Below are positions 1 to 64,000 of a DNA stretch of 64,000 nucleotides, piece after piece. Position 1 is the stretch's first letter, and the number at the start of each line of letters is the position of its first letter. This DNA comes from Squalus acanthias (Eukaryota). A model generated the notes under the pieces. The model did not search any database, was not told where the DNA came from, and saw only the letters and a program-made list of their open reading frames with translations. The stretch lies in assembly GCA_030390025.1 (NCBI GenBank), contig CM059432.1:69256001-69320000 (forward strand). The letters are read 5' to 3'. The translations under genes were made by a program, and so were the position numbers.

Positions 1-3000
1 GTGTTCTATAATATTCCTTGTGGCAGCATGGCTCTCAATGTATGCCTGCTGTGCACATGTGCATGGGTTCTGGACTGGAGTCGTGAGCCATGTCATGAGT
101 GGATAACCCTTGTCATCCAGTAGCCACCCTTTGATTTGCTATGGTAGTTTAAATACAGCTGGCACAGAGGACTTTAAAAAAAAAAATCATTTATGGGATC
201 AGGGCGTCGCTGGCAATGCCAGCATTTATTGCTCATCCCTAGTTGCCCTTGAGAAGGTGGTGGTGAGCCGCCTTCTTGAACCGCTGCAGTCCGTGTGGTG
301 AAGCTACTCCCACAGTGCTGTTAGGTAGGGAGTTCCAGGATTTTGACCCAGCGACGATGAAGGATCGGCGATATACTTCTAAGTCAGGATGGTGTGTGAC
401 TTGGAGGGAAACTTGGAGGTGGTGGTGTTCCCATGCGCCTGCTGCCCTTGTCCTTCTAGGTGGAAGAGATCGCGGGTTTGGGAGGTGCTGCCGAAGAAGC
501 CTTGGCGAGTTGCTGCAGTGCATCTTGTAGATGGTACACACTGCGGACACGGTACGCCGGTGGTGGAGGGAGTGAATGTTTAAGGTGGTGGATGGGGTGC
601 CAATCAAGCGGGCTGCTTTGTCCTGGATGGTGTCGAGCTTCTTGAGTGTTGTTGGAGCTGCACTCATCCAGGCAAGTGGAGAGTATTCCATCACACTCCT
701 TACTTGTGCCTTGTAGATGGTGAAAAGGCTTTGGGGAGTCAGGAGGTGAGACACTCAGGGCAGAATACCCAGCCTCTGACCTGCTCTTGTTGCCACACTA
801 TTTATGTGGCTGGCCCAGTTAAGTTTCTGGTTAATGGTGACCCCCAGGATGTTGATAGTGGGGGATTCGGCGATGGTAATGCCGTTGAATGTGAAAGGGA
901 GGTGGTTAGACTCTCGCTTGTTGGAGATAGTCATTGCCTGGCACTTCTGTGGCGCGAATGTTACCTGCCACTTATGAGCCCAAGTCTGAACATCGTCCAG
1001 GTCTTGTTGCATGCAGGCATGGACTGCTTCATTATCTGTGGAGTTGCGAATGGCGCTGAACACTGTGCAGTCATCAGCGAACATCCCCATTTCTGACCTT
1101 ATGTTGGAGGGAAGGTCATTGATGAAGCAGCTGAAAATGGTTGGGCCTAGGACACTGCCCTGAGGAACTCCTGCAGCGATGTCCTGGGGCTGTGATGATT
1201 GACTTTCAACCACCACAACCATCTTCCTTTGTGTTAGGTATGACTCCAGCCAGTGGAGCGTTTTCCCCTTGCTTCCCATTGACTTCAGTTTTACTAGGCC
1301 TCCTTGATGCCAGACTCAGTCAAATGCTGCCTTGATGTCAAGGGCAATCACTCTCACCTCACCTCTGGAATTCAGCTCCTTTGTCCATGTTTGGACCAAG
1401 GCTGTAATGAGGTCGGGAGCCAAGTGGTCTTGGCGGAACCCAAACTGGGCATCAGTGAGCATGTTATTGGCGAGTAAGTGCCACTGGATAGCACTGTCGA
1501 TGACACCTTCCATCACTTTGCTGATGATTGAGAGTAGGCTGATGGGGCGGTAATTGGCCGAGTTGGATTTGTCCTGCTTTTTGTGGGCAGGACATACCTG
1601 GGCAGTTTTCCACATTGTCGGATAGATGCCAGTGTTGTAGCTGTACTGAAACAGCTTGGCTAGAGGTGCGGCTAGTTCTGGAGCACAAGTCTTCAGCACG
1701 ATAGCCGGGATGTTGTAGGGGCCCATAGCCTTTGCTGTATCCAGTGCGCTCAGCCGTTTCTTGATATCACGTGGAGTGAATCGAATTGACTGAAAACTGG
1801 CATCTGTGATGGTGGGGACCTCGGGAGGAGGCCGATATGAATCATCCACTCGGCACTTCTGGCTGAAGATGGTTGCAAACGCTTCAGCCTTGTCTTTTGC
1901 ACTCATGTGCTGGGCTCCACCATCATTGAGGATGGGGATATTCTTGGAGCCTCCTCCTCCCGTTAGTTGTTTAATGGTCCACCACCATTCACGACTGGAT
2001 GTGGCAGGACTGCAGAGCTTTGATCTGATCCGTTGATTGTGGGATCGCTTAGCCCTGTCTAAAGCATGCTGCTTCCGCTTTTTAGCATGCATGTAGTCCT
2101 GTGTTGCAGCTTCCCCAGGTTGGCGCCACAGAACAAACGAATCGTGACTACTGCCAGGAAACCAGGCATTGACCTGCATGTGGTCACACACCAGTTGCAC
2201 ATTGGGGGAGTGGAATCCATTTCAGTTCTGGAAAATGGAAGAGTTGATATGAGGCGCATGCAAAGCAACATGCATGCAGTCAGTGGCACCCTGCACCATG
2301 GGAAATCCTGCAATCCATGCAAACCCTCGTTCTCGCTCCACCTGCTTGTCTCTGGCAAAAGGAAATGAGTTAAAGCTGTCTCGCTTTGTAAAGAGAGCCT
2401 CAGTGACCTCCCTTATGCAGCAGTGCTCTGCAAACTGTGAGATGTTGCTCATATCTCCAGCTCCAGCCTGGAAGGAGCCAGACACATAAAAGTTCATGGC
2501 CACGGTCACCTTCACAGCCACAGGCAATGCGGTCATTGCCATGCTCTGAGGTTGGAGTTGTGGCTGCACCAGTTGCCAGATTTCAGTGACGATCTCTTTA
2601 GTGAAGTGAAGATGTCTCAAGCAGTGGTCCTCGCTGAAGTTGAGGTAGGAGAATTGCTCCCTAAAGACCCTCGGCAGATATGGCCTTCTGCTGAGAGCCC
2701 TTCTCCCCCTCCTCTTCCTCCCTCTTCTAGTAGCTTTTGCTGCTCTGCATGGCCTCTCTTCATTCTCCCAGTCATGCTTAATTCCAAGAGGAAGGCTTAC
2801 TGGCCACCCATGTCTGGAAGCAACTGATTTCAACACAAGCCTTTAAGTCACCAAAAATGTACTTCAGCAACAGCCAGACGACTCCCTGTAGACTATTGAA
2901 ACTTTAGACAAGTATGGAAAAGCTCCCAAAATGTGTAGGATTGCAGCAACAGCCAGAAGAAATAATTCAGCAATTAACCTGTATGTCGTTCATGATCCCT

Positions 3001-3314
3001 TTAAATAGCACTGGTGGGGGGTCCTTCATGCTGTTTAACGTCATGTCCAGCTGTGCGAAGTTAAGGCTGCAGCATGGAGCTTGAGAATGGCAGTGCTGGC
3101 ATCAAATCAGTGTTGTACACTGATTGATGTCATAATCTATCTGCTTTGCATGCTGTCAGCAGTCGTTAGGCACTCGCGTGCAAACCCCTTTACAAATATG
3201 GTGTCCAGTGCACTTCGCATCGGAAGTGTGCACGCGCATCGCTGACGCCATTTTCAACCTTTAGGAGGCCTTATAGCACCCAAAAAAGGGTGCTACAGAG
3301 CCCAATTTAGCCCC
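1..3314 (-). mobile_element. PIF/Harbinger DNA transposon (decayed), extending past the window start and split by a LINE insertion
   Basis: Minus-strand transposase pieces RVFREQFSYLNFSEDHCLRHLHFTKE...FPMVQGATDCMHVAL...VNAWFPGSSHDSFVL (2124-2775) continue on the other side of the LINE as SSVPAVF...GWLLDDKGYPLMTWL...ESHAATRNIIE (172-1). They are colinear with the transposase at 5823-6960. A terminal motif CCAATTTAGCCCC lies at ~3302-3314. Confidence 0.9.
173..2123 (-). mobile_element. 5'-truncated non-LTR retrotransposon, CR1 superfamily (Zenon-like), RT and C-terminus
   Basis: RT motifs NYRPISLLS, QFGFR, ALDIKAAFD, GVPQGSVLGP and FADD in ORFs 1316-2200, 755-1279 and 239-754. The short 3' UTR is shared with the other copies in the window. 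Confidence 0.93.
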
Positions 3315-3739
3315 CGTAATCTCCTGGGAGAGGCAAAAAAAATACAGAGATAAAAGCCAGGGCCAATAAAGGAAAAAGATACTCTGGAAAATTTCTGTCC
3401 AACCCCCTCAGATGATTGAAAGTAGTCCAGCAGAAACAATAGTGCCCCTAAAATTAATCCTTTTCAGCACCGTGTGAAAATCTGGAAGTTAAATGTTTTA
3501 AAAGCATATTGGACCAATTACCATCTTCATTACCCCGTATCAAGCCCAATATCCTTTAACTGTCTGGTGAAATCATTGCCAATATTGCAACAATAAGAAA
3601 CTGAAGTACAAGCTTGTAATTGTCTAGCACCTGAGGCAAGATTAAACCAATTGAGAGTAAAGTCAAAAGATTATAGGGCAGGGTTTCCAGCCCTCCTCCC
3701 ACCTAATCCAATGCTGGATAGGACCAGTGCACCCAAAGT

Positions 3740-4110
3740 ATCGCCACTGCCTCATCCTTCCATACATCTACAATCTTCTTTAGCCCCATGGCCAGATCTA
3801 CACTCTTCCAACTCTAGTCTACTACAACAACACAAAAGCAAAATACTGCGGATGCTGGAAATCTGAAATAAAAGCAGAAAATGCTGGAAATACTCAGCAG
3901 GTGAGGCAGCATCTGTGGAGAGAGAAACTGGGTTTCAGGTCGATGACCTTTCATCAGAAGTTTATTCTAGTCTACTACAAGTCTCTCAATTCCACCATCA
4001 GTGCCTTCAGCCACAGTGCCTCTGCACTCTGGAATTCTGCGAAAACGCTTCACCTTGTTACTTCACTCCCCATCTTCAAAAGGTTTTCAAAATTTACTTC
4101 TTTTAGCTCT
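3740..4110 (+). mobile_element. Degenerate L2-like 3' fragment, interrupted by a Penelope terminal fragment
   Basis: GTGCCTTCAGCC...CTCTGGAATTC...CCCATCTTCAAA resembles the reverse complement of the L2 3' region at 62002-62437. Confidence 0.5.
3828..3965 (-). mobile_element. Solo Penelope terminal (pLTR) fragment, family 1, with 15-bp TSD
   Basis: Matches the 62439-62540 terminus of the Penelope element. TCTAGTCTACTACAA is duplicated at 3813-3827 and 3966-3980. Confidence 0.85.
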
Positions 4111-5822
4111 CCGAACTTTTCCCCTATTTACTGCACATTGTTCACTGGTCTCCCTGCAAAGCAGTTACATTTTTAGGACTTTTCTCCCTTTCTTACTCTG
4201 GGTTTTTTGGATTCCATATTTTAGATTACTCTCATAGGTGAGTGCTGACTCCCTATGACTTCCAAGTGCATCGCCACTGATACTGATATCTAGGTAAGCT
4301 TTAGGATGCCCAGGATAACAAACAGAAAAAAAACTTTTCTATTAATAACTTTAGTTACATAATTTATTCTATGCTTTCACTGGAATTTTCTCCCATTAAT
4401 GGAAAGCAGCAGAGCATCACACCATCAGATTTTGACAATCAAGTGAATTTATTTATCAATAAACAGTAAACAACAGCAAGACAGCATATACATATTTACA
4501 ATGGAAATCATACCATCTAGATCTTCAAAAAAAAACAAATTTTAGTAATCTCTATATTTTTTTTGAATTAACATTTTATATACATAGTGATTTGTTTCTC
4601 ATATTTTTCACCACTGTGGGAGTTGTGATGTCAGACCTAACTTTTGAAGTTTGCATCCAATTTTCTGATTTGAACAATAAATTTAGTTAACTAGCCCTGA
4701 AAAGTTGCTGTAGGCTCCTTGATTTAATTAACTGACAACTCAATTCAAAACAGAGCTGTCAGTCATACACAGAACTGAGCCAACTACAGTATTGTTTATG
4801 TTTGAATTATGTGGCTTGGTTCCTGTCTTAAGTCTGTGACCTTGGAGACAACTCACCAAGTTGTGCAACTTTTATATCAATTTAGGTTGGGGCCATGGAA
4901 TTTAATTGCAGTTGCCTTTTAAATGCCATAGGGCCAAAATTCTGATCTAGCAGCTTTGCTGATGTCTAGAAGGCAAGCAGACCCTGTTTCCAAACATGGG
5001 GCTGGGATTATTGGCATGATTAGGTCAGGTGACCTGCACCTGTAACGGTGCATCAGTAGTTCACAACCCGAGAGCGGGCAAAAAAAGTCGTCAGACCACT
5101 TCCATAATGGCCCGGGAAGGACTGAAGCTAGTGAGACCAAAAATGTAAAGATTGCTCCTAAGGGAGCCCTGGTCACAAATGTTAGGGTACGTGATCCTAT
5201 CCAGGATCAATTACATTTGGCTGCAAAGGTTCTTGGTCCTTTCCTGGAGCTGCAGTGGGACTCATGTCAGTTGTCAGCTGGTGCAAGTTCTGCTGATGAC
5301 TGTCAAGGATGTACTAGGTAGAATTCCCAGAATAATCCGAGAACACCCCCAGACACAGAACCTCGACTTAGGAGGTGGATTTGCCCTCGTCCTCTTAATT
5401 CTGGGCCTAGAAATTCGATTGCGTAGCGCCCATTGTTTTGGCGCTATGGGTGCCGTTTTGGGTCAAAAATGGCATCCGAGTCGTGCACGCCCAATTCTGG
5501 TGTGGGCCACGCTGGACGCCATCTTGGTGATGGCGTTAGCGTCAGCACTGGGTGCGTGCACAATAAGTATGTAGAGTAGGCAGTTCATGACGTCAATCAG
5601 TGTGTAACGCTGATTTGACGCCAGCGCTGCCATTTTCATTCTCAACGCTGGAACTAATGCCCCTGTGTTAACTCGCACAGCTGAACATGCGTTCAGCAGC
5701 TGCAAGTACCCTCTACCAGCGATATTTAAAGGGATCATCAACCACTCAGGGAGTGGTGCTGCAAGTGGAGAAGGCCTTGTTTCTAACTTCAAGGGTTTTG
5801 TTCAGACCACTTGCTCCCAGTC

Positions 5823-6960
5823 ATGAGTGCTCTAGTTGTCATCCCCCTTGGCCTGCAGCATGACAGGGAGATGGAGCAGAGGCAGCGAAGAAGAGGACAA
5901 GCTGCTCGCAGAGGGAGCAGGAGGAGGGGGCGAAGGGCTCTGAACAGGTGGCCTTACCCACCTAGGGTCTTCCGAGAGCAAATCTGTTACCTCAACCTGA
6001 GCCAGGAGCAGTGTGAGAAGCATCTGCGCTTTACGAAGGAGGTGCTCATAGAACTCTGCCACCTCTTGCAACCAGACCTGCAGCCTCACACCAGGGCAAG
6101 GACAGCACTGCCACTGACTGTGAAGGTGACCGTGGCCCTGAATTTCCTCGTGTCCTTACAGACTGGAGCAGGCGACATCTGTAAAAGCTCCCAGTTCGCC
6201 ATCACTGCTGCATAAGAAATGTGACAGAAGCTCTTTATTACAGGAGAAGGGACTTCATTGTCTTCTCGCTGACCAGGGAGAAGCAGGCAGAGCGTGCACG
6301 TGGCTGTGCCAGGTTAGCAGGCTTCCTCATGGTGCAGGGCGCCATCGATTGCATAAACGTGGCTTTGCAGACACCGTATCTAAATGCTGAGATGTACCGC
6401 AAACGCAAAGGTTACCACTCGCTGAATGTGCAGTTGGTGTGCGACCATGCTCAGCACATCGTGATGGTAAATGCCCGGTATCCTGGCAGCAGTCATGATG
6501 CTTTTATTCTGCGCCCGTCCGGTGTGCCCTCAGTCTTTGAGCGACCACGACAAACCAGAGGGTGGCTACATGGCGACAAAGGCTATCCGCTGACCACCTG
6601 GCTCATGACTCCGCTCCGCAACCCAACCACACGTGGGCAGCACACGTACAGTGAGAGCCATGCTGCTACACGGAATCTGATAGAGCAGACCATTGGCACT
6701 CTTAAACAATACTTCCAGTGCCTGGACCGCTCTGGTGGAGCCCTGCAGTACTCACCAGAACGCGTCTCAAGATTTGTGGTCTGCTCCACAAATTCGCTAT
6801 CATCAGGGCACAGCCCTTGCCACCAGGCATATGGTGACCAGCTGAGAAAGAGGAGGAGGAAGAAGAGAAGGAGGAGGAAGTGGAAGGGAGGAGGCAATCC
6901 AGACAGTACCTTTCTGCCCGGACTGTCCATGATCGACTCAACCGACTGTGGTATGAGTAA
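5823..6960 (+). pseudogene. Harbinger DDE transposase pseudogene (HARBI1-like family)
   Basis: Motifs VQGAIDCINV, RKGYHSLNVQLVCD, ARYPGSSHDAFIL, GDKGYPL and HAATRNLIEQTIG. Frameshifts occur near 6150-6220 and 6780. Confidence 0.9.
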
Positions 6961-7717
6961 ACACAAACGCAATTCCCCATTCAACAATAGTCCCACACTC
7001 CGTACCTTCCCTCTGTTACTGACCATCATAGCGTCCTCTTGGCCACTATGCTGAAATAAAAGCCACCACAAAGCAAACATTCCAATCCAACTTTATCCAT
7101 CAATCCATCCAATACTACATAACAAAGTGAATTAATCACCCTTGTGCATTCCCCTTGTGTCTGTATTGTGTGTGCCTTTGCCTATCCTAGTGCTCCTACA
7201 CAGTGCTACCCCAGTAGCTGCAGCATGTCTGGTGGAAGGCGGCTGACTTTTAGTGGGGGAGATTGCAGATGGCCTTGCAGGATGACCTCGAGCACCTCTT
7301 GGCCTAGAAGGCCTGTCTGTAGACTGCACAGCCTTGGACGGCAGCAGTCTGAGCTGGCTGCCTGACAGGCAACTCCAACGGCACTGGCAGAGTGGCAGTG
7401 GTGGGACGACAAATGCTGTCATCCTGAGAGAGGACAGCAGGTTCGTGCTCCACGGAGCCACTGGTACTCCCCTGGGGCAGCACCTCAGCATTCCTAGCCA
7501 TCTGTTGGAGGACAGATTGCTGGAATGCTGTGAAACCCTGCAAGCCCCTTTCCACACTGGTAAATGCAGCCACAATGGCAGCAGTCTGAGCATGTGTGGC
7601 ATCAAGCTGAGCTTGGATGACTTCTGTCTGAGCTTCCGCTGCAGCACTCAGACGTAGGGTGGTTTGTGCTTGTGCTGCAATGGAAGCTGAGACATCGGCC
7701 ATCAGACACTGCATCAT

Positions 7718-7862
7718 ACAATAGCAAAATACTGCGGATGCTGGAAATCCGAAATAACAACAGAAAACGCTGGAAAAACTCAGCAGGCCAGGCAGCATCC
7801 GTGGAGAGAGAAACAGAGTTAACGTTTCAGGTCAAAGACCTTTCGTCAGAACTGGAAAAAAG
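7718..7862 (-). mobile_element. Solo Penelope pLTR fragment (family 1) inserted in the Harbinger Myb gene
   Basis: Same sequence as 62439-62540. Flanked by CACTGCATCAT / CATTGCATCAT, a probable TSD. Confidence 0.85.
7817..7853 (-). ncRNA. Minimal type I hammerhead ribozyme motif (Penelope family 1)
   Basis: Minus strand reads AGUU-CUGACGA-A-AGGUC(UUU)GACCU-GAAA-CG-UU-AACU: stem I AGUU/AACU, a 5-bp stem II and a palindromic ACGU stem III. Confidence 0.75.
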
Positions 7863-9919
7863 CATTGCATCATGGTTGGGTCCACAAGTGCCCTAATTGA
7901 TCTTCCCACCTCTTCCATGCTGGAAAGGATGGGCTCAAAGCTCTGCGCAAAGCCCTGTGCAAGGTTGGTTCTGGACTCCTCCATGCTCCTTGACATTGCA
8001 TTCAGGTTTTCTGGCAGGCCTGCCAATGCACCAAGCATTTCGTTGTGCATACCCATCAGTGTTCTTCTGTAGACTGCCCCATCGAAGTCCTCATCTGAGT
8101 GCTCTGCAGCAGAACACGTGTGCGACCTCACCCTCTGGGGAGCTGGCACCTGCGCTACCCTTTCCCCCTGCCCTGGCTGTAGCCCACTCATGCCCGGTGA
8201 CTCACCACATGCAGATCCCACCTGTAAGCTACCCTCTAAACTCCACGCAGTGTCAGTATCTGAGCTGGTGGCTACAAGTGTCAGATCGAATGATGGTGTT
8301 TCTTCTTCTTCATCACTCTCCTCTCCTTCTTCTTGTACAACCAGTGGCTGGGCAGGTTGGATTTCTTGGGTATCTGAAATGAGAAAAGCACATGGATAGG
8401 GTTGTGGTGAGGGGAGCGGGGAAAAGCTAGAGGTGCATGCTTACAGCATGTGCAGATTGTAAATCAGAAGAGATTGTGGGATGAGGGGGAAGTGGGATGT
8501 GAGAAGACGGATAACGTATGAGGATACCGGCATCTTGTACTTTTACAGCCCCGCCGATGGCCACAGGCTCAGCCTTGCCCCTCCCAAGAATGGCCAGCAC
8601 CATCTCCTCCAAGTGTGTGAGATGATGCAGGCTAGCCTGCCCCTGCCAGTTAGGTTCTGCTGGCTACGGTTATGCAACACCTTTTCCTGCAAGAGAAAGG
8701 GAAGTATGTCAGTGAGTGTGATGCACTGTATTTGGGTCATGTGCCTGTCAGGGTTGAATAGCTGGCAGTGTGTGCAAGCTGTGAGATGCGAGCGTGAGGC
8801 TTGCAGCAGTGGTAAGTGTATGAGGGTGAGGTGAAGCCATGAATGTGAGGTAGGTGTCGTGTTTGGTAGAGATTTTGTAAGGTGAGTTATGGGGTGTGAT
8901 GCATTGAGCAGTGTGTGAGGCTAGTGGTGTAGATCGTGGGATATGGCATTTGAAGATGAATTCACTGACGTTGCGTCACATCCTCAGGGCAACACTGCTG
9001 GCATTCACCACATTGCTATCTGCTTCCATTGCACTTTTTTCTTGTGCCTGTAGGGCCTCCTGGCCCCCTGTGGAAAGAGGACCTCTCTCCTCGAATTGAC
9101 CTCCGACACTAAGGCCTCCAGTGCTCCATCGGAGAACCTTAGTGCATGCTCTCACCCTTGTTGTGCCATCATTATTTGAGTTTTTGCACTGTCTTCCTCA
9201 GCCACTTGAATGATGATCTGCAGGTAGAATGCACCTCCCCTTTAAGAGGTGCAGATGACCTTTAAGTGGTGCAGGCTAGCTTTAATTGGTTCGCATGCTG
9301 CCTGCAGTCCTCTAAATGGGCATGGGTTGCTAGCTCATCGTGATCCCCATGCCCATTTCCGGGAGCAAACCAATTTCTAGGCCCTGGAATTTCACCATCC
9401 AAGCGTAATGGAACCGAATCCTGGTGGCAGGATCTGGGGTCATAGCTTATTTTCTGGCTGTTCGAGAAGATTCCCACCGAAATGCTGGCAGGAGCATGGC
9501 GGAATGGCAACAGATTTTAATGGCCTCTTACTTTTTAGGACTGTACACTGCTCCTGATGGCATTGAACGTAGGGAGCCTCGTTATCACCAGACTGTATAC
9601 ATGCTCAAGCATGCTCTATTTCACCCAGAACCGTACTGGTTCCCATGCTTTTATGGTTCAGTCTCTCAGGCTAAAGGCTGAAATGATCCATTAACCTTTG
9701 AAATGCCTGGAGTGTATATTAATGACTTAAAGTTTCCTCTGACAGTCCCATTTCCAGTCTGAATGATCCGGGTGGATCTCATTCACATCATTCAAACGAG
9801 GTTTTCCACGTTTAATTAATATGTGAACGGTGTATGCTAGGCACATCTGACATTATAGAACTGGAGCCCGGATAAATGTGGCAAAACCAATGATTGCGCC
9901 GCATATTATTTTCAATAAC

Positions 9920-10200
9920 GCACACAGCTATACACAAAAATGTGAAACATCCACACTCAAAAAAGTGACCCCATGTAGATAAAAAGCAAGACCCCATATG
10001 AAAAAAGTGTGACTCTCCCTACACCGATGAAGTGAGAACCAAAAAATTGAGAGCATCATGCACGCAAAAAGCAAGATCCCTATATGAAAAAAGCAAAACC
10101 CCTGCACACACATAAAGACCCCACAGAAGTGAGACCCACCATGCATATAAAGATAGATCCCCTTATATACAAAAATGCAGGCCCTTATGCATCTTTGCCC
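9920..10200. repeat. Degenerate A/C-rich tandem repeat
   Basis: Recurring AAAAAGCAAGACCCC/AAAAAGTGTGACTCTCCC-like units about 20 bp apart. Confidence 0.55.
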
Positions 10201-10236
10201 CCTCATTCGACTCCTCCTCCTCAACCTGAAAACTTA

Positions 10237-10421
10237 GGGGTAGATTTTGATCTTCACCACCAGGGCAATAATCTGGGGGGCAGATTGCCCATGCTTTATG
10301 GAACCTGTCTAATTTTCATCCCAGTGGAATCAAGGCAATGAAAATTGGGTGGGTTCTATAAAGGACAGGAGATCTGACTCACCAGATTAACGCCCAGGCA
10401 CTGAAGGTGAAAATATATTCC
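10237..10421. mobile_element. Palindromic (hairpin) MITE with Harbinger-like ends
   Basis: Nested inverted matches: GGGGTAGATTTT/AAAATATATTCCC, AATCTGG/CCAGATT, TTTATGGAACC/GGTTCTATAAA and AATTTTCAT/ATGAAAATT. Confidence 0.7.
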
Positions 10422-10781
10422 CTAGAAGATTCCACTCTTTCAAGTCCCCAGGCCTGCAGGACTGGAAAAGGCTGCTCCCTGGTTGGTGAATTTTGATCAA
10501 TCCATAAACAACCTTTTCCAGTCCTCCAGGCGTGGGAACTTTAAGCGGTTGAGGTCAGGAGAGGAACTGGCAGGAGCTTCAGGGGCAGATCAAAGGAGCT
10601 CATAGGCTGCATTTGGCCTCTTGGACACTCTGTATGGAAGTCGAAAACAAAAGCCTCCTTTTGGAACCCAAACATACTTGAGACAGGCACTCACCTTAGA
10701 GCTTCCTCAGCGTAAGCTTCGCCTTTGTTCAGAGTACATATTCATTTATATTTATACACAAAGCTAGTTCTGCCTGTTTAC

Positions 10782-10890
10782 CATCTTTCAGATGAGATGT
10801 TAAACTGAGGGCCCATCTGCCCTCGCAGGTGGGCTATAAAGTGCTTTGGAAGGTCATGAAAGGCAATATATAAATGCAAGTTGTATCTTT
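10782..10890 (+). mobile_element. Internally deleted Deu-domain SINE fragment with L2-like tail
   Basis: CTTTCAGATGAGATGTTAAACTGAGG (Deu) is joined to GGTCATGAAAGGCAATATATAAATGCAAG (tail). Confidence 0.7.
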
Positions 10891-12801
10891 CTAACAGTAC
10901 CATGGAATTTGTCCCACCTTGTATGGAGGAAAAGTACACGTTTGTTCTCTGGGAAGGCAGACCAGGGACACTGCTATCATTTACTCAGTGAGGTTCTTAT
11001 TGTCTTTGTGTTGTGCACATACCGGATTTCAGCAACTTTGAACTTCCAGCTCTTTGATATCCAGGCCTACAGGTGTAGATAAGGCTTTTCCTTGATTGAT
11101 CAAAATCCACAAATGAGGGAGCAGCCTTTTCAAACCATGCAGCTTGCACTCATGTACTGGAATGTTACAGGTGGATGCCCTTCAGCTCCAAACAAGGCCT
11201 CTCTCCTCTGCTGCACTACCTGCAGCAACACCTCCAAAAAGTCATTACTGAAGGTTGCAGTCTTCAGCAGTGCCCTCACTGCACACAGGTTGACCATAAA
11301 TCTATTCCTCCCTCCAGGAGAAAAGTTGCTGGAGACCCTCCTTTAAAAGTGAAGAACAGCCCTTTATGAGCTGCTGGCTTACTCAACTTTTCGACTTGCA
11401 GCCCACCAGCTTTCCAGGCCTGACTTCCTGCGACAGGAGCACCAGTAAATTGTGCTAATGATTCTGGGATGTCAGGAGCACCAGGGCTACATTGTCAGCA
11501 ACAGCTGGCTGCCCATTATGCATTGGGCAATTTGCTGGCAAAAGGAGGGATGGGAGGCAAAGATCAGGGGCCATGGCAGGGGTGGGGAGGTGAATTGAGA
11601 AAGGAGGCATTGATGCCAGGCATGCTGAGGGTCCAGCGGCCTAAGGGTAGAGGTGCGAGATTTAAATGATTTTCTTGGCAGGCTCCCCTTCAGAACCTGT
11701 TCCAAAAAGGTGCAGTACAGCTGCAGCATTATAAGGTGGGCACCACGTCTAAATAGAACTCAGGGGGCTAATGGGCACAGCATCCAACTTGTGCAATGAC
11801 ACCAAGCCCATTTTGCGCTCGCCGCCTTCATCTGGGCATGCTGTAAGTCTCAGGGGAGCAGTTGCCCAAGCAACCACTATCATATTATTGACCTGCTAAA
11901 GTCATTCAAGTTTAGATTCACTGTCAAATGTGATTGACAACAATGCACTTTTGACACTCAGCCAATCATATTTGACGGATAAGTTTGGGTGAAAGGAGCT
12001 AAGTTTTTTCTTGTCTTCGATCTTGGTGAGTGTGAAAAGCTGAATATCTATTCCATTTCTCAGCACACAAATCATAATCGAGAATGGGCATGTTGTTGCT
12101 GCTTCTTTGAACTAATTTCATTATTCATCAAATCTGAACCTGACATGATCAGTTTTCCTGCCCCGACTCCTCTACTAGTCAGGTTGAAACTTGCAGATGT
12201 TCCACTTCACTGTGGTAGACGGTGATTCAGCTCTTATTAAATGATAAATCATTTATCAATTATATCATAAAATAAATAAAGTAATGCATCACAGAAAAAT
12301 TCTCCCATACAACCATCTGCAGCAATCCTTTGAGAAACTTTCTGAAACACTGACGGTGGAGAATAATTGCCTCAATAGCCAACAGAATTAAACAAAACAA
12401 ATAGGAACTTGTAGAGTAAAACTGGAAAATTAAAGAGGTAATACTACTCTCATTAAAAACAACATTGCAATAGTTTACTCACAAACAGAATGCTCTGCCA
12501 ATTATGGGCAATCAAGTGCTGCTGTGTTCAGTAATGGTGAATTTATAGTTTTCCATTTGGGGGACATTAATCCAGGACAAAATTAATTGGCACTTGGAAA
12601 AATATGGTTTAATAAATGAAAGCCAGCATGGATTTGTTAAAAACAAATCGTGTTTGACTAATTTGATTGAGTTCTTTGATGAAGTAACAGAGAGGGTGGA
12701 TGAGGGTAGTACATGATGTGGAGATGCTGGTGTTGGACTGGGGTGGACAAATGTGAGAAGTCGCACAACACCAGGTTATAGTCCAACAGCTTTATTTGAA
12801 A

Positions 12802-12838
12802 TCACAAGCTTTCGGAGCGCTGCTCCTTCGTCAGGTGA
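12802..12838 (-). ncRNA. Minimal hammerhead motif (Penelope family 2), inverted pLTR copy
   Basis: Exact reverse complement of the motif at 14600-14636. Confidence 0.72.
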
Positions 12839-13008
12839 AGTGAAGAGATGCATATAGGCACAGCATATATAGTCAGAGAATGCTGCCAGATGATTACAGT
12901 TCATCTTTCTAACTGCCCTTTATCACACCTCGGCAGAGAGATAATCACGGCAATCAAAGGTGTGGATGGTGTCCTAACAGGTCAGTCAGGAAAACATTAC
13001 ATCAAAGC

Positions 13009-14292
13009 CAATCTCCAGACGCCATCCTACAACTCATCCGCTTCATCCTTGACCACAATGTCTTCACCTTCGACAACCAGTTTTTTACCCAAACACACGG
13101 AACAGCCATGGGGACCAAATTCGCACCCCAATACACCAACATCTTCATGCACAAGTTCGAGCAAGACTTCTTCGCTGCACAGGACCTCCAACCAACGCTA
13201 TACACCAGATACATCAACGACATTTTCTTCCTATGGACCCACGGTGAAGAATCACTGAAGAGACTACACGATAACATCAACAAGTTCCATCCCACTATCA
13301 AACTCACCATGGACTACTCTTCAGAATCGGTTTCATTCTTGGACACACGAATCTCCATCAAAGACGGACACCTCAGCGCTTCACTCTACCGCAAGCCCAC
13401 GGACAACCTCATGATGCTCCACTTCTCCAGCTTCCAGCCTAACCACGTTAAAGAAGCCATCCCCTATGGACAAGCCCTGCGAATACACAGGATCTGCTCA
13501 GATGAGGAGGAACGCGATGGACACCTACAGACGCTGAAAGACGCCCTCGTAAGAACGGGATATGATGCTCGACTCGTCGATCGACAGTTCCAACAGGCCA
13601 CAGCGAAAAATCACATAGACCTCCTCAGAAGACAAACACGGGACACAACCAACAGGGTAACCTACGTCGTCCGGTACTTCCCTGGAGCGGAGAAACTACG
13701 CCATGTACTTCGCAGCCTTCAACATGTCATCGATGACGACGAACACCTTGCTAAGGCCATTCCCATGCCTCCACTACTCGCCTTCAAACAGCTGCCTAAC
13801 CTCAAACAGACCATCGTTCGCAGCAAATTACCCAGATTTCAGGAGAACAGCGACCACGACACCACACAACCCTGCCACGGCAAACTCTGCAAGACATGCC
13901 AGATCATCAACACAGATACCATCATCACATGTGAGGACACCACCCACCAGGTACATGGTACATACTCATGTGACTCGGCCAACGTTGTCTACCTCATACG
14001 TTGCAGGAAAGGATGCCCCGGAGCATGGTACATCGGCGAGACCATGCAGACACTGCGACAACGTATGAACGGGCACTGCGCAACAATCGCCAGGCAGGAG
14101 TGTTCCCTCCCAATCGGGGAACACTTCAGCAGTCAAGGACATTCAGCCTCCGATCTTTGGGTAAGCGTTCTCCAAGGCGGCCTTCGAGACACACGACAAC
14201 GCAAAATCATCGAGCAGAAACTGATAGCCAAGTTCCGCACCCATGAGGACGGCCTCAACTGGGATCTTGGGTTCATGTCACGCTACATGTAA
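13009..14292 (+). CDS. Penelope RT (C-terminal part) + GIY-YIG endonuclease, 5'-truncated but uninterrupted frame
   Basis: Motifs GTAMGTKFAP, RYINDIF (YxDD with D->N), FLDT, LYRKPTD, VVYLIRC..C...YIGET and EQKLI. The frame is open from the inversion junction to TAA. Confidence 0.85.
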   Translation, partial: QSPDAILQLIRFILDHNVFTFDNQFFTQTHGTAMGTKFAPQYTNIFMHKFEQDFFAAQDLQPTLYTRYINDIFFLWTHGEESLKRLHDNINKFHPTIKLTMDYSSESVSFLDTRISIKDGHLSASLYRKPTDNLMMLHFSSFQPNHVKEAIPYGQALRIHRICSDEEERDGHLQTLKDALVRTGYDARLVDRQFQQATAKNHIDLLRRQTRDTTNRVTYVVRYFPGAEKLRHVLRSLQHVIDDDEHLAKAIPMPPLLAFKQLPNLKQTIVRSKLPRFQENSDHDTTQPCHGKLCKTCQIINTDTIITCEDTTHQVHGTYSCDSANVVYLIRCRKGCPGAWYIGETMQTLRQRMNGHCATIARQECSLPIGEHFSSQGHSASDLWVSVLQGGLRDTRQRKIIEQKLIAKFRTHEDGLNWDLGFMSRYM

Positions 14293-14599
14293 CCCCACCT
14301 GACGTAGAGTCATCCAGACTTGAGTCGTCGTTGGCTTGTTCTCTCTACACAGATGCGGCCGGACCTGCTGTGATTTCCAGCAAAAAAAGTTTTTTGTTTT
14401 CCATACAGACCCCAGCATCTGCCACATTGTCTTTGATGTAATGTTTTCCTGACTGACCTGTTTGGACACCATCCACACCTTTGATTGCCATAATTATCTC
14501 TCTGCCGAGGTGTGATAAAGGGCAGTTAGAAAGATTAACTGTAATCATCTGGCAGTGTTCTCTGACTATATATGCTGTGCCTATATGCATCTCTTCACT

Positions 14600-14636
14600 T
14601 CACCTGACGAAGGAGCAGCGCTCCGAAAGCTTGTGA
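14600..14636 (+). ncRNA. Minimal hammerhead motif (Penelope family 2)
   Basis: UCAC-CUGACGA-A-GGAGC(AGC)GCUCC-GAAA-GC-UU-GUGA: stem I UCAC/GUGA and a palindromic AGCU stem III. Confidence 0.75.
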
Positions 14637-14753
14637 TTTCAAATAAAGCTGTTGGACTATAACCTGGTGTTGTGCGACTTCTCACATGAGGGTAGTACAG
14701 TTAATGTTGTGAATATGGACTTTCAAAAGGCGTTTGATAAAGTGTAACATATT

Positions 14754-15496
14754 GGGCCGAAAATTGATCCCGGGACGCGAGAGTACGCACTGCGTACTCT
14801 CGCGTATTCCCACTCCAATTGCCGGTTTTCTGCATGCCCTGCGCATGCGCTGAAAACCGGCAATTGCTCTTCTGAAAAGGGGGCGGGGCCTGGGTGCATC
14901 GCGTGCGCGCTACAGGCTGCGCGCACGCTGTGCACTTCATGCTTTGGACGCGCAGGTAAGTAGGGAAGATTTTGGAAATGTAAAAAGGAGGAGTAAGACC
15001 CGCTTTTAAGAAGGTAAGTAGTGAATTAAGTATTTTTTTGAATTTTTTTTACAGGTATATCTTTTTTATAGACTTTAAAGACAGGTAAGTTTATTTTTAT
15101 AACTTTTTAAAAGATTTTAAATTTTTTCAAAAATTTAATTTTTTATTTAAAATGGTTAATTTAATTAACTATACTTATTTTATTAATGTGATGGTTTTTT
15201 TTAAAAATTTAATTGAGGTTTAGCTGTTATTTTGGGGGGGTGTAAGATTCATAAGTCTCACAGCCATGCTGTGAGACTTATGAATGGAAGATGGTGTGCT
15301 GCCATTGGCTCTAACTGAGTCACGTGATCCCACAGCTCGCACGAATTCACTACGCCGCTGGGATACGCAAGCCCAGCACAGCTGATGTCTGGAACATCAA
15401 GTTCGTGCGAGCTGGATCAGAAAAAGCATAAGCGAGGTGAGACATCGCGGGGAAGGCTTACCCCCGCGGGAACAGAGCGAGATCAATTTCTGGGCC
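14754..15496 (+). mobile_element. Young 743-bp non-autonomous Harbinger-type MITE, copy 1
   Basis: Imperfect 16-bp TIRs GGGCCGAAAATTGATC / GATCAATTTCTGGGCC with flanks ATT/AAT. Near-identical reverse complement of 23594-24337. Confidence 0.9.
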
Positions 15497-15568
15497 AATA
15501 GACTTGTTAGCAAACTTGAAGCCCATGGGATGAAAAGGGCAGTGGCTGTGTGAATACCAAATCGGCTA

Positions 15569-16036
15569 AGAAAGAAAGACTTACATTTATATAGTGCCTT
15601 TCACGACCACCGGACGTCTCAAAGTGCTTTATGGCCAATGAAGTACTTTTGGAGTGTAGTCACTGTTGTAATGTGCGAAACACGACAGCCAATTTGCACA
15701 CAGCAAGCTCCCACAAACAGCAATGTGATAATGACCAGATAAACTGTTTTTTGTTATGTTGATTGAGGGATAAATATTGGCCGGGACACCAGAGATAACT
15801 CCCCTACTCTTCTTCGAAATAGTGCCATAGGATCTTTTACGTCCACCTGAGAGAGCTGACGGGACCTCAGTTTAACTTCTCATCCGAAAGACGGCACCTC
15901 CAACAGTGCAGCACTCCCTCAGCACTGCACTGGAGTGTCAGCCTAGATTTATGTGCTCAAGTCCCTGGAGTGAGACTTGAACCCACAACCTCCTGACTCA
16001 GAGGCAAGTGTGCTACCCACTGAGCGACAGCTGACA
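15569..16036 (-). mobile_element. Full-length tRNA-head Deu-domain SINE with L2-like tail (SacSINE1-like)
   Basis: A box GCTCAGTGGGTAG and B box GGGTTCAAGTCTC, a central Deu domain, and a tail ending CTATATAAATGTAAGTCTTTCTTT. Confidence 0.88.
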
Positions 16037-17312
16037 CAAAAAGCAGAGCGTAGTGGCGAACAGTTGTTTGTCAGACTGGAGGGAAGTATACAGTGGTGTC
16101 CCCCAGGGGTCTGTATTGGGACCACTTTTCTTTTTGATATATATTATTGACCTGGACTTGGGTATACAGGGCTTAATTTCGAAGTTTTCAGATGACACGA
16201 AACTCAAACTTTAGGAGGACATCGACAGACTGGTGAAATGGGCAGACACTTGGCAGATGAAATTTAACGCAGAGAAGTGTGAAGTGATTCATTTCGGTAG
16301 GAAGAATGAGAAGTGGCGATATAAACTAAGTGATACAATTTTAAAGGGGGTGCAGGAACAGAGAGACCTGGGGGTCTATGCACACAAGTCTTTGAAGGTG
16401 GAAGGAGAAGTTGAGAAAGCTGTTAAAAAGGCATACGGGATCCTTGGCTTTATAAATAGAGGCATAGAGTACAAAATCAAGGAAGTTATGCTAAACATTT
16501 ATAAAACATTGCTTAAGCCTCAGCTGGAGTATTGTGGCCAATTCTGACACCACACTTTAGAGAGGGTGCAGAGGAATGGTATCAGGGATGAAAGTCGTCA
16601 GTTACGTGGAGAGAAACTGGGGGTTTTCTTCTTAGAGCAGAGAACATTAAGGGACGATTTTATACAGGTGTTCAAATTCAAGAAAGGGTTTGATAAAGTA
16701 AATAAGGAGACTCAAGGTGGCATCAGGGAAAAATAGAATTAAGTCAAAGCTAAAGGCATTATATCTGAATGCATGAAGCTTTTGCAACAAAATAGATGAA
16801 TTAATAGCACAGATAGAAATTAGTAGGTTTTATCTAATAGCCATTATGGAGATGTGGTTGTAATGTGGCCAAGGTTGGGAACTAAATATTCCAATATGCT
16901 TAACCTTTAGAAGAGAGAGGCAAAATGGAAAAGGAGAGGGGTAGCCCTGATAATAAAGGATTGGATAAAGACAGTAGAGAGAAAGGATCTGAACTCCGAA
17001 AATCAAGAAGTAGAATCAGTTTGGGTGGAGCTAAGAAACAGCAAGGGGCAGAAAACATTGGTGGGAATTGTTAATAGGCCCTCAAACATTAGTTGTAATG
17101 TAGGGCAGAGTATAAATCGGGATTTTTTTTTTTTATTCGTTCATGGGATCTGGGCGTTGCTGGCAAGGCCAGCATTTATTGCCCATCTTTAATTGCCCTT
17201 GAGAACATGGTGGTGAGCCGCCTTCTTGAACCGCTGCAGTTCGTGTGGTGAAGGTACTCCCACAGTGCTGCTAGGGAGGGAGTTCCAGGATTTTGACTCA
17301 GCGACGATGAGG

Positions 17313-17430
17313 AAAGAAAGAAAGAAAGACTTGCATTTATATAGCGCCTTTCATGACCACCGGACGTCTCAAAGCGCTTTACAGCCAATGAAGTACTTTT
17401 TTGAAGTGTAGTCACTGTTGTAATGTTGTA
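17313..17430 (-). mobile_element. 5'-truncated SINE (L2-like tail only) inside LINE copy A
   Basis: (AAAG)n followed by ACTTGCATTTATATAGCGCCTTTCATGACC, matching the SINE tail at 15569. Confidence 0.85.
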
Positions 17431-20316
17431 ATGTTGGAACGGCGATATACTTCCAAGTCAGGATGGTGTGTGACTTGGCGGGGAACTTGGAGGTGGTGGT
17501 GTTCCCATGCGCCTGCTGCCCTTGTCCTTCTAGGTGGAAGAGGTCGTGGGTTTGGGAGGTGCTGCCGAAGGAGCCTTGGCGAATTGCTGCAGTGTATCTT
17601 GTAGATGGTACACACTGCAGCCACGGTACGCCATTGCTGGAGGGAGTGAATGTTTAAGGTGGTGGATGGGGTGCCAATCAAGCGGGCTGCTTTGTCCTGG
17701 ATGGTGTTGAGCTTCTTGAATGTTGTTGGAGCTACACTTATCCAGGCAAGTGGAGAGTATTCCATCACACTCCTGACTTGTGCCTTGTAGATGGTGGAAA
17801 GGCTGATTTGTCCTGGATGGTGTCAAGCTTCTTGAGTGTCCAGTTAAGTTTCTGGTCAATGGTGACCCCCCAGGATGTTGATGGTGGGGGATTCGGTGAT
17901 GGTAATTCTGTTGAATGTCAAGGGGCGGTGGTTAGACTCTCGCTTGTTGGAGATAGTCATTGCCTGGCACTTGTGTGGCACAAATGTTACCTGCCACTTA
18001 TCAGCCCAAGCCTGAATGTCGTCCAGGTCTTGTTGCATGCGGGCATGGACTGTTTCATAATCTGAGGAGTTGCGAATGGCACTGAACACTGTGCAGTCAT
18101 CAGCGAACATCCGCATTTTTGACCTTATGATGGAGGGAAGGTCATTGATGAAGCAGCTGAAGATGTTTGGGTCTAGGATACTGCCCTGAGGAACTACTGC
18201 AGCGATGTCCTGGGGCTGTGGTGATTGACCACCAACCACCTTCCTTTGTGCTAGGTATGACTCCAGCCAGTGGAGAGTTTTCCCCCTGATTCCCATTGAC
18301 TTCAGTTTTACTAGGGCTCCTTGATGCCACACTTGGTCAAATGCCACCTTGGTGTCAAGGGCAGTCACTCTCACCTCAAATCTGGAATTCAGCTCCTTTG
18401 TCCACGTTTGGACCAAGGCTGTAATGAGGTCTGGAGCCGAGTGGTCCTGGCGGAACCCAAACTGGACATCAGTGAGCAGGTTCTTGATAGCACTGTCGAC
18501 GACGCCTTCCATCACTTTGCTGATGATTGAGAGTAGACTGATGGGGCAGTAATTGGCCGGTTGGATTTGTCCTGCTATTTGTGGACAGGACGTAACTGGG
18601 CAGTTTTTCACATTGTCTGATAGATGCCAGTGTTGTAGCTGTACTGGAACAGCTTGGCTAGAGGCGCGGCTAGTTCTGCAGCATGATAGCCGGGATGTTG
18701 TCGGGGCCCATAGCTTTTGCTCTATCCAGTGCACTCAGCCGTTTCTTGATATCATTTGGAGTGAATTGAATTGGCTGAAGACTGGCTTCTGTGATGGTGG
18801 GGACCTCAGGAGGAGGCCGATATGGATCATCCACTCAGCACTTCTGGCTGAAGATGGTTGCAAACGCTTCAGCCTTGTCTTTTGCACTCACGTGCTGGGC
18901 TCCACCATCATTGAGGATGGGGATATTCATGGAGCCTCCTCCTCCCGTTAGTTGTTTAACCACCATTCACGACTGGATGTGGCAGGACCGCAGAGCTTTG
19001 ATCTGATCTGTTGATTGTGGGATCGCTTAGCCCTGTCTATAGCATGCTGCTTCCGCTTTTTAGCATGCATGTAGTCCTGTGTTGCAGCTTCCCCAGGTTG
19101 GCACCTCATTTTTAGGTATGCCTGGTGTTGCTCCTGGCATGCTCTTCTACACTCCTTATTGAACCAGGGTAGGTCGCCTGGCCTGATGGTAATGGTAGAG
19201 TGAGGGATATGCCGGGCCATGAGGTTACAGATTGTGGTGGAATACAATTCTGCTGCTGCTGATGGCCCACAGCGCCTCATGAATGCCCAGTTTTGAGTTG
19301 CTAGATCTGTTCTGAATCTATCCCATTTAGCACGGTGGTAGTGCCACACAACACGATGCAGGGTGTCCTCAGTGTGAAGACGGGACTTCGTCTCCACAAA
19401 GACTGTGCGGTGGTCACTGCTACCAATGCTGTCACAGACAGATGCATCTGCGACAGGTAGATTGGTGAGGATGAGGTCAAGTATGTTTTCCCCTCATGTT
19501 GGTTCTCTCACCACCTGTCGCAGGCCCAGACTGGCAGTTATGTCCTTCAGGACTCGGCCAGCTCAGTCAGTAGTGGTGCTACCGAGCTACTCTTGGTGAT
19601 GGACATTGAAGTCCCCCACCCAGAGTACATTCTGTGCCCTTGCTACTCTCAGTGTTTCTTCCAAGTGGTGTTCAACATGGAGGAGTACTGATTCATCAGC
19701 TGAGGGAGGGCAGTAGGTTGTAATCAGCAGGAGTTTTCCTTGCTTGACCTGAAGCCATGAGACTTCATGGGGTCCGGAGTCAATGTTGAGGACTCCCAAG
19801 GTCACCCCTGGTGGATCTATCCTGCTGGTGGGACATACCCAGGAATGGAGGAGTTTGGGACATTGGCTGAAAGGTATCATTCTGTGAGTATGACTACGTC
19901 AGGCTGTTGCTTGTCTAGTCTGTGGGACAGCTCTTTCAATTTTGGCACAAGTCCCCAGATGTTGATGAGGAGGAGTTTGCAGGGTCGACTGGGCTGGGAG
20001 TGCCATTGTCGTGTCCGTAGCCAGTGCCAAGGTCAATGCCGGGTGGTCCATCCAGTTTTATTCTTATTATTGTGTTTCATAATGGTTTGCTACAACTGAG
20101 TGGCTTGCTCGGCCATTTCAGAGGGCAGTTAAGAGTCAACCACATTGCTGTGGGTCTGGAGTCACATAGAGGCCAGACCAGGTAAGGACGGCAGATTTCC
20201 TTCCCTAAAGAACATTAGTGAACCAGATGGGTTTTTACGACAATCTGATAGTTTCATGGTTAGCATTACTGATACTAGCTTTTTATTCCAGATTTATTAA
20301 TTAACTGGATTTGTTA

Positions 20317-20396
20317 GCTGCGGTGGGATTTGAACTCACGTCTCTGGATCATTAGTCCATGATTACTGGTCCAGTAATATTACCACTATGCCACCC
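20317..20396 (-). promoter_or_regulatory. tRNA-derived Pol III type 2 promoter-like head of LINE copy A
   Basis: A box and B box followed by the CCCACC acceptor-like end. Homologous to 29975-30060. Confidence 0.7.
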
Positions 20397-21035
20397 ATGA
20401 GGTGCATGTAACAAGCGTAATACAGTAAACATGGGGGACTTTATTCTACATATAGACTGGGCAAACCAAATTTGCAGTAATAGTGTGTAGAATTTTATAT
20501 TGAGTTTGAAAGTGATTTAGTTAAATCCGAAACTAAGGTCTTAAATCTAAACAAAGCAAACTACGTATGTATGAGGGGCGAGTTGGCTAAGGTAGATTGG
20601 GAAACTACATCGAAAGGTATGACGGTAGAGAAGCAATGGCTAGCATTTAAAGAATTAATACATAATTTACAGCAAATATACATTCCTTTAAGGCACAAAA
20701 ACCTCACAGGGAAAGTGGTCCAAGCATAGCTAGCAAGAGAAGTTAAAGATAGTATTAGATCAAAGGAAGAGGCTTGTAATGTTGCCAAAAAGAATAGTAA
20801 GCCTGAGGATTGGGAGGATTTTAGAATTCAGCAAAAGAGGATCAAGAAATTGATAAAGAAACAGAAAATAGAATATGAGAGTAAACCAGCTAGAGACATA
20901 AAAACAGACTATAAAAGCTTTTATAGGTATGTAAAAAGGAAAAGATTAGCGAAAGTAAATGTGGGTCCCTTACAGGCTGAGACAGAAGAAATTATAATGG
21001 GGAATAAGATAATGGCAGAGAAATTAAACAAATAC

Positions 21036-22686
21036 AAGTGGCGGGGGAGCCAATTTAGATCATTATGTGGCTTGTGAACAGCCAATCTAATGCTATTTTG
21101 AGCCTACCTTGTAATTTTATGTGCTCCCCCACGGGTTACCCGCTGCTCGGGGAACACGCCAGCTCACCCTGGCGTGAGTTGAGTCTGCTTTGATTTATCT
21201 GATATCCTGACAGCTGAAGAAGTGGTATAAAGGACACCATGTTGCAGCTGTTCAGTTTCAGAGCTCAGAAACTGTTGGTTACTGCATTTGTAAGACATAT
21301 AGTGATTTTTTTAGCTTGCAAGTGTTTAGAGCCAACTGCATATCCAGTGGCACCTCATTGGAACAACCTCTCTCACCATTGACAGATCGTTTCTGTCATC
21401 TCAACTGCAGCTGCCATCTATTCCAGCATCATCGGTACCCTTGACAAAATCACACCTTGGTCCTCTGAATCCTTCCACAATCAGCCCCAACACCAACATC
21501 ACCAGGCACACCAAATCACCAACAATAATAACAACCGTCTCTGCCATCACCTGATGCTGCACAGGACACAGCGCATCAGCACCTGACAACATTGCTGCCC
21601 AGGAGGCCAGCGGTGGCATCACCATGGCCAGATTTACTTCACTTGGCGCTGTACACCTTGGCTATTACATGATGCACCAGGTTGACACCATCCCACACCA
21701 GCACCATAAAGCACCCTACAATGTCCAAGCCATTCTTTTAACACTCATCACAATACCTTGGGGGGGTGGGGGGGGGGGGGTGGGGAGGCGGGGGGGTTAC
21801 GTCTCAACATTCACTGGAACTCAATAAGACACTTCTCAAGGTTAGCACATATCTGTCCAATAAGGTGAAGTGTTGAAAATATAGATTTCAATGTATGACA
21901 ACACATTAACAGAAACTTCACATGAACATTGGCTAAACCTCTCAAGTGCCTACCCTTGTGTGTTGTTAATTGGTATGCTTGCAGTAGGATGAGGGTGAGT
22001 GTGAGGGGTGGCTAGTGAGATGGGGAAGTGATAATGTAGATAGAGAGAGATGGGTGGAGTTGCAAGGTAAGTTGGTGTGAGTAAGGATGTGCAGGAGTAG
22101 GGTATGGAAGGCAGAGTGATGGGGATGTGATGAGTGGCACAGCAGGGTGAGTTTTGAGTGTGGTTTTGCAGTAACATTTCATGATCTACTGAGTTCATTG
22201 AAAGGTTGGTGCCACTGCAGCCAGGGACTCCTGACGACATCCCTGCTTGTGTCCTCCTGAAACAGACTGTGTTGATCTCCTAGGGAAGTCTCTTCCGCCC
22301 ATGGGAAGGGAAGAGAATCTCCCTGCGTGCTGTGACTCCCTCCATAAGCATATGGAGGGAGTCATGCATGAGCCTGGGTGCAGACGTGCACCTTTGTGCA
22401 GTGCTTGTCAATGTCTGCAGCACCTCAATGCTGCAGAACACTGACAGCACAACTGTCAAAATCAATGTGGCCGTGGTCACTTTAAGGAAACCGGCTGATG
22501 ACGCATCATCAAATGACATCATCAGACCCGCTTCCTGTTAATTGGCCAGGAACTCCGCAGGGCGGGCTTAACAAGGCCAATCTACGGAAAATCTTTTTCA
22601 GAGAGCGGCTGCAGACGGGAGCGGGACCGGAACCCGCCAACCAGCTCTCCTGCCGCCATCCCGCCTCTGCAGGGAAAATCCAGCCC
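21036..22686. mobile_element. Internally deleted Harbinger derivative (second family) in CR1
   Basis: Right terminus AAAATCCAGCCC and a minus-strand Myb-like remnant LMEGVTARREILFPSHGRKR. Shares blocks with 49655-50507. The CR1 frame resumes at 22687. Confidence 0.75.
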
Positions 22687-23593
22687 TTTGTGTCTGTCTT
22701 CATGGAAGAAGATGCAAAAAACTTCCTGGAAATAGTGGAGAACCAAGGATCTAGCGAGAATGAGGAACTGAAAGAAATGAGTATTAGTAAAAAAATAGTA
22801 CTGGAGAAATTAATGGGACTGAACGCCGATAAATCCCCTGGACCTGATGGCCTACATCCTAGGGTTTTGAAAGAGTTGGCTATCGAGATAGTGGATGCAT
22901 TGGTTGTCATTTTCCAAAATTTCATTGATTCTAGAATGGTTCCCCCGGATTGGAAGGTAGCAAATGTAACCCCACTATTTACGAAAGGAGGGAGAGAGAA
23001 AACGGGGAACTACAGACCAGTTAGCCTGACATCAGTAGGGAAAATGCTAGAATCTATTAGTAAGGACATGGTAACAGGGCACTTAGAAAATAATAATAGA
23101 ATTGGCAGAGTCAACACGGATTTATGAAAGGGAAATTGTGTTTGACTAATCTGTTAGAGTTTTTTGAGGTTGTAACCAGCAAAATAGATAAGGGGGAACC
23201 AGTTGTGTGGTGTATTTGGATTTTCAGAAGGCATTCGATAAGGTGCCACACAAGAGGTTATTCAACAAAATTAGGGCTTGTGGGATTGGGGGTAATATAT
23301 TGGCATGGATTGAAGATTGGTTAACAGATAGAAAATCGAGAGTAGGAATAAACAAGTCTTTTTTGGGTTGGCAGGCTGTAACTAGTGGGATACCGCAAGG
23401 ATCAGCGCTTGGGCCTCAGCTATTCACAATCTACATCAATGATTTGGATAAGGGGACCAAATGTAATATATCCAAGTTTGCTGATGATACAAAGCTGGGT
23501 GGGAATGTAGGTTGTGAGAAGGATGCAAAGAGGCTTCAAGGGGATATAGACAAGCTAAGTGAGTGGGCAAGAACATGGCAAATGGAATATAAT

Positions 23594-24337
23594 GGCCCAG
23601 AAATTGATCTCGCTCTGTTCCCGCGGGGGTAAGCCTTCCCCGCGATGTCTCACCTCGCTTATGCTTTTTCTGATCCAGCTCGCACGAAATTGATGTTCCA
23701 GACATCAGCTGTGCTGGGCTTGCGTATCCCAGCGGCGTAGTTAATTCGTGCGAGCTGTGGGATCACGTGACTCAGTTAGAGCCAATGGCAGCACACCATC
23801 TTCCATTCATAAGTCTCACAGCATGGCTGTGAGACTTATGAATCTTACACCCCCCCAAAATAACAGCTAAACCTCAATTAAATTAAAAAAAAAACCCATC
23901 ACATTAATAAAATAAGTATAGTTAATTAAATTAACCATTTTAAATAAAAAATTAAATTTTTGAAAAAATTTAAAATCTTTTAAAAAGTTATAAAAATAAA
24001 CTTACCTGTCTTTAAAGTCTATAAAAAAGATATACCTGTAAAAAAAAATTCAAAAAAATACTTAATTCACTACTTACCTTCTTAAAAGCGGGTCTTACTC
24101 CTCCTTTTTACATTTCCAAAATCTTCCCTACTTACCTGCGCGTCCAAAGCATGAAGTGCACAGCGTGCGCGCAGCCTGTAGCGCGCACGCGATGCAGCCA
24201 GGCCCCGCCCCCTTTTCAGAAGAGCAATTGCCGGTTTTCAGCGCATGCGCAGGGCATGCAGAAAACCGGCAATTGGAGTGGGAATACGCGAGAGTATGCA
24301 GTGCGTACTCTCGCGTCCCGGGATCAATTTTCGGCCC
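23594..24337 (-). mobile_element. Young Harbinger-type MITE, copy 2, with AAT TSD
   Basis: The CR1 sequence GAATAT-AAT-GTGGAG is split with AAT duplicated (23591-93 and 24338-40). TIRs as in copy 1. Confidence 0.92.
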
Positions 24338-25775
24338 AATGTGGAGAAATGTGAAGTTATCCACTTTGGTAGGAAAAATAGAAAAGCAGAGTATTTTTTA
24401 AATGGTGAGAGATTGGGAAATGTTGGTGTTCAGAGGGACCTGGGTGTCCTTGTACACGAATCACTGAACGTTAACATACAGGTACAGCAAGCAATTAGGA
24501 AAGCAAATGGTATGTTGGCCTTTATTACAAGAGGATTTGAGTATAAGAATAAAGATGTCTTACTGCAATTATATAGGGCCCTGGTGAGACCACACCTGGA
24601 GTATTGTGTACAGTTTTGGTCTCTTTACCTAAGGAAGGATATACTTGCCATAGAGGGAGTGCAACAAAGGTTCACCAGACTGATTCCTGGGATGGGGGGG
24701 ATTGTCCTATTGGGAGAGATTGAGTAGACTAGGCCTATATTCTCTAGAGTTTAAAAGAATGAGAGGTGATCTCATTGAAACATACAAAATTCTTACAGGG
24801 CTTGACAGGGTAGATGCAGGGAGGATGTTTCCCCTGGCTGGGGAGTCTAGAACCAGGGGTCACAGTCTCAGAATAAAGGGTCGTCCATTTAGGACTGAGA
24901 TGAGGAGAAATTTCTTCACTCAGAGGGTGGTGAATCTTTGGAATTCTCTACCCCAGAAAGCTGTCGAGGTTTAGTCTTTGAGTATATTCAAGACAGAGAC
25001 CGATAGATTTTTGGATGTTCAGGGAATCAAGGGATATGGGGATAGTGCAAGAAAGTGGAATTGAGGTAGAAGATCAGCCGTGATTTTATTGAATGGAGGA
25101 GCAGGCTCGAGGGGCCAAATGGCCTACTCCTGCTCCTATTTCTTATGTTCTTATGTTCTTAAACTATTTCCATTGGCAGGAGGGTCAGTAACCAGAGGAC
25201 ACAGACACGGTAATTGGCAAAAGAACCAGAGGTGACATAAGGGAAAAAAATTACGCAGCGAATTATTATGATCTGGAATGGACTTCCTGAAAGGGTGGTA
25301 GAAGCAGATTCAGTAATAACTTTAAAAAGGGAATAGGATAAATACTTGAAGGGGCAAAATTTGCTGGGCTATGGGGAACGTGAAGGGGAGTAGGACTATT
25401 GAATATCTCTTTCAAAGAGTCAAGCACTGGCACGATGGGCCAAATGGCCTCCTTCTGTGCTGTATCATTCTATGATTAGTAAATAGTTTTCAAATTTCAG
25501 TCCTCCCCAGCAGGATAATCTAACTATTTAGTTGGGCACAATTGTCTCCCAATACATGCACATAAAAGCCAGCACACCATCAACAAATTATGTCTTTACC
25601 CCACAGGAATTCATAAAAGGCTCAGCAGTATTCTTTCTTGGCCTTAAATACATATGTGAAAAAGAAATGGGCCCACTATCATTGGATAAAACTTGGTCTA
25701 AAGACGTGTACAATATTAATGTGTCTTCATTAATCTGAGAGTACAGACTACGGAGCGGACTTCCCGCAGCCTTAC

Positions 25776-25860
25776 ATGGCTCTGTGTGTGCCAGTATCCG
25801 GGGCTTAGGAAGAGGAAAAAAGGCCAGAGACCCGTACACTGGGCTCCATCGTATTCAGGA
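25776..25860 (-). other. Candidate 85-nt exon of an unidentified transcript
   Basis: Acceptor TTTGTTTCAG and donor CAT|GTAAGG around unique, relatively GC-rich sequence. Only one frame is open (PEYDGAQCTGLWPFFLFLSPGYWHTQSH). No homology recognised. Confidence 0.22.
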
Positions 25861-26157
25861 CTGAAACAAATTTCTACATAAGTGGATTTCTCAGTAGTTT
25901 GGTTTGATTAAACGTGATGATTGATTTCCATCTGTGTCAGACACTCAGCTGACCAAAAGAAAAGGCCTTCCTCATCCCTAATCTCTACGTTTTGTTAATT
26001 GTGCAGCATGTTTATTGACTGTAAAAATACACTCTACACGATACTGGGCCTTATTTCAATGATTTTCAATCTAGTCAGCTGTATGTAAACCACTATTTGA
26101 ATTTCAACATAAACATAAGCATAGAATGTTATGGATGTCACATTTAAACACTCATGA

Positions 26158-26480
26158 CAGCTCAATGAGTTTATCCAGTGAGAAGCTGACCCATACAAAC
26201 CACAATACTCCAAGATTTGATCCTTAATCTATGCTCAGTTAATTGACACCAGCCAGGATGACAGCAGGAGCATCATGATGGACTGCAGCACTCCTAAATT
26301 AGAGAGGAGAATATTATGCTATGTTCCCACTTCTTATTGCTATTCAACAGCCTCTGGTGGAAATTGTGTGGACGACAGGTGAGGACAGGATTGAGCTCTG
26401 CTGTGATGCTCCCCAAGACCGAAGAGCCTATAAAAATCGCCATTTAGGCATCATCCTCAAGGGCAATCACTACCCAGTGA
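26158..26480 (+). mobile_element. Old interspersed repeat, probably a tRNA-derived SINE
   Basis: Diverged similarity to 44520-44800 (GACCCATACAAAC..., GTTCCCACTTCT..., TGTGTGGAC...). Confidence 0.55.
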
Positions 26481-26685
26481 ACTTTTCACCACCTTCAGTA
26501 CAGATGAAAAAATTGGCAAGGGAAACATATTTTTAAAAGAAGCACCTTCATAAAATGGAAATGTGGCCAACATCTGTGCTGCTTATGTCAGCATATTAGA
26601 GTGAACAGCTTAAAGGAACGACTGCAAAATGGGTGCAAGAAAGAGCCCTTTCCAGTAAAGTTACTCTACTGTTTCCTCCTAAAGT

Positions 26686-27635
26686 ATACATAAGAACATA
26701 AGAAATAGGAGCAGGAGTAGGCCATTCGGCCCTTCGAGCCTGCTCCGCCATTCAATGAGATCATGGCTGATCTTCTGCCTCAACTCCATTCACCGGCCCT
26801 ATCGCCATATCCCTTGATGCCCTTACTAGTTAGAAATCTATCGACTTCTGTTTTGAATATACCCAATGACTGAGCCTCCACAGCCCTCTCAGGTAGAGAA
26901 TTCCAAAGATTCACCACCCGCTGTGTGAAGAAATTTCTTCTCATCTCAGTCCTGAATGGCCTACACTTTATCCTGAGGCTGTGGCCCCTGGTTCTAGACT
27001 CCCCAGCCAAGGGAAACATTCTCCCAGCATCCATCCTCTCAAGCCCTGTAACAATTTTGTATGCTTCAATGAGATCCCCTCTCATTCTTCTAAATTCAAG
27101 AGAATATAGGCCTAGTTTACTCAATCTCTTCTCATACGACAGTCCCGCCATCCCAGGAATCAATCTGGTGAACCTTCATTGCACTCCCTCTATGGCAAGT
27201 ATATCCTTCCTTAGGTAAGGAGACCAAAATTGTACCCAGTACTCCGGGTGTGGTCTCACCAAGGCCCTATATAATTGGAGTAAGACTTCTTTACTCCTGT
27301 ACTCAAATCCTCTTGTAATGAAGGCCAGCATACCATTTGCCTTCCTAATGGCTTGCTGCACCTGCATATTCACTTTCAGTGACTCATGTACAAGGACACC
27401 CAGGTCCCTTTGAGCATCTGCATTCCCCAATCTTCCACTATTTAGCAAATACTCTGCCTTTCTGTTTTTTCTACCAAAGTGGATAACTTCACATTTATTC
27501 ACATTATATTCCATCTGCCATGTTCTCGCCCACTCACTGAGCCTGTTGAGATCCCCTTGAAGCCTCTTCACATCCTCTTCACAACTGACACTGCCACCTA
27601 GCTTTGTATCATTAGCAAATTTGGAAATGTTACAT
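26686..27635 (-). mobile_element. CR1 LINE 3' fragment
   Basis: ORFs 27176-27571 and 26780-27163 (LQGDL.RLSEWA, RPH.EY.VQFWSP, RRNFFTQRVV), with a (AAGAACAT)n tail on the + strand. Confidence 0.92.
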
Positions 27636-28379
27636 ACAAAAGATTACTATTCTTTTACAAAATTTTAAACAAAGCCAAAACAAATGTGATGCACCTCCTT
27701 GGCTAGTCCATCTCGGAGGTAATTTTATTTGCAAACATATACATGGCCTAAATATTCAAATTAAAACAGCATGGTCTGCAAGGAGTAGTGACACACCCAA
27801 GTTTTAATTGTCATGCTCCTGCAGGAATGATTGATAGTCTGGATTTTCATCTGGGAATCAGAGAGTATTTCTGTAAAAACTTTTCTCAGAGATTAAATGA
27901 TTGAGCTACAGAGTTTATAAGAAATTAAATTGCACATGATCTCTGAGGAAGTGGGCCTGCTGAGCCAAATGGTATTTTCTCATGTTGCTAAACATATTGT
28001 ACAAAATGTCAAAGTTTGGGATCCCTCACTGATATTTATATTTTTAAGCAAATCAATCATTTACAAATTTACACTCCTGTTGAGTAAAGCTCTGTGCCAA
28101 GAATGCAAGTTCACAAACTTTTGTTCTAATCATGAATCTTTGTATATACCAGAATGAGAAAATATAAGAATAAGAGCGAAAGTAATCTTATTCCACAATC
28201 CCTTCCAGAAGAATATTTATTTTTCCAGACCCGATGAAAATAAAACAAAATATGATCAGTTGAGGTTATGTCTCTCATGGTCTCTTCCTCTGTCTTCATA
28301 ATAATCTTGGATTGAACACACAGCCAAGCAATCTCCAAATCAGTCAGCGACAGCCAATGAAATAAGAAGTAACCCATAC

Positions 28380-28995
28380 ATATGCTGCCACGGTGTATGC
28401 TACTGCCTAAGGAATACCATGAATTCCTCAGTTACACTACCACTAATAGTATACAAGTCAATACTACAACTCATGGAATACCAGACTACACTAATACTAA
28501 CAGAATATCACAGTGCACACTAGTACTAAAAGAACACTAATAGATTACTCGTGTACGCTACTACGCACAGAATATCACAGTCTACACTACTACCTGTGGA
28601 CTATCACAGTGTACACTATTACTAATAGAGTACCAGAATGTACACTACAGCTAATAGAATACTGCAGTCTATATTATTACTAATCAAATACTATAAGGGG
28701 TGAATTTCCTCAGAGCTTCTCCTGCTCTGCCGCTGTAACTTTGATGGAAACCTGTTTACCCGCATAAAAGAGATTTCTGCCGCACTTCTGCCAAAGTTAC
28801 GGCAGTGGAATGGGATTAGCTCTGAGGAAATTCCCAGCTAGAGTCTCCATTACTGCTAATGGAATGCCACACTGCTAATAATAGAATACCTCAGTCTACA
28901 CTGCTGCCCACAGAATACCAAAGTGAATACCATACTCAATGAATACCACACTTTACATTATTATGCAAAGACACTACAGTGCACCCATGGAATAC
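28380..28995. repeat. Degenerate ~27-bp minisatellite
   Basis: Units resembling TACACTACTACTAATAGAATACCACAG repeated roughly 15 times, interrupted by a MITE. Confidence 0.75.
28696..28838. mobile_element. Short hairpin MITE
   Basis: GAATTTCCTCAGAGCT / AGCTCTGAGGAAATTC perfect inverted pair plus inner GTAACTTTG/CAAAGTTAC. Confidence 0.75.
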
Positions 28996-30272
28996 ACAGC
29001 TCCATATGGATTTGCAGTCTGTGTCACTCTTGGCAATGGTAATTGTCACTGCAAGCACGTTTCTCCTGTTGTTAACTCTGTATTTGTATTTGGATATTTA
29101 GGTACCTTGGGGGTAAGATTTCCCATGATGGCATTATAAATGCACTTTAGAAGATTTCCCCCATTCAGTATTTCTAGCAAAATCATGAACAGATTGGGGT
29201 AGAGTTTCCGATAGCTGACGCTGGTGTTTCCAGTGCAATTCGCCCAAAATTGGGCAAAACAGCGCAAAAGATCAAGGAATTTCTAACGCAAATTATATCC
29301 CGTGCAAATCGATTTTACACAATCTTTTGCGCTTGTTTAAAAAACATAGCACTGGAAGCTGGCCTCACCCATAAACTGGCCTTGCCCCCAGATCGAAATA
29401 ATCACCAAGGCGAGTTCCCACTCATTGTGCCCGTTTGCGGGCCTTCAAGGAGGCTCTTAAAATTAATGGTTTCTTTAGGCGTAAGGGCACTAATAGGCAC
29501 CTTTTAAAAGCTTTTAAATATTTATTTTAATTTACTAAGAAACTGATTACATCTCCAATGAAATAATTTGGAAAGACGTCCAAAATACAGTGAGGTGTTT
29601 TTGATTAGTTCCTGGAAAATAAATAATGTTTTCCTTACAGAATACAGTTAGTTAGATAAATAGATACCACAATTACATAAATAGCTCTCTGCATGTAATA
29701 CGGAGAACATCTAGTTAATGTCTATCTATTCAAGGTATGTGGCTTTTAAATATATATTTTAATAAATATATTAAACCTTAGTTTTTCATAATTGCATCTT
29801 TACAAAAATCTCTACAACAGTACTTAGTTTTTTTAGTAAAACATTTGTACGAAACAGTAAAACAAGTAGTTGTAAGCAAAGGTGCATTGTTGGAGTTGTA
29901 GGCTGCTACTTTGGTGGCCTCTTCAGCTGACAGTGATATCCCTGGTATCTGGAGGCCCAGGCTTCCCACATAGGTACAGGTAGCATAGTGTTTATGTTAC
30001 TGGATGAGCAATCCAAAGGCCTGGACTAATAATCTGGTGACATGAGTTCAAATCCCACTGTGGCTGAATTTAAATTCAGTTAATTAATAAATCTGGAATG
30101 AAAAGCTAGTATCAGTATTGGTGACTGTGAAACTACTGGATTGTCATAAAAACCCACCTGGTTCACTAATGTCTTTTAGAAAAGGAAATCTGTCTTCCTT
30201 ACCTGGTCTGGCCTATATGTGACCGCCTTTTGAAATGGCCTAGCAAGTCACTAAGTTGTACCAAACTGTTAC

Positions 30273-30692
30273 AAAAGAAAGACTTGCATTTATATAGCAC
30301 TTTTCACGACCACCGGACGTCACAAAACGCTTTACAGCCAATGAAGTACTTTTTGAAGTGAAGTAACTGTTGTAATGTAGAAATATTGAAACGCGGCAGC
30401 CAATTTGCAAACAGCAATGAGATAATGACCAGATAATCTTTCTTTTAGTGATTTTGTTTGAGGGATAAATATCAAAAAAGTGCCATAGGGTCTTTTATGT
30501 CCACCAGAGAGAGCAGACAGGGCCTTGGTTTAACATTTCATCTGAAAGACAGGCCCTCCAACAGCACAGCACTCCCTCAGTAATGCACTGGAGTGTCAGA
30601 CTAGATTTTTGTGCTCAAGTTTCTATGGAGTGGGATTTGAACCCACAACCTACACTTGTGACTCAAAGGCAAGAGTGTTTCCAACTGAGCTA
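30273..30692 (-). mobile_element. Deu-domain tRNA SINE inside the LINE copy B 5' region
   Basis: Colinear with the SINE at 15569-16036. Confidence 0.85.
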
Positions 30693-31055
30693 AAGAAGTA
30701 TACAAAGAATAAAACCTGACAGACCACCAGGCATTGACCTAGGCACCGGACACGACAAAAGCACTCCCAGCCCAATCGACCCTGTCCCACAGGCTAGTCA
30801 AGCAACAGCCTGACATAGTCATACTCACAGAATCATACCTTTTAGCCAATGTCCCAGACTCCTCCAGCACCATCCTTAGGTATGTCCTGTCCCACCAACA
30901 GGACAGACCCACCAGAGGTGGTGGCACTGTGGTATACAGTCGGGAGGGAGTGGCCCTGGGAGTCCTCAACATTGACTCCTGACCCCATGCAGTCTCATGG
31001 CATCAGGTCAAACATGGGCAAGGAAACATCCTGCTGATTACCATCTACTGACCCA

Positions 31056-31181
31056 CTGACAGCCATGGCTCAGTTGGAAGCACCCTCGCCTCTGAATCAC
31101 AAGGCTGTGGATTCAAGTCCCACTCCAGAAACTTGAGCACAAAAATATAGTCTGACACTCCAGTGCAGTATTGAGGGAGTG
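31056..31181 (+). mobile_element. SINE 5' part only (tRNA head, 3'-truncated)
   Basis: TGGCTCAGTTGG and GGATTCAAGTCCC boxes are present. The fragment stops at GAGGGAGTG, where the LINE resumes. Confidence 0.8.
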
Positions 31182-32560
31182 TCCTCCCTCAACTGATAAA
31201 TCAGTACTCCTCCATGTTGAACACCACTTAGAAGAAGCACTGATGGTAGCAAGGGCACAGAAAGTACTCTGGGTGGGGGACTTCAATGTCCATCACCAAG
31301 AGTGGCTCGGAAGCACCACTACTGACTGAGCTGGCCGAGTCCTGAAGGACATAGCTGCCAGACTGGGGCTGCGGCAGGTGGTGACAGAACTAACACGAGG
31401 GAAAAAAATCTGCTTGACCTCGTTCCCACCAATCAACTGTCACAGATGCATCTGTCCAGGACAGTATTGGTAGGAGTGTGCAATATGGAGGATTACTGAT
31501 TCATCAGTCCTTGTGGAGACAAAGTCCCATCTTTACACTGAGGACACTCTCCATCGTGTTGCGTGGCACGACCACCGTGCTAAATGGGATAAATTCAGAA
31601 CAGATAGAGCAGTTCAAAACTGGGCATCCATGAGGCGCTGCAGGCCATCAGCAGCAGCAGAATTGTATTCCACCACAATCTGTAACCTCATGGCCCAGCA
31701 TAACTCACACTCTACCATTACCATCAACCCTAGTACAATGATGAGTGTAGAAGAACATGGCAGGAGCAGCACCAGGCTTACCTAAAAATGAGGTGCCAAC
31801 ATGGTGAAGCTACAATACATGCTAAAAAGCGGAAACAGCATGCTATTGACAGAGCTAAGCGATCCTGCAACCAACGGATCAGATCAAAGCGCTGCAGTCC
31901 TGCCACATCCAATTGTGAATGATGGTGGACCATTAAACAACGAATGGGAGGAGGAGGCTTCATGAACATCCCCATCCACAATGATGGCGGAGCCCAACAT
32001 GTGAGAGCAAAAGCCAAGGCTGAAGCATTCGCAACCATCTTCAGCCAGAAGTGGCGAGTGGATGATCCACCTCAGCCTCCCCCTGAGGTCCCCATCATTA
32101 CAGAAGCCAGTCTCCAGCCAATTCGATTCACTCCACGTGATATCAAGGAACGGCTGAGTGCACTGGATACTGCAAAGGCTATGGACCCAGACAACGTCCC
32201 GGCTATCGTGCTAAAGACTTGTGCTCCAGAACTAACCGCGCCTCTAGCCGAGCTGTTCCAGTACAGCTACAACAGTGGTATCTTCCTGAAAATGTTGAAA
32301 GTTCTCCAGGTATGTCCTGTCCTCAAAAAGCAGGACCAATCCAATCTGATCAATTACTGCCCCATCAGTCTACTCTCACTCATCAGCAATGTGATGGAAG
32401 GTGTCATTGACAGTGCTATCGAGCACCACTTACTCACCAATAACCTGCTCACTGATGCTCAGTTTGAGTTCCGCCAGGAACACTCGGCTCCAGACCTCAT
32501 TACAGCCTTGGTCCAAAAATGGACAAAAGAAATGAATTCCAGAGGTGAGGTGAGAGTGAC

Positions 32561-33720
32561 TTCCAAAAGGCATTCGATGCCACATAAAAGGTTGCTACGC
32601 AAGATAAGGGCATGTGGGGTTGGGGGTAATGTATTACCATGGATAGAGGATTGGTTAACAGACAGAAAACAGAAAGTAAGGATAAACGGGACATTTTCAG
32701 ATTGGTAGGCTGTAACTAGTGGGGTGCTGCAAGGATCAGTGCTTGGGCCTCAGCTATTTACAATCTATATTAATGACTTAGAGGAAGAGACTGAGTGTAA
32801 TGTATCCAAGTTTGCTGACGATATAAAGCTAGGTGGGACAGTATGATGTGAGAAGGATGCAAAGAGCTACAAAGGGATATAGACAGGTTAAGTAAGAGGG
32901 GGGAGAAGTTGGTGGTTGGAGTATAATGTGGGGAAATGTGAGGTTATTTACTTTGGTAGGAAGAATAGAAAAACAGAATATTTTTTAAATGGTGAGAAAC
33001 TAATAAATGTTGGTGTTCAGAGAGATTTGGGTGTCCTAGTACAAGAACCACAGAGAGTTAGCATGCAGGTACAGCAAGCAATTAGGAAGGAAAATGGCAT
33101 GTTGGCCCTTATTGCTAAAGGGTTGGAGTACAAGAGTAAGGAAGTCTTGTTACAATTGTACAGGGCTTTGGTGAGACCAAAGTTTTGGTCTCCTTATCTA
33201 AGGAAGGATACACTTACCTTAGAGGCGGTGCAACGAAGGATCACTAGATTGATTCCTGGGATGTGAGGGTTGTCCTATGGGGAGAGATTGAGTAGATTGG
33301 GCCTATACTTTCTGGAGTTTAGAAGAATGAAAGGTGATCTCATTGAAACACATAGGATTCTGAGGGGGATTGATAGGATACATGCTGAGAGGTTGTTTCT
33401 CCTGGCTGGTGAGTCTAGAACTAGGGGGCATAGTCTCAGGATAAGGGGTCGGCCTATTAAGACTGAGATGAGAAGGAATTTCTTCACTCAGAGGGTTGTG
33501 AATCTTTGAAATTCTCTGCCTCAAAGGGCTGTGGCTGCTCAGTCGTTGAATATATTCAAGGCATAGATTTTTGGACTCTATAGGAATCAAGGGATATGGA
33601 GATAGGGCAGGAAAGTGGCGTTGAGGTCGAATATCAGCCATGATCTTATTGAATAGCAGAGCAGGCTCGAGGGGCCGTATGGCCTACTCCTGCACCTAAT
33701 TCTTATGTACTTATGTCTTA
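32561..33720 (+). mobile_element. CR1 3' fragment nested in LINE copy B
   Basis: Runs from FQKAFD..PHKRLL to a (TTCTTATG)n tail. The host LINE GTGAGAGTGAC|TGCCCTTGAC is split at this point. Confidence 0.92.
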
Positions 33721-34148
33721 TGCCCTTGACATCAAGGCTGCATTTGACTGAGTGTGGCTTCAAGGAGCCCTAGTAAAATTGAAGTAAATGGGAATCAGGG
33801 GGAAAATGCTCCACTGGCTGGAGTCATAACTAGCACAAAGGAAGATGGTTGTGATTGTTGGAGGCCAATCATCTCAGCCTCAGGACATCGCTGCAGGAGT
33901 TCCCCAGGACAGTGTTCAAGGCTCAACCATGTTCAGCTGCTTCATCAATGACCTTCCCTCCATCATAGAGTCAGAAGCGGGGATGTTCGCTGATGATTGC
34001 ACAGTGTTCAGTTCCATTCACAACTCCTCAGATAATAAAGCAGTCCGTGCCCGCATGCAGCAAGACCTGGATGACATTCAGGCTTGGGCTGATAAGTGGC
34101 AAGCAACATTCGCGCCACACAAGTACCAGGCAATAACTATTTCCAACA

Positions 34149-34253
34149 AAAATGAGAAGTCGCACAACACCAGGTTATAGTCCAACAGTTTTATTTGAAA
34201 TTACGAGCTTTCGGAGCTCTGCTCCTTCGTCAGGTACAGTGAGGGACCTGACG
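34149..34253 (-). mobile_element. Solo Penelope pLTR (family 2) with hammerhead motif
   Basis: Matches 12750-12836. Minus strand reads CUGACGA-A-GGAGC AGA GCUCC-GAAA-GC-UC. Confidence 0.85.
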
Positions 34254-35337
34254 AAAAGAGAGTCTAACCACCACCCCATGACATTCAACGGCATTACCAT
34301 CGCCAAGTCCCACATCATCAACATCCTGGGGATCACCATTGACCAGAAACTTAACTGGACCAGCTGCATGAATACTGTGGCTACAAGAGAAGGTCAGAGG
34401 CTGGGTATTCTGCGGCGAGTGTCTCACCTCCTGACTCCCCAAAGCCTTTCCACCATCTACAAGGCACAAGTCAGGAGTGTGATGGAATACTCTCCACTTG
34501 CCTGGATGAGTGCAGCTCCAACAACACTTAAGAAGCTCAACACCATCCAGGACAAAGCAGCCCACTTGATTGGCACCCCATCCACCACCTTAAAAATTCA
34601 CTCTCTCCACCACCGGTGCACCGTGGCTGCAGTGTGTACCATCTACAAGATGCACTGCAGCAACTCGCCAAGGCTTCTTCGACAGCACCTCCCAAACCCA
34701 CGACCTCTACCACCTAGAAGGACAAGGCCAGCAGGCTCATTGGAATATCACCATCCTGACCTGGAAATATATTGCTGTTCCTTCATTTTTGCTGGGTCAA
34801 AATCCTGGAACTCCCTCTCTAACAGCACTATGGGAGTGCCTTCACCACACGGACTGCAGCGGTTCAACAAGGTGGCTCACCACCACCTTCTCAAGGGCAA
34901 TTAGGGATGGGCAATAAATGCTGGCCTTGCCAACAACGCTCACATCCCATGGACGAATAATTAAAAATATCATTAAAAGAAAAACATTGTTACAGGAATT
35001 TCAAACACTGAAAATGTTATCTTAGTGACAAGATTATTTTGTGGGGATTTTTTTGTCTTTATTTTGTAACAATTCTTATTTCCAATATTAAGTGCACAGC
35101 TTAGCAGACAGTTAAAGATGGTGGCTTAATGGATTTTCAAAAACTATTTTGAGCAGTTTGATTGGTTCACAATTTGTATAGGTGGCTATCACTAATGGTT
35201 TTTTTTAGCTTATAGTTCTCTGAACTTTATGACTTCCTGATAACTATTTGTTGTTTGGTATATTTCCTATTTGTTCAGTTGAATATGTAATATGTAATTC
35301 AGCCAATCAGATGCAGGCCGGATATAGAAATGTATTT

Positions 35338-37090
35338 ACATAGGATTACATAGGATATACGGCACACAAATAGGCCAATTGGCCCAAAAGTCCATGCCGG
35401 CGTTTATGCTCCACTCGAGCCTCCTCCTGTCTTTCTCATCTAACTCTGTCAGCATAACCCTCTATTCCCTTTTCCCTCATATGCATATCTAGCCTCCCCT
35501 TAAATGCATCTATACTATTTGCCTCAACTACTCCCTGTGGTAGGGAGTTTCACATTCTCACCACACTCTAGGTAAAGAAGTTTCTTCTGAATTCCCTAAT
35601 TGATTTTTTCCCCACAAGTGGAAACACTGTATCCACTCTATCAAAACCTTTCATAATTTTAAAGACCTCTATTAGGTCACCCCTCAGCCTTCTTTTTTCA
35701 AGTGAAAAGAGACCCAGCCAGTTCATCCTTTCCTAATAGGTATACCCTCGCATTTCTGGTATCATCCTTGTAAGTCTTCTCTGCACCCTCTCCAGTGCCT
35801 CTATATCCTTTTTATAATATGGCGACCAGAATTGTACGCAGTACTCCAAGTATGGTCTAACCAAGGTTCGATACAAGTTTAGCATAACTTCACTACTTTT
35901 CAATTCTATCCATCTAGAAATAAACCCTAGTGCCTGGTTTGCTTTTTTTATGGCCTTGTTAACCTGTATCATTATGTTTAGTGATTTGTATATTTGTACT
36001 CCAAGATCCCTTTGTTCCTCTACCCCACCCAGACTCGCACCCTCCAAGTAATAAGTGACCTCCCTATTCTTCCTACCGAAATGTAATACCTCACATTCAT
36101 CTGTATTGAATTGAATTTGCCAATTATATGCCCATTCTGCAAGTTTATTAATGTCTTCTTGTAATTTGTTGCAGTCCTCTTCAGTATTAACTATCCCCCC
36201 CAATTTGGTGTCATCCGCAAATTTAGAAATTGTGTTTTTGATTCCAAAGTCTAACTCGTTAATATAAATTGTGACCAACAGTGGTCCCAGCACTGATTCT
36301 TGTGGAACACCACTACCCACCTTCTGCCACTGTGAATAGCTACCCTTTACCCCTACTCTCTGCTTTTTGTCTTGAAGCCGGCTAGCGATCCATTCTGCTA
36401 CTTGTCACCTGACTCCACATTCTCTGACCTTATTCATTAGTCTATTATGTGGTACTTTATCGAAGGCCTTTTGAAAATCTAGATAAATTACATCTACTGC
36501 ATTACCCTTGTCTATTCTCGCTGTTACCTCTTCAAAAACTTCAATGACGTTGGTCAAGCAAGACTTAGCCTTTTGAAATCCATGTTGACTATTCATTATT
36601 ACATTTTTGGCTTCTAGATATTCTTCTATTTTCTCCTTTAGTAGGGATTCCATTATTTTTACTACCACCGATGTTAAGCTGACTGGTCTATAGTTCCCTG
36701 GACATGTTCTATTTCCTTTCTTAAATATAGGTATCATGTTAGCTATCTGCCAGTCCTCTGGCACTACACCTTTGTCTAAAGAATTATTAAATATGTGTAG
36801 TAATGCCTCTGCTATCACTTCCCTAGATTCTTTTAAAATGCGCGGATGTAATCCATCTGGTCCAGGCTTTTTCCTCTTTGAGTTTGATTAGTTTATTTAA
36901 TATATCTCCTCTTTTTATTTTAAATGCAGCTATTTCATTACTAATCTCATGATCCAATGTCATGTCCACCTGTTCTATCTCCCTGGTAAATACTGAGGCA
37001 AAATAATTATTTAATATTTCTGCCATCTATCACTGCCTGTGGTATTATCCTGTCCATCCCTTCATGGCCCTATTCCCATCCCGACCTTCC
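35338..37090 (-). mobile_element. CR1 LINE, 5'-truncated RT region to tail
   Basis: ORFs 36405-36818 and 35733-36320 with NYRPVSLTS, YLDFQKAFDKVPH, FADD and RPYLEYCVQFWSP. Confidence 0.92.
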
Positions 37091-37894
37091 TTTTTTTTAA
37101 TTGATTGCATATAAGCAAGTGTGATGCCCAAATTATGATGGACAAAAACACACACAAAGTAGATGTACTGTTTTTATATGTATATAGATAGGCCTAAATT
37201 CTGATATTTTACACTGTTTTGTGCAATAACAATGCATTTTTAAAAAACATTAATCAGTCTGTATTTTTCCACAAGTTGCTTATCAGAAGAGAAACTTGTT
37301 TTAAGTCTACTGCTTTGAGCTGTCTGGGGAATATTGTAATTGTTCACTGGAAAGGTGGCTGCTGCATTTACCCACAGAGAGTATGTTTAGGAGCCACTGA
37401 ACTTGGTTCCTTTCCAAGGTATTGTGCAATTACTTCACAGTGTCTGATTTACTTTAAAGCTTCTTGTTATTGCAGTTTAAAGCTTCAATTTATCCCACAT
37501 ACATCCTGTTTAAAACTGCTTTTCTTCCCTGTTGAACAATGACAATGTATAACATATCATGGTTTTTACAGATGGAAGTTGCATCTTGAATACAGACTGA
37601 TTTTGATGCAGTGAGAATCTGCAAAACACATGCTCCTCTGGTTTGAGTTAAGCAAAAGTCTATGATCAAGACATTAAGCAGTCACTCTGGCTAAAGAAGA
37701 ACAACAACTCGCATTTATATTACATAGAATTACATTGAATTTACAGAAACAGGCCATTCAATCCAACTGGTCCATGCTGGTGTTTATGCTCTACATGAGC
37801 CTCCTACTCACTTTACTTCATCTTACCCTATCCTTCTATTCCTTTCTCCGTTATATACCTATCTAGCTTCCCCCAAATGCTTCTATGCTACACA

Positions 37895-38681
37895 AGGGCA
37901 AGGGCAGACGTCGATGACGAAGTCCAACACCACCTTCAGTGTGCCAGCGCAGCCTTCGGTCACCTGAGGAAGAGAGTGTTTGAAGACCAGGACCTCAAAC
38001 CCAGCACTAAGCTCATGGTCTACAGAGCAGTAGTGATACCCGCCCTCCTGTATGCTTCAGAGACATGGACCATGTACAGCAGGCACCTCAAAGCACTGGA
38101 GAGGTACCACCAACGCTGCCTCCGCAAGATCCTGCAAATCCATTGGCAGGATAGGCGCACCAACGTCAGTGTACTCGCTCAGGCCAACATCCCCAGCATC
38201 GAAGCTTTGACCATGCTCGATCAGCTCCGATGGATGGGCCACATCGTCCGCATGCCCGATACGAGACTCCCAAAACAAGCGCTCTACTCGGAGCTCCGAC
38301 ACGGCAAGAGAGCCCCAGGTGGGCAGAGGAAACGCTTCAAGGACACCCTCAAAGCCTCCTTGAAAAAGTGCAACATTCCCACCGACACCTGGGAATCCCT
38401 GGCCCAAGACCGCACAAAGTGGAGGAGAAGCATCCAGGAAGGCGCCAAACACCTCGAGTCTCTTCGTCTGGAGCAAGCAGAAGCCAAGTGCAAACAGCGG
38501 AAGGAGCGCTAGTCAACCCAAGCACCCCACTCACCCGCCCCTTCAACCACCGTCTGCCCCACCTGTGACAGAGAATGTAGGTCCCGCATTGGACTCATCA
38601 GTCACCTGAGAACTCATTTTTAGTGTGGAAGCAAGTCATCCTCGGTTCCAAGGGATTGCCTAAGAAGAGAAGAAGAAGAAG
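37895..38681 (+). mobile_element. RTE-clade (BovB-like) LINE 3' fragment with 10-bp TSD, inserted in a CR1 tail
   Basis: Motifs AFGHLRKRVF, VYRAVVIPALLYASETWT, QLRWMGHIVRM and GGQRKRFKDTLK, with an (AAG)n tail. ATGCTACACA occurs at 37885-94 and 38682-91. Confidence 0.92.
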
Positions 38682-39379
38682 ATGCTACACACCTCTCCAT
38701 GTGGTAGCGAGTTCCACAGTCTCGCCACTATCCCACAGAAATGTAAATTTACCAGCTTATACCCACTCTTTTGTTAATCCCCCAAATGGTTGACTAAACG
38801 TCAAATTCCTCCTCATACAGGCCTGCTAAATGCGCTGAGCTGGTTCAGCGGGCTTGCGCCATTGACGTAAAATCGCATTGTGACTCAAGCACACATAAAA
38901 TGGATGGGCAAGAGAGAGAGCGGCAGCAGTTTGCACCCGATTTTGCAATAAAAACTTCTACCAGCCCGTTTGGCAATGCCGCCATTCCAAAACTCTCATC
39001 CCTGTCTTCAAATCCCTCATGGCCTCGCCCCTCCCCATCTCTGCAGGATGCCTTTAATATAGCGCAATGCATCAAGTAGTTTCACAGATGGCACCTGACC
39101 CAAGCGAAGTAAGGACAGATTGGAGGTTTTAATGGAGGATGTTAAAGGTGGTGAAAGATGGAACAAGACAGAAGGGTTTAGGGAGAAAATTCCAGAGTGT
39201 TGGGGCAAGACGCCTGACAGCAAGAGTTGGAAGAGAAGAGGGTATAAGGAGGATTGGGACAGCAGGAGGATGGAGGAGTGTACAATAGATCAGAGTTGGA
39301 AAAGAAGAGGCTGTAAGCAGGAAAGTAGGGTTGGAGGAAGTTTCAGACAGTAGAATGAAGAGAGGCTATGGTGGATTTG

Positions 39380-39700
39380 CAAATGAGAACAGAACAGATG
39401 ACGCAGAAAGGGAGTGATGGAAGACAGAGTGAATTAGGCAGTACAGGGTGGATGAAGTAGACAGAAAAGAGCAGATGAAGCAAAATAAAACAGATTAGGC
39501 AGAACAGAAATGATGAGACAGATAAAATAAAGCAGATGAGGCAGGCGGAACAGAAATGACAAGGTACATAGAACAGAGCAGATGACATGGAACAGTGATT
39601 ATGAGGCAAAGCAGGTAGGCTGAGCAAAGTGGACGAGGCAGTAAGAACCAAATAGTTATGGCAGGAAGAGCAGATCAAGTGCAGCAGGTGGAGTGTGGAG
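39380..39700. repeat. Degenerate purine-rich tandem repeat
   Basis: Recurring AGCAGATGAG / GAACAGAAATGA units. Confidence 0.55.
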
Positions 39701-39727
39701 CATAAGATAACAAATTAAATTGTTCCT

Positions 39728-40450
39728 GACAAAATTCGGTTGCTTTGCGCCTCCCGTTAGCACCCCAAGAGGGCGCTAAGGGGGCGCAAAGCAACTAGTG
39801 CCTGGGCGCAGCGCCGCCAATGCCTCCCGCAAAATTCAGCGGGAGGTTAGCGGTAGCAGTAACCGTTAGCGCCCCGCGGCGCTGCGCCGCCATCGATGAT
39901 GTCATCGCCGTGCACAGCACCCCAGCCGCGATCTTCGGTAGCAGCCCCTGATCTACCACCGGACGCTATGTCCAATGGAGTCAGGGGGGCTTACTTGCGG
40001 CTGGGGCGACGCAAATTAAAGGGGAGGTGCCGGGAGGCCATTTTTGTTGCTGGCCGCCTGCCAGCACCTGCCCCCTCTGCCGTCCCTGGCCTCCTCTGCA
40101 GCCGCCACCCGCGGAGTGCCGGCAGCGCTCCGTGAGCCCGGCACTTTTCTTGAGTGCCGGGCTCTTTTGTTGACACTCCGATCCCTGGTGGCCCAGCTGG
40201 GCCCCGAGTCACGCTGCACTAGGCCCCTCCCCTACGTGGCGCAGAGCATGGCGCTGCGGCATGTAACGCCGCGATATTCACTCGCAGCGCCCCAAGAGGG
40301 AGGCGGGGCGCGTCCAGTAGCACCCCACCCTCCCTCTTGGGGCGCTACTGGTGAATTTTGGCCATGGGGCGTTAATTTTTTCGGGGCGCTAAAAGTAGCG
40401 CCCCAGTGAAGTTAGCACCCTGAAGGGGGCGTGACCCAATTTTTCCCCCC
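39728..40450. mobile_element. CpG-rich Harbinger-type MITE
   Basis: Right end CCAATTTTTCCCCC and eroded left end AAAATTCGG. Subterminal GGGGCGCTA/TAGCGCCCC repeats at both ends resemble the subterminal motifs of the Harbingers at 3280-3314 and 5420. Confidence 0.75.
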
Positions 40451-40561
40451 TGATGTCAGTGGACTTTATGCTGGGACCAATTCAGAGCACAGAATTCAGC
40501 AAATTTAAACTGACAATTGAAGCATGACTTTAAGCTGCTCCAACCTGTATAAAGAATCTCA

Positions 40562-40700
40562 CTGGAATTTCATTGGGGGGTTCTCCCGATTGGCTGACAT
40601 ATGTTTGGCAGAAGATCGGCAAAAACCCAATTGATACATGTATGCAGAGTTTCCACCGAATTTACGGCAGCCGAGCGGGAGAAACCCCAAGAGATTCCTG
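40562..40700. mobile_element. Short hairpin MITE
   Basis: Inverted arms GGAATTTCATTGGGGGGTTCTCCCG / CGGGAGAAACCCCAAGAGATTCC. Confidence 0.65.
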
Positions 40701-41132
40701 GCAAGTGTCACAGAATCCATTTTCAAATAGAATTTTGATTAAGTTTTGCTGTGCATGCACATTTGTGCAGTGTTATTTAACTTTTCTCCCTATTTTCTCA
40801 TGTCTAAGTCTCCCCTTGTAAGTTTTTCTACATTGTACACAATAACTAACGTGACCAAGGAAATGGTAACCATTTGCTAATGCTGTATCGTAACTGGTCA
40901 CATGAAGGTGCGCAAGAATAACTGGGCATGACACCCCCTCCAACTTTTTACCTTCCTAGCTGTAAGCATCTGGCCTCTGCTTCTTACAGTGGTACAAATG
41001 TGATCAAACCCAATCTTCATCACAACAATAGCAACAACTTCTAATTATATAGTGCCTTTAGCATAGAAGGTACTTTAAAATGTACAAGGAAAAAATGATG
41101 CTGACCCAAATAAGGAAATATTAGGAGAGGTA

Positions 41133-42610
41133 ACTTGTGCTCCAGAACTAGCCGCGCCTCTAGCCGAGCTGTCCCAGTACAACTACAACACTGGCATCTA
41201 CCTGACAATGTTAAAAACTGCCCAGGTATGTCCTGTCCACAAAAACAGGACAAATCCAGTCGGGTCAATTACCGTCCCATCAGTCTACTCTCATTCACAG
41301 CAAAGTGATGAAAGGTGTCATCGACAGTGCTATCAAGCGCCACTTACTCACCAATAACCTGCTCACTGATGCTCAGTTTGGGTTCCACCAGGACCACTCG
41401 GCTCCAGACCTCATTACAGCCTTGGTGCAAACATGGACAAAAAAGCTGAATTCCAGAGGTGAGGTGAAAGTGACTCCCCTTGACATCAAGGCATCAAGAA
41501 GCCCAAGTAAAATTGAAGTCAATGGGAATCAAGGGGAAAACTCTCCACTGGCTGGAATCATACCTAGCACAAAGGAAAATAGTTGTGGTTGTTGGAGGCC
41601 AATCATCACAGCTCCAGGACATTGCTGCAGGAGTTCCTCAGGGCAGTATCCAAGGCCCAACCATCTTCAGCTGCTTCAACAATGACCTTTCCTCCATCAT
41701 AAGTTCAGAAGTGGGGATGTTCGCTGATGATTGCACAGTGTTCAGTTCCATTCACAACTCCTCAGATAATGAAGCAGATAATGCACGCATGCAGCAAGAC
41801 CTGGACGATGTTTAGGCTTGAGCTGATAAGCGGCAAGTAACATTCGCGCCACACAAGTGCCAGGCAATGACTATCTCCAACAAGAGAGAATCTAACCACC
41901 GCCCCTTGACATTCAACGGCATTACCATCACCAAATCCCCCACCATCAACATCCTGGGGGTCACCATTGACCAGAAACTTAACTGGACCAGTCACATAAA
42001 TACTGTGGCTACAAGAGCAGGTCAGAGGCTGGGTACTCTGCGGCGAGTGTCTCACCTCCTGACTCCCCAAAGCCTTTCCACCATCTACAAGGCACAACTC
42101 AGGAGTGTGATGGAATGCTCTCCACTTGCCTGGATGAGTGCAGCTCCAACAACACTCAAGAAACTCAACACCATCCAGGACAAAGCAGCCCACTTGATTG
42201 GTACCCCATCCACCACCTTAGACATTCACTCCCTCCACCACCGACGCACTGTGGCTGCAGTGTGTACCATCTACAAGATGCACTGCAGCAATTCACCAAG
42301 GCTTCTTCGACAGCTCCTCCCAAACCCGCGACCTTTACCAAGTAGAAGGACAAGGGCAGCAGGCGCATGGGAACACCATCACCATCAAGTGCCCCTGCAA
42401 GTCACACACGATCCTGACTTGGAAATATATCGCCGTTCCTTCATCGTCGCTGGGTCAAAATCCTGGAACACCCTCCCTAACAGCACTATGGGAGTACTTT
42501 CATCACACAGGCTGCAGCAGTTCAAGAAGGCAGCTCACCACTACCTTCTCAAGGGCAATAAATGCTGGCCTTGCCAGCGATGCCCACATCCCAGGAACAA
42601 ATTAAAAAAA
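41133..42610 (+). mobile_element. Zenon-like LINE, 5'-truncated (RT to poly(A))
   Basis: ORFs 41305-41815 and 41867 onward. Same family as copies A and B. Confidence 0.93.
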
Positions 42611-42814
42611 ACTAGGTCAAAGAGGTGGCTGTTAAGAAGGATCTTAAAGAAGGAGAGGGAGATGGTGAGCAAGCGGTTTAAGGAAGAAATTCTGGATCAT
42701 GGAGTCTAGCAGCTGATGACACGGTTGGCAATAGTTGAATGAAGGGAGGCGGGTATGCAAAAGAGGCTGGAATCAGAGAATGGAGAGTTCAGAGGAGGGG
42801 GTGTTGTAGTGTTC

Positions 42815-43450
42815 AACTTCAACTGGGCTTCATAAATAGAGGCATAGAGTACAAAAGCAAGCAAGTTATGATGAACCTTTATAAAACACTGATTCGGCCT
42901 CAACTGGAGTATGTGTCCAATTCTGGGCACCGCACTTTAGGAAGGATGTGAAGGCCTTAGAGAGGGTACAGAAAAGATTTACAAGAATGATTCCAGGGAT
43001 GAGGGATTTCAGTTACTTGGATAGACTGGAGAAACTGGCGTTGTTCTGCTTAACAGAGAAGGTTGAGAGGAGATTTGATAGAGTTGTTCAAAATCATGAG
43101 GGATGTGGACAGAGTAGATAGGGAGAAACTGTTCCCATTGGCGGAAGGGTGGAGAACCAGATGACACAGAATTAAGGTGATTGGCAGAAGAACCAAAGGC
43201 GACATGAGGAAAAACATTTTTACGCAGCGAGTGGTTAGGATCTGGAATTCACTGCCTGAAAGGGTGGTGGAGGCAGATTCAATTGTGGCTTTCAAAAGGG
43301 AATTGGATAAGTACCTGAAGGAAAAATTTGCAGAGCTACGGGGAAAGGGCGGGGGAATCGGACTAGCTGAAGTGCTCTTGCAGAGAGCCGGCACGGGCTC
43401 GACGGGCCAATTGGCCTCCTTCTGTGCTGTAACCATTCTATGATTCTATG
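42815..43450 (+). mobile_element. CR1 3' fragment with probable TSD
   Basis: GFINRGIEYKS..RPQLEY and an (ATTCTATG)n tail. GTGTTGTAGTGTT occurs on both flanks. Confidence 0.9.
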
Positions 43451-44519
43451 TGTTGCAGTTGTAGTGTTGTAGTGTTGGACAAAGTTTAAAAACATAGGAA
43501 AAGGTGAGCCCATGGAGGGATTAAAGGCAAGAGTGAGAATTTTAAATCTGAGGTGATGGGGTACCGGGATTCAATGTAGGTGAGTGAGGACAGGTCTGAT
43601 GGGCAAGCAGGACTTGGTGTGGATAAGATACGAGCGGAAGATTTTGGATGAGCTGAAGTTTATAGGGAGTGCAGGATGGGAGGCCAGCCAGGAGAGCCTT
43701 GATGTAATAAAATCTGGAGGTGACAAAAGCATGAATGATGGTTTTTGCAACATATAAACTGGTTAAGGGGAGAGATGGATAACACTTTGGAGATGGAAGT
43801 AGGCAATCTTTGTGATGGAGTGGATATTCTCAAAATCAACACAGATAAATGAAAATGACATTAAAATTCGTCCTAATTTCCTTCAACTCAATATTAAAAG
43901 AAATGTTGATGGTGAGACTTCTAATATAAATTTAAAGGAAAATATTCTGCTACATTTACTTTTAGGAACGCTGCACTTATCCTTCATATATATTGTGCAT
44001 TATGGTATTCAGTATTATGGTGCAATAAGTGTTCTTACTCGCAGTCCTTGGCAAGATGTTTTAAGATCTATTGTGAGTTTTGTTTTGGCCTATGTCCACA
44101 CAGTCAATCATCAAGGCACCAGACACAAGCTGCCTGGTGGCAACAGAGACAGGCTGGAACAGCAGCAAAGGGAGTTTAAAGTAAAAACTGGCCAGATTTT
44201 TTAGATTTATTGTTATAACTTTGAAATCTACGTCTAACACAAGTAAGTTAAAGGACACAAGGTTATGTAAACTACAGGACTCCTTTAATGTCCACACTTG
44301 TTTTGTAGTTGCTCCCATCCTGGCTTCAGAAACACCATCGTTACATGCATGTACCATTACTTGAAAACTCACACTTATTGTCAAAATCCATTAAAAACAT
44401 ACACTAAATGTGGTAATAACTAAGCACAACTGGGACACTTTTCCCCCATATGGATATATGAATGGTGATTTCAGAGGAAATATATTTCACGAGAATGCTT
44501 ATGTTACAATACCTTGATG

Positions 44520-44800
44520 ACTCATTTTGTAAATGCATCATCATACAGACCCATACAAACTGGGAAGATGTTAGGTTCAGTCCCTGCTCTGCGATTAACT
44601 GGCTGATCTCAACCAAAGTGTTGGCTGGAGACCTAATACTGGCTTCAGTGTCTGCAAACTTGGATGGGGGTAAGTTGTCCAGGGTTCCCACTTCTAATCA
44701 ATATCTAGTGATCCTAGCTGGAACTGTGTGTGTGTGTGTGTGTGTGGACACTGAGTAAGAAAGGTTCCAGGCATCAACAGTGATGGCACCCTTCCAGTGG
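44520..44800 (+). mobile_element. Old SINE-like repeat with internal (TG)n
   Basis: Similar to 26158-26480, with a B-box-like AGGTTCAGTCCC. Confidence 0.55.
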
Positions 44801-45010
44801 AATTAGAAGCGGAAAAGTTATACCACAGTTATATTTTCTCTCACTACTCCAATGTGATTGGCAAAGCCACATGTATCATCTGTGTCACAACACAATAGTC
44901 AAGTCATCTGAGGAAGCATCACTGGAAATTACTGTTAGATCAAGGCCACTGAAAGTTAGCTAACGGTTCCGATTTTCGGGACTTCAATATTAGATTCAAA
45001 GAGTGTTTGA

Positions 45011-45415
45011 AAGAAAGTGTTGCATTAATATTGCGCCTTTCATGACCTCAGGATGTCCCAAAGTACTTTACAACCAATGAAGTACTTTTTGATGTGTAGT
45101 CACCATTGTAAATTAGGAAACGCGGCAGCCAATTTGCACATAGCAAGCTCCCACAAACAGCAATGTGATAATGACCAGATAATCTGTTTTTTTTAGTGAT
45201 GTCGATTGAGGGATAAATATTGGCCTAGACACCGGGGATAACTCACCTGCCCTTCTTCGAAATAGTGCCATGGGATTGTTTATGTCCACGAGAGCGCAGC
45301 CGTCCCTCGGTTTAACATCTCGTCCAAAAGACAGCATCTCTGGCAGTGCAACACTCCCTCAGTACTGCACTGGAGTGTCACCCTAGATTTTTTGTGCTCA
45401 AGTCTCTGGAGTGGG
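45011..45415 (-). mobile_element. Deu-domain SINE, slightly 5'-truncated
   Basis: Colinear with 15569-16036. Confidence 0.88.
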
Positions 45416-46729
45416 AGGAACAAGTTTGTGCACTAATGATATTGTGCTTCTAGATGTCCAGCATGCCTGATACTATGAAAGTGTATAGTAGTTTCTAAGT
45501 GTACTCGTATTAATATTGCAGCAGTGGGGATAAAATTGTTGCATGATTTGCACAGTATATATTATTTAAAAAGGGGTAAGTTAGATAATGATAAGTTTAA
45601 AAAGCAGCTGTAAAGTGCGGTCATGATGTTATCCCGATCGCCCCCCCCCCACCCCACCCCGCCCCCAGAAGATTGCTCAGAGCTCTCAGTTAGTAATTTT
45701 CTTGACTCCTATTATACTCAGAAAGAACACACTTTGGGCACCATTAATTCTTTATATGGGGTCTAATTGGAATATCAGTGTTCCCGATCACGTTACGCTG
45801 AAATTTTAATGTAAGACCCGTGTAAGATTAACCTTCCCTTCATGCAGAGTTCGTAAAATGTACTGAAAGTTGTCATAGAAGCATACAAGACATTTTTATA
45901 TATGGAAGATGCCTTTTACAGACATGAACCTAGTATGAAACAATAACCAGCTACATCTTAAAGTAAATTCCCAACTTAGATTACAAATATTGAAAGGTTT
46001 TAAAAAAATGAACTTTCAGCTTTATTGTAAGTGTTGCTCCTTCTGCTGTGAATGGACTGTTCCACTTATGATATCTGTCATTCTGGCATCACCTGTTGAA
46101 ATCATGACTTCATCCAATGGAACCATTCATACAGAAAAAGAGAGAAGTAACAATTGTTTTGGCAATCAACGTTAGGATGTAGTGTTAAGATTTTTACTAA
46201 TATTTTAACAAGAGACCTGTCAGCTATTAATATTGGATAGTGAGCTCTTAAATCCAGTGTTTACTCTAGTTAGTTGTAGATATCCTGATGAAGAAGGAAC
46301 TTCTTATTACAGACATAAACAATTGGAGTGCCCTCATAAAACATAACAAAGGTTCCTTGACATGAACATAGATCTAAACAAATCTAATTAACTTCTGTCT
46401 TTGAAAATTCTGCCAGGGTGAGTCTATTGTGCCCTATAACAGGAATTACATGATAATTGTTTTAGCAAAGTAATAACATAAAGTAAAATTATTTCTCTCG
46501 GTCATAAATTCAGCCTACGCAAGTAACACTTCAATACTGTGTCTGCTGAAATGCCCAATTGACGCAGACACAAAGGTACATCTTATTTTTCATAACAGTT
46601 TCTGCAATAAGTCTCAATCATGTTTTTGTAGATTTTCCCTATTTAATAAAGCATTACCTTTTCTAGGTTAGTGCAGTGCCCTCTGCATCCCATTAGTTAA
46701 TTTAAAATAGTGGCTTTGTCCCAAACATT

Positions 46730-47308
46730 AACATTAGGAATATAGGAACAGGAGTAGGCCATTTAGCCCTCGAGCCTGTTCCACCCTTCAATGAGATCAT
46801 GACTGATCTGTGACCTAAGTCCATATACCCGCCTTTGCCCCATATCCCTTAATACCTTTGGTTAACAAAAATCTAGCAGTCTCAGATTTCAAATTAACAA
46901 TTGACCTAGCATCAATTGTCATTTGCGGAAGAGAGTTCCAAACTTATACTACCGTTTGCATGTCGAAGTGTTTCCTAACTTCACTCCTGAAAGGCCTGGC
47001 TCTAACTTTTAGACTATATCCCCAAGTCCTAGATTCCCCAACCAGCAGAAATAGTTTCTCTCTACCTATCCTATCAGTTCCTCTTAATATCTTGAAAACT
47101 TCAATCAAATCACCCCTTAACCTTCTAAATTCCATGGAATGCAACCCTAGTTTGTGTAAACTCTCCTCGTAATTTAACACTTGGAGTCCGGGTATCATTC
47201 TGGTAAACCTACGCCGCACTCCCTCCAAGGCCAATATATCCTTCCTAAGGTGTGGTGCCCAGAACTGCTCACAGTACTCCAGGTGTGGTCTAACCAGAGC
47301 TTTGTAAC
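46730..47308 (-). mobile_element. CR1 3' fragment
   Basis: YKALVRPHLEYCEQFWAPHLRKD...RGDLIEVFKIL followed by the CR1 3' UTR. Confidence 0.9.
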
Positions 47309-48026
47309 ATGAAGTGCTAATGCTGACACCCCAGACCCAAGCCACCCAAAATTGTGTTGGTTCATCTCTTCAATACACTTGAGCTATTTCTGTCACTAAC
47401 TTGCTGACTGCAACGTAACTTGACACAATGACACATTGTGTTCGTGCTTGTGGAAAGAAGAATCGGGCCCTTTACTCTACATATTTGATTAACGCAATTT
47501 TGTTATTGGGATGAATTCTCATTTATCTTTTTAAAATGTTAATATAAACCAAATGGTTCCTAAAATGTACTGCACACTGGAACATGTGCTCTGGAGTAAG
47601 TGCTGAGACAGCTTTTTGTATTAATCACACTTACTGACCCTGAAGCAGTCATATAGCAAAGAGTTCTATGGAACCTGATGATACATTTATACACACTGCA
47701 GAGGAAACAAAAAATTAAAATAATTCCCATTCCTTCCTCTCATTTGATGATTGCACACCCAAATGACCTTCTGTCTCAAGAGATGCGCCTGTTGCTCTGC
47801 TCTTTAATTAAGATCAACTTTCTAGACCTAAATGTGAAAGTTGTCCTTTGCTCCCTGCCTCAGACATAATGATCGCTTCCAAGAAAAACATGACTTGATG
47901 TCAGAACAACTTCCTAATTCTTCAGTGTTTTGATAGAACAGGTCGACATTTCAGCCACTTCACCCTTCCCCCCGCCCAACAAAAACTGTAATGTCTTTTC
48001 CATCAGTCCTAGATTGTGAAACATAC

Positions 48027-48113
48027 CTCACCTCCTGACCCTATACAGCCCACAATATGTATGGTCTGAAGAGACCTCCGGGTTTTCCTCAGGAGCTCTG
48101 GCCCACTCTTCAC
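48027..48113 (-). other. Candidate 87-nt exon of an unidentified minus-strand gene
   Basis: Strong acceptor TTTTATTTCTTTTCTCCAGTAG (NAGNAG) and donor GAG|GTATGT. Length is divisible by 3 and the phase-0 frame is open: VKSGPELLRKTRRSLQTIHIVGCIGSGGE. Confidence 0.35.
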
Positions 48114-48407
48114 CTACTGGAGAAAAGAAATAAAAACTTCAAACTTTATTCTGCTGGGTGGAGTAATGAATCCAGTGCTTTCACATATCATTTGAATTGT
48201 ACTTCCTGCTCAGGATTTCATGCTTTATGGCTGCAATGAGAAAAATGTATTCTATCAAAAAAGGAAAGTACCTACTTATTTTTTAAAGCTATTAATTAAA
48301 TGTTTATTTTCATGGGTTTAATGAGTGAATAGTCATTTTGGATGTTTCATTTTCATGTATTTAAGTTAAGTCATAAGGTAAGGTACAATATGTAAGCGGC
48401 AGAGTAC

Positions 48408-48540
48408 CTTCCAACCTGAGGACATTTTTCTGAGGGTGAAGATTCCGTCAAGTGCCAAAGATGTAGCCAAATGTGGTGGTGATTCAGGGGCTGCCTTAGG
48501 CCCCCAGAAGCGTTGAACTGTCACAAGTCTTTGATTTATT
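48408..48540 (-). other. Candidate 133-nt exon upstream of 48027-48113
   Basis: Acceptor TTTTGTATCAAGCAG and donor AAG|GTACTC. The open frame INQRLVTVQRFWGPKAAPESPPHLATSLALDGIFTLRKMSSGWK joins in phase to the next candidate. It is a GC island in AT-rich flanks. Confidence 0.28.
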
Positions 48541-49654
48541 CTGCTTGATACAAAACATACCAGAAAACTAAGCATTAAGTTCAGTTTTTATATATATATA
48601 TATAAAAATGCAAGTGACTGTTCAGAAATAATAGTGCCACCTTGAAATAAGGATAGAGATGGAAAGTCTAAGCCTGAATTTCTGCAGTATTTGTCCCGAT
48701 CTTCTGCTGTAACTCTGGCGGGGGACCGGGACGTCACCTGTAGAAACTCAGGGCCTATGAATATAAACCCTCAATGCAAAGACCGGCTTTAACAAACAGA
48801 AAAACTAGTAACATTAAGAACATTTGTTTCTGTTTTGACTTTATATTTTATCAGGGTGGTTCAAATGTTGCTGACTAAAACTGACTGGTGTTTGAAAAGT
48901 ACTCTATGAGGATCATATCCTCAGGGTAAAGTAATCACTCCCTGAGAGGTTACTTCCTGTTAGCCACATGATGCAAAAGAGATTCCTGGGAAACTAGGAA
49001 CATGTACAGTAGACACCAAGGGCCAACGCTTTCCCTTGGAAAGACCACACAAATGAACATGTTTGAGAAAATATTGTTCTGGCACCCTGGTGAGTGAAGG
49101 GCACAACACAGTGGATCCATTCAGACAGCAGGGATTCCAGCCATCCCTATTTATCTTTGTACATCAGTGTGGGAAACACTTTCATACAGTCTCATTTTTA
49201 ACAAATTGTTTGCTAAAATTACATTAGAATATCAATTCAGTTAATCTAAGACGAAAGCATGTGTACATATCTGAAATTGTTGAATATGTGATTGCTCCAC
49301 GAGATTATACAGCTTGGGAGTAACACAGTTGCAATTAGATAAAAAGGCTGTAATCAACAACTTCATATCAAGTATTCTCTATTTGCACGAGACATCTGTA
49401 TGACTTGGTAGCCCCGATTTTGTGAGTCTCCAATGTCGGTGTGCAGCCTTGTTGGGTGTGAACATAGAACAGATGTCAAGCAAGGTGAGGCTGCACTGAT
49501 GGACAGTGCCAATCTCATTAAAATATGCAAAGTTCACATTCTTTACACAAGTTCTGCCCCTAGCGCATTTAAAATGGATGTCTGACTAATCTGATGGCCC
49601 TCTCTACTAAGTCGGATTCTTAAAGTTAGTTTCTGTTAAAAATGTTGATACTAA

Positions 49655-50507
49655 GGCCGGAATTTTGCCGGCGCTCAGGGGGCGGGTTTGGAGGCGGGTC
49701 ATTTGGCAAAATTGCAAAGATTGACAGCAGGTCGGAAACCTGCTGTCAACCCGCCTCCAAACAATCTTCCCAGGTATCGGGTCCCCAATTTGCGCATGGA
49801 CCCAACGCCTAGTGGCGGGAAGAGGATTATAGCCACTTAACTGCTTGTTAACAGGTTGTTAACAGGCAGTTAAGAGGCTTTTTGCAATTTTGACAGGTCT
49901 ACTGCGGGCTTCCCGACGTCCGGACACCATGCCAGGTAAGTGTGGCATGCTGTGGGTCTACTGTAATGTTTCTGCATTGATGACAGCTGCAGAAGTGGTG
50001 TGAAGGATCCAATGGTGCACTGGTGAGTTTCAGAGGTAAGAAAATGTTGGGAAAATCATTTTTAATGCATTTACACTTTTCTGTAGGTGACAAGTTTTGG
50101 ATTGTATGTGTAGTCCGACCTCATTGGGAGAACCTCTCTCACCAGTGACAGATCACGTCTGTAACCTTAGCTGCAGCTGCCATCTGTTCTAGCCTAAGGA
50201 GGGAGTCACTGGAGAGTTTGGGTGCAAGGGCTCACCTTTGTACACCTCAATGCTGTCAAACACTGAGAAATCAGCGGTAAAAGAAAATTGTGCATGGCCC
50301 CTTTAAGAAAACTGGCAGATGACGTGTCATCAACTGACATCATCTGACACCGACTTCTTTTAATTGGCCGGCAAGCCCGCAGGGCTGGCTTATCAAGGCC
50401 AATTGATGCGAAATCGCATCTGTGCGTCTGATGACATGGGGGCGGGACTGGAACCCGGAAGGCAGCTGTCCCACTACCAAGCCACATCGATAGGAAAAAT
50501 CGCAGCC
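49655..50507. mobile_element. Non-autonomous Harbinger derivative with TAA TSD
   Basis: TAA|GGCCGGAATTTT ... AAAATCGCAGCC|TAA. Internal blocks are shared with 21036-22686. Confidence 0.82.
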
Positions 50508-50634
50508 TAAGTTTTTTTTTGAAGAAACATTAATGTTGAGTTGCATTTTGCTCCCTGCATTAGTTTCTGTTGCTGTAGAGGGTATTATTTTTGCTATTGT
50601 TTTAGAAGACTTTCCCCCAGTATTGTTTAGGTGT

Positions 50635-52186
50635 TTTTTTTTTAATGTGGGCGTCGCTGGCAAGCCCAGCATTTATTGCCCATCCCCATTGCCCTTGAAA
50701 AAGTGGTGATGAGCCACCTTCTTGATCCACTGCAGTCCATGTGGTGAAGGTATTCCCATAGAATTGTTACGGAGTCAGTTCCAGGATTTTGACCTAGCGA
50801 CGATGAAGGAACAGCGATATATTTCCAAGTCAGGATGGTATGTGACTTGGAGGAGAACTTGGAGGTGATGGTGTTCCAATGCGCCTGCTGCCCTTGTCCT
50901 TCTAGATGGTGGAGGTCGCAGGTTTGGGAGATGCTGTCGAAGAAGCCTTGGCGAGTTGCTGCAGTGAAAAGCTAAAAACAGTGGAGGTCCAAAGAGACTT
51001 GGGGGGCCAGGTACATAGATCATTAAAATGTCATGAACAGGTACAGAAAATAATCAAAAAGGCGAATGGAATGCTGGCCTTTATATCTAGAGGGCTAGAA
51101 TACAAGGGGGTAGAAGTTATGCTGCAGCTTTTCAAAACCCTGGTTAGACCACACCTGGAATACTGTGAGCAGTTCTGGGCACCACACCTTAGGAAGGATA
51201 TATTAGCCTTGAAGGGAGTGCAGCATAGGTTTACCAGAATGATACCCGGAATTCAAGGGTTAACTTACGAGGAGGGTTGTATTCCCTAGAATTTAGAAGG
51301 TTAAGGGGTGATCTAATCAAAGTTTTCAAGATATTAAGGGGAACAGATACGGTCGATAGAGAGAAACTATTTCCACTGGTTGGGGATTCTAAGACTAGGG
51401 GGTATAGTCTAAAAATTACAGCCAGACCTTTCAGGAGTGAGATTAGGAAACACTTCTACACACAAATGGTGGTAGAAGTTTGGAGCTCTCTTCCACAAAT
51501 GGTAATTGGTGCTAGATAAATTGTTAATTTTAAATCTGAGATTGATAGCTTTTTGTTAACCAAAGGTATTAAAGGGTATGGGCCAAAAGCGGGTACGTGG
51601 AGTTAGGTCGCAGATCAGCCATGATCTCATTGAATGGCGGAACAGGCTCGAGGGGCTGAATAGCCCACTCCAGTTCCTATGTTCAGTGCATCTTGTGAAT
51701 GGTACACACTGCAGCCACAGTGCGTCGGTGGTGGAGGGAGTGAATGTTTAAGGTGGTGGATGGGGTACCAATCAAGTGGGCTGCTTTGTCATGGATGGTG
51801 TCGAGCTTCTTGAGTGTTGTTGGAGCTGCACTCATCCAGGCAAGTGGAGAGTATCCCATCACACTCCTGACTTGTGCCTTGTAGATGGTGGAAAGGCTTG
51901 GGGGAGTCAGGAGGTGAGACACTCGTCGCAGAATACCCAGCCTCTGACCTGCTCGTGAAGCCACAGTATTTATGTGGTTAGTCCAGTTAAGTTTCTGGTC
52001 AATGGTGACCCCCAGGATGATGATAGTGGGGAATTCGGTGATGGTAATGCTGTTGAATGTCAAGGGGCAGTATTTAAACTCTCTTTTGTTGGAGATAGTC
52101 ATTGCCTGGCACTTGTGTGGCGCGAATGTTACTTACCACTTATCAGCCCAAGCCTGAATGTCGTCCAGGTCTTGCTGCATGCAGGA
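50635..52186 (-). mobile_element. Zenon-like LINE 3' fragment interrupted by CR1
   Basis: Pieces 50635-50966 and 51683-52186 match the family's C-terminus and 3' UTR. Confidence 0.9.
50967..51682 (+). mobile_element. CR1 3' fragment with CAGTG TSD
   Basis: ANGMLAFISRGLEYK..RPHLEYC. CAGTG is duplicated on both sides. Confidence 0.9.
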
Positions 52187-52524
52187 ATGTGGCTGTGTCA
52201 GCTGTGGCTGTGGCTGTAAAGTGCTTTTAGACATCCTAAGGTCATGAAAGGCGCTATATAAAAGCAAGTCTTTCTTCCTTTCTTGTTGCTTGCTGCTGCA
52301 ATTGAAGTTAAAGGAAACACAGTGTTGAGGATGGAATTCCATTGGGAGTTCCCATGGCGCTCCACAATTTAGATTAGGAAGAGTTGTTCATGTGGGGACT
52401 CCAAATAGAGATACGATGAAGCCTCAGGCTTTATGTCTGAAACCTGTCAATAACCTAGGACTGTCATTGATGGACCCTAACACTCCTAACTGGACTTATT
52501 GTAGGATAATCTTGTTACTTCTCC

Positions 52525-52635
52525 AACTTTTTCCAGTTCTGACGAAGGGTCATCGACCTGAAACATTAACTCTGTTGCTCTCTCCACGATGCTGCCTGAT
52601 TTGCTCAGTGTTTCCAGTATTTTCTGTTGTTGTTA
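52525..52635 (+). mobile_element. Solo Penelope pLTR (family 1) with hammerhead motif
   Basis: AGTT-CTGACGA-A-GGGTC ATC GACCT-GAAA-CA-TT-AACT followed by the family 1 tail. Confidence 0.82.
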
Positions 52636-53144
52636 TCATAGGAGACTTGTCTTCACTACCTCCACTTCACAACAGAGGCTACCACTTAGATATGCTAGCT
52701 GGCCTGCAAACAACTTCCATAGTTGTGAAGGTTACCACAGCATAAAGCTTTCATGCTACTTTCTAAATCACTATCAGGGGCATCTTCCAGATTAATTAAT
52801 CGCCATAGATGCATTAAACAAATGACAGATGTTATGTCCTGATTTTGTGAGAATGGCTGAATCAGGGATGAGCTGGTCCACGGATACATCTGCACTGGCA
52901 GGTCACAGAGGTGACTGAATTTACAATGGTCAAAGAGCTTGACTGTGGCACAGCTGGCTGTGTAGGTTGTATAAAATCTAGCAATTTTTCAGTTTTTAAA
53001 GAGCTATAGCTTACCATTAAAAGGGAGATTAGAGTGGTTTCAAAAAGCTGAGCAATTGTTCGGAATGACAAGGAGAAATGAGGGCACAACTGTTTGATTT
53101 GAATAGATTTTGTCTGTGTTTAAATTGTGAATTCTGGGAGATTC

Positions 53145-53247
53145 TCTCACTGCTAACTTACCTGAGGAAGGAGCAAACCGCTCCGAAAGCTTGTAAAATT
53201 AAATAAATCTGTTGGACTATAACCTGGTGTTGTGCGACTTCTCACTT
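53145..53247 (+). mobile_element. Solo Penelope pLTR (family 2) with hammerhead motif
   Basis: TTAC-CTGAGGA-A-GGAGC..GCTCC-GAAA-GC-TT-GTAA; stem I covaries (TTAC/GTAA). The tail TGTTGGACTATAACCTGGTGTTGTGCGACTTCTCAC follows. Confidence 0.82.
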
Positions 53248-53367
53248 TTGATGCTGGAGTTGCTGCTGCAGGAGGTGCATTAAAGGAGGATGGCCCTATT
53301 TAGATCATTGATACCTAGCTGCAAATGTGGATGAAGTTTGTTGATATCAGAAGGAAGGAAAAGGTAA

Positions 53368-53805
53368 CTGTCAGCTGTGGCTCAGTTAGTGTCAGCAGTG
53401 GCTCAGTGGTAGCACTCTCTCCTCTGAGTCAGAAGGTTGTGGGATCAAGTCCCACTCTACGAGACTTGAGCACAAAACCTAGGCTGACACTTCAGTGCAG
53501 TACTGATGGAGTGCTGCACCACCAGAGGTGCTGTCTTTTGGATGAGACGTTAAACCGAGGCCCGTCTGCCTCCTCAGGTGGATGTAAAAGATCCCATGGC
53601 AGTATTTGAAAAAGAGCAGGGGAGTTTCTCCCTGGTGTCCTGGTCAATCTTTATCCCTCAACATTACTAATACACATTATCTGGTCATTACCTCATTGCT
53701 GTTTGTGATAGCTTGCTGTGTGCAAATTGGCTGCGCCCTTTCCTACAACAGTGACTAGACTTCAAAAGTAATTACTTGGCTGTAAAGCACTTTGGGACAT
53801 CCTGA
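53368..53805 (+). mobile_element. Deu-domain tRNA SINE with duplicated 5' end
   Basis: Tandem TGTCAGCTGTGGCTCAGT / TGTCAGCAGTGGCTCAGT start, followed by B box, Deu domain and partial tail. Confidence 0.88.
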
Positions 53806-54689
53806 GCACATGTTAAGTATGGCCCAAACCTAAGGTGAGAACTCAGACACAATCTGAGAGGTAACAATTTAAAGCATTACACACAACAATTGTCCTTTTG
53901 CACATTGTCCTTCACTTATACATGCAACTTCAAACCGAAGCTGGGTGTACTGAGATGAGCTGAGAATACTTTGAACTGTGCATTATATGCCAATACCTGG
54001 TAACACTGATCTACTTCGCTTTTACCCTTGTTTTCTACAAAGGTAGAAACCGCTCCACCATGATAATTCAACACAACGGTGCCAATTCTTGGTAGTTTTT
54101 CAATCAACACTTTTATTCTTATTTCAGTGCCTGACAGTACACCCACGGAAAAGCATGCCTACACTCCCACTGCCTTCACAATGCAACACATTTTTTTTAT
54201 CAGATGGGAGTAAGAACTCTGACTGCAATTGTTAAGCACAGGGCATGCTATCTTTATCAGATATACTTTTCATCACCCTCTCCCTTCTGACGTGCTGCTA
54301 GAGGCTTGTTATTTAGTGGTCTTGTGGCCCTTTCAAGTTGTTTTGTCTGTGCACTGGGAATGTCCTTAATGTATCATGTGTGGTCAGTAATAGAGCAATA
54401 AATAGATGTGAGTTTAGGCTGCAAGTAGATTATAACTTGCAGATAACAGATTTTTTTATATTGTAATTCAGTTTTACATACAAAAACAAATTATGGCGCC
54501 AAAGCTGCATTTATGCACCAGCTACTGGCCTCAAATCTTGGGTCAGAGTATGGGTTCCAGACAGACAGTACCCTGTTTACACTGCCTAGCTGAAACTCCA
54601 ATTTCAATGCCTTGGGAGAATTCAGTGCATGTGTGATTATGAATGTTCACAGCACTTTCTCCCTCTTGATTGAGCCCACGGCCTCCCTC

Positions 54690-57070
54690 TGCACCTCCCT
54701 AGATATTGTCCACTGTACCCACCATGGCATTCATCTCTAGTTCTCGCAGAGCAGCAACCACACCTTCAAGTTTCACCTACATCTCACCTAGTTCATTCAC
54801 CAGGGGTTAACTTCTCTAACCTCCTCCTTATCCTGCTCACTTCTCCCTCTGAGCCTGCCAGTGGATCATCGACCATTGGCCCTCTCTGTATCACCCTCCA
54901 GAATGTTCACCTCCTAACGAATCTTTATGTCATCTCCAGCATATCAACATGTTCATCATGGATGAATGCAGCTGACAGAAATGGGAATTATGGGCAGTGA
55001 TTCCATCCCACTCACTGAACCCTGGACCCACCTAAACAGCTGCCACATTGGCATAGCCCATATCACTAAGTCACATTTTGACCTCTCTCCTCCCCCTCTG
55101 GCACCTGTTCCTCCTCTGGGCAGCTCACCTTCTTCCATTCCTCCTGCCTTTCACTCAAAATCCCTTTCATGTACTGTACTCCTAAGCCTTGTGCTGACAT
55201 CCTTATTTAGATATCCTCTCTTCTCTCCTCCTTTAGCCTCTGCACTGGGTGACCCTTCATTATCCGTGACTTCAACCCAAGCTTAAGCTCCTCTAGTCCC
55301 CTTTCTTCTGACTTCTTCATCTTCATATCGTCGCCCAATCTCACCCTTCACATAATCTCCTCCTTGGCTATCCTGTTGACTTTGCCACTCCTCTTGATTT
55401 CTCTGTGCCCAAGGTCTCAATCATCAGTGAGGCTATCTCTGATCACGTCATCAATTCCTGTACCACTCACATTCCACTACCTTCCCCCAACCTTACTGAC
55501 CTCACCATCCACTCATGCAAGAGATTCTCCCCCAATTCCCTAACTAATTGATACTCAAAATCCCAACTCCATCTACTCTGACCTTCACCTGTCCTGACAC
55601 CTCTGATAGACTGGTTGGCATGCTAAACTGCTCCCTTGTTTCTGTTTTCAATATTGTCATTCCCATCAAATCACTCACTATCTCCCACCCCTGCCATTTC
55701 CTCAGGTACACTTTCACTCCCTTTAATCAGAGGCCACAACTTGAGCATACCTGGCGCACAACTGACCTACTCATTCGATGCCAGATTAGGTTTTACCATC
55801 TCAAGCATTACTGTGACTTAATAAACTCAGCCAAACCCATCTACTACTCCAGCATTATCCAGGAAGGCAAAGACAATCAAAGCTTTTTTTCTCCTTGACT
55901 AAACCTCCTCCAACCTGTTTTCCCTGTCCCCTGCATCCTCACATCCAATACCAAATGAGAACAGCTGATGGATTTATTCATCTCTGAGACATTCCTTACA
56001 GCGTCCTCTGCCATTACTTCCTTTCCTTTCCTCCCTGCTCCTGACCTCCCCCCAATCTCCCACCTACTCTCGTACCAATCTCTTCAGAGAAATGAGGACA
56101 AGATAGAGCTGGATGCCATTGGCATTCACGTGGAAGCTGATCCCATGCCTGTGGATGATGTTGCCAAAAAGCAACATGTAGAAGAGGGAGAAGAAGAATG
56201 GATCTCTGGGGAACTCTGGAAATGATAGTGCAGGGAAGTGAAGAAAAGGTGGTGTACTGGCTTTGATTGGGTAGGTAGGAGTGGAACCATGCAAAGTCCC
56301 ACAAAGTTGCACAGTCGAGGGGAGATGATGGCTGGACATCCATGTCAAACTACATGGAGAGGTTGAGGAGGATAAAAACAATTAGTGCACCACCGTCACT
56401 GTCACAGATGATGTGATTTTGGCCAGGACAGTCTGAATGCTGTGAGGCAAGTAGAAGACAGATTGTAGAGGGATTCAAACAGTGAGTTTTTGTGACTGGC
56501 TGGGAAGCAGCTGGGAAATGGTGACACACTTGAGGGCCTTAGAGGGGAAAGGGAAGTTCTGCACTTTCTCTCCCATCTCCTCTCTTCCCTCTCCAAGCTC
56601 GTTTCTTCCATAAGTGCCACCTCCTGCTCCCTTGATCTCTTACCCAGTCAACTCAACTACCTCTCCTGGCTCCCATGCTAGCTGACGTTGTTAAAGGACT
56701 CCTTTCCTCAGGCACAATCTCTCTCTCTTTCAAAGCCTCCATCATCACCCCCTCCTCAAAATATCAACCCTCAGCCCTGCCATCCTCTCCAATTACCACC
56801 CCATTTCTAACTTCCCTTTCCTCTCTATCATCAGGTCTGTCCTCGCTGACCTACGTTGGCTTTAGTTCTGATGAAGGCTACACACCCAAAACATCATGAC
56901 CTCTCTTTTCTCTTTACAGATGCTGACTGACCTGCTGTGTATTTCCAGCATTGTCTATTTTTATTTCAGATTTGCAGCTTTCATTTTCCTTTTACACTGG
57001 CTCTCAGTCCCCACAATACACTAAATTAAAAATCTTCATCCTAATTTTCAAATCCCTATCCATCCTCAGC
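54690..57070. mobile_element. Highly decayed L2-like element with an inverted internal segment (~56080-56530)
   Basis: C/T-rich + strand with remnants such as ISDH and YYSSII, plus a purine-rich central block reading on the minus strand like VPQ.SIL...NGIQLYL. Confidence 0.55.
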
Positions 57071-57637
57071 TAAGGAGGATATATCTGCAGCCATGAAAGC
57101 TCCACTAAAATTTTCAGACCCACTGCCCGTTACTCAGTTGCCCCCTGCCAGATTGCTTCGCCCGCCACTCCCCACTCCTTCCGGGCCGGACTCCTGGCAA
57201 GGTTCCACAGAGGACCTGCCAGATTCCCTCTACCCTGCTCCCTCCTCCCTCCCTCCCCGGGCAGGCTGCCTGTGTGCGCTCGCTGATGGTGACTGTTCGC
57301 CCGATATATTTAGATGAGCCCCGACCATAAAAATGGTTCAGTTCTTTCATTGGCCCCGCACACCTGACATGAGCTCCAGTTGAAAATTGCCTCCGATCCT
57401 CTCCACTGAGAGACAAACTGAGGCATACCCACAATTTACTGCCAGGTGCACCTGTTACAGACTGTCGTATCATAACAGCTTCCAGCTGCTATGAAAGAAT
57501 ATTTACTGTTACTTCTTACGGCAGATTTTTAAATTGTTTGAAGTCCCTCATCTTGGTTTGTACAATTTTTATTAACATGAATTCTTATCTGGATCTAATA
57601 ATGTCATTTTTCTTACGCCATTCCATGGAGACTTCTA

Positions 57638-58301
57638 GGCCTAGAAATTCCAGTACGCCGAAAACCTGCCGGTGCCACCGCAGGCCACAGTTAACAGCTG
57701 CCCGAATTAATAGCACAGGCATTTTGATGTTGCCTGATAATTTAAATTAGCGCTGTGCTAAACTTACCTCTTTTTCTGGCGCTATTCTCAACAGGAGGCC
57801 TAATGTAGTATGGCTGCAGCATCCATGAAGCATTTTCTTAAAGCAAGGCTGTCATTTTAGAAAGCAGTGTCGGTCCCTTAAAGGTGAACTGCCTTCTAAA
57901 ATGAAGAAAATAAAAATCATTTAAAAATAGGCAGTTTTTAGCCCTTAGAGCTCAACTGCCTCCTGAAAAAAAACATTAAAAATAATTCCCAAATGGCAGT
58001 CTTCAGCTCTTAAAGCTGAATTGCCTTCTGCACCTAAAAAATGGGAAAGTGCTTCAGCACTAACACAAATGGCTCAACAAGCCAGTTGAAGTTTGCAGAG
58101 CATGGCGTCATGTCGGCGTCACACACCAACTGATGTCACGCTTTGCTGATTTGCATTTCTAGGGTCAGCACTGCTAACGGCAGCGCTATGGCCCTCACCA
58201 AAATGGCGGCCGCCAAGTCCCATGCCAGAGGCGGGCAGAAGTGTGGTGGCCACCATTTTCTTTCAAGAAACGGGCCTTAATAGAGAGCAATTTTCTAGGC
58301 C
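57638..58301. mobile_element. MITE sharing TIRs with the Harbinger at 5404-9383
   Basis: GGCCTAGAAATT ... ATTTTCTAGGCC with flanks CTA/TTA. Confidence 0.82.
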
Positions 58302-58626
58302 TTAGTCTTCTTTGCCTTGTAAATAACTCAGATACTTCTGTTTCATTAAATATTTGAAAAAGAAATATCAGATCCCTTCTTCTTCCTGAAAGAGAAAATA
58401 CACTTCAAAAATAGAGCAACTCTTTTTGTCTTATAATTTTTATTATCTTGAAAAATAATTCATTCCATAGATAAAAAGAATAGATAAAAAAGATAACATG
58501 TGGCATGGAGCACAGTACGGAGTGAGCTTTATGTATGAGGAAGACCCAGTAACGCGCCATTATCTCAATACCTTACATTCTTGCATTTATAAAGATTAGA
58601 TTTAACTAGTTTACACAAAGGATATG

Positions 58627-59234
58627 GGCCCTAAGATCCGTGGGTCTTCGCTTCTGGCATAAGAGCCAGGATATGCCCGCAGGAAACTTTCGTTGCTGAC
58701 CCGGCAAGAGTATTCGGGGTCAGATGAGATTCCCTAATTAGCGTAAAACTCATATTCCATCACAACATGGGGAGCAACTAATGCAACTCATGTTATTCCC
58801 AGCAGCTCAAGCCTGAGTCAGATTGTGAAGAGAGTATCAGTCCCCCTGGCTGATCTCTGCCCACAGATGCAGCTTTTTTTAGGGTCCAGGCAAGGGCCCA
58901 GCCCTGGGTCCCCAGGTGGGCCCCACTTATGCTGCAGAGTGAGCCAGTGCACTGTTTATCCTGGTGTAGTGACTGTCCAACGTAATAGAGGCCAGGGCCG
59001 AGGAAATTCCCAGCCTGGGAATTCTATTCCCCCATGCCATGTCTAATCCAACAACAGGATGGATGGAAGTTCCACCCAAAACAGCCCCTCACCTGCTCCC
59101 CCCACCCCGTTAACTCAAAATGGAGGTTGGGACCCAGCATGTTCAGGACCCGGCCTAATTTGTGGGTCTTCTGCTGCACTCTTAGAAGATTTACACCAGG
59201 AACATGCTGGAAAGAGCTGTGGAAATTCAGGGCC
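58627..59234. mobile_element. Harbinger-type MITE with ATG TSD
   Basis: ATG|GGCCCTAAGATCC ... GGAAATTCAGGGCC|ATG. Confidence 0.65.
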
Positions 59235-59275
59235 ATGTAATCTTGCTGCTTCTGGAGGCAGTAGAGTTGGATATT

Positions 59276-60008
59276 GGTCCAAAAATTGCTGTCTAGGTAA
59301 TGGCGAGGTTATTTATGTGCAACGTCAGGCAAGGGCAGATTAAACGCAGAAATCAAAAAGTTGCTGTCGGAGATGTGCCGCTCCACCGTTAGCTTCGTGA
59401 AAATGGCATCTCGCTGTCTGGCTCCTCATTTAAATACATTGAACGACGTGAAGTTCCTGTACTTGCATGGTAGACACGAAGTAAACGCGCCACAGAAAGT
59501 TAAGTCAAGTCATTTCAAGGCTAAGTACCCTTTTAACAATTGCTACTCGGCCTCTCTGGCACTGAAAATGAATTATTACAAGTGTGGAGTCTCATTACTT
59601 AAGGATTTAATTGTTGTTGGAGATTTTTTTTTAACTTAAAATGAACTTTTTTAAACTTTTTCTTTCTGTCTCTTTTTTTCTCTTTCTCTTAATCCAAACT
59701 TTCTTTCCATCTCTTTATTTTTCTTTCTGTACCTGATTTGACATTGAATTCACTATTCTAACTAACACATCCTTGTTCAGACCTTGCACTAGTCATTTCA
59801 CAATCCTTCAATCTGATTGGTTAAGGAGATATACAGTTGCTTGCCCTGTTCACTCAGATCCCAGATGCCAGGTGGAGGGCACCGTGCCGTTTCCACCTCG
59901 CACTTCTAGCAACTTGCAGCGCAAAATATCATGGAGATTTAATGGGCAAGGGCAAGTCTAACTAATCGTGGACGCCATTCGTTGGCCAGTTACAGGAATT
60001 CTTGGGCC
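59276..60008. mobile_element. Harbinger-type MITE
   Basis: Imperfect TIRs GGTCCAAAAATTGCTG ... CAGGAATTCTTGGGCC. Confidence 0.65.
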
Positions 60009-62001
60009 TATGTTGGCAACTTCAAAAGGGAACTGGTTAGATATTTTGCAGAGAAAATGACTGAGTTATGAAGGATAGAACAGTATTGTTTGGATTTTGG
60101 GACTGGCTAGATGGTCTGCTGTGGCCTCTCCTGGTGCTGTAGATTTCTGTGCTCCCAAGTTAAATGTTGAAGAAAAAATGTTAGTTTACAACATAGAAAA
60201 AGGTGCCTTCTGATTAAATGATTCAGGTTAATAACGGGACTAAGTTGAAGTCTGATAATAAAAAAAACTTGCTTCATAATTTTTACCATACCACTCTGAC
60301 AGTTAGAAACTGTGAATTATACTCCACCAAATATGGCTTATTTCTTGCAAAGGAAATACCAATGTGCTTTTCTCCCAGGTCACTGACCTCCAGCACAGAG
60401 TTAAAATATCTGTTTTTACTTAACACTGAAATCAGATTTTAGAAAAAGGCCTTAATACCTGATTAAGTTTAATTTGTTCATTTATTTATCAATGGGAGGG
60501 GTTAAATTTAATCATTATCATTTGATAGTTATGTATTATTTTAGCTTCCTTCTTGTTCATCTTGAATTTTAAAGCCTTTTGTTTTGCTTCAGAGTTCAGT
60601 TTGCAAAACGTATCGGAATAAATCTTGTTGAATTGAATAGAAATGTAAAGTTGGCAGTGAAATATAACACACCTTCTGGAATGTAATACTCCTAAACTGT
60701 TTGTAATTACAGTTTCAAGTTACATTCAAGGGTGATTTCTGCAAGAAAGGCCAAGAAGTGTCCCCAGTTCTTTCTACTGTAGGAATCATGGAAAATTTTA
60801 AAATGACTTATTTTTAAAAAGAATACTTCAATGTTTTCTTCAGTGTAACTAAATATTCAAGGTCAAACTCATAGGAAGCAGAGCATTTATATATTCTGCT
60901 ACTAGAGATACAAAAAAATATACAAATGCTGGAAATCTGAAATGAAACAGAAAATTCTGGAAATGTAGAGTAGGCAATATTTGAAAAAAAATGTTTCCAA
61001 TAGAGTTTTTGCCAAAAATTCAGTAGTTAGGTGACTGCAACTTTTGCTCATAAACCTAAATAAAATCAAGATTCACATGGTATATGCATGATTATAGAAA
61101 TGTATTCCACGGTATATAACTATCATAGGTTCTGTGCAGTATTTAGAAGTTTGGTATTTGGTTTAATTCCTTCAAAATGAACAGCACAACTCAGGGTTTA
61201 ATGATGATGTCATCATCAAATAAGTCTTAACATTATTAGCTCTGTATACCCTTCCTAAATCTCACATTACTTTAGAAAATAAGCTTCTAAACAGGTTTCA
61301 CTGCTCCCCCCCTTCGCCTCCCCATCCCCCCTCCTTCTCCTCATTCTCTTCCCCAGGAATTCAAATTAAAGCCATGAAGCCCTCAGGTAAATATTAGCAG
61401 TACTACTGCTGATGATCCAATGTTATTTCAGAAATGGTGTCAAAGATTATTGAGTCAGCTCCTAGCTTTCTAACCTTTGATTTTATCTCAGTGGTATCTG
61501 GTGAGACGATGCCAGCGTCTCATCAGGTAATTAGCATAAACACAGCTTTATTCTGCAAACTGAGGCAAGTTTGAACTCTCACATATAATCTAGTGGAAAA
61601 TCAGACTAGACATTACATCGTCAATAATAGCAGGCAAACACTTAACACGTTCATATGACATTCCTCGCCCGCTGTTTTAATGGTGACGTTAACACACATC
61701 AGTTTTCCAAGGATACTCTGCACCCACATCTACAGAATTGGTCTTGTTTTCCCAAGTGAAACTTGATCCAATACAAATTCCCAGCAGCTCAATCTGTATT
61801 GACAGTACTTTAAAATGCAAACACCCAGGACCCCAATCTGTGCTCACTAGAGCTCAGTCCAAACTGTCTAGCAGCCCAATTCAAGCACTGACATTCAAAT
61901 CCAAATTCATAGCACCCTAATACAGATGGATGGCCAACTGCTTCTTTTTTGCTAATGTTTTGCAAATACTGAAAACAACTGTCTTACGTTGGATCTTTGA
62001 A

Positions 62002-62437
62002 AACAACAACAACTAGCATTTATAAAGTGCCTTTAATGTAGTAAAACATCCCAAGCGCTTCACAGGAGCGTAATCAGACAAAATTTGACACTAAGCCACA
62101 TAAGGAGATACTAGGACAGGTGACAAAAAGCTTGCACAAAGAGGTATGTTTTAAGGTGCATCTTAAAGGAGGAGAGTGAGGTGGAGAGGCAGAGAGGTTT
62201 ATGAATTCCAGAGGTTGGGGCCTAGACGGCTGAAGGTACAGCCACCAATGGTGGGATGAAAGAAATCGGGGATGCACAGGAGGTCAGAATTGGCAGAGTT
62301 TTCGTAGAGTTGTAGGGATGGAGGAGGTTACAGAGATAGGGAGCGGCAAAGCCAGAGAGGGATTTGAACACAAGGATGAGAAATTTAAAATTGAGGCACT
62401 ACTCAACTGGGAGCTAATGTAAGTCAGCGAACACATT
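62002..62437 (-). mobile_element. L2 LINE 3' end
   Basis: (AAC)n followed by GCATTTATAAAGTGCCTTTAATGTAG tail, and a C-terminal remnant ILNFSSLCSNPSL. Confidence 0.85.
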
Positions 62438-62438
62438 G

Positions 62439-62800
62439 TAAACAACAACAGAAAACGCTGGAAAAACTCAGCAGGCCAGGCAACATCCATGGAGAGAGAA
62501 ACAGAGTTAATGTTTCAGGTCGAAACCCTTCGTCAGAGCTGAGAAAGAAGCAGGAAATGAAACAGATAAAAAAGCAAGGGGGAGGCTGGGGGGAGGAATA
62601 AAAGAACAAAAGGGGTGGTTTATGGTAAGTAGAGACATTAAGAAATGCTCAAGGCAAGATGAGATGGTAATAGGACAGGTTAAGAAACAAAAGGTGGCTA
62701 GAAGTGTGAAGTGTGAAATGCTGGCAGAATGAGAGACAGCTGCCGTAGGGGGAGAGAGAGAAAAGAAAGGGAAAAGGCACAAACCAAAAGGGTGGATAAA

Positions 62801-62831
<31 letters not shown>

Positions 62832-64000
62832 GTAGGGGCCGAGGTTATGATCTGAAATTGTTGAACTCGATATTGAATCCAGAAGGCTGTAAAGTGCCTA
62901 ATCGGAAGATGAGGTGCTGTTCCTCGAGCTTACGTTGAGCTTCTGTGGAACAATGCACGAGGCCGAGGACGGTGAGGTCTGAGTGGGCGTGGAGAGGTGA
63001 ATTAAAATGACAAGCGACCGGAAGCTCGGGGTCACCCTTACAGACTGAACGGAGGTATTCCGCAAAGCGGTCACCCAATCTGCATTTGGTCTCCCCAGTG
63101 TAGAGGAGACCACACCGTGAGCAGCGAATACAGTATACTAGATTGGAAGAAGTACAAGTAAATCACTGTTTCACCTGGAAGGGGTGTTTGGGGCCCTGGA
63201 CAGTGGGAAGGGGGGAGGTATAAGGGCAGGTGTTGCATCTCCTGCGCTTGCACGGGAAGGTGCCGGGCGAGGGGGAAGGGGTGCTGGGGGTGATAGAGGA
63301 GTGGACTAGGGTGTCTCGGAGGGAGCGGTCCCTACGGAATGCTGAAAGGGGAGGTGAGGGGAAGATACGTTTGGTGGTGAGATCATGTTGGAGGTGGCGG
63401 AAATGGCGGAGGATGATCCGTTGAATGTGGAGTCAGGTTGGGTGAAAGGTGAGGACAAGGGGAACTCTAACGTGGTTCCGGGAGGGAGGGGCCGGGGTGA
63501 GGGCAGAAGTGCGGGAGATAGAACGGACACGGTCGAGGGCCGTGTCGATCACGGTAGAGGGGAATCCTCGGTTGAGGAAAAAGGAAGACATGTTGGAAGG
63601 TGGCATCGTCGGAGCAGATGCAGCGGAGACGGAGAAACTGGGAGAAGGGAATAGAGTCCTTACAGGAGGCGGGTGGGAGGAAGTGTAGTCCAGGTAGCTG
63701 TGGGAGTCAGTGGGCTTGTAGTGAATGTTGCTCAATAACCTATCCCCAGAGATGGAGACAGAGAAGTCGAGGAAGGGAAGGGAAGAGTCGGAGATGGACC
63801 ATGTGAAGGTGAGGGAAGGATGGAAATTGGAGGCAAAGTGAATGAAATTGTCTAGTTCAGGGCGAGAGCAGGAAACGGCACCGATACAGTCGTCAATGTA
63901 CCGGAAAAAGAGGTGAGGGAGGGGACCCGAGTAGGACTGGAACAAAGAGTGTTCCACATATCCCACGAAAAGGCAGGCATAGCTAGGACCCATGCGGGTA
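62439..64000 (-). mobile_element. Penelope-like retroelement (family 1), RT + GIY-YIG remnants, running off the window
   Basis: Motifs MGPSYACLFVG, FRYIDDCIG, LPFLD, HYKPTD, LGDRFAEYLRSV, VACHFN and EEQHLIFRLGTLQPSGFN, with frameshifts. The pLTR has a hammerhead motif at ~62505-62541, and (TA)n lies at 62803-62828. Confidence 0.93.

Follow-up and report, generated by a model that had tools for sequence, protein, structure and literature searches.

The 64-kb window of spiny dogfish (Squalus acanthias) DNA analysed here carries a decayed copy of what appears to be an autonomous Zenon LINE of sharks and rays, headed by a tRNA-derived sequence of the kind that opens SINEs. This head has the makings of a type 2 Pol III promoter, and transcription of the coding element by Pol III is plausible; we put the probability of this reading at roughly 0.6. 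The family is known as SquAca_Zenon-1 (PMC13343379), and the tRNA head with its A and B boxes goes unmentioned in the main text of that paper, where tRNA, polymerase III and promoter have 0 occurrences. We found no text on the Zenon head, although Repbase, Dfam, SINEBase, Zenodo or the bioRxiv supplements may name it or its short derivative. The features of the window copy are:

17123..20395, minus strand: decayed near-full-length elasmobranch Zenon (CR1-group) LINE, from identity to the family majority and best copies
20315..20395, minus strand: tRNA-derived head (Rfam RF00005), most like tRNA-Gln of three types compared
20393-20383, minus strand: A box TGGCATAGTGG, fitting the motif TRGYNNARYGG
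20337-20326, minus strand: B box GAGTTCAAATCC, fitting the motif GWTCRANNC
20090..20314, minus strand: remaining 5' UTR with several upstream AUGs, 88% in common with an older SINE-like family of ~430 nt
20090..20116, minus strand: in-frame AUG, then one or two stops, immediately before the long frame
17189..20089, minus strand: one long frame (family majority: 973 codons, first Met at codon 287), broken here
19400..19960, minus strand: apurinic-type endonuclease domain, approximate bounds (PF03372 and PF14529 above cut-off)
17868..18557, minus strand: reverse transcriptase domain (PF00078, E 2.6e-30)
17311..17435, minus strand: secondary insertion, a 125-nt 3' piece of a different repeat ending in (CTTT)n, absent from the majority
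17123..17188, minus strand: short 3' UTR, with AATAAA at 17180-17175 and a second AATAAA merging into a 12-A tail

An autonomous Zenon LINE

Aligned in three blocks, the window copy has 91-96% identity to the family majority; its identity to the best-scoring other copies is 87-93% in the main alignment blocks. The majority is 3,314 nt long and the published SquAca_Zenon-1 about 3,315 (PMC13343379). By eye, the first ~186 nt of the majority columns are the SquAca_Zenon-1 consensus, and the next ~210 nt of that consensus agree with genomic copies. The window family therefore appears to match SquAca_Zenon-1, with no sequence difference over the first 400 nt compared by eye. The initial annotation left it open whether the family was already described; it was, as an elasmobranch Zenon LINE, placed in the Zenon clade by PMC13343379 (2026). 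Lepidopteran proteins are among its protein matches. The closest protein relatives are P0026 and P0027 (37-41%), and a search of viral contigs gave no relatives. The family makes up ~3.8% of a random genome sample, a rough figure since the sample is only 200 kb.

The element was initially described as a full-length APE-RT LINE. Near-full length and the endonuclease-RT content stand, but the copy is not intact: stops and frameshifts interrupt it, and it has lost 3-32 nt at each of 11 deletions, with one further gap of ~83 nt. The span first assigned to the LINE likewise holds except for the 125 nt of 17311-17435. The repeat inserted there, which we take to be an L2-type SINE tail, recurs in the window at 15568, 30274 and 45009.

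The case for autonomy, also claimed at the outset, is strengthened by the coding frame. The 973-codon frame is open in the family majority and holds endonuclease and RT in a single frame without an ORF1 (the endonuclease domain was found on copy L019 and its coordinates transferred to the window copy). SquAca_Zenon-1 is likewise an endonuclease-RT frame without ORF1, ending in the poly(A) tail common to all Zenons (PMC13343379). Among variants common to several copies, 24 are nonsynonymous and 23 synonymous, whereas private variants divide into 1,260 and 437 (P=0.001), and the frame is under purifying selection. Copies are 5'-truncated, 3'-biased and A-tailed, the pattern expected of target-primed reverse transcription; candidate target-site duplications amount to short or incomplete matches flanking some copies, with none clear at the window copy.

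The tRNA-derived head

Both boxes noted initially at the start of the LINE are present, and the head that contains them is tRNA-derived. The window copy is 48/70 identical to a genomic tRNA-Gln in a gapped alignment (z 6.9), against z 2.4-2.7 for tRNA-Lys and tRNA-Cys, so that 'Gln-like' means the best of these three; a one-arm derivative is 44/64 identical to tRNA-Gln, also gapped. An origin from tRNA-Thr, based on the AGT loop, would be a guess. With Rfam RF00005 the head reaches 21.6 bits (E 0.06), short of the gathering score of 29, and ARAGORN called no tRNA gene in the 64-kb window. The head has one of the traits that define the SINE2 class, A and B boxes combined with a tRNA likeness that extends over 60 nt with an identity of 60% or more. 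The family head has two anticodon-arm-like hairpins, a region from which the window copy has lost 7 nt. The acceptor stem is unpaired in the Rfam alignments, whilst the box nucleotides are retained.

This head is the family's fixed and sole full-length 5' end. Across 44 head-bearing rows, column agreement is 20-50% in the flank, 70-80% at GGAAC and 80-90% or more beyond. When copies were picked with a distant protein, 9 of 20 extended to the head and 11 ended at scattered points with unrelated flanks; a second common 5' end was sought among these 20 and not found.

The head is not confined to the dogfish. All seven elasmobranch Zenon consensuses, from five species of sharks and ray, start with it (PMC13343379 Table S2; by eye), and each species retains the A and B boxes, with differing sequence in the spacer that separates them. 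Three species have the canonical B box GGTTCGAATCC and the ray B box is one base short (Table S2); in the first 400 letters of each supplement sequence, GGTTCGAATCC occurs only three times (PMC13343379). Within the first 400 nt, Zenons of hagfish (2 rows) and of coelacanth (1 row, in letters mostly of low confidence) show no head, and T4 occurs several times. An Rfam scan of 15 of 80 metagenome loci with related frames gave no tRNA match, though these contigs may miss 5' ends and among the controls L036 was missed and L048 reached only E 4.5. The idea that the 5' UTR holds the 66-nt Meta domain found behind the head of MetaSINEs was rejected, since by eye it bears no likeness to the published Meta consensus.

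Scarcity of T runs in the sense strand

A lack of terminators is the second feature to be weighed. The sense (minus) strand has zero runs of four or more T over 3,645 nt (17052-20696), the longest such gap on the minus strand of the window (the next is 1,461 nt); the initial observation of no sense TTTT in about 3.2 kb is thus borne out, whilst the roughly 15 sense AAAA counted then become 18 A4+ runs, including the tail and one within the inserted SINE piece. The bias runs through the family: 29 other copies (87,950 nt) have 18 T4 against 416 A4 runs, and the 20 copies picked with a distant protein (60,999 nt) have 9 against 266. A master free of T4 would, in a simulation of neutral decay, acquire 0.13 T4/kb, compared with 0.20 and 0.15 in these two sets, tail runs included.

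Taken alone, absence of TTTT is a weaker argument than was first claimed, because own-codon shuffles give zero T4 in 12% of trials (P=0.12) and because a headless RTE LINE in the same genome has a single T run in 3.4 kb, at the stop codon, leaving about 3.3 kb T4-free through composition alone. The 5' end of this RTE was defined by 2 of 5 extended copies reaching a GC-rich tandem array, and neither the box motif nor an Rfam tRNA was found there. Equally T4-free headless relatives had been named in advance as evidence against Pol III, and the RTE goes part of the way there.

Selection against T4 is thus not upheld by the zero count; TTT, terminator-like 5-mers and phenylalanine support it modestly. 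TTT occurs 5 times against 11.2 expected from own-codon shuffles (P about 0.006), and terminator-like 5-mers once against 7.4 (P=0.006, in a test picked after inspection of the data). Runs of A, C and G are not depleted, and TTT is close to expectation in CR1 (32 versus 28.8) and in the headless RTE (12 versus 11.0). Among related metagenome ORFs (80 loci, of which 29 without an open frame of 600 codons were excluded), 51/51 have at least two T4 runs and at least 14 terminator-like 5-mers each; on a z scale, one of the 51 is as extreme as Zenon for the 5-mers and two for TTT. Phenylalanine, at 1.9%, is lower in the Zenon protein than in all 116 related proteins, although z is only -2.3, and 13 of 16 conserved Phe columns are retained. 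Variants that create TTT are 0/47 of the shared and 54/1,697 of the private ones, too few to demonstrate selection.

No T-run terminator lies in the 3' UTR of the window copy, and across the family a single T precedes the tail in 27/36 rows and at least four T in 5/36. Of the two marks of a T+ SINE, Zenon has the AATAAA and lacks the built-in terminator.

Transcription of the element and its relation to SINEs

The Pol III reading is favoured by the absence of any full-length 5' end other than the head, by boxes kept while the cloverleaf was lost, by the scarcity of T runs and by the short derivatives. TFIIIC would bind the A and B boxes and Pol III would initiate at the first G. Since the sense strand is without T4 or TVTTT, the polymerase could run the full 3.3 kb, terminating where the flank first offers a T run, or at one grown before the tail. 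The uncapped RNA would need unusual translation, by a non-AUG start, re-initiation past the short upstream frame or readthrough of a stop (CAA or CUA next): the AUG-led upstream frame has a stop at its ninth codon in 53/59 copies, and 3/59 have neither stop. Folding of the 5' UTR is scarcely stronger than that of shuffled sequence (z -1.7), so an IRES-like structure is not supported. Priming by the Zenon protein on the A tail would mean that every complete copy takes its promoter along. The head was probably captured before the split of sharks and rays, through template switching that joined a headless Zenon to a tRNA-SINE itself made from the ends of Zenon. The fullest version of this scheme, to which we would give even odds, is a Pol III LINE since that split, its coding sequence shaped against terminators at some cost in phenylalanine, its RT made without an AUG from an uncapped 3.3-kb RNA, and LINE and SINE forming one transcription unit of two lengths.

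Transcription by Pol II from a captured SINE 5' end, with the boxes a relic or a site where TFIIIC opens chromatin for a Pol II start, is rather unlikely. It would explain the scarcity of T by a T-poor, C-rich coding strand or by avoidance of polypyrimidine splice or termination signals, and it draws strength from the equally T4-poor RTE, from a sense strand of 19.6% T, for which 21% of first-order Markov trials contain no T4, and from a 3' end with AATAAA and poly(A) but no fixed terminator. It accounts less well for the persistence of both boxes in five species although the spacer changed, or for a depletion of TTT and near-terminators that exceeds codon usage in Zenon and not in RTE or CR1, and leaves other runs untouched. 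A cap would ease part of the translation problem, but capped RNA would still meet several upstream AUGs and in-frame stops.

The head might instead act as RNA, with no promoter role, either as a ribosome recruiter or as a tRNA-like fold that, like the ribozymes of R2 or L1Tc, defines where read-through RNAs from the host begin. The frame without a usable start AUG would suit such a role, as would the two hairpins between the boxes, whose arms have changed in other shark consensuses yet are still complementary (by eye). This is improbable, given box nucleotides retained over an unpaired acceptor stem, a head that matched no ribozyme or IRES family, and the unremarkable folding score. More improbable still, and largely refuted, is the idea that SINE and LINE were fused by chance, or that the element is a long passenger, itself non-autonomous, of a separate headless LINE. 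Template switches between SINEs and LINEs are common (PMC4824008), and a rare headless family could escape searches that scored the best 40-60 candidates. Against this stand the single fixed junction in all long copies, a frame under purifying selection and an identical architecture in five species; moreover, of the 60 matches to an outside protein only 35% identical, the 20 examined all belong to the Zenon family.

Transcription of Zenon by Pol III, if true, would matter for classification. LINEs are by working definition coding and transcribed by Pol II, and SINEs non-coding and transcribed by Pol III, whose processivity is held to limit element length, a point that counts against our reading (PMC3531059, PMC10886601). 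A Pol III retrotransposon that is coding and 3.3 kb long would stand outside this split. It would also provide a natural example of protein made from RNA that Pol III leaves uncapped, and simple internal deletion would lead directly from the LINE to a SINE. If Pol II is used instead, sharks and rays still have a LINE with a fixed SINE head, on which PMC13343379 makes no remark.

Partial parallels are known. Some Ingi or Vingi elements reportedly have 5' ends derived from RNA genes, and human L1 was long ago said to use Pol III. B2, Dip and Ves, which are T+ SINEs (PMC8466645), share with Zenon a Pol III-type head, a near-terminal AATAAA and an A tail, but are mammalian, short and non-coding, with a built-in minimal terminator that most Zenon copies lack; their T runs lengthen before short tails, to be compared with the few Zenon rows having at least four T. 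Cassandra, Helenus and Ajax (TRIMp3; PMC10886601) are also non-SINE retrotransposons with a Pol III promoter derived from a small RNA, but are of LTR type, non-autonomous and 311-1,263 nt long. The butterfly, hagfish and coelacanth Zenons resemble the shark element in their single ORF, poly(A) and length of about 3.3 kb. The butterfly Zenon-derived SIDE Persaeus (PMC6740152) consists, as in the shark case, of short internally deleted derivatives of both ends, but is stated to be without tRNA homology and without a Pol III promoter.

The older SINE-like family of ~430 nt opens with the first ~340 nt of the Zenon LINE and has head and tail in common with it. The derivative is under 700 nt and non-coding, as SINE2 elements are, and the 3.3-kb coding LINE is neither. 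The derivative resembles the tRNA-SINEs derived from bipartite LINEs (RTE, Vingi; PMC5786205), which likewise join a tRNA head to 5' and 3' parts of a LINE. In those systems the head is on the short non-coding form only, the partner LINE being taken as Pol II-transcribed, whereas in the shark element, of the Zenon clade, the full coding LINE bears it.

Head and family of the Zenon LINE

The LINE copy studied here lies on the minus strand of the window and carries a later insertion of another repeat:

20395 to 17123, minus strand: copy of the Zenon LINE
17311-17435: later insertion of another repeat in the LINE copy

The copy is decayed. Both boxes of the initial annotation, A and B, are found where it placed them, and the sense strand indeed holds no T4 run (TTTT) across window 17052-20696, the longest sense-T4-free gap on the window's minus strand, as against 18 sense runs of four or more A in the copy. 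A 39-nt direct repeat (17685-17723 and 17801-17839), at which ~83 nt of family sequence is missing, looks like a local rearrangement.

The initial annotation left open whether the family had been described; it is catalogued as SquAca_Zenon-1, a sequence equal in length to our family majority and identical to it by eye over the first ~186 nt (PMC13343379). The same paper describes Zenon LINEs of five elasmobranch species, coelacanth and hagfish, with a poly(A) tail and no ORF1. ‘tRNA’, ‘polymerase III’ and ‘promoter’ have no matches in its main text, and a limited search of the open-access literature found no account of an autonomous LINE that bears a tRNA head or is transcribed by Pol III. Within the 400 nt visible of each row of PMC13343379, the head opens all seven elasmobranch Zenon rows and no T4 is seen by eye; in contrast, the hagfish and coelacanth rows have no head and several T4 runs. 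The canonical GGTTCGAATCC is present in the rows of three species, and within the searchable supplement this 10-mer is confined to them; the ray B box is one base short of canonical, and the spacer between the boxes varies among elasmobranch species (PMC13343379). There may have been horizontal transfer among elasmobranchs, which, if true, would mean that the boxes have been retained for a shorter time. What the initial annotation noticed is genuine and belongs to a family already known.

The tRNA-like head is the 5' end of this family. Agreement begins abruptly at GGGAAC across 44 head-bearing rows, although these were chosen by head likeness. An unbiased set of 20 copies was obtained by searching with a metagenome protein of 35% identity: nine reach the head, the other 11 end at positions 73-448 and have flanks that are unrelated, and no second shared 5' start is found. 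Genomic tRNA-Gln is the closest to the head among the Gln, Lys and Cys genes compared; the head carries a second anticodon-like arm and its acceptor stem is unpaired. An exact A box is present in 25 of the 37 heads scored, an exact B box in 30 and both in 18. In 200 kb of random genome (both strands), only three A boxes have a B box 25-65 nt behind them, one of these pairs lying in the Zenon family and two in a different tRNA-like repeat. Matches to the tRNA-Gln pattern number 275 genome-wide and include a long tandem array (G000:C21:3337426-3413453 and onward) of alternating CTG and TTG anticodons at ~600-nt spacing; on several contigs tRNA matches recur every ~1.8 kb, and five of six such loci checked are tRNA-Lys.

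The coding frame and its translation

Searching the genome turned up 34,905 first-look candidates for the family. In a random sample of 200,000 bases the family accounts for 7,585 (3.8%), and its coverage depth in that sample climbs toward the 3' end. The majority of 30 long copies (3,309 columns, mean divergence 3.7%) has a single open frame of 973 codons, whose endonuclease and RT domains exceed Pfam cut-offs and whose close protein matches are from other sharks and rays. With CpG changes excluded, variants shared by at least 12% of 80 copies comprise 24 nonsynonymous and 23 synonymous changes and no stops, and private variants 1,260 nonsynonymous (86 stops) and 437 synonymous (Fisher P=0.001 for nonsynonymous/synonymous counts). 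Because shared variants are less often nonsynonymous than private ones, the source elements have been selected for their protein. Pieces of the frame inside annotated shark proteins (P0002, P0014, P0019 and P0021: aldo-keto reductase, anoctamin-7, LRRC32 and GPR139) are probably gene-model errors. Short deletions are numerous in old copies, as at L249:7216-7963 (24% gaps in the alignment) and many other loci, which suggests deletion-rich decay in the S. acanthias genome.

The frame lacks an AUG to start from: an AUG in frame with it meets a stop at codon 3 in 40/59 copies and at codon 9 in 53/59. Stops followed by CAA or CUA are leaky. By eye in PMC13343379, AUG-GCC-UAG-CAA opens the region before the frame in the main consensuses of all five species; in three of the other four it shares its frame with an Arg-rich leader downstream, and the second stop is unique to the S. 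acanthias family among the five. A late first methionine is also common in metagenome relatives, so an AUG-less frame does not set a Pol III element apart.

Transcription of the LINE

We favour, at a probability of about 0.6 and from sequence features, a route in which a putative internal Pol III promoter in the head would drive transcription of a terminator-free 3.3-kb RNA, which would be translated unconventionally and copied via target-primed reverse transcription. The main rival, possible though rather unlikely, is Pol II transcription of a coding strand that is T-poor, with the head as a relic or TFIIIC-binding. That the head acts at the RNA level seems improbable, and a chance chimera or passenger more improbable still.

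Minimal Pol III terminators are T4 and TVTTT (PMC8466645). The family majority has seven TTT, no T4, no TVTTT and one TTVTT. The significance of the T4 absence hinges on the null chosen, since P spans 0.002 (uniform codons), 0.02 (third-position weighting) and 0.12 (the element's own codons), to 0.21 and 0.60 (order 1 and order 2 Markov). The most damaging control for the T-run argument is the RTE LINE of the same genome, which lacks a tRNA head, is 17% T and over 3,429 columns has just one T5, located at its stop codon. Thus, the T4 absence proposed as a mark of selection stands as a count, but it is not significant against own-codon shuffles, has a parallel over about 3.3 kb in a headless LINE and is not diagnostic by itself. 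The CR1 control has 9 T4 in its 2.6 kb, matching its shuffles.

Finer measures tell the families apart. Against own-codon shuffles, Zenon has 5 TTT runs for 11.2 expected and 1 terminator-like 5-mer for 7.4 expected (P about 0.006 each), whereas RTE and CR1 are at expectation for both, and A, C and G runs in Zenon are normal. Of 80 metagenome relatives, 51 were usable (mostly <36% identical), and every one of these has at least two T4 and at least 14 terminator-like 5-mers; z scores as extreme as Zenon's occur in 1/51 for 5-mers and 2/51 for TTT. Phenylalanine in the Zenon protein is below all 116 related proteins (z -2.3). These measures, partly post hoc, are suggestive support for the Pol III reading.

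Short derivatives and neighbouring repeats

An older ~430-nt family joins the LINE's first ~340 nt to its last ~130 nt or less. Its copies are 74-88% alike to the query copy. Compared with LINE copy L019, its majority shows 88% identity over 286 nt and 91% over 78 nt. The LINE frame's first and last codons are kept; one junction recurs, and there are many additional deletions. Among 13 extra matches, BLAST places both head and tail inside 1 kb for nine and finds the head alone for three, which have short tail remnants by eye; one runs on into the LINE frame. Contigs of four other organisms span the whole LINE, with many joints from ~300-340 to the 3' end and a summed depth that is greater over the head than immediately after it. 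Derivation by deletion from the headed LINE fits, as does transfer of the head to the LINE from a SINE that arose on a bipartite LINE, for which a model exists (PMC5786205). T runs of 4-10 stand right before the short A tail in 5/36 rows (L002, L010, L019, L027 and L029), similar to T+ SINEs, in which ageing copies lengthen the terminator; simple slippage would also explain them.

The RTE family is present at window 37799-38512 (+) and at loci L091-L115 and L241-L245; its 5' end is a GC-rich 19-nt tandem array, its codon bias is strongly C-ending, and 24/25 copies carry the single T5 in a sense strand of 17% T. A SINE with a tRNA head and a (CTTT)n end, whose tail we take to be L2-type, occurs at window 30274-30642 (-), 17311-17435 (-) and 53399 (+); one full SINE lies inside a plus-strand Zenon copy (29979-31053), and the studied copy contains a 3' piece. 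A DDE_Tnp_4 transposase, presumably Harbinger-like, lies at 6185-7054 (+), and on the strand opposite to it 7132-8440 holds long frames that carry no annotation; another fragment that looks similar, at 2222-2842 (-), has no Pfam match. A 459-codon frame at 12913-14292 (+), with a weak RT match below cut-off and a C-terminal GIY-YIG-like stretch by eye, is probably a Penelope-like element.

Follow-up and report, generated by a model that had tools for sequence, protein, structure and literature searches.

A tRNA-Like Head and a Conserved Leader Core on an ORF1-Less Zenon LINE of Sharks and Rays

Zenon Copies and Their Neighborhood

The window, that is, the whole 64,000-nucleotide stretch of Squalus acanthias DNA analyzed here, is rich in shark-type repeats (Table 1). 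Among these are five copies (A to E) of one LINE family, 87-92% identical in pairwise comparison. One SINE family, which has a different tRNA-like head and a tail of TTTC repeats and is presumably SacSINE1/Deu-like, is present in long copies and in fragments, and three of its insertions lie inside the LINE copies A and B. A 459-codon open frame at 12913-14292 (+), of which 53 nt recur inverted at 14426-14478, is taken from its motifs to be a Penelope-type reverse transcriptase with a GIY-YIG endonuclease. Two frames at 2222-2842 (-) and 6185-7054 (+) have motifs that we assume to be those of Harbinger/HARBI1-like transposases, and a further frame neighbors them at 7304-8440 (-).

TABLE 1. Coordinates of the LINE copies, their parts, and the TTTC-tail SINEs within the window.
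Feature	Position	Strand	Remarks
Copy C, 5'-truncated	187..2130	-	ends in a run of about 10 T starting at 186
SINE fragment, TTTC-tail family	10784-10892
SINE, long copy	15555-16025		own tRNA-like head, TTTC-repeat tail
Copy A, near full length	17124..20397	-	reaches 5' end
Copy A, 3' end	17180-75	-	AATAAA; A11 tail
Copy A, SINE-tail insert	17313-17443		SINE fragment, TTTC-tail family
Copy A, RT		-
Copy A, NIWGL	19963	-
Copy A, off-frame ATA	20061	-
Copy A, decayed ATG	20080	-
Copy A, AUG	20116	-
Copy A, head	20397-20315	-
Copy B	29975..34967	+	reaches 5' end
Copy B, tRNA-like head	29975..30066	+	collinear with tRNA-Ser(AGA) genes
Copy B, A box	29981-29991
Copy B, anticodon-like hairpin	30000-30016
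Copy B, second hairpin	30021-30037
Copy B, B box	30044-30055
Copy B, leader body	30067..30273	+	33-nt deletion relative to copy A
Copy B, leader core conserved in sharks and rays	about 30125-30258	+	from consensus rows
Leader hairpin H1	30177..30201	+	= copy A 20207-20183
Terminal leader hairpin	30230..30255	+	7-nt anticodon-like loop 30240-30246; AUG 30235-37; stop TAG 30241-43
GTT ACA (family GCT ACG)	30268..30273	+	= copy A 20083-20078
Later antisense SINE insertion, 419 nt	30274..30692	-	long copy; own, different tRNA-like head; TTTC-repeat tail
Remainder of copy B	30697..34967	+	Arg-rich N-terminus, APE, RT, 3' UTR, A tail
Insert in copy B	about 31063-31181
SINE fragment, TTTC-tail family	31068-31181
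Insert in copy B	32575-33700		a CR1
Insert in copy B	34150-34256
Copy B, AATAAA in 3' UTR	34913-18	+
Copy D, 5'-truncated	41138..42611	+
SINE, long copy	45010-45416		own tRNA-like head, TTTC-repeat tail
Copy E, 5'-truncated	50645..52200	-	split by CR1 insertion
SINE fragment, TTTC-tail family	52211-52284
SINE, long copy	53401-53802		own tRNA-like head, TTTC-repeat tail

Copy B is classified as a decayed elasmobranch Zenon LINE of the CR1 group. Exact strings from the window match only Zenon rows of Supplementary Table 2 of PMC13343379, and the 5' 400 nt of the window copies are nearly identical by eye to the published Zenon rows, with SquAca_Zenon-1 the closest; the assignment relies on these two comparisons. 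The enzyme frame matches the RVT_1 domain (E 2.6e-30), and its endonuclease part (APE) matches Exo_endo_phos_2 at E 8.5e-5, below the cut-off of that model, with APE-type protein relatives also found. For the 44 protein relatives, the N-termini were guessed by gene finders and so leave the start unsettled, and a protein search with the enzyme N-terminus yielded no relative among seven candidates. Related protein pieces at 79-87% identity make up 5 of 246 candidates, all of them fragments within shark gene models. At the DNA level, no relatives were found in a metagenome pattern search, in a metagenome protein scan (0 of 129 candidate stretches), in the viral collection or in prokaryote genomes. 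Zenons have been described in five elasmobranchs, in every case lacking ORF1 and ending in a poly(A) tail (PMC13343379, excerpts). In the window this tail is a run of 8-11 A in copies A, D, and E, it is short in copy B, and it is replaced in copy C by a T run followed by A3. LINE pieces also occur inside annotated shark gene models (P0001-P0005 and P0016-P0030), including an aldo-keto reductase, a storkhead-box protein, and others; these are probably annotation artefacts.

An earlier reading of the window from its sequence alone had noticed that head and leader are common to copies A (-) and B (+). The alignment confirms this, since 20395-20161 matches 29979-30223 at 81% over 245 nt, and two further collinear blocks lie beyond. 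The same sequence-only reading had the leader joined to the APE domain in copy B, which was mistaken: the 419-nt antisense SINE intervenes, directly behind CTGTTACAA, and deletions have removed about 50 nt holding NIWGL (near 30784) as well as 33 nt of leader, and the collinear APE block lies at a distance of 807 nt. For the leader-APE junction, copy B makes poor evidence.

A tRNA-Like Head Integral to the Element

The head is present at the start of all seven published elasmobranch Zenon consensuses, which come from five species (four sharks and one ray), and at the start of none of the three consensuses from hagfish and coelacanth. Five exact B-box strings were searched over the leading 400 nt of roughly 1,000 CR1-group rows, and the six matches all fell in headed Zenon rows. 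Copy A provides a second line of evidence. It splits the endonuclease region of an older CR1 (+; 16300-17123 and 20398-21100), whose reading is broken between ...INRD and GACNK..., and the break coincides exactly with the head of copy A on one side and with its A tail on the other. Copy A thus entered the CR1 as one head-plus-LINE unit, and the claim that the head is integral, and not a chance SINE-LINE adjacency, holds. No clear target-site duplication flanks copy A, and the only one proposed for copy B, a 6-nt match overlapping the head, is not convincing. On sequence evidence, sharks and a ray carry the head, the leader, and the APE-RT frame as a single unit of 3.3 kb.

The A and B boxes follow each other in tRNA order and spacing (at 20393 and 20337 in copy A, and 29981 and 30044 in copy B). 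The head otherwise varies between species. The Rfam tRNA model scores the head of copy A at 21.6 bits against a cut-off of 29 (E 0.038) and does not match that of copy B, and ARAGORN finds no tRNA gene in the window. The acceptor stem pairs poorly, with non-pairs in the Rfam alignment of copy A, and the head is therefore a promoter-like remnant and not a tRNA. It is collinear with tRNA-Ser(AGA) genes, with a variable region 11 nt longer, and all six tRNA genes that share its arm pattern are Ser-AGA (among 120 viral loci, with a pattern chosen by us). The first anticodon-like loop itself reads AGT, as for Thr. The head probably originated from a type II tRNA-Ser.

A duplicated anticodon-arm unit with AGT in the loop had also been proposed for the head. 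The two hairpins exist, but AGT does not run through them: copy A and most consensuses have it in the first loop, while the first loop of copy B reads AGC and the second loop AAT. In the four shark species the second hairpin keeps one geometry, a 5-bp stem with a 7-nt loop, and its stem letters show compensating pair changes between species (by eye, in consensus rows); the loop is lost in the ray row. It closely resembles the first arm only in the dogfish-type subfamily, which is closest to the window copies. The sequences do not discriminate between a duplication and an expanded variable arm.

Six to nine nucleotides behind the B-box arm are complementary by eye to the 3' strand of leader hairpin H1 (about 20322-20312 versus 20193-20185 in copy A), and the same complementarity is seen by eye in the published rows of all five species. 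A long-range alternative pairing between head and leader is possible. Compared with shuffled sequences, folding of the head gives z values of -1.72 and -0.55.

Lack of an AUG for the Enzyme Frame

There is no ORF1 in this LINE family. The 5' end of copy A is separated from the NIWGL asparagine by about 435 nt (437 from 20400), an interval without a long ORF in any frame, all of them being closed by stops. This agrees with the sequence-only reading and with what is published for all Zenons.

The ATG at 20080-78 of copy A, in frame with the enzyme, had been interpreted as a decay product of a non-ATG ancestor. This interpretation is upheld, as the majority letter at 20079 gives ACG in each of the four sequencing runs aligned (56, 63, 63, and 78% of contig depth). 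At 20082 and 20083, contig depth gives the family reading CCGCTACG. In copy A the ATG runs into a TGA at 20035-33, where the family has CGA in 71-97% of depth. Conserved AUGs do exist, and the earlier reading had taken a conserved AUG in the consensus as telling against its view of initiation, but none of them opens the enzyme frame in any sequence examined, window copies and seven consensuses alike (frames in the published consensus rows being counted by hand). Non-AUG or recoded initiation is thus still needed.

One of the conserved AUGs lies about 98 nt before NIWGL. Off the enzyme frame, it is seen by eye in six of the seven consensuses and in all five species, and it opens about 46 codons over the start of APE. 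Translation could begin there, and either a -1 frameshift or termination-reinitiation could then carry it into the enzyme frame; the small ORF would serve as a starter or survive as a vestigial ORF1. Both window copies have ATA at this position, from which the frame remains open for 41 codons in copy A. Two whale-shark gene models (P0025 and P0007) join this frame to that of APE, but both were predicted from decayed copies. By eye, the NIWGL asparagine is not preceded by a slippery heptamer, and since the stop is located downstream of NIWGL, reinitiation there would lose the first APE motif. Changes between species favor neither frame (two are silent in the enzyme frame only and one in the AUG frame only, counted by hand), and a weak protein search with the peptide gave no relative among 12 candidates. 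A start at this AUG, with the small ORF in either role, appears rather unlikely.

Possible Signs of Pol III Transcription

The sense strand of a Pol III transcript must be free of T4 runs. Across the five copies (10.6 kb within BLAST-defined ends, nested inserts removed, and the terminal T run of copy C from 186 left out), each of the eight TTTT runs is confined to a single copy. In copy A, TTTT is absent against 5.6 expected and TTT occurs nine times against 27, with AAAA at its expected count (22 and 22). The majority sequence of the window copies contains no T4 and six T3, versus 15 A4 and 46 A3, and its eight Phe codons are all TTC. A CR1 control has 20 T4 runs in 5,440 nt, with all four runs of one copy common to another copy; for a second CR1 query none of five runs is shared, three of these lying where no copies overlap. 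No T4 is seen by eye in the 5' 400 nt of the seven headed consensuses, which represent one lineage, while each of the three headless rows has several, and the 5' ends in the published table average about 2.6 T4 runs per row (2,613 run starts). The private state of the internal TTTT runs suggests, without proving, transcription by Pol III. T makes up about 21% of the element versus 26% of the CR1 control. The uncapped Pol III transcript of the sequence-only reading is made plausible, though only indirectly, by this avoidance of T runs, but synonymous shuffles of a 358-codon piece are free of T4 with probabilities of 0.49 and 0.24. A 613-nt piece of an RTE-type LINE 3' part in the window (37799-38512, +), with 15% T, is also without sense TTTT.

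At the 3' end, four of the five copies have T2 or longer after AATAAA and before the A tail, which is the loose rule given along with Pol III terminator behavior in PMC8466645 (excerpts). The pattern is short, and AATAAA with poly(A) fits Pol II equally. The end of copy C (176-186, -), with about ten T before three A, looks like the elongated Pol III terminator of aged T+ SINEs.

A capped Pol II RNA, started from an upstream host promoter or from an internal promoter within the conserved core, would make the head a captured SINE-like passenger whose only present role is to define or protect the 5' end, and ribosomes would reach a near-cognate codon by scanning or reinitiation beyond the short upstream ORFs. 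Non-LTR elements are stated to be transcribed by Pol II (PMC10886601, excerpts), poly(A) is typical of all Zenons including the headless ones (PMC13343379, excerpts), and the T-run depletion is not significant against synonymous shuffles. Yet within the head it is the A and B boxes that are conserved best across five species, and no internal T4 is shared over 3.3 kb. Scanning would be hindered by the nine ATGs upstream of 20080 in the leader of copy A, the poor acceptor stem argues against trimming by RNase P, and a hand count finds no near-cognate codon that keeps the frame in every species. We regard Pol II transcription followed by such a start as rather unlikely.

The headed family could also be a SINE-LINE chimera that is not autonomous: a rarer Zenon with an AUG would amplify it in trans, and its frame would be inherited only. 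This would suit the rarity of intact frames in the published table (0 of 2,313 and 3 of 612; PMC13343379, excerpts). However, all seven elasmobranch Zenon consensuses are headed, with no headless one listed, the consensuses of the five species are more than 84% identical (PMC13343379, excerpts), and a 358-codon open stretch survives in the majority sequence of the window copies. Amplification in trans is very improbable.

A Leader Core as Candidate Start Element

The leader contains a core of about 160 nt that hardly changes between the five species, much less than the head or the A-rich linker, and that ends at the start of the frame. Piecewise folding of the copy A leader yields four hairpins in the MFE folds, one of them with a GNRA loop, and one pair of H1 reads A-U, G-U, or G-C depending on the species (by eye, in consensus rows). 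The core as a whole does not fold beyond shuffled sequences (z -1.23). MFE folding returns the terminal hairpin in copy A (20121-20096) and not in copy B.

Within this terminal hairpin is an AUG that the sequence-only reading had missed when it denied any shared AUG: it is present in copy A, in copy B, and in all seven consensuses. Its Kozak context is good. A TAG closes it, at codon 3 in copy B and the family but at codon 9 in copy A; in six of the seven consensuses it is followed by GCC TAG (an 11-mer including the stop). That this AUG is the real start and its amber stop is read through is the least probable of the alternatives, for despite its conservation and the absence of the stop's T at 20110 in about 35-45% of depth, the AUG is in the enzyme frame only in copy A and three of the seven consensuses, and copy A as well as dogfish consensuses 1 and 2 have a second stop at codon 9.

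The 7-nt loop of the hairpin is CUAGCAA, and its UAGC could pair with a GCUA located 12-13 nt downstream. This GCTA is kept in all seven consensuses between two variable stretches. By hand count, GCT keeps to the enzyme frame in copy A as well as in four of the seven consensuses, that is, in four of the five species (one linker being 3 nt shorter), and it is out of frame in all three dogfish consensuses, those most like the window copies. The codon right after GCT is ACG in the family and the ATG at 20080 in copy A. GCT ACG may combine two roles, as candidate pseudoknot partner and as candidate first decoded codon. The putative pseudoknot would have three to four base pairs and is absent in the decayed copy A. 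A motif detector designed post hoc finds it in 6.6% of shuffled leaders when allowed anywhere, and in 0.5% at the end. No Rfam IRES matches the leader, and a helix survey of the two decayed copies supports neither PKII/PKIII nor the conserved L1.1, SLIV, and SLV motifs.

It had been suggested that the tRNA-like leader may supply initiation. For the head this is not supported, given its position about 230 nt upstream of the frame start, its poor acceptor stem, and its variation between species. The leader core with its terminal hairpin appears to be the better candidate start element. Three further ideas gained no support. A compensatory pseudoknot pair, GCTC at loose ends 20091 in runs X4 and X8 together with non-T at 20110 in about a third of depth, is unphased, with an agreement of 0.37-0.39, and is not counted. 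A separate A-tailed SINE had been considered from the higher depth of the leader and T-rich loose ends at 20084-20091; these ends belong to the diverged A-rich linker of other subfamilies, and contig depth cannot rank parts, so that neither observation serves as evidence for such a SINE. As to an origin of the leader from the 66-bp Meta domain, the bivalve MetaSINE rows in part 1 of 4 of the PMC4824008 supplement are unlike it by eye.

A Model for Expression

The best explanation, which we hold tentatively and a little short of even confidence, is an ORF1-less headed Zenon LINE made by Pol III and translated without an AUG from its folded leader core. A tRNA promoter would have been captured by a template switch in the ancestor of elasmobranchs, and the A and B boxes of the head would act as an internal Pol III promoter. 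The RNA would run to the 3' AATAAA and short T run, and be polyadenylated as in T+ SINEs. These transcriptional steps, from promoter to polyadenylation, are rather likely. Since a Pol III RNA has no cap, the leader core would have to recruit ribosomes: the conserved hairpin core, and not the head, may both bring them in and set the frame on the uncapped RNA, which is possible but less assured than the model's transcriptional half. Decoding might start at the codon after the conserved GCU. Pairing of the terminal hairpin loop with the downstream GCUA would then make a reduced mimic of the dicistrovirus pseudoknot I, a step that we consider doubtful. The protein would finally copy the RNA from its poly(A) end by target-primed reverse transcription, which is established LINE biology. 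The fullest version of the model is an autonomous retrotransposon of sharks and rays whose 3.3-kb mRNA is made by Pol III from a captured tRNA promoter and starts without cap or AUG through a factor-independent, dicistrovirus-like pseudoknot mimicking tRNA and codon, with an overlapping +1 ORF. Taken as a whole, this version is improbable.

Relation to Known Elements

R2 and other ribozyme-headed non-LTR elements have a single ORF, an RNA that presumably goes uncapped, and a leader proposed to act like an IRES, and in these respects they resemble the headed Zenon. L1Tc is another ribozyme-headed element, and its leader reportedly resembles a tRNA (PMC3383444, excerpts). In these elements, however, an HDV-like ribozyme cuts the 5' end from another transcript, whereas the headed Zenon has a tRNA-derived promoter and no ribozyme match.

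The window family is like the elasmobranch Zenons of PMC13343379 in its single APE-RT ORF, lack of ORF1, poly(A), length of about 3.3 kb, and head in the consensuses. It differs from the Zenons of hagfish, coelacanth, and Lepidoptera (derived SIDE), which are without the head. The lack of ORF1 is already published. The head, the signs of Pol III, and the start problem are undescribed in the main text of the Zenon paper, where neither "tRNA" nor "start codon" is mentioned. In the Creative Commons literature searched, no coding LINE with a tRNA head is described from sharks (excerpts of PMC13343379, PMC4824008, PMC5786205, PMC6740152, PMC11481361, PMC5499810, PMC10886601, and PMC3383444); Repbase and subscription work (HE1/HER1) may bear on priority.

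With the T+ SINEs B2, Dip, and Ves, the element has in common a head with A and B boxes, AATAAA, a short T run, and an A tail (PMC8466645, excerpts). SINEs, however, are 100-700 nt long and non-coding, whereas the headed Zenon measures 3.3 kb and encodes APE and RT. The leader can also be compared with type 6 (dicistrovirus intergenic) IRESs, which have a similar length and an anticodon-like loop with a possible codon-like partner before a non-AUG frame (PMC12221177 and 10.1101/2024.04.17.590008, excerpts). An overlapping +1 ORF is present in the headed Zenon as in the type 6 IRESs of bee viruses, and pseudoknot I has five base pairs in IAPV against the smaller number possible in the Zenon leader (PMC4132737, excerpts). 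Neither PKII/PKIII nor the conserved loop motifs of type 6 IRESs were identified in the leader. On present tests it is laid out like a candidate start signal and is not a member of type 6.

In the standard division, LINEs are Pol II mRNAs and SINEs are Pol III non-coding RNAs (PMC10886601, excerpts). A coding LINE lineage with a fixed tRNA head in sharks and rays crosses this division, and constitutes a natural test of whether a vertebrate Pol III transcript can serve as a long mRNA. If true, a Pol III RNA translated from a folded leader would be a new way of expression for such an element. The absence of an in-frame AUG leads to a defined 160-nt candidate element with a specific pairing and codon, which bears on how single-ORF LINEs start translation. 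The lineage also offers a direct route between LINEs and SINEs. In SINEs whose bodies derive from the 5' UTRs of RTE and Vingi LINEs, LINE 5' regions and small-RNA heads were joined by template switching (PMC5786205, excerpts), but there the head is on a non-coding deletion derivative, whereas in the headed Zenon it is on a full coding element. Finally, in hundreds of contigs the sequence upstream of the conserved core is a diverged segment (loose ends behind 20245 and behind 20260), pointing to further subfamilies that would share the same core.
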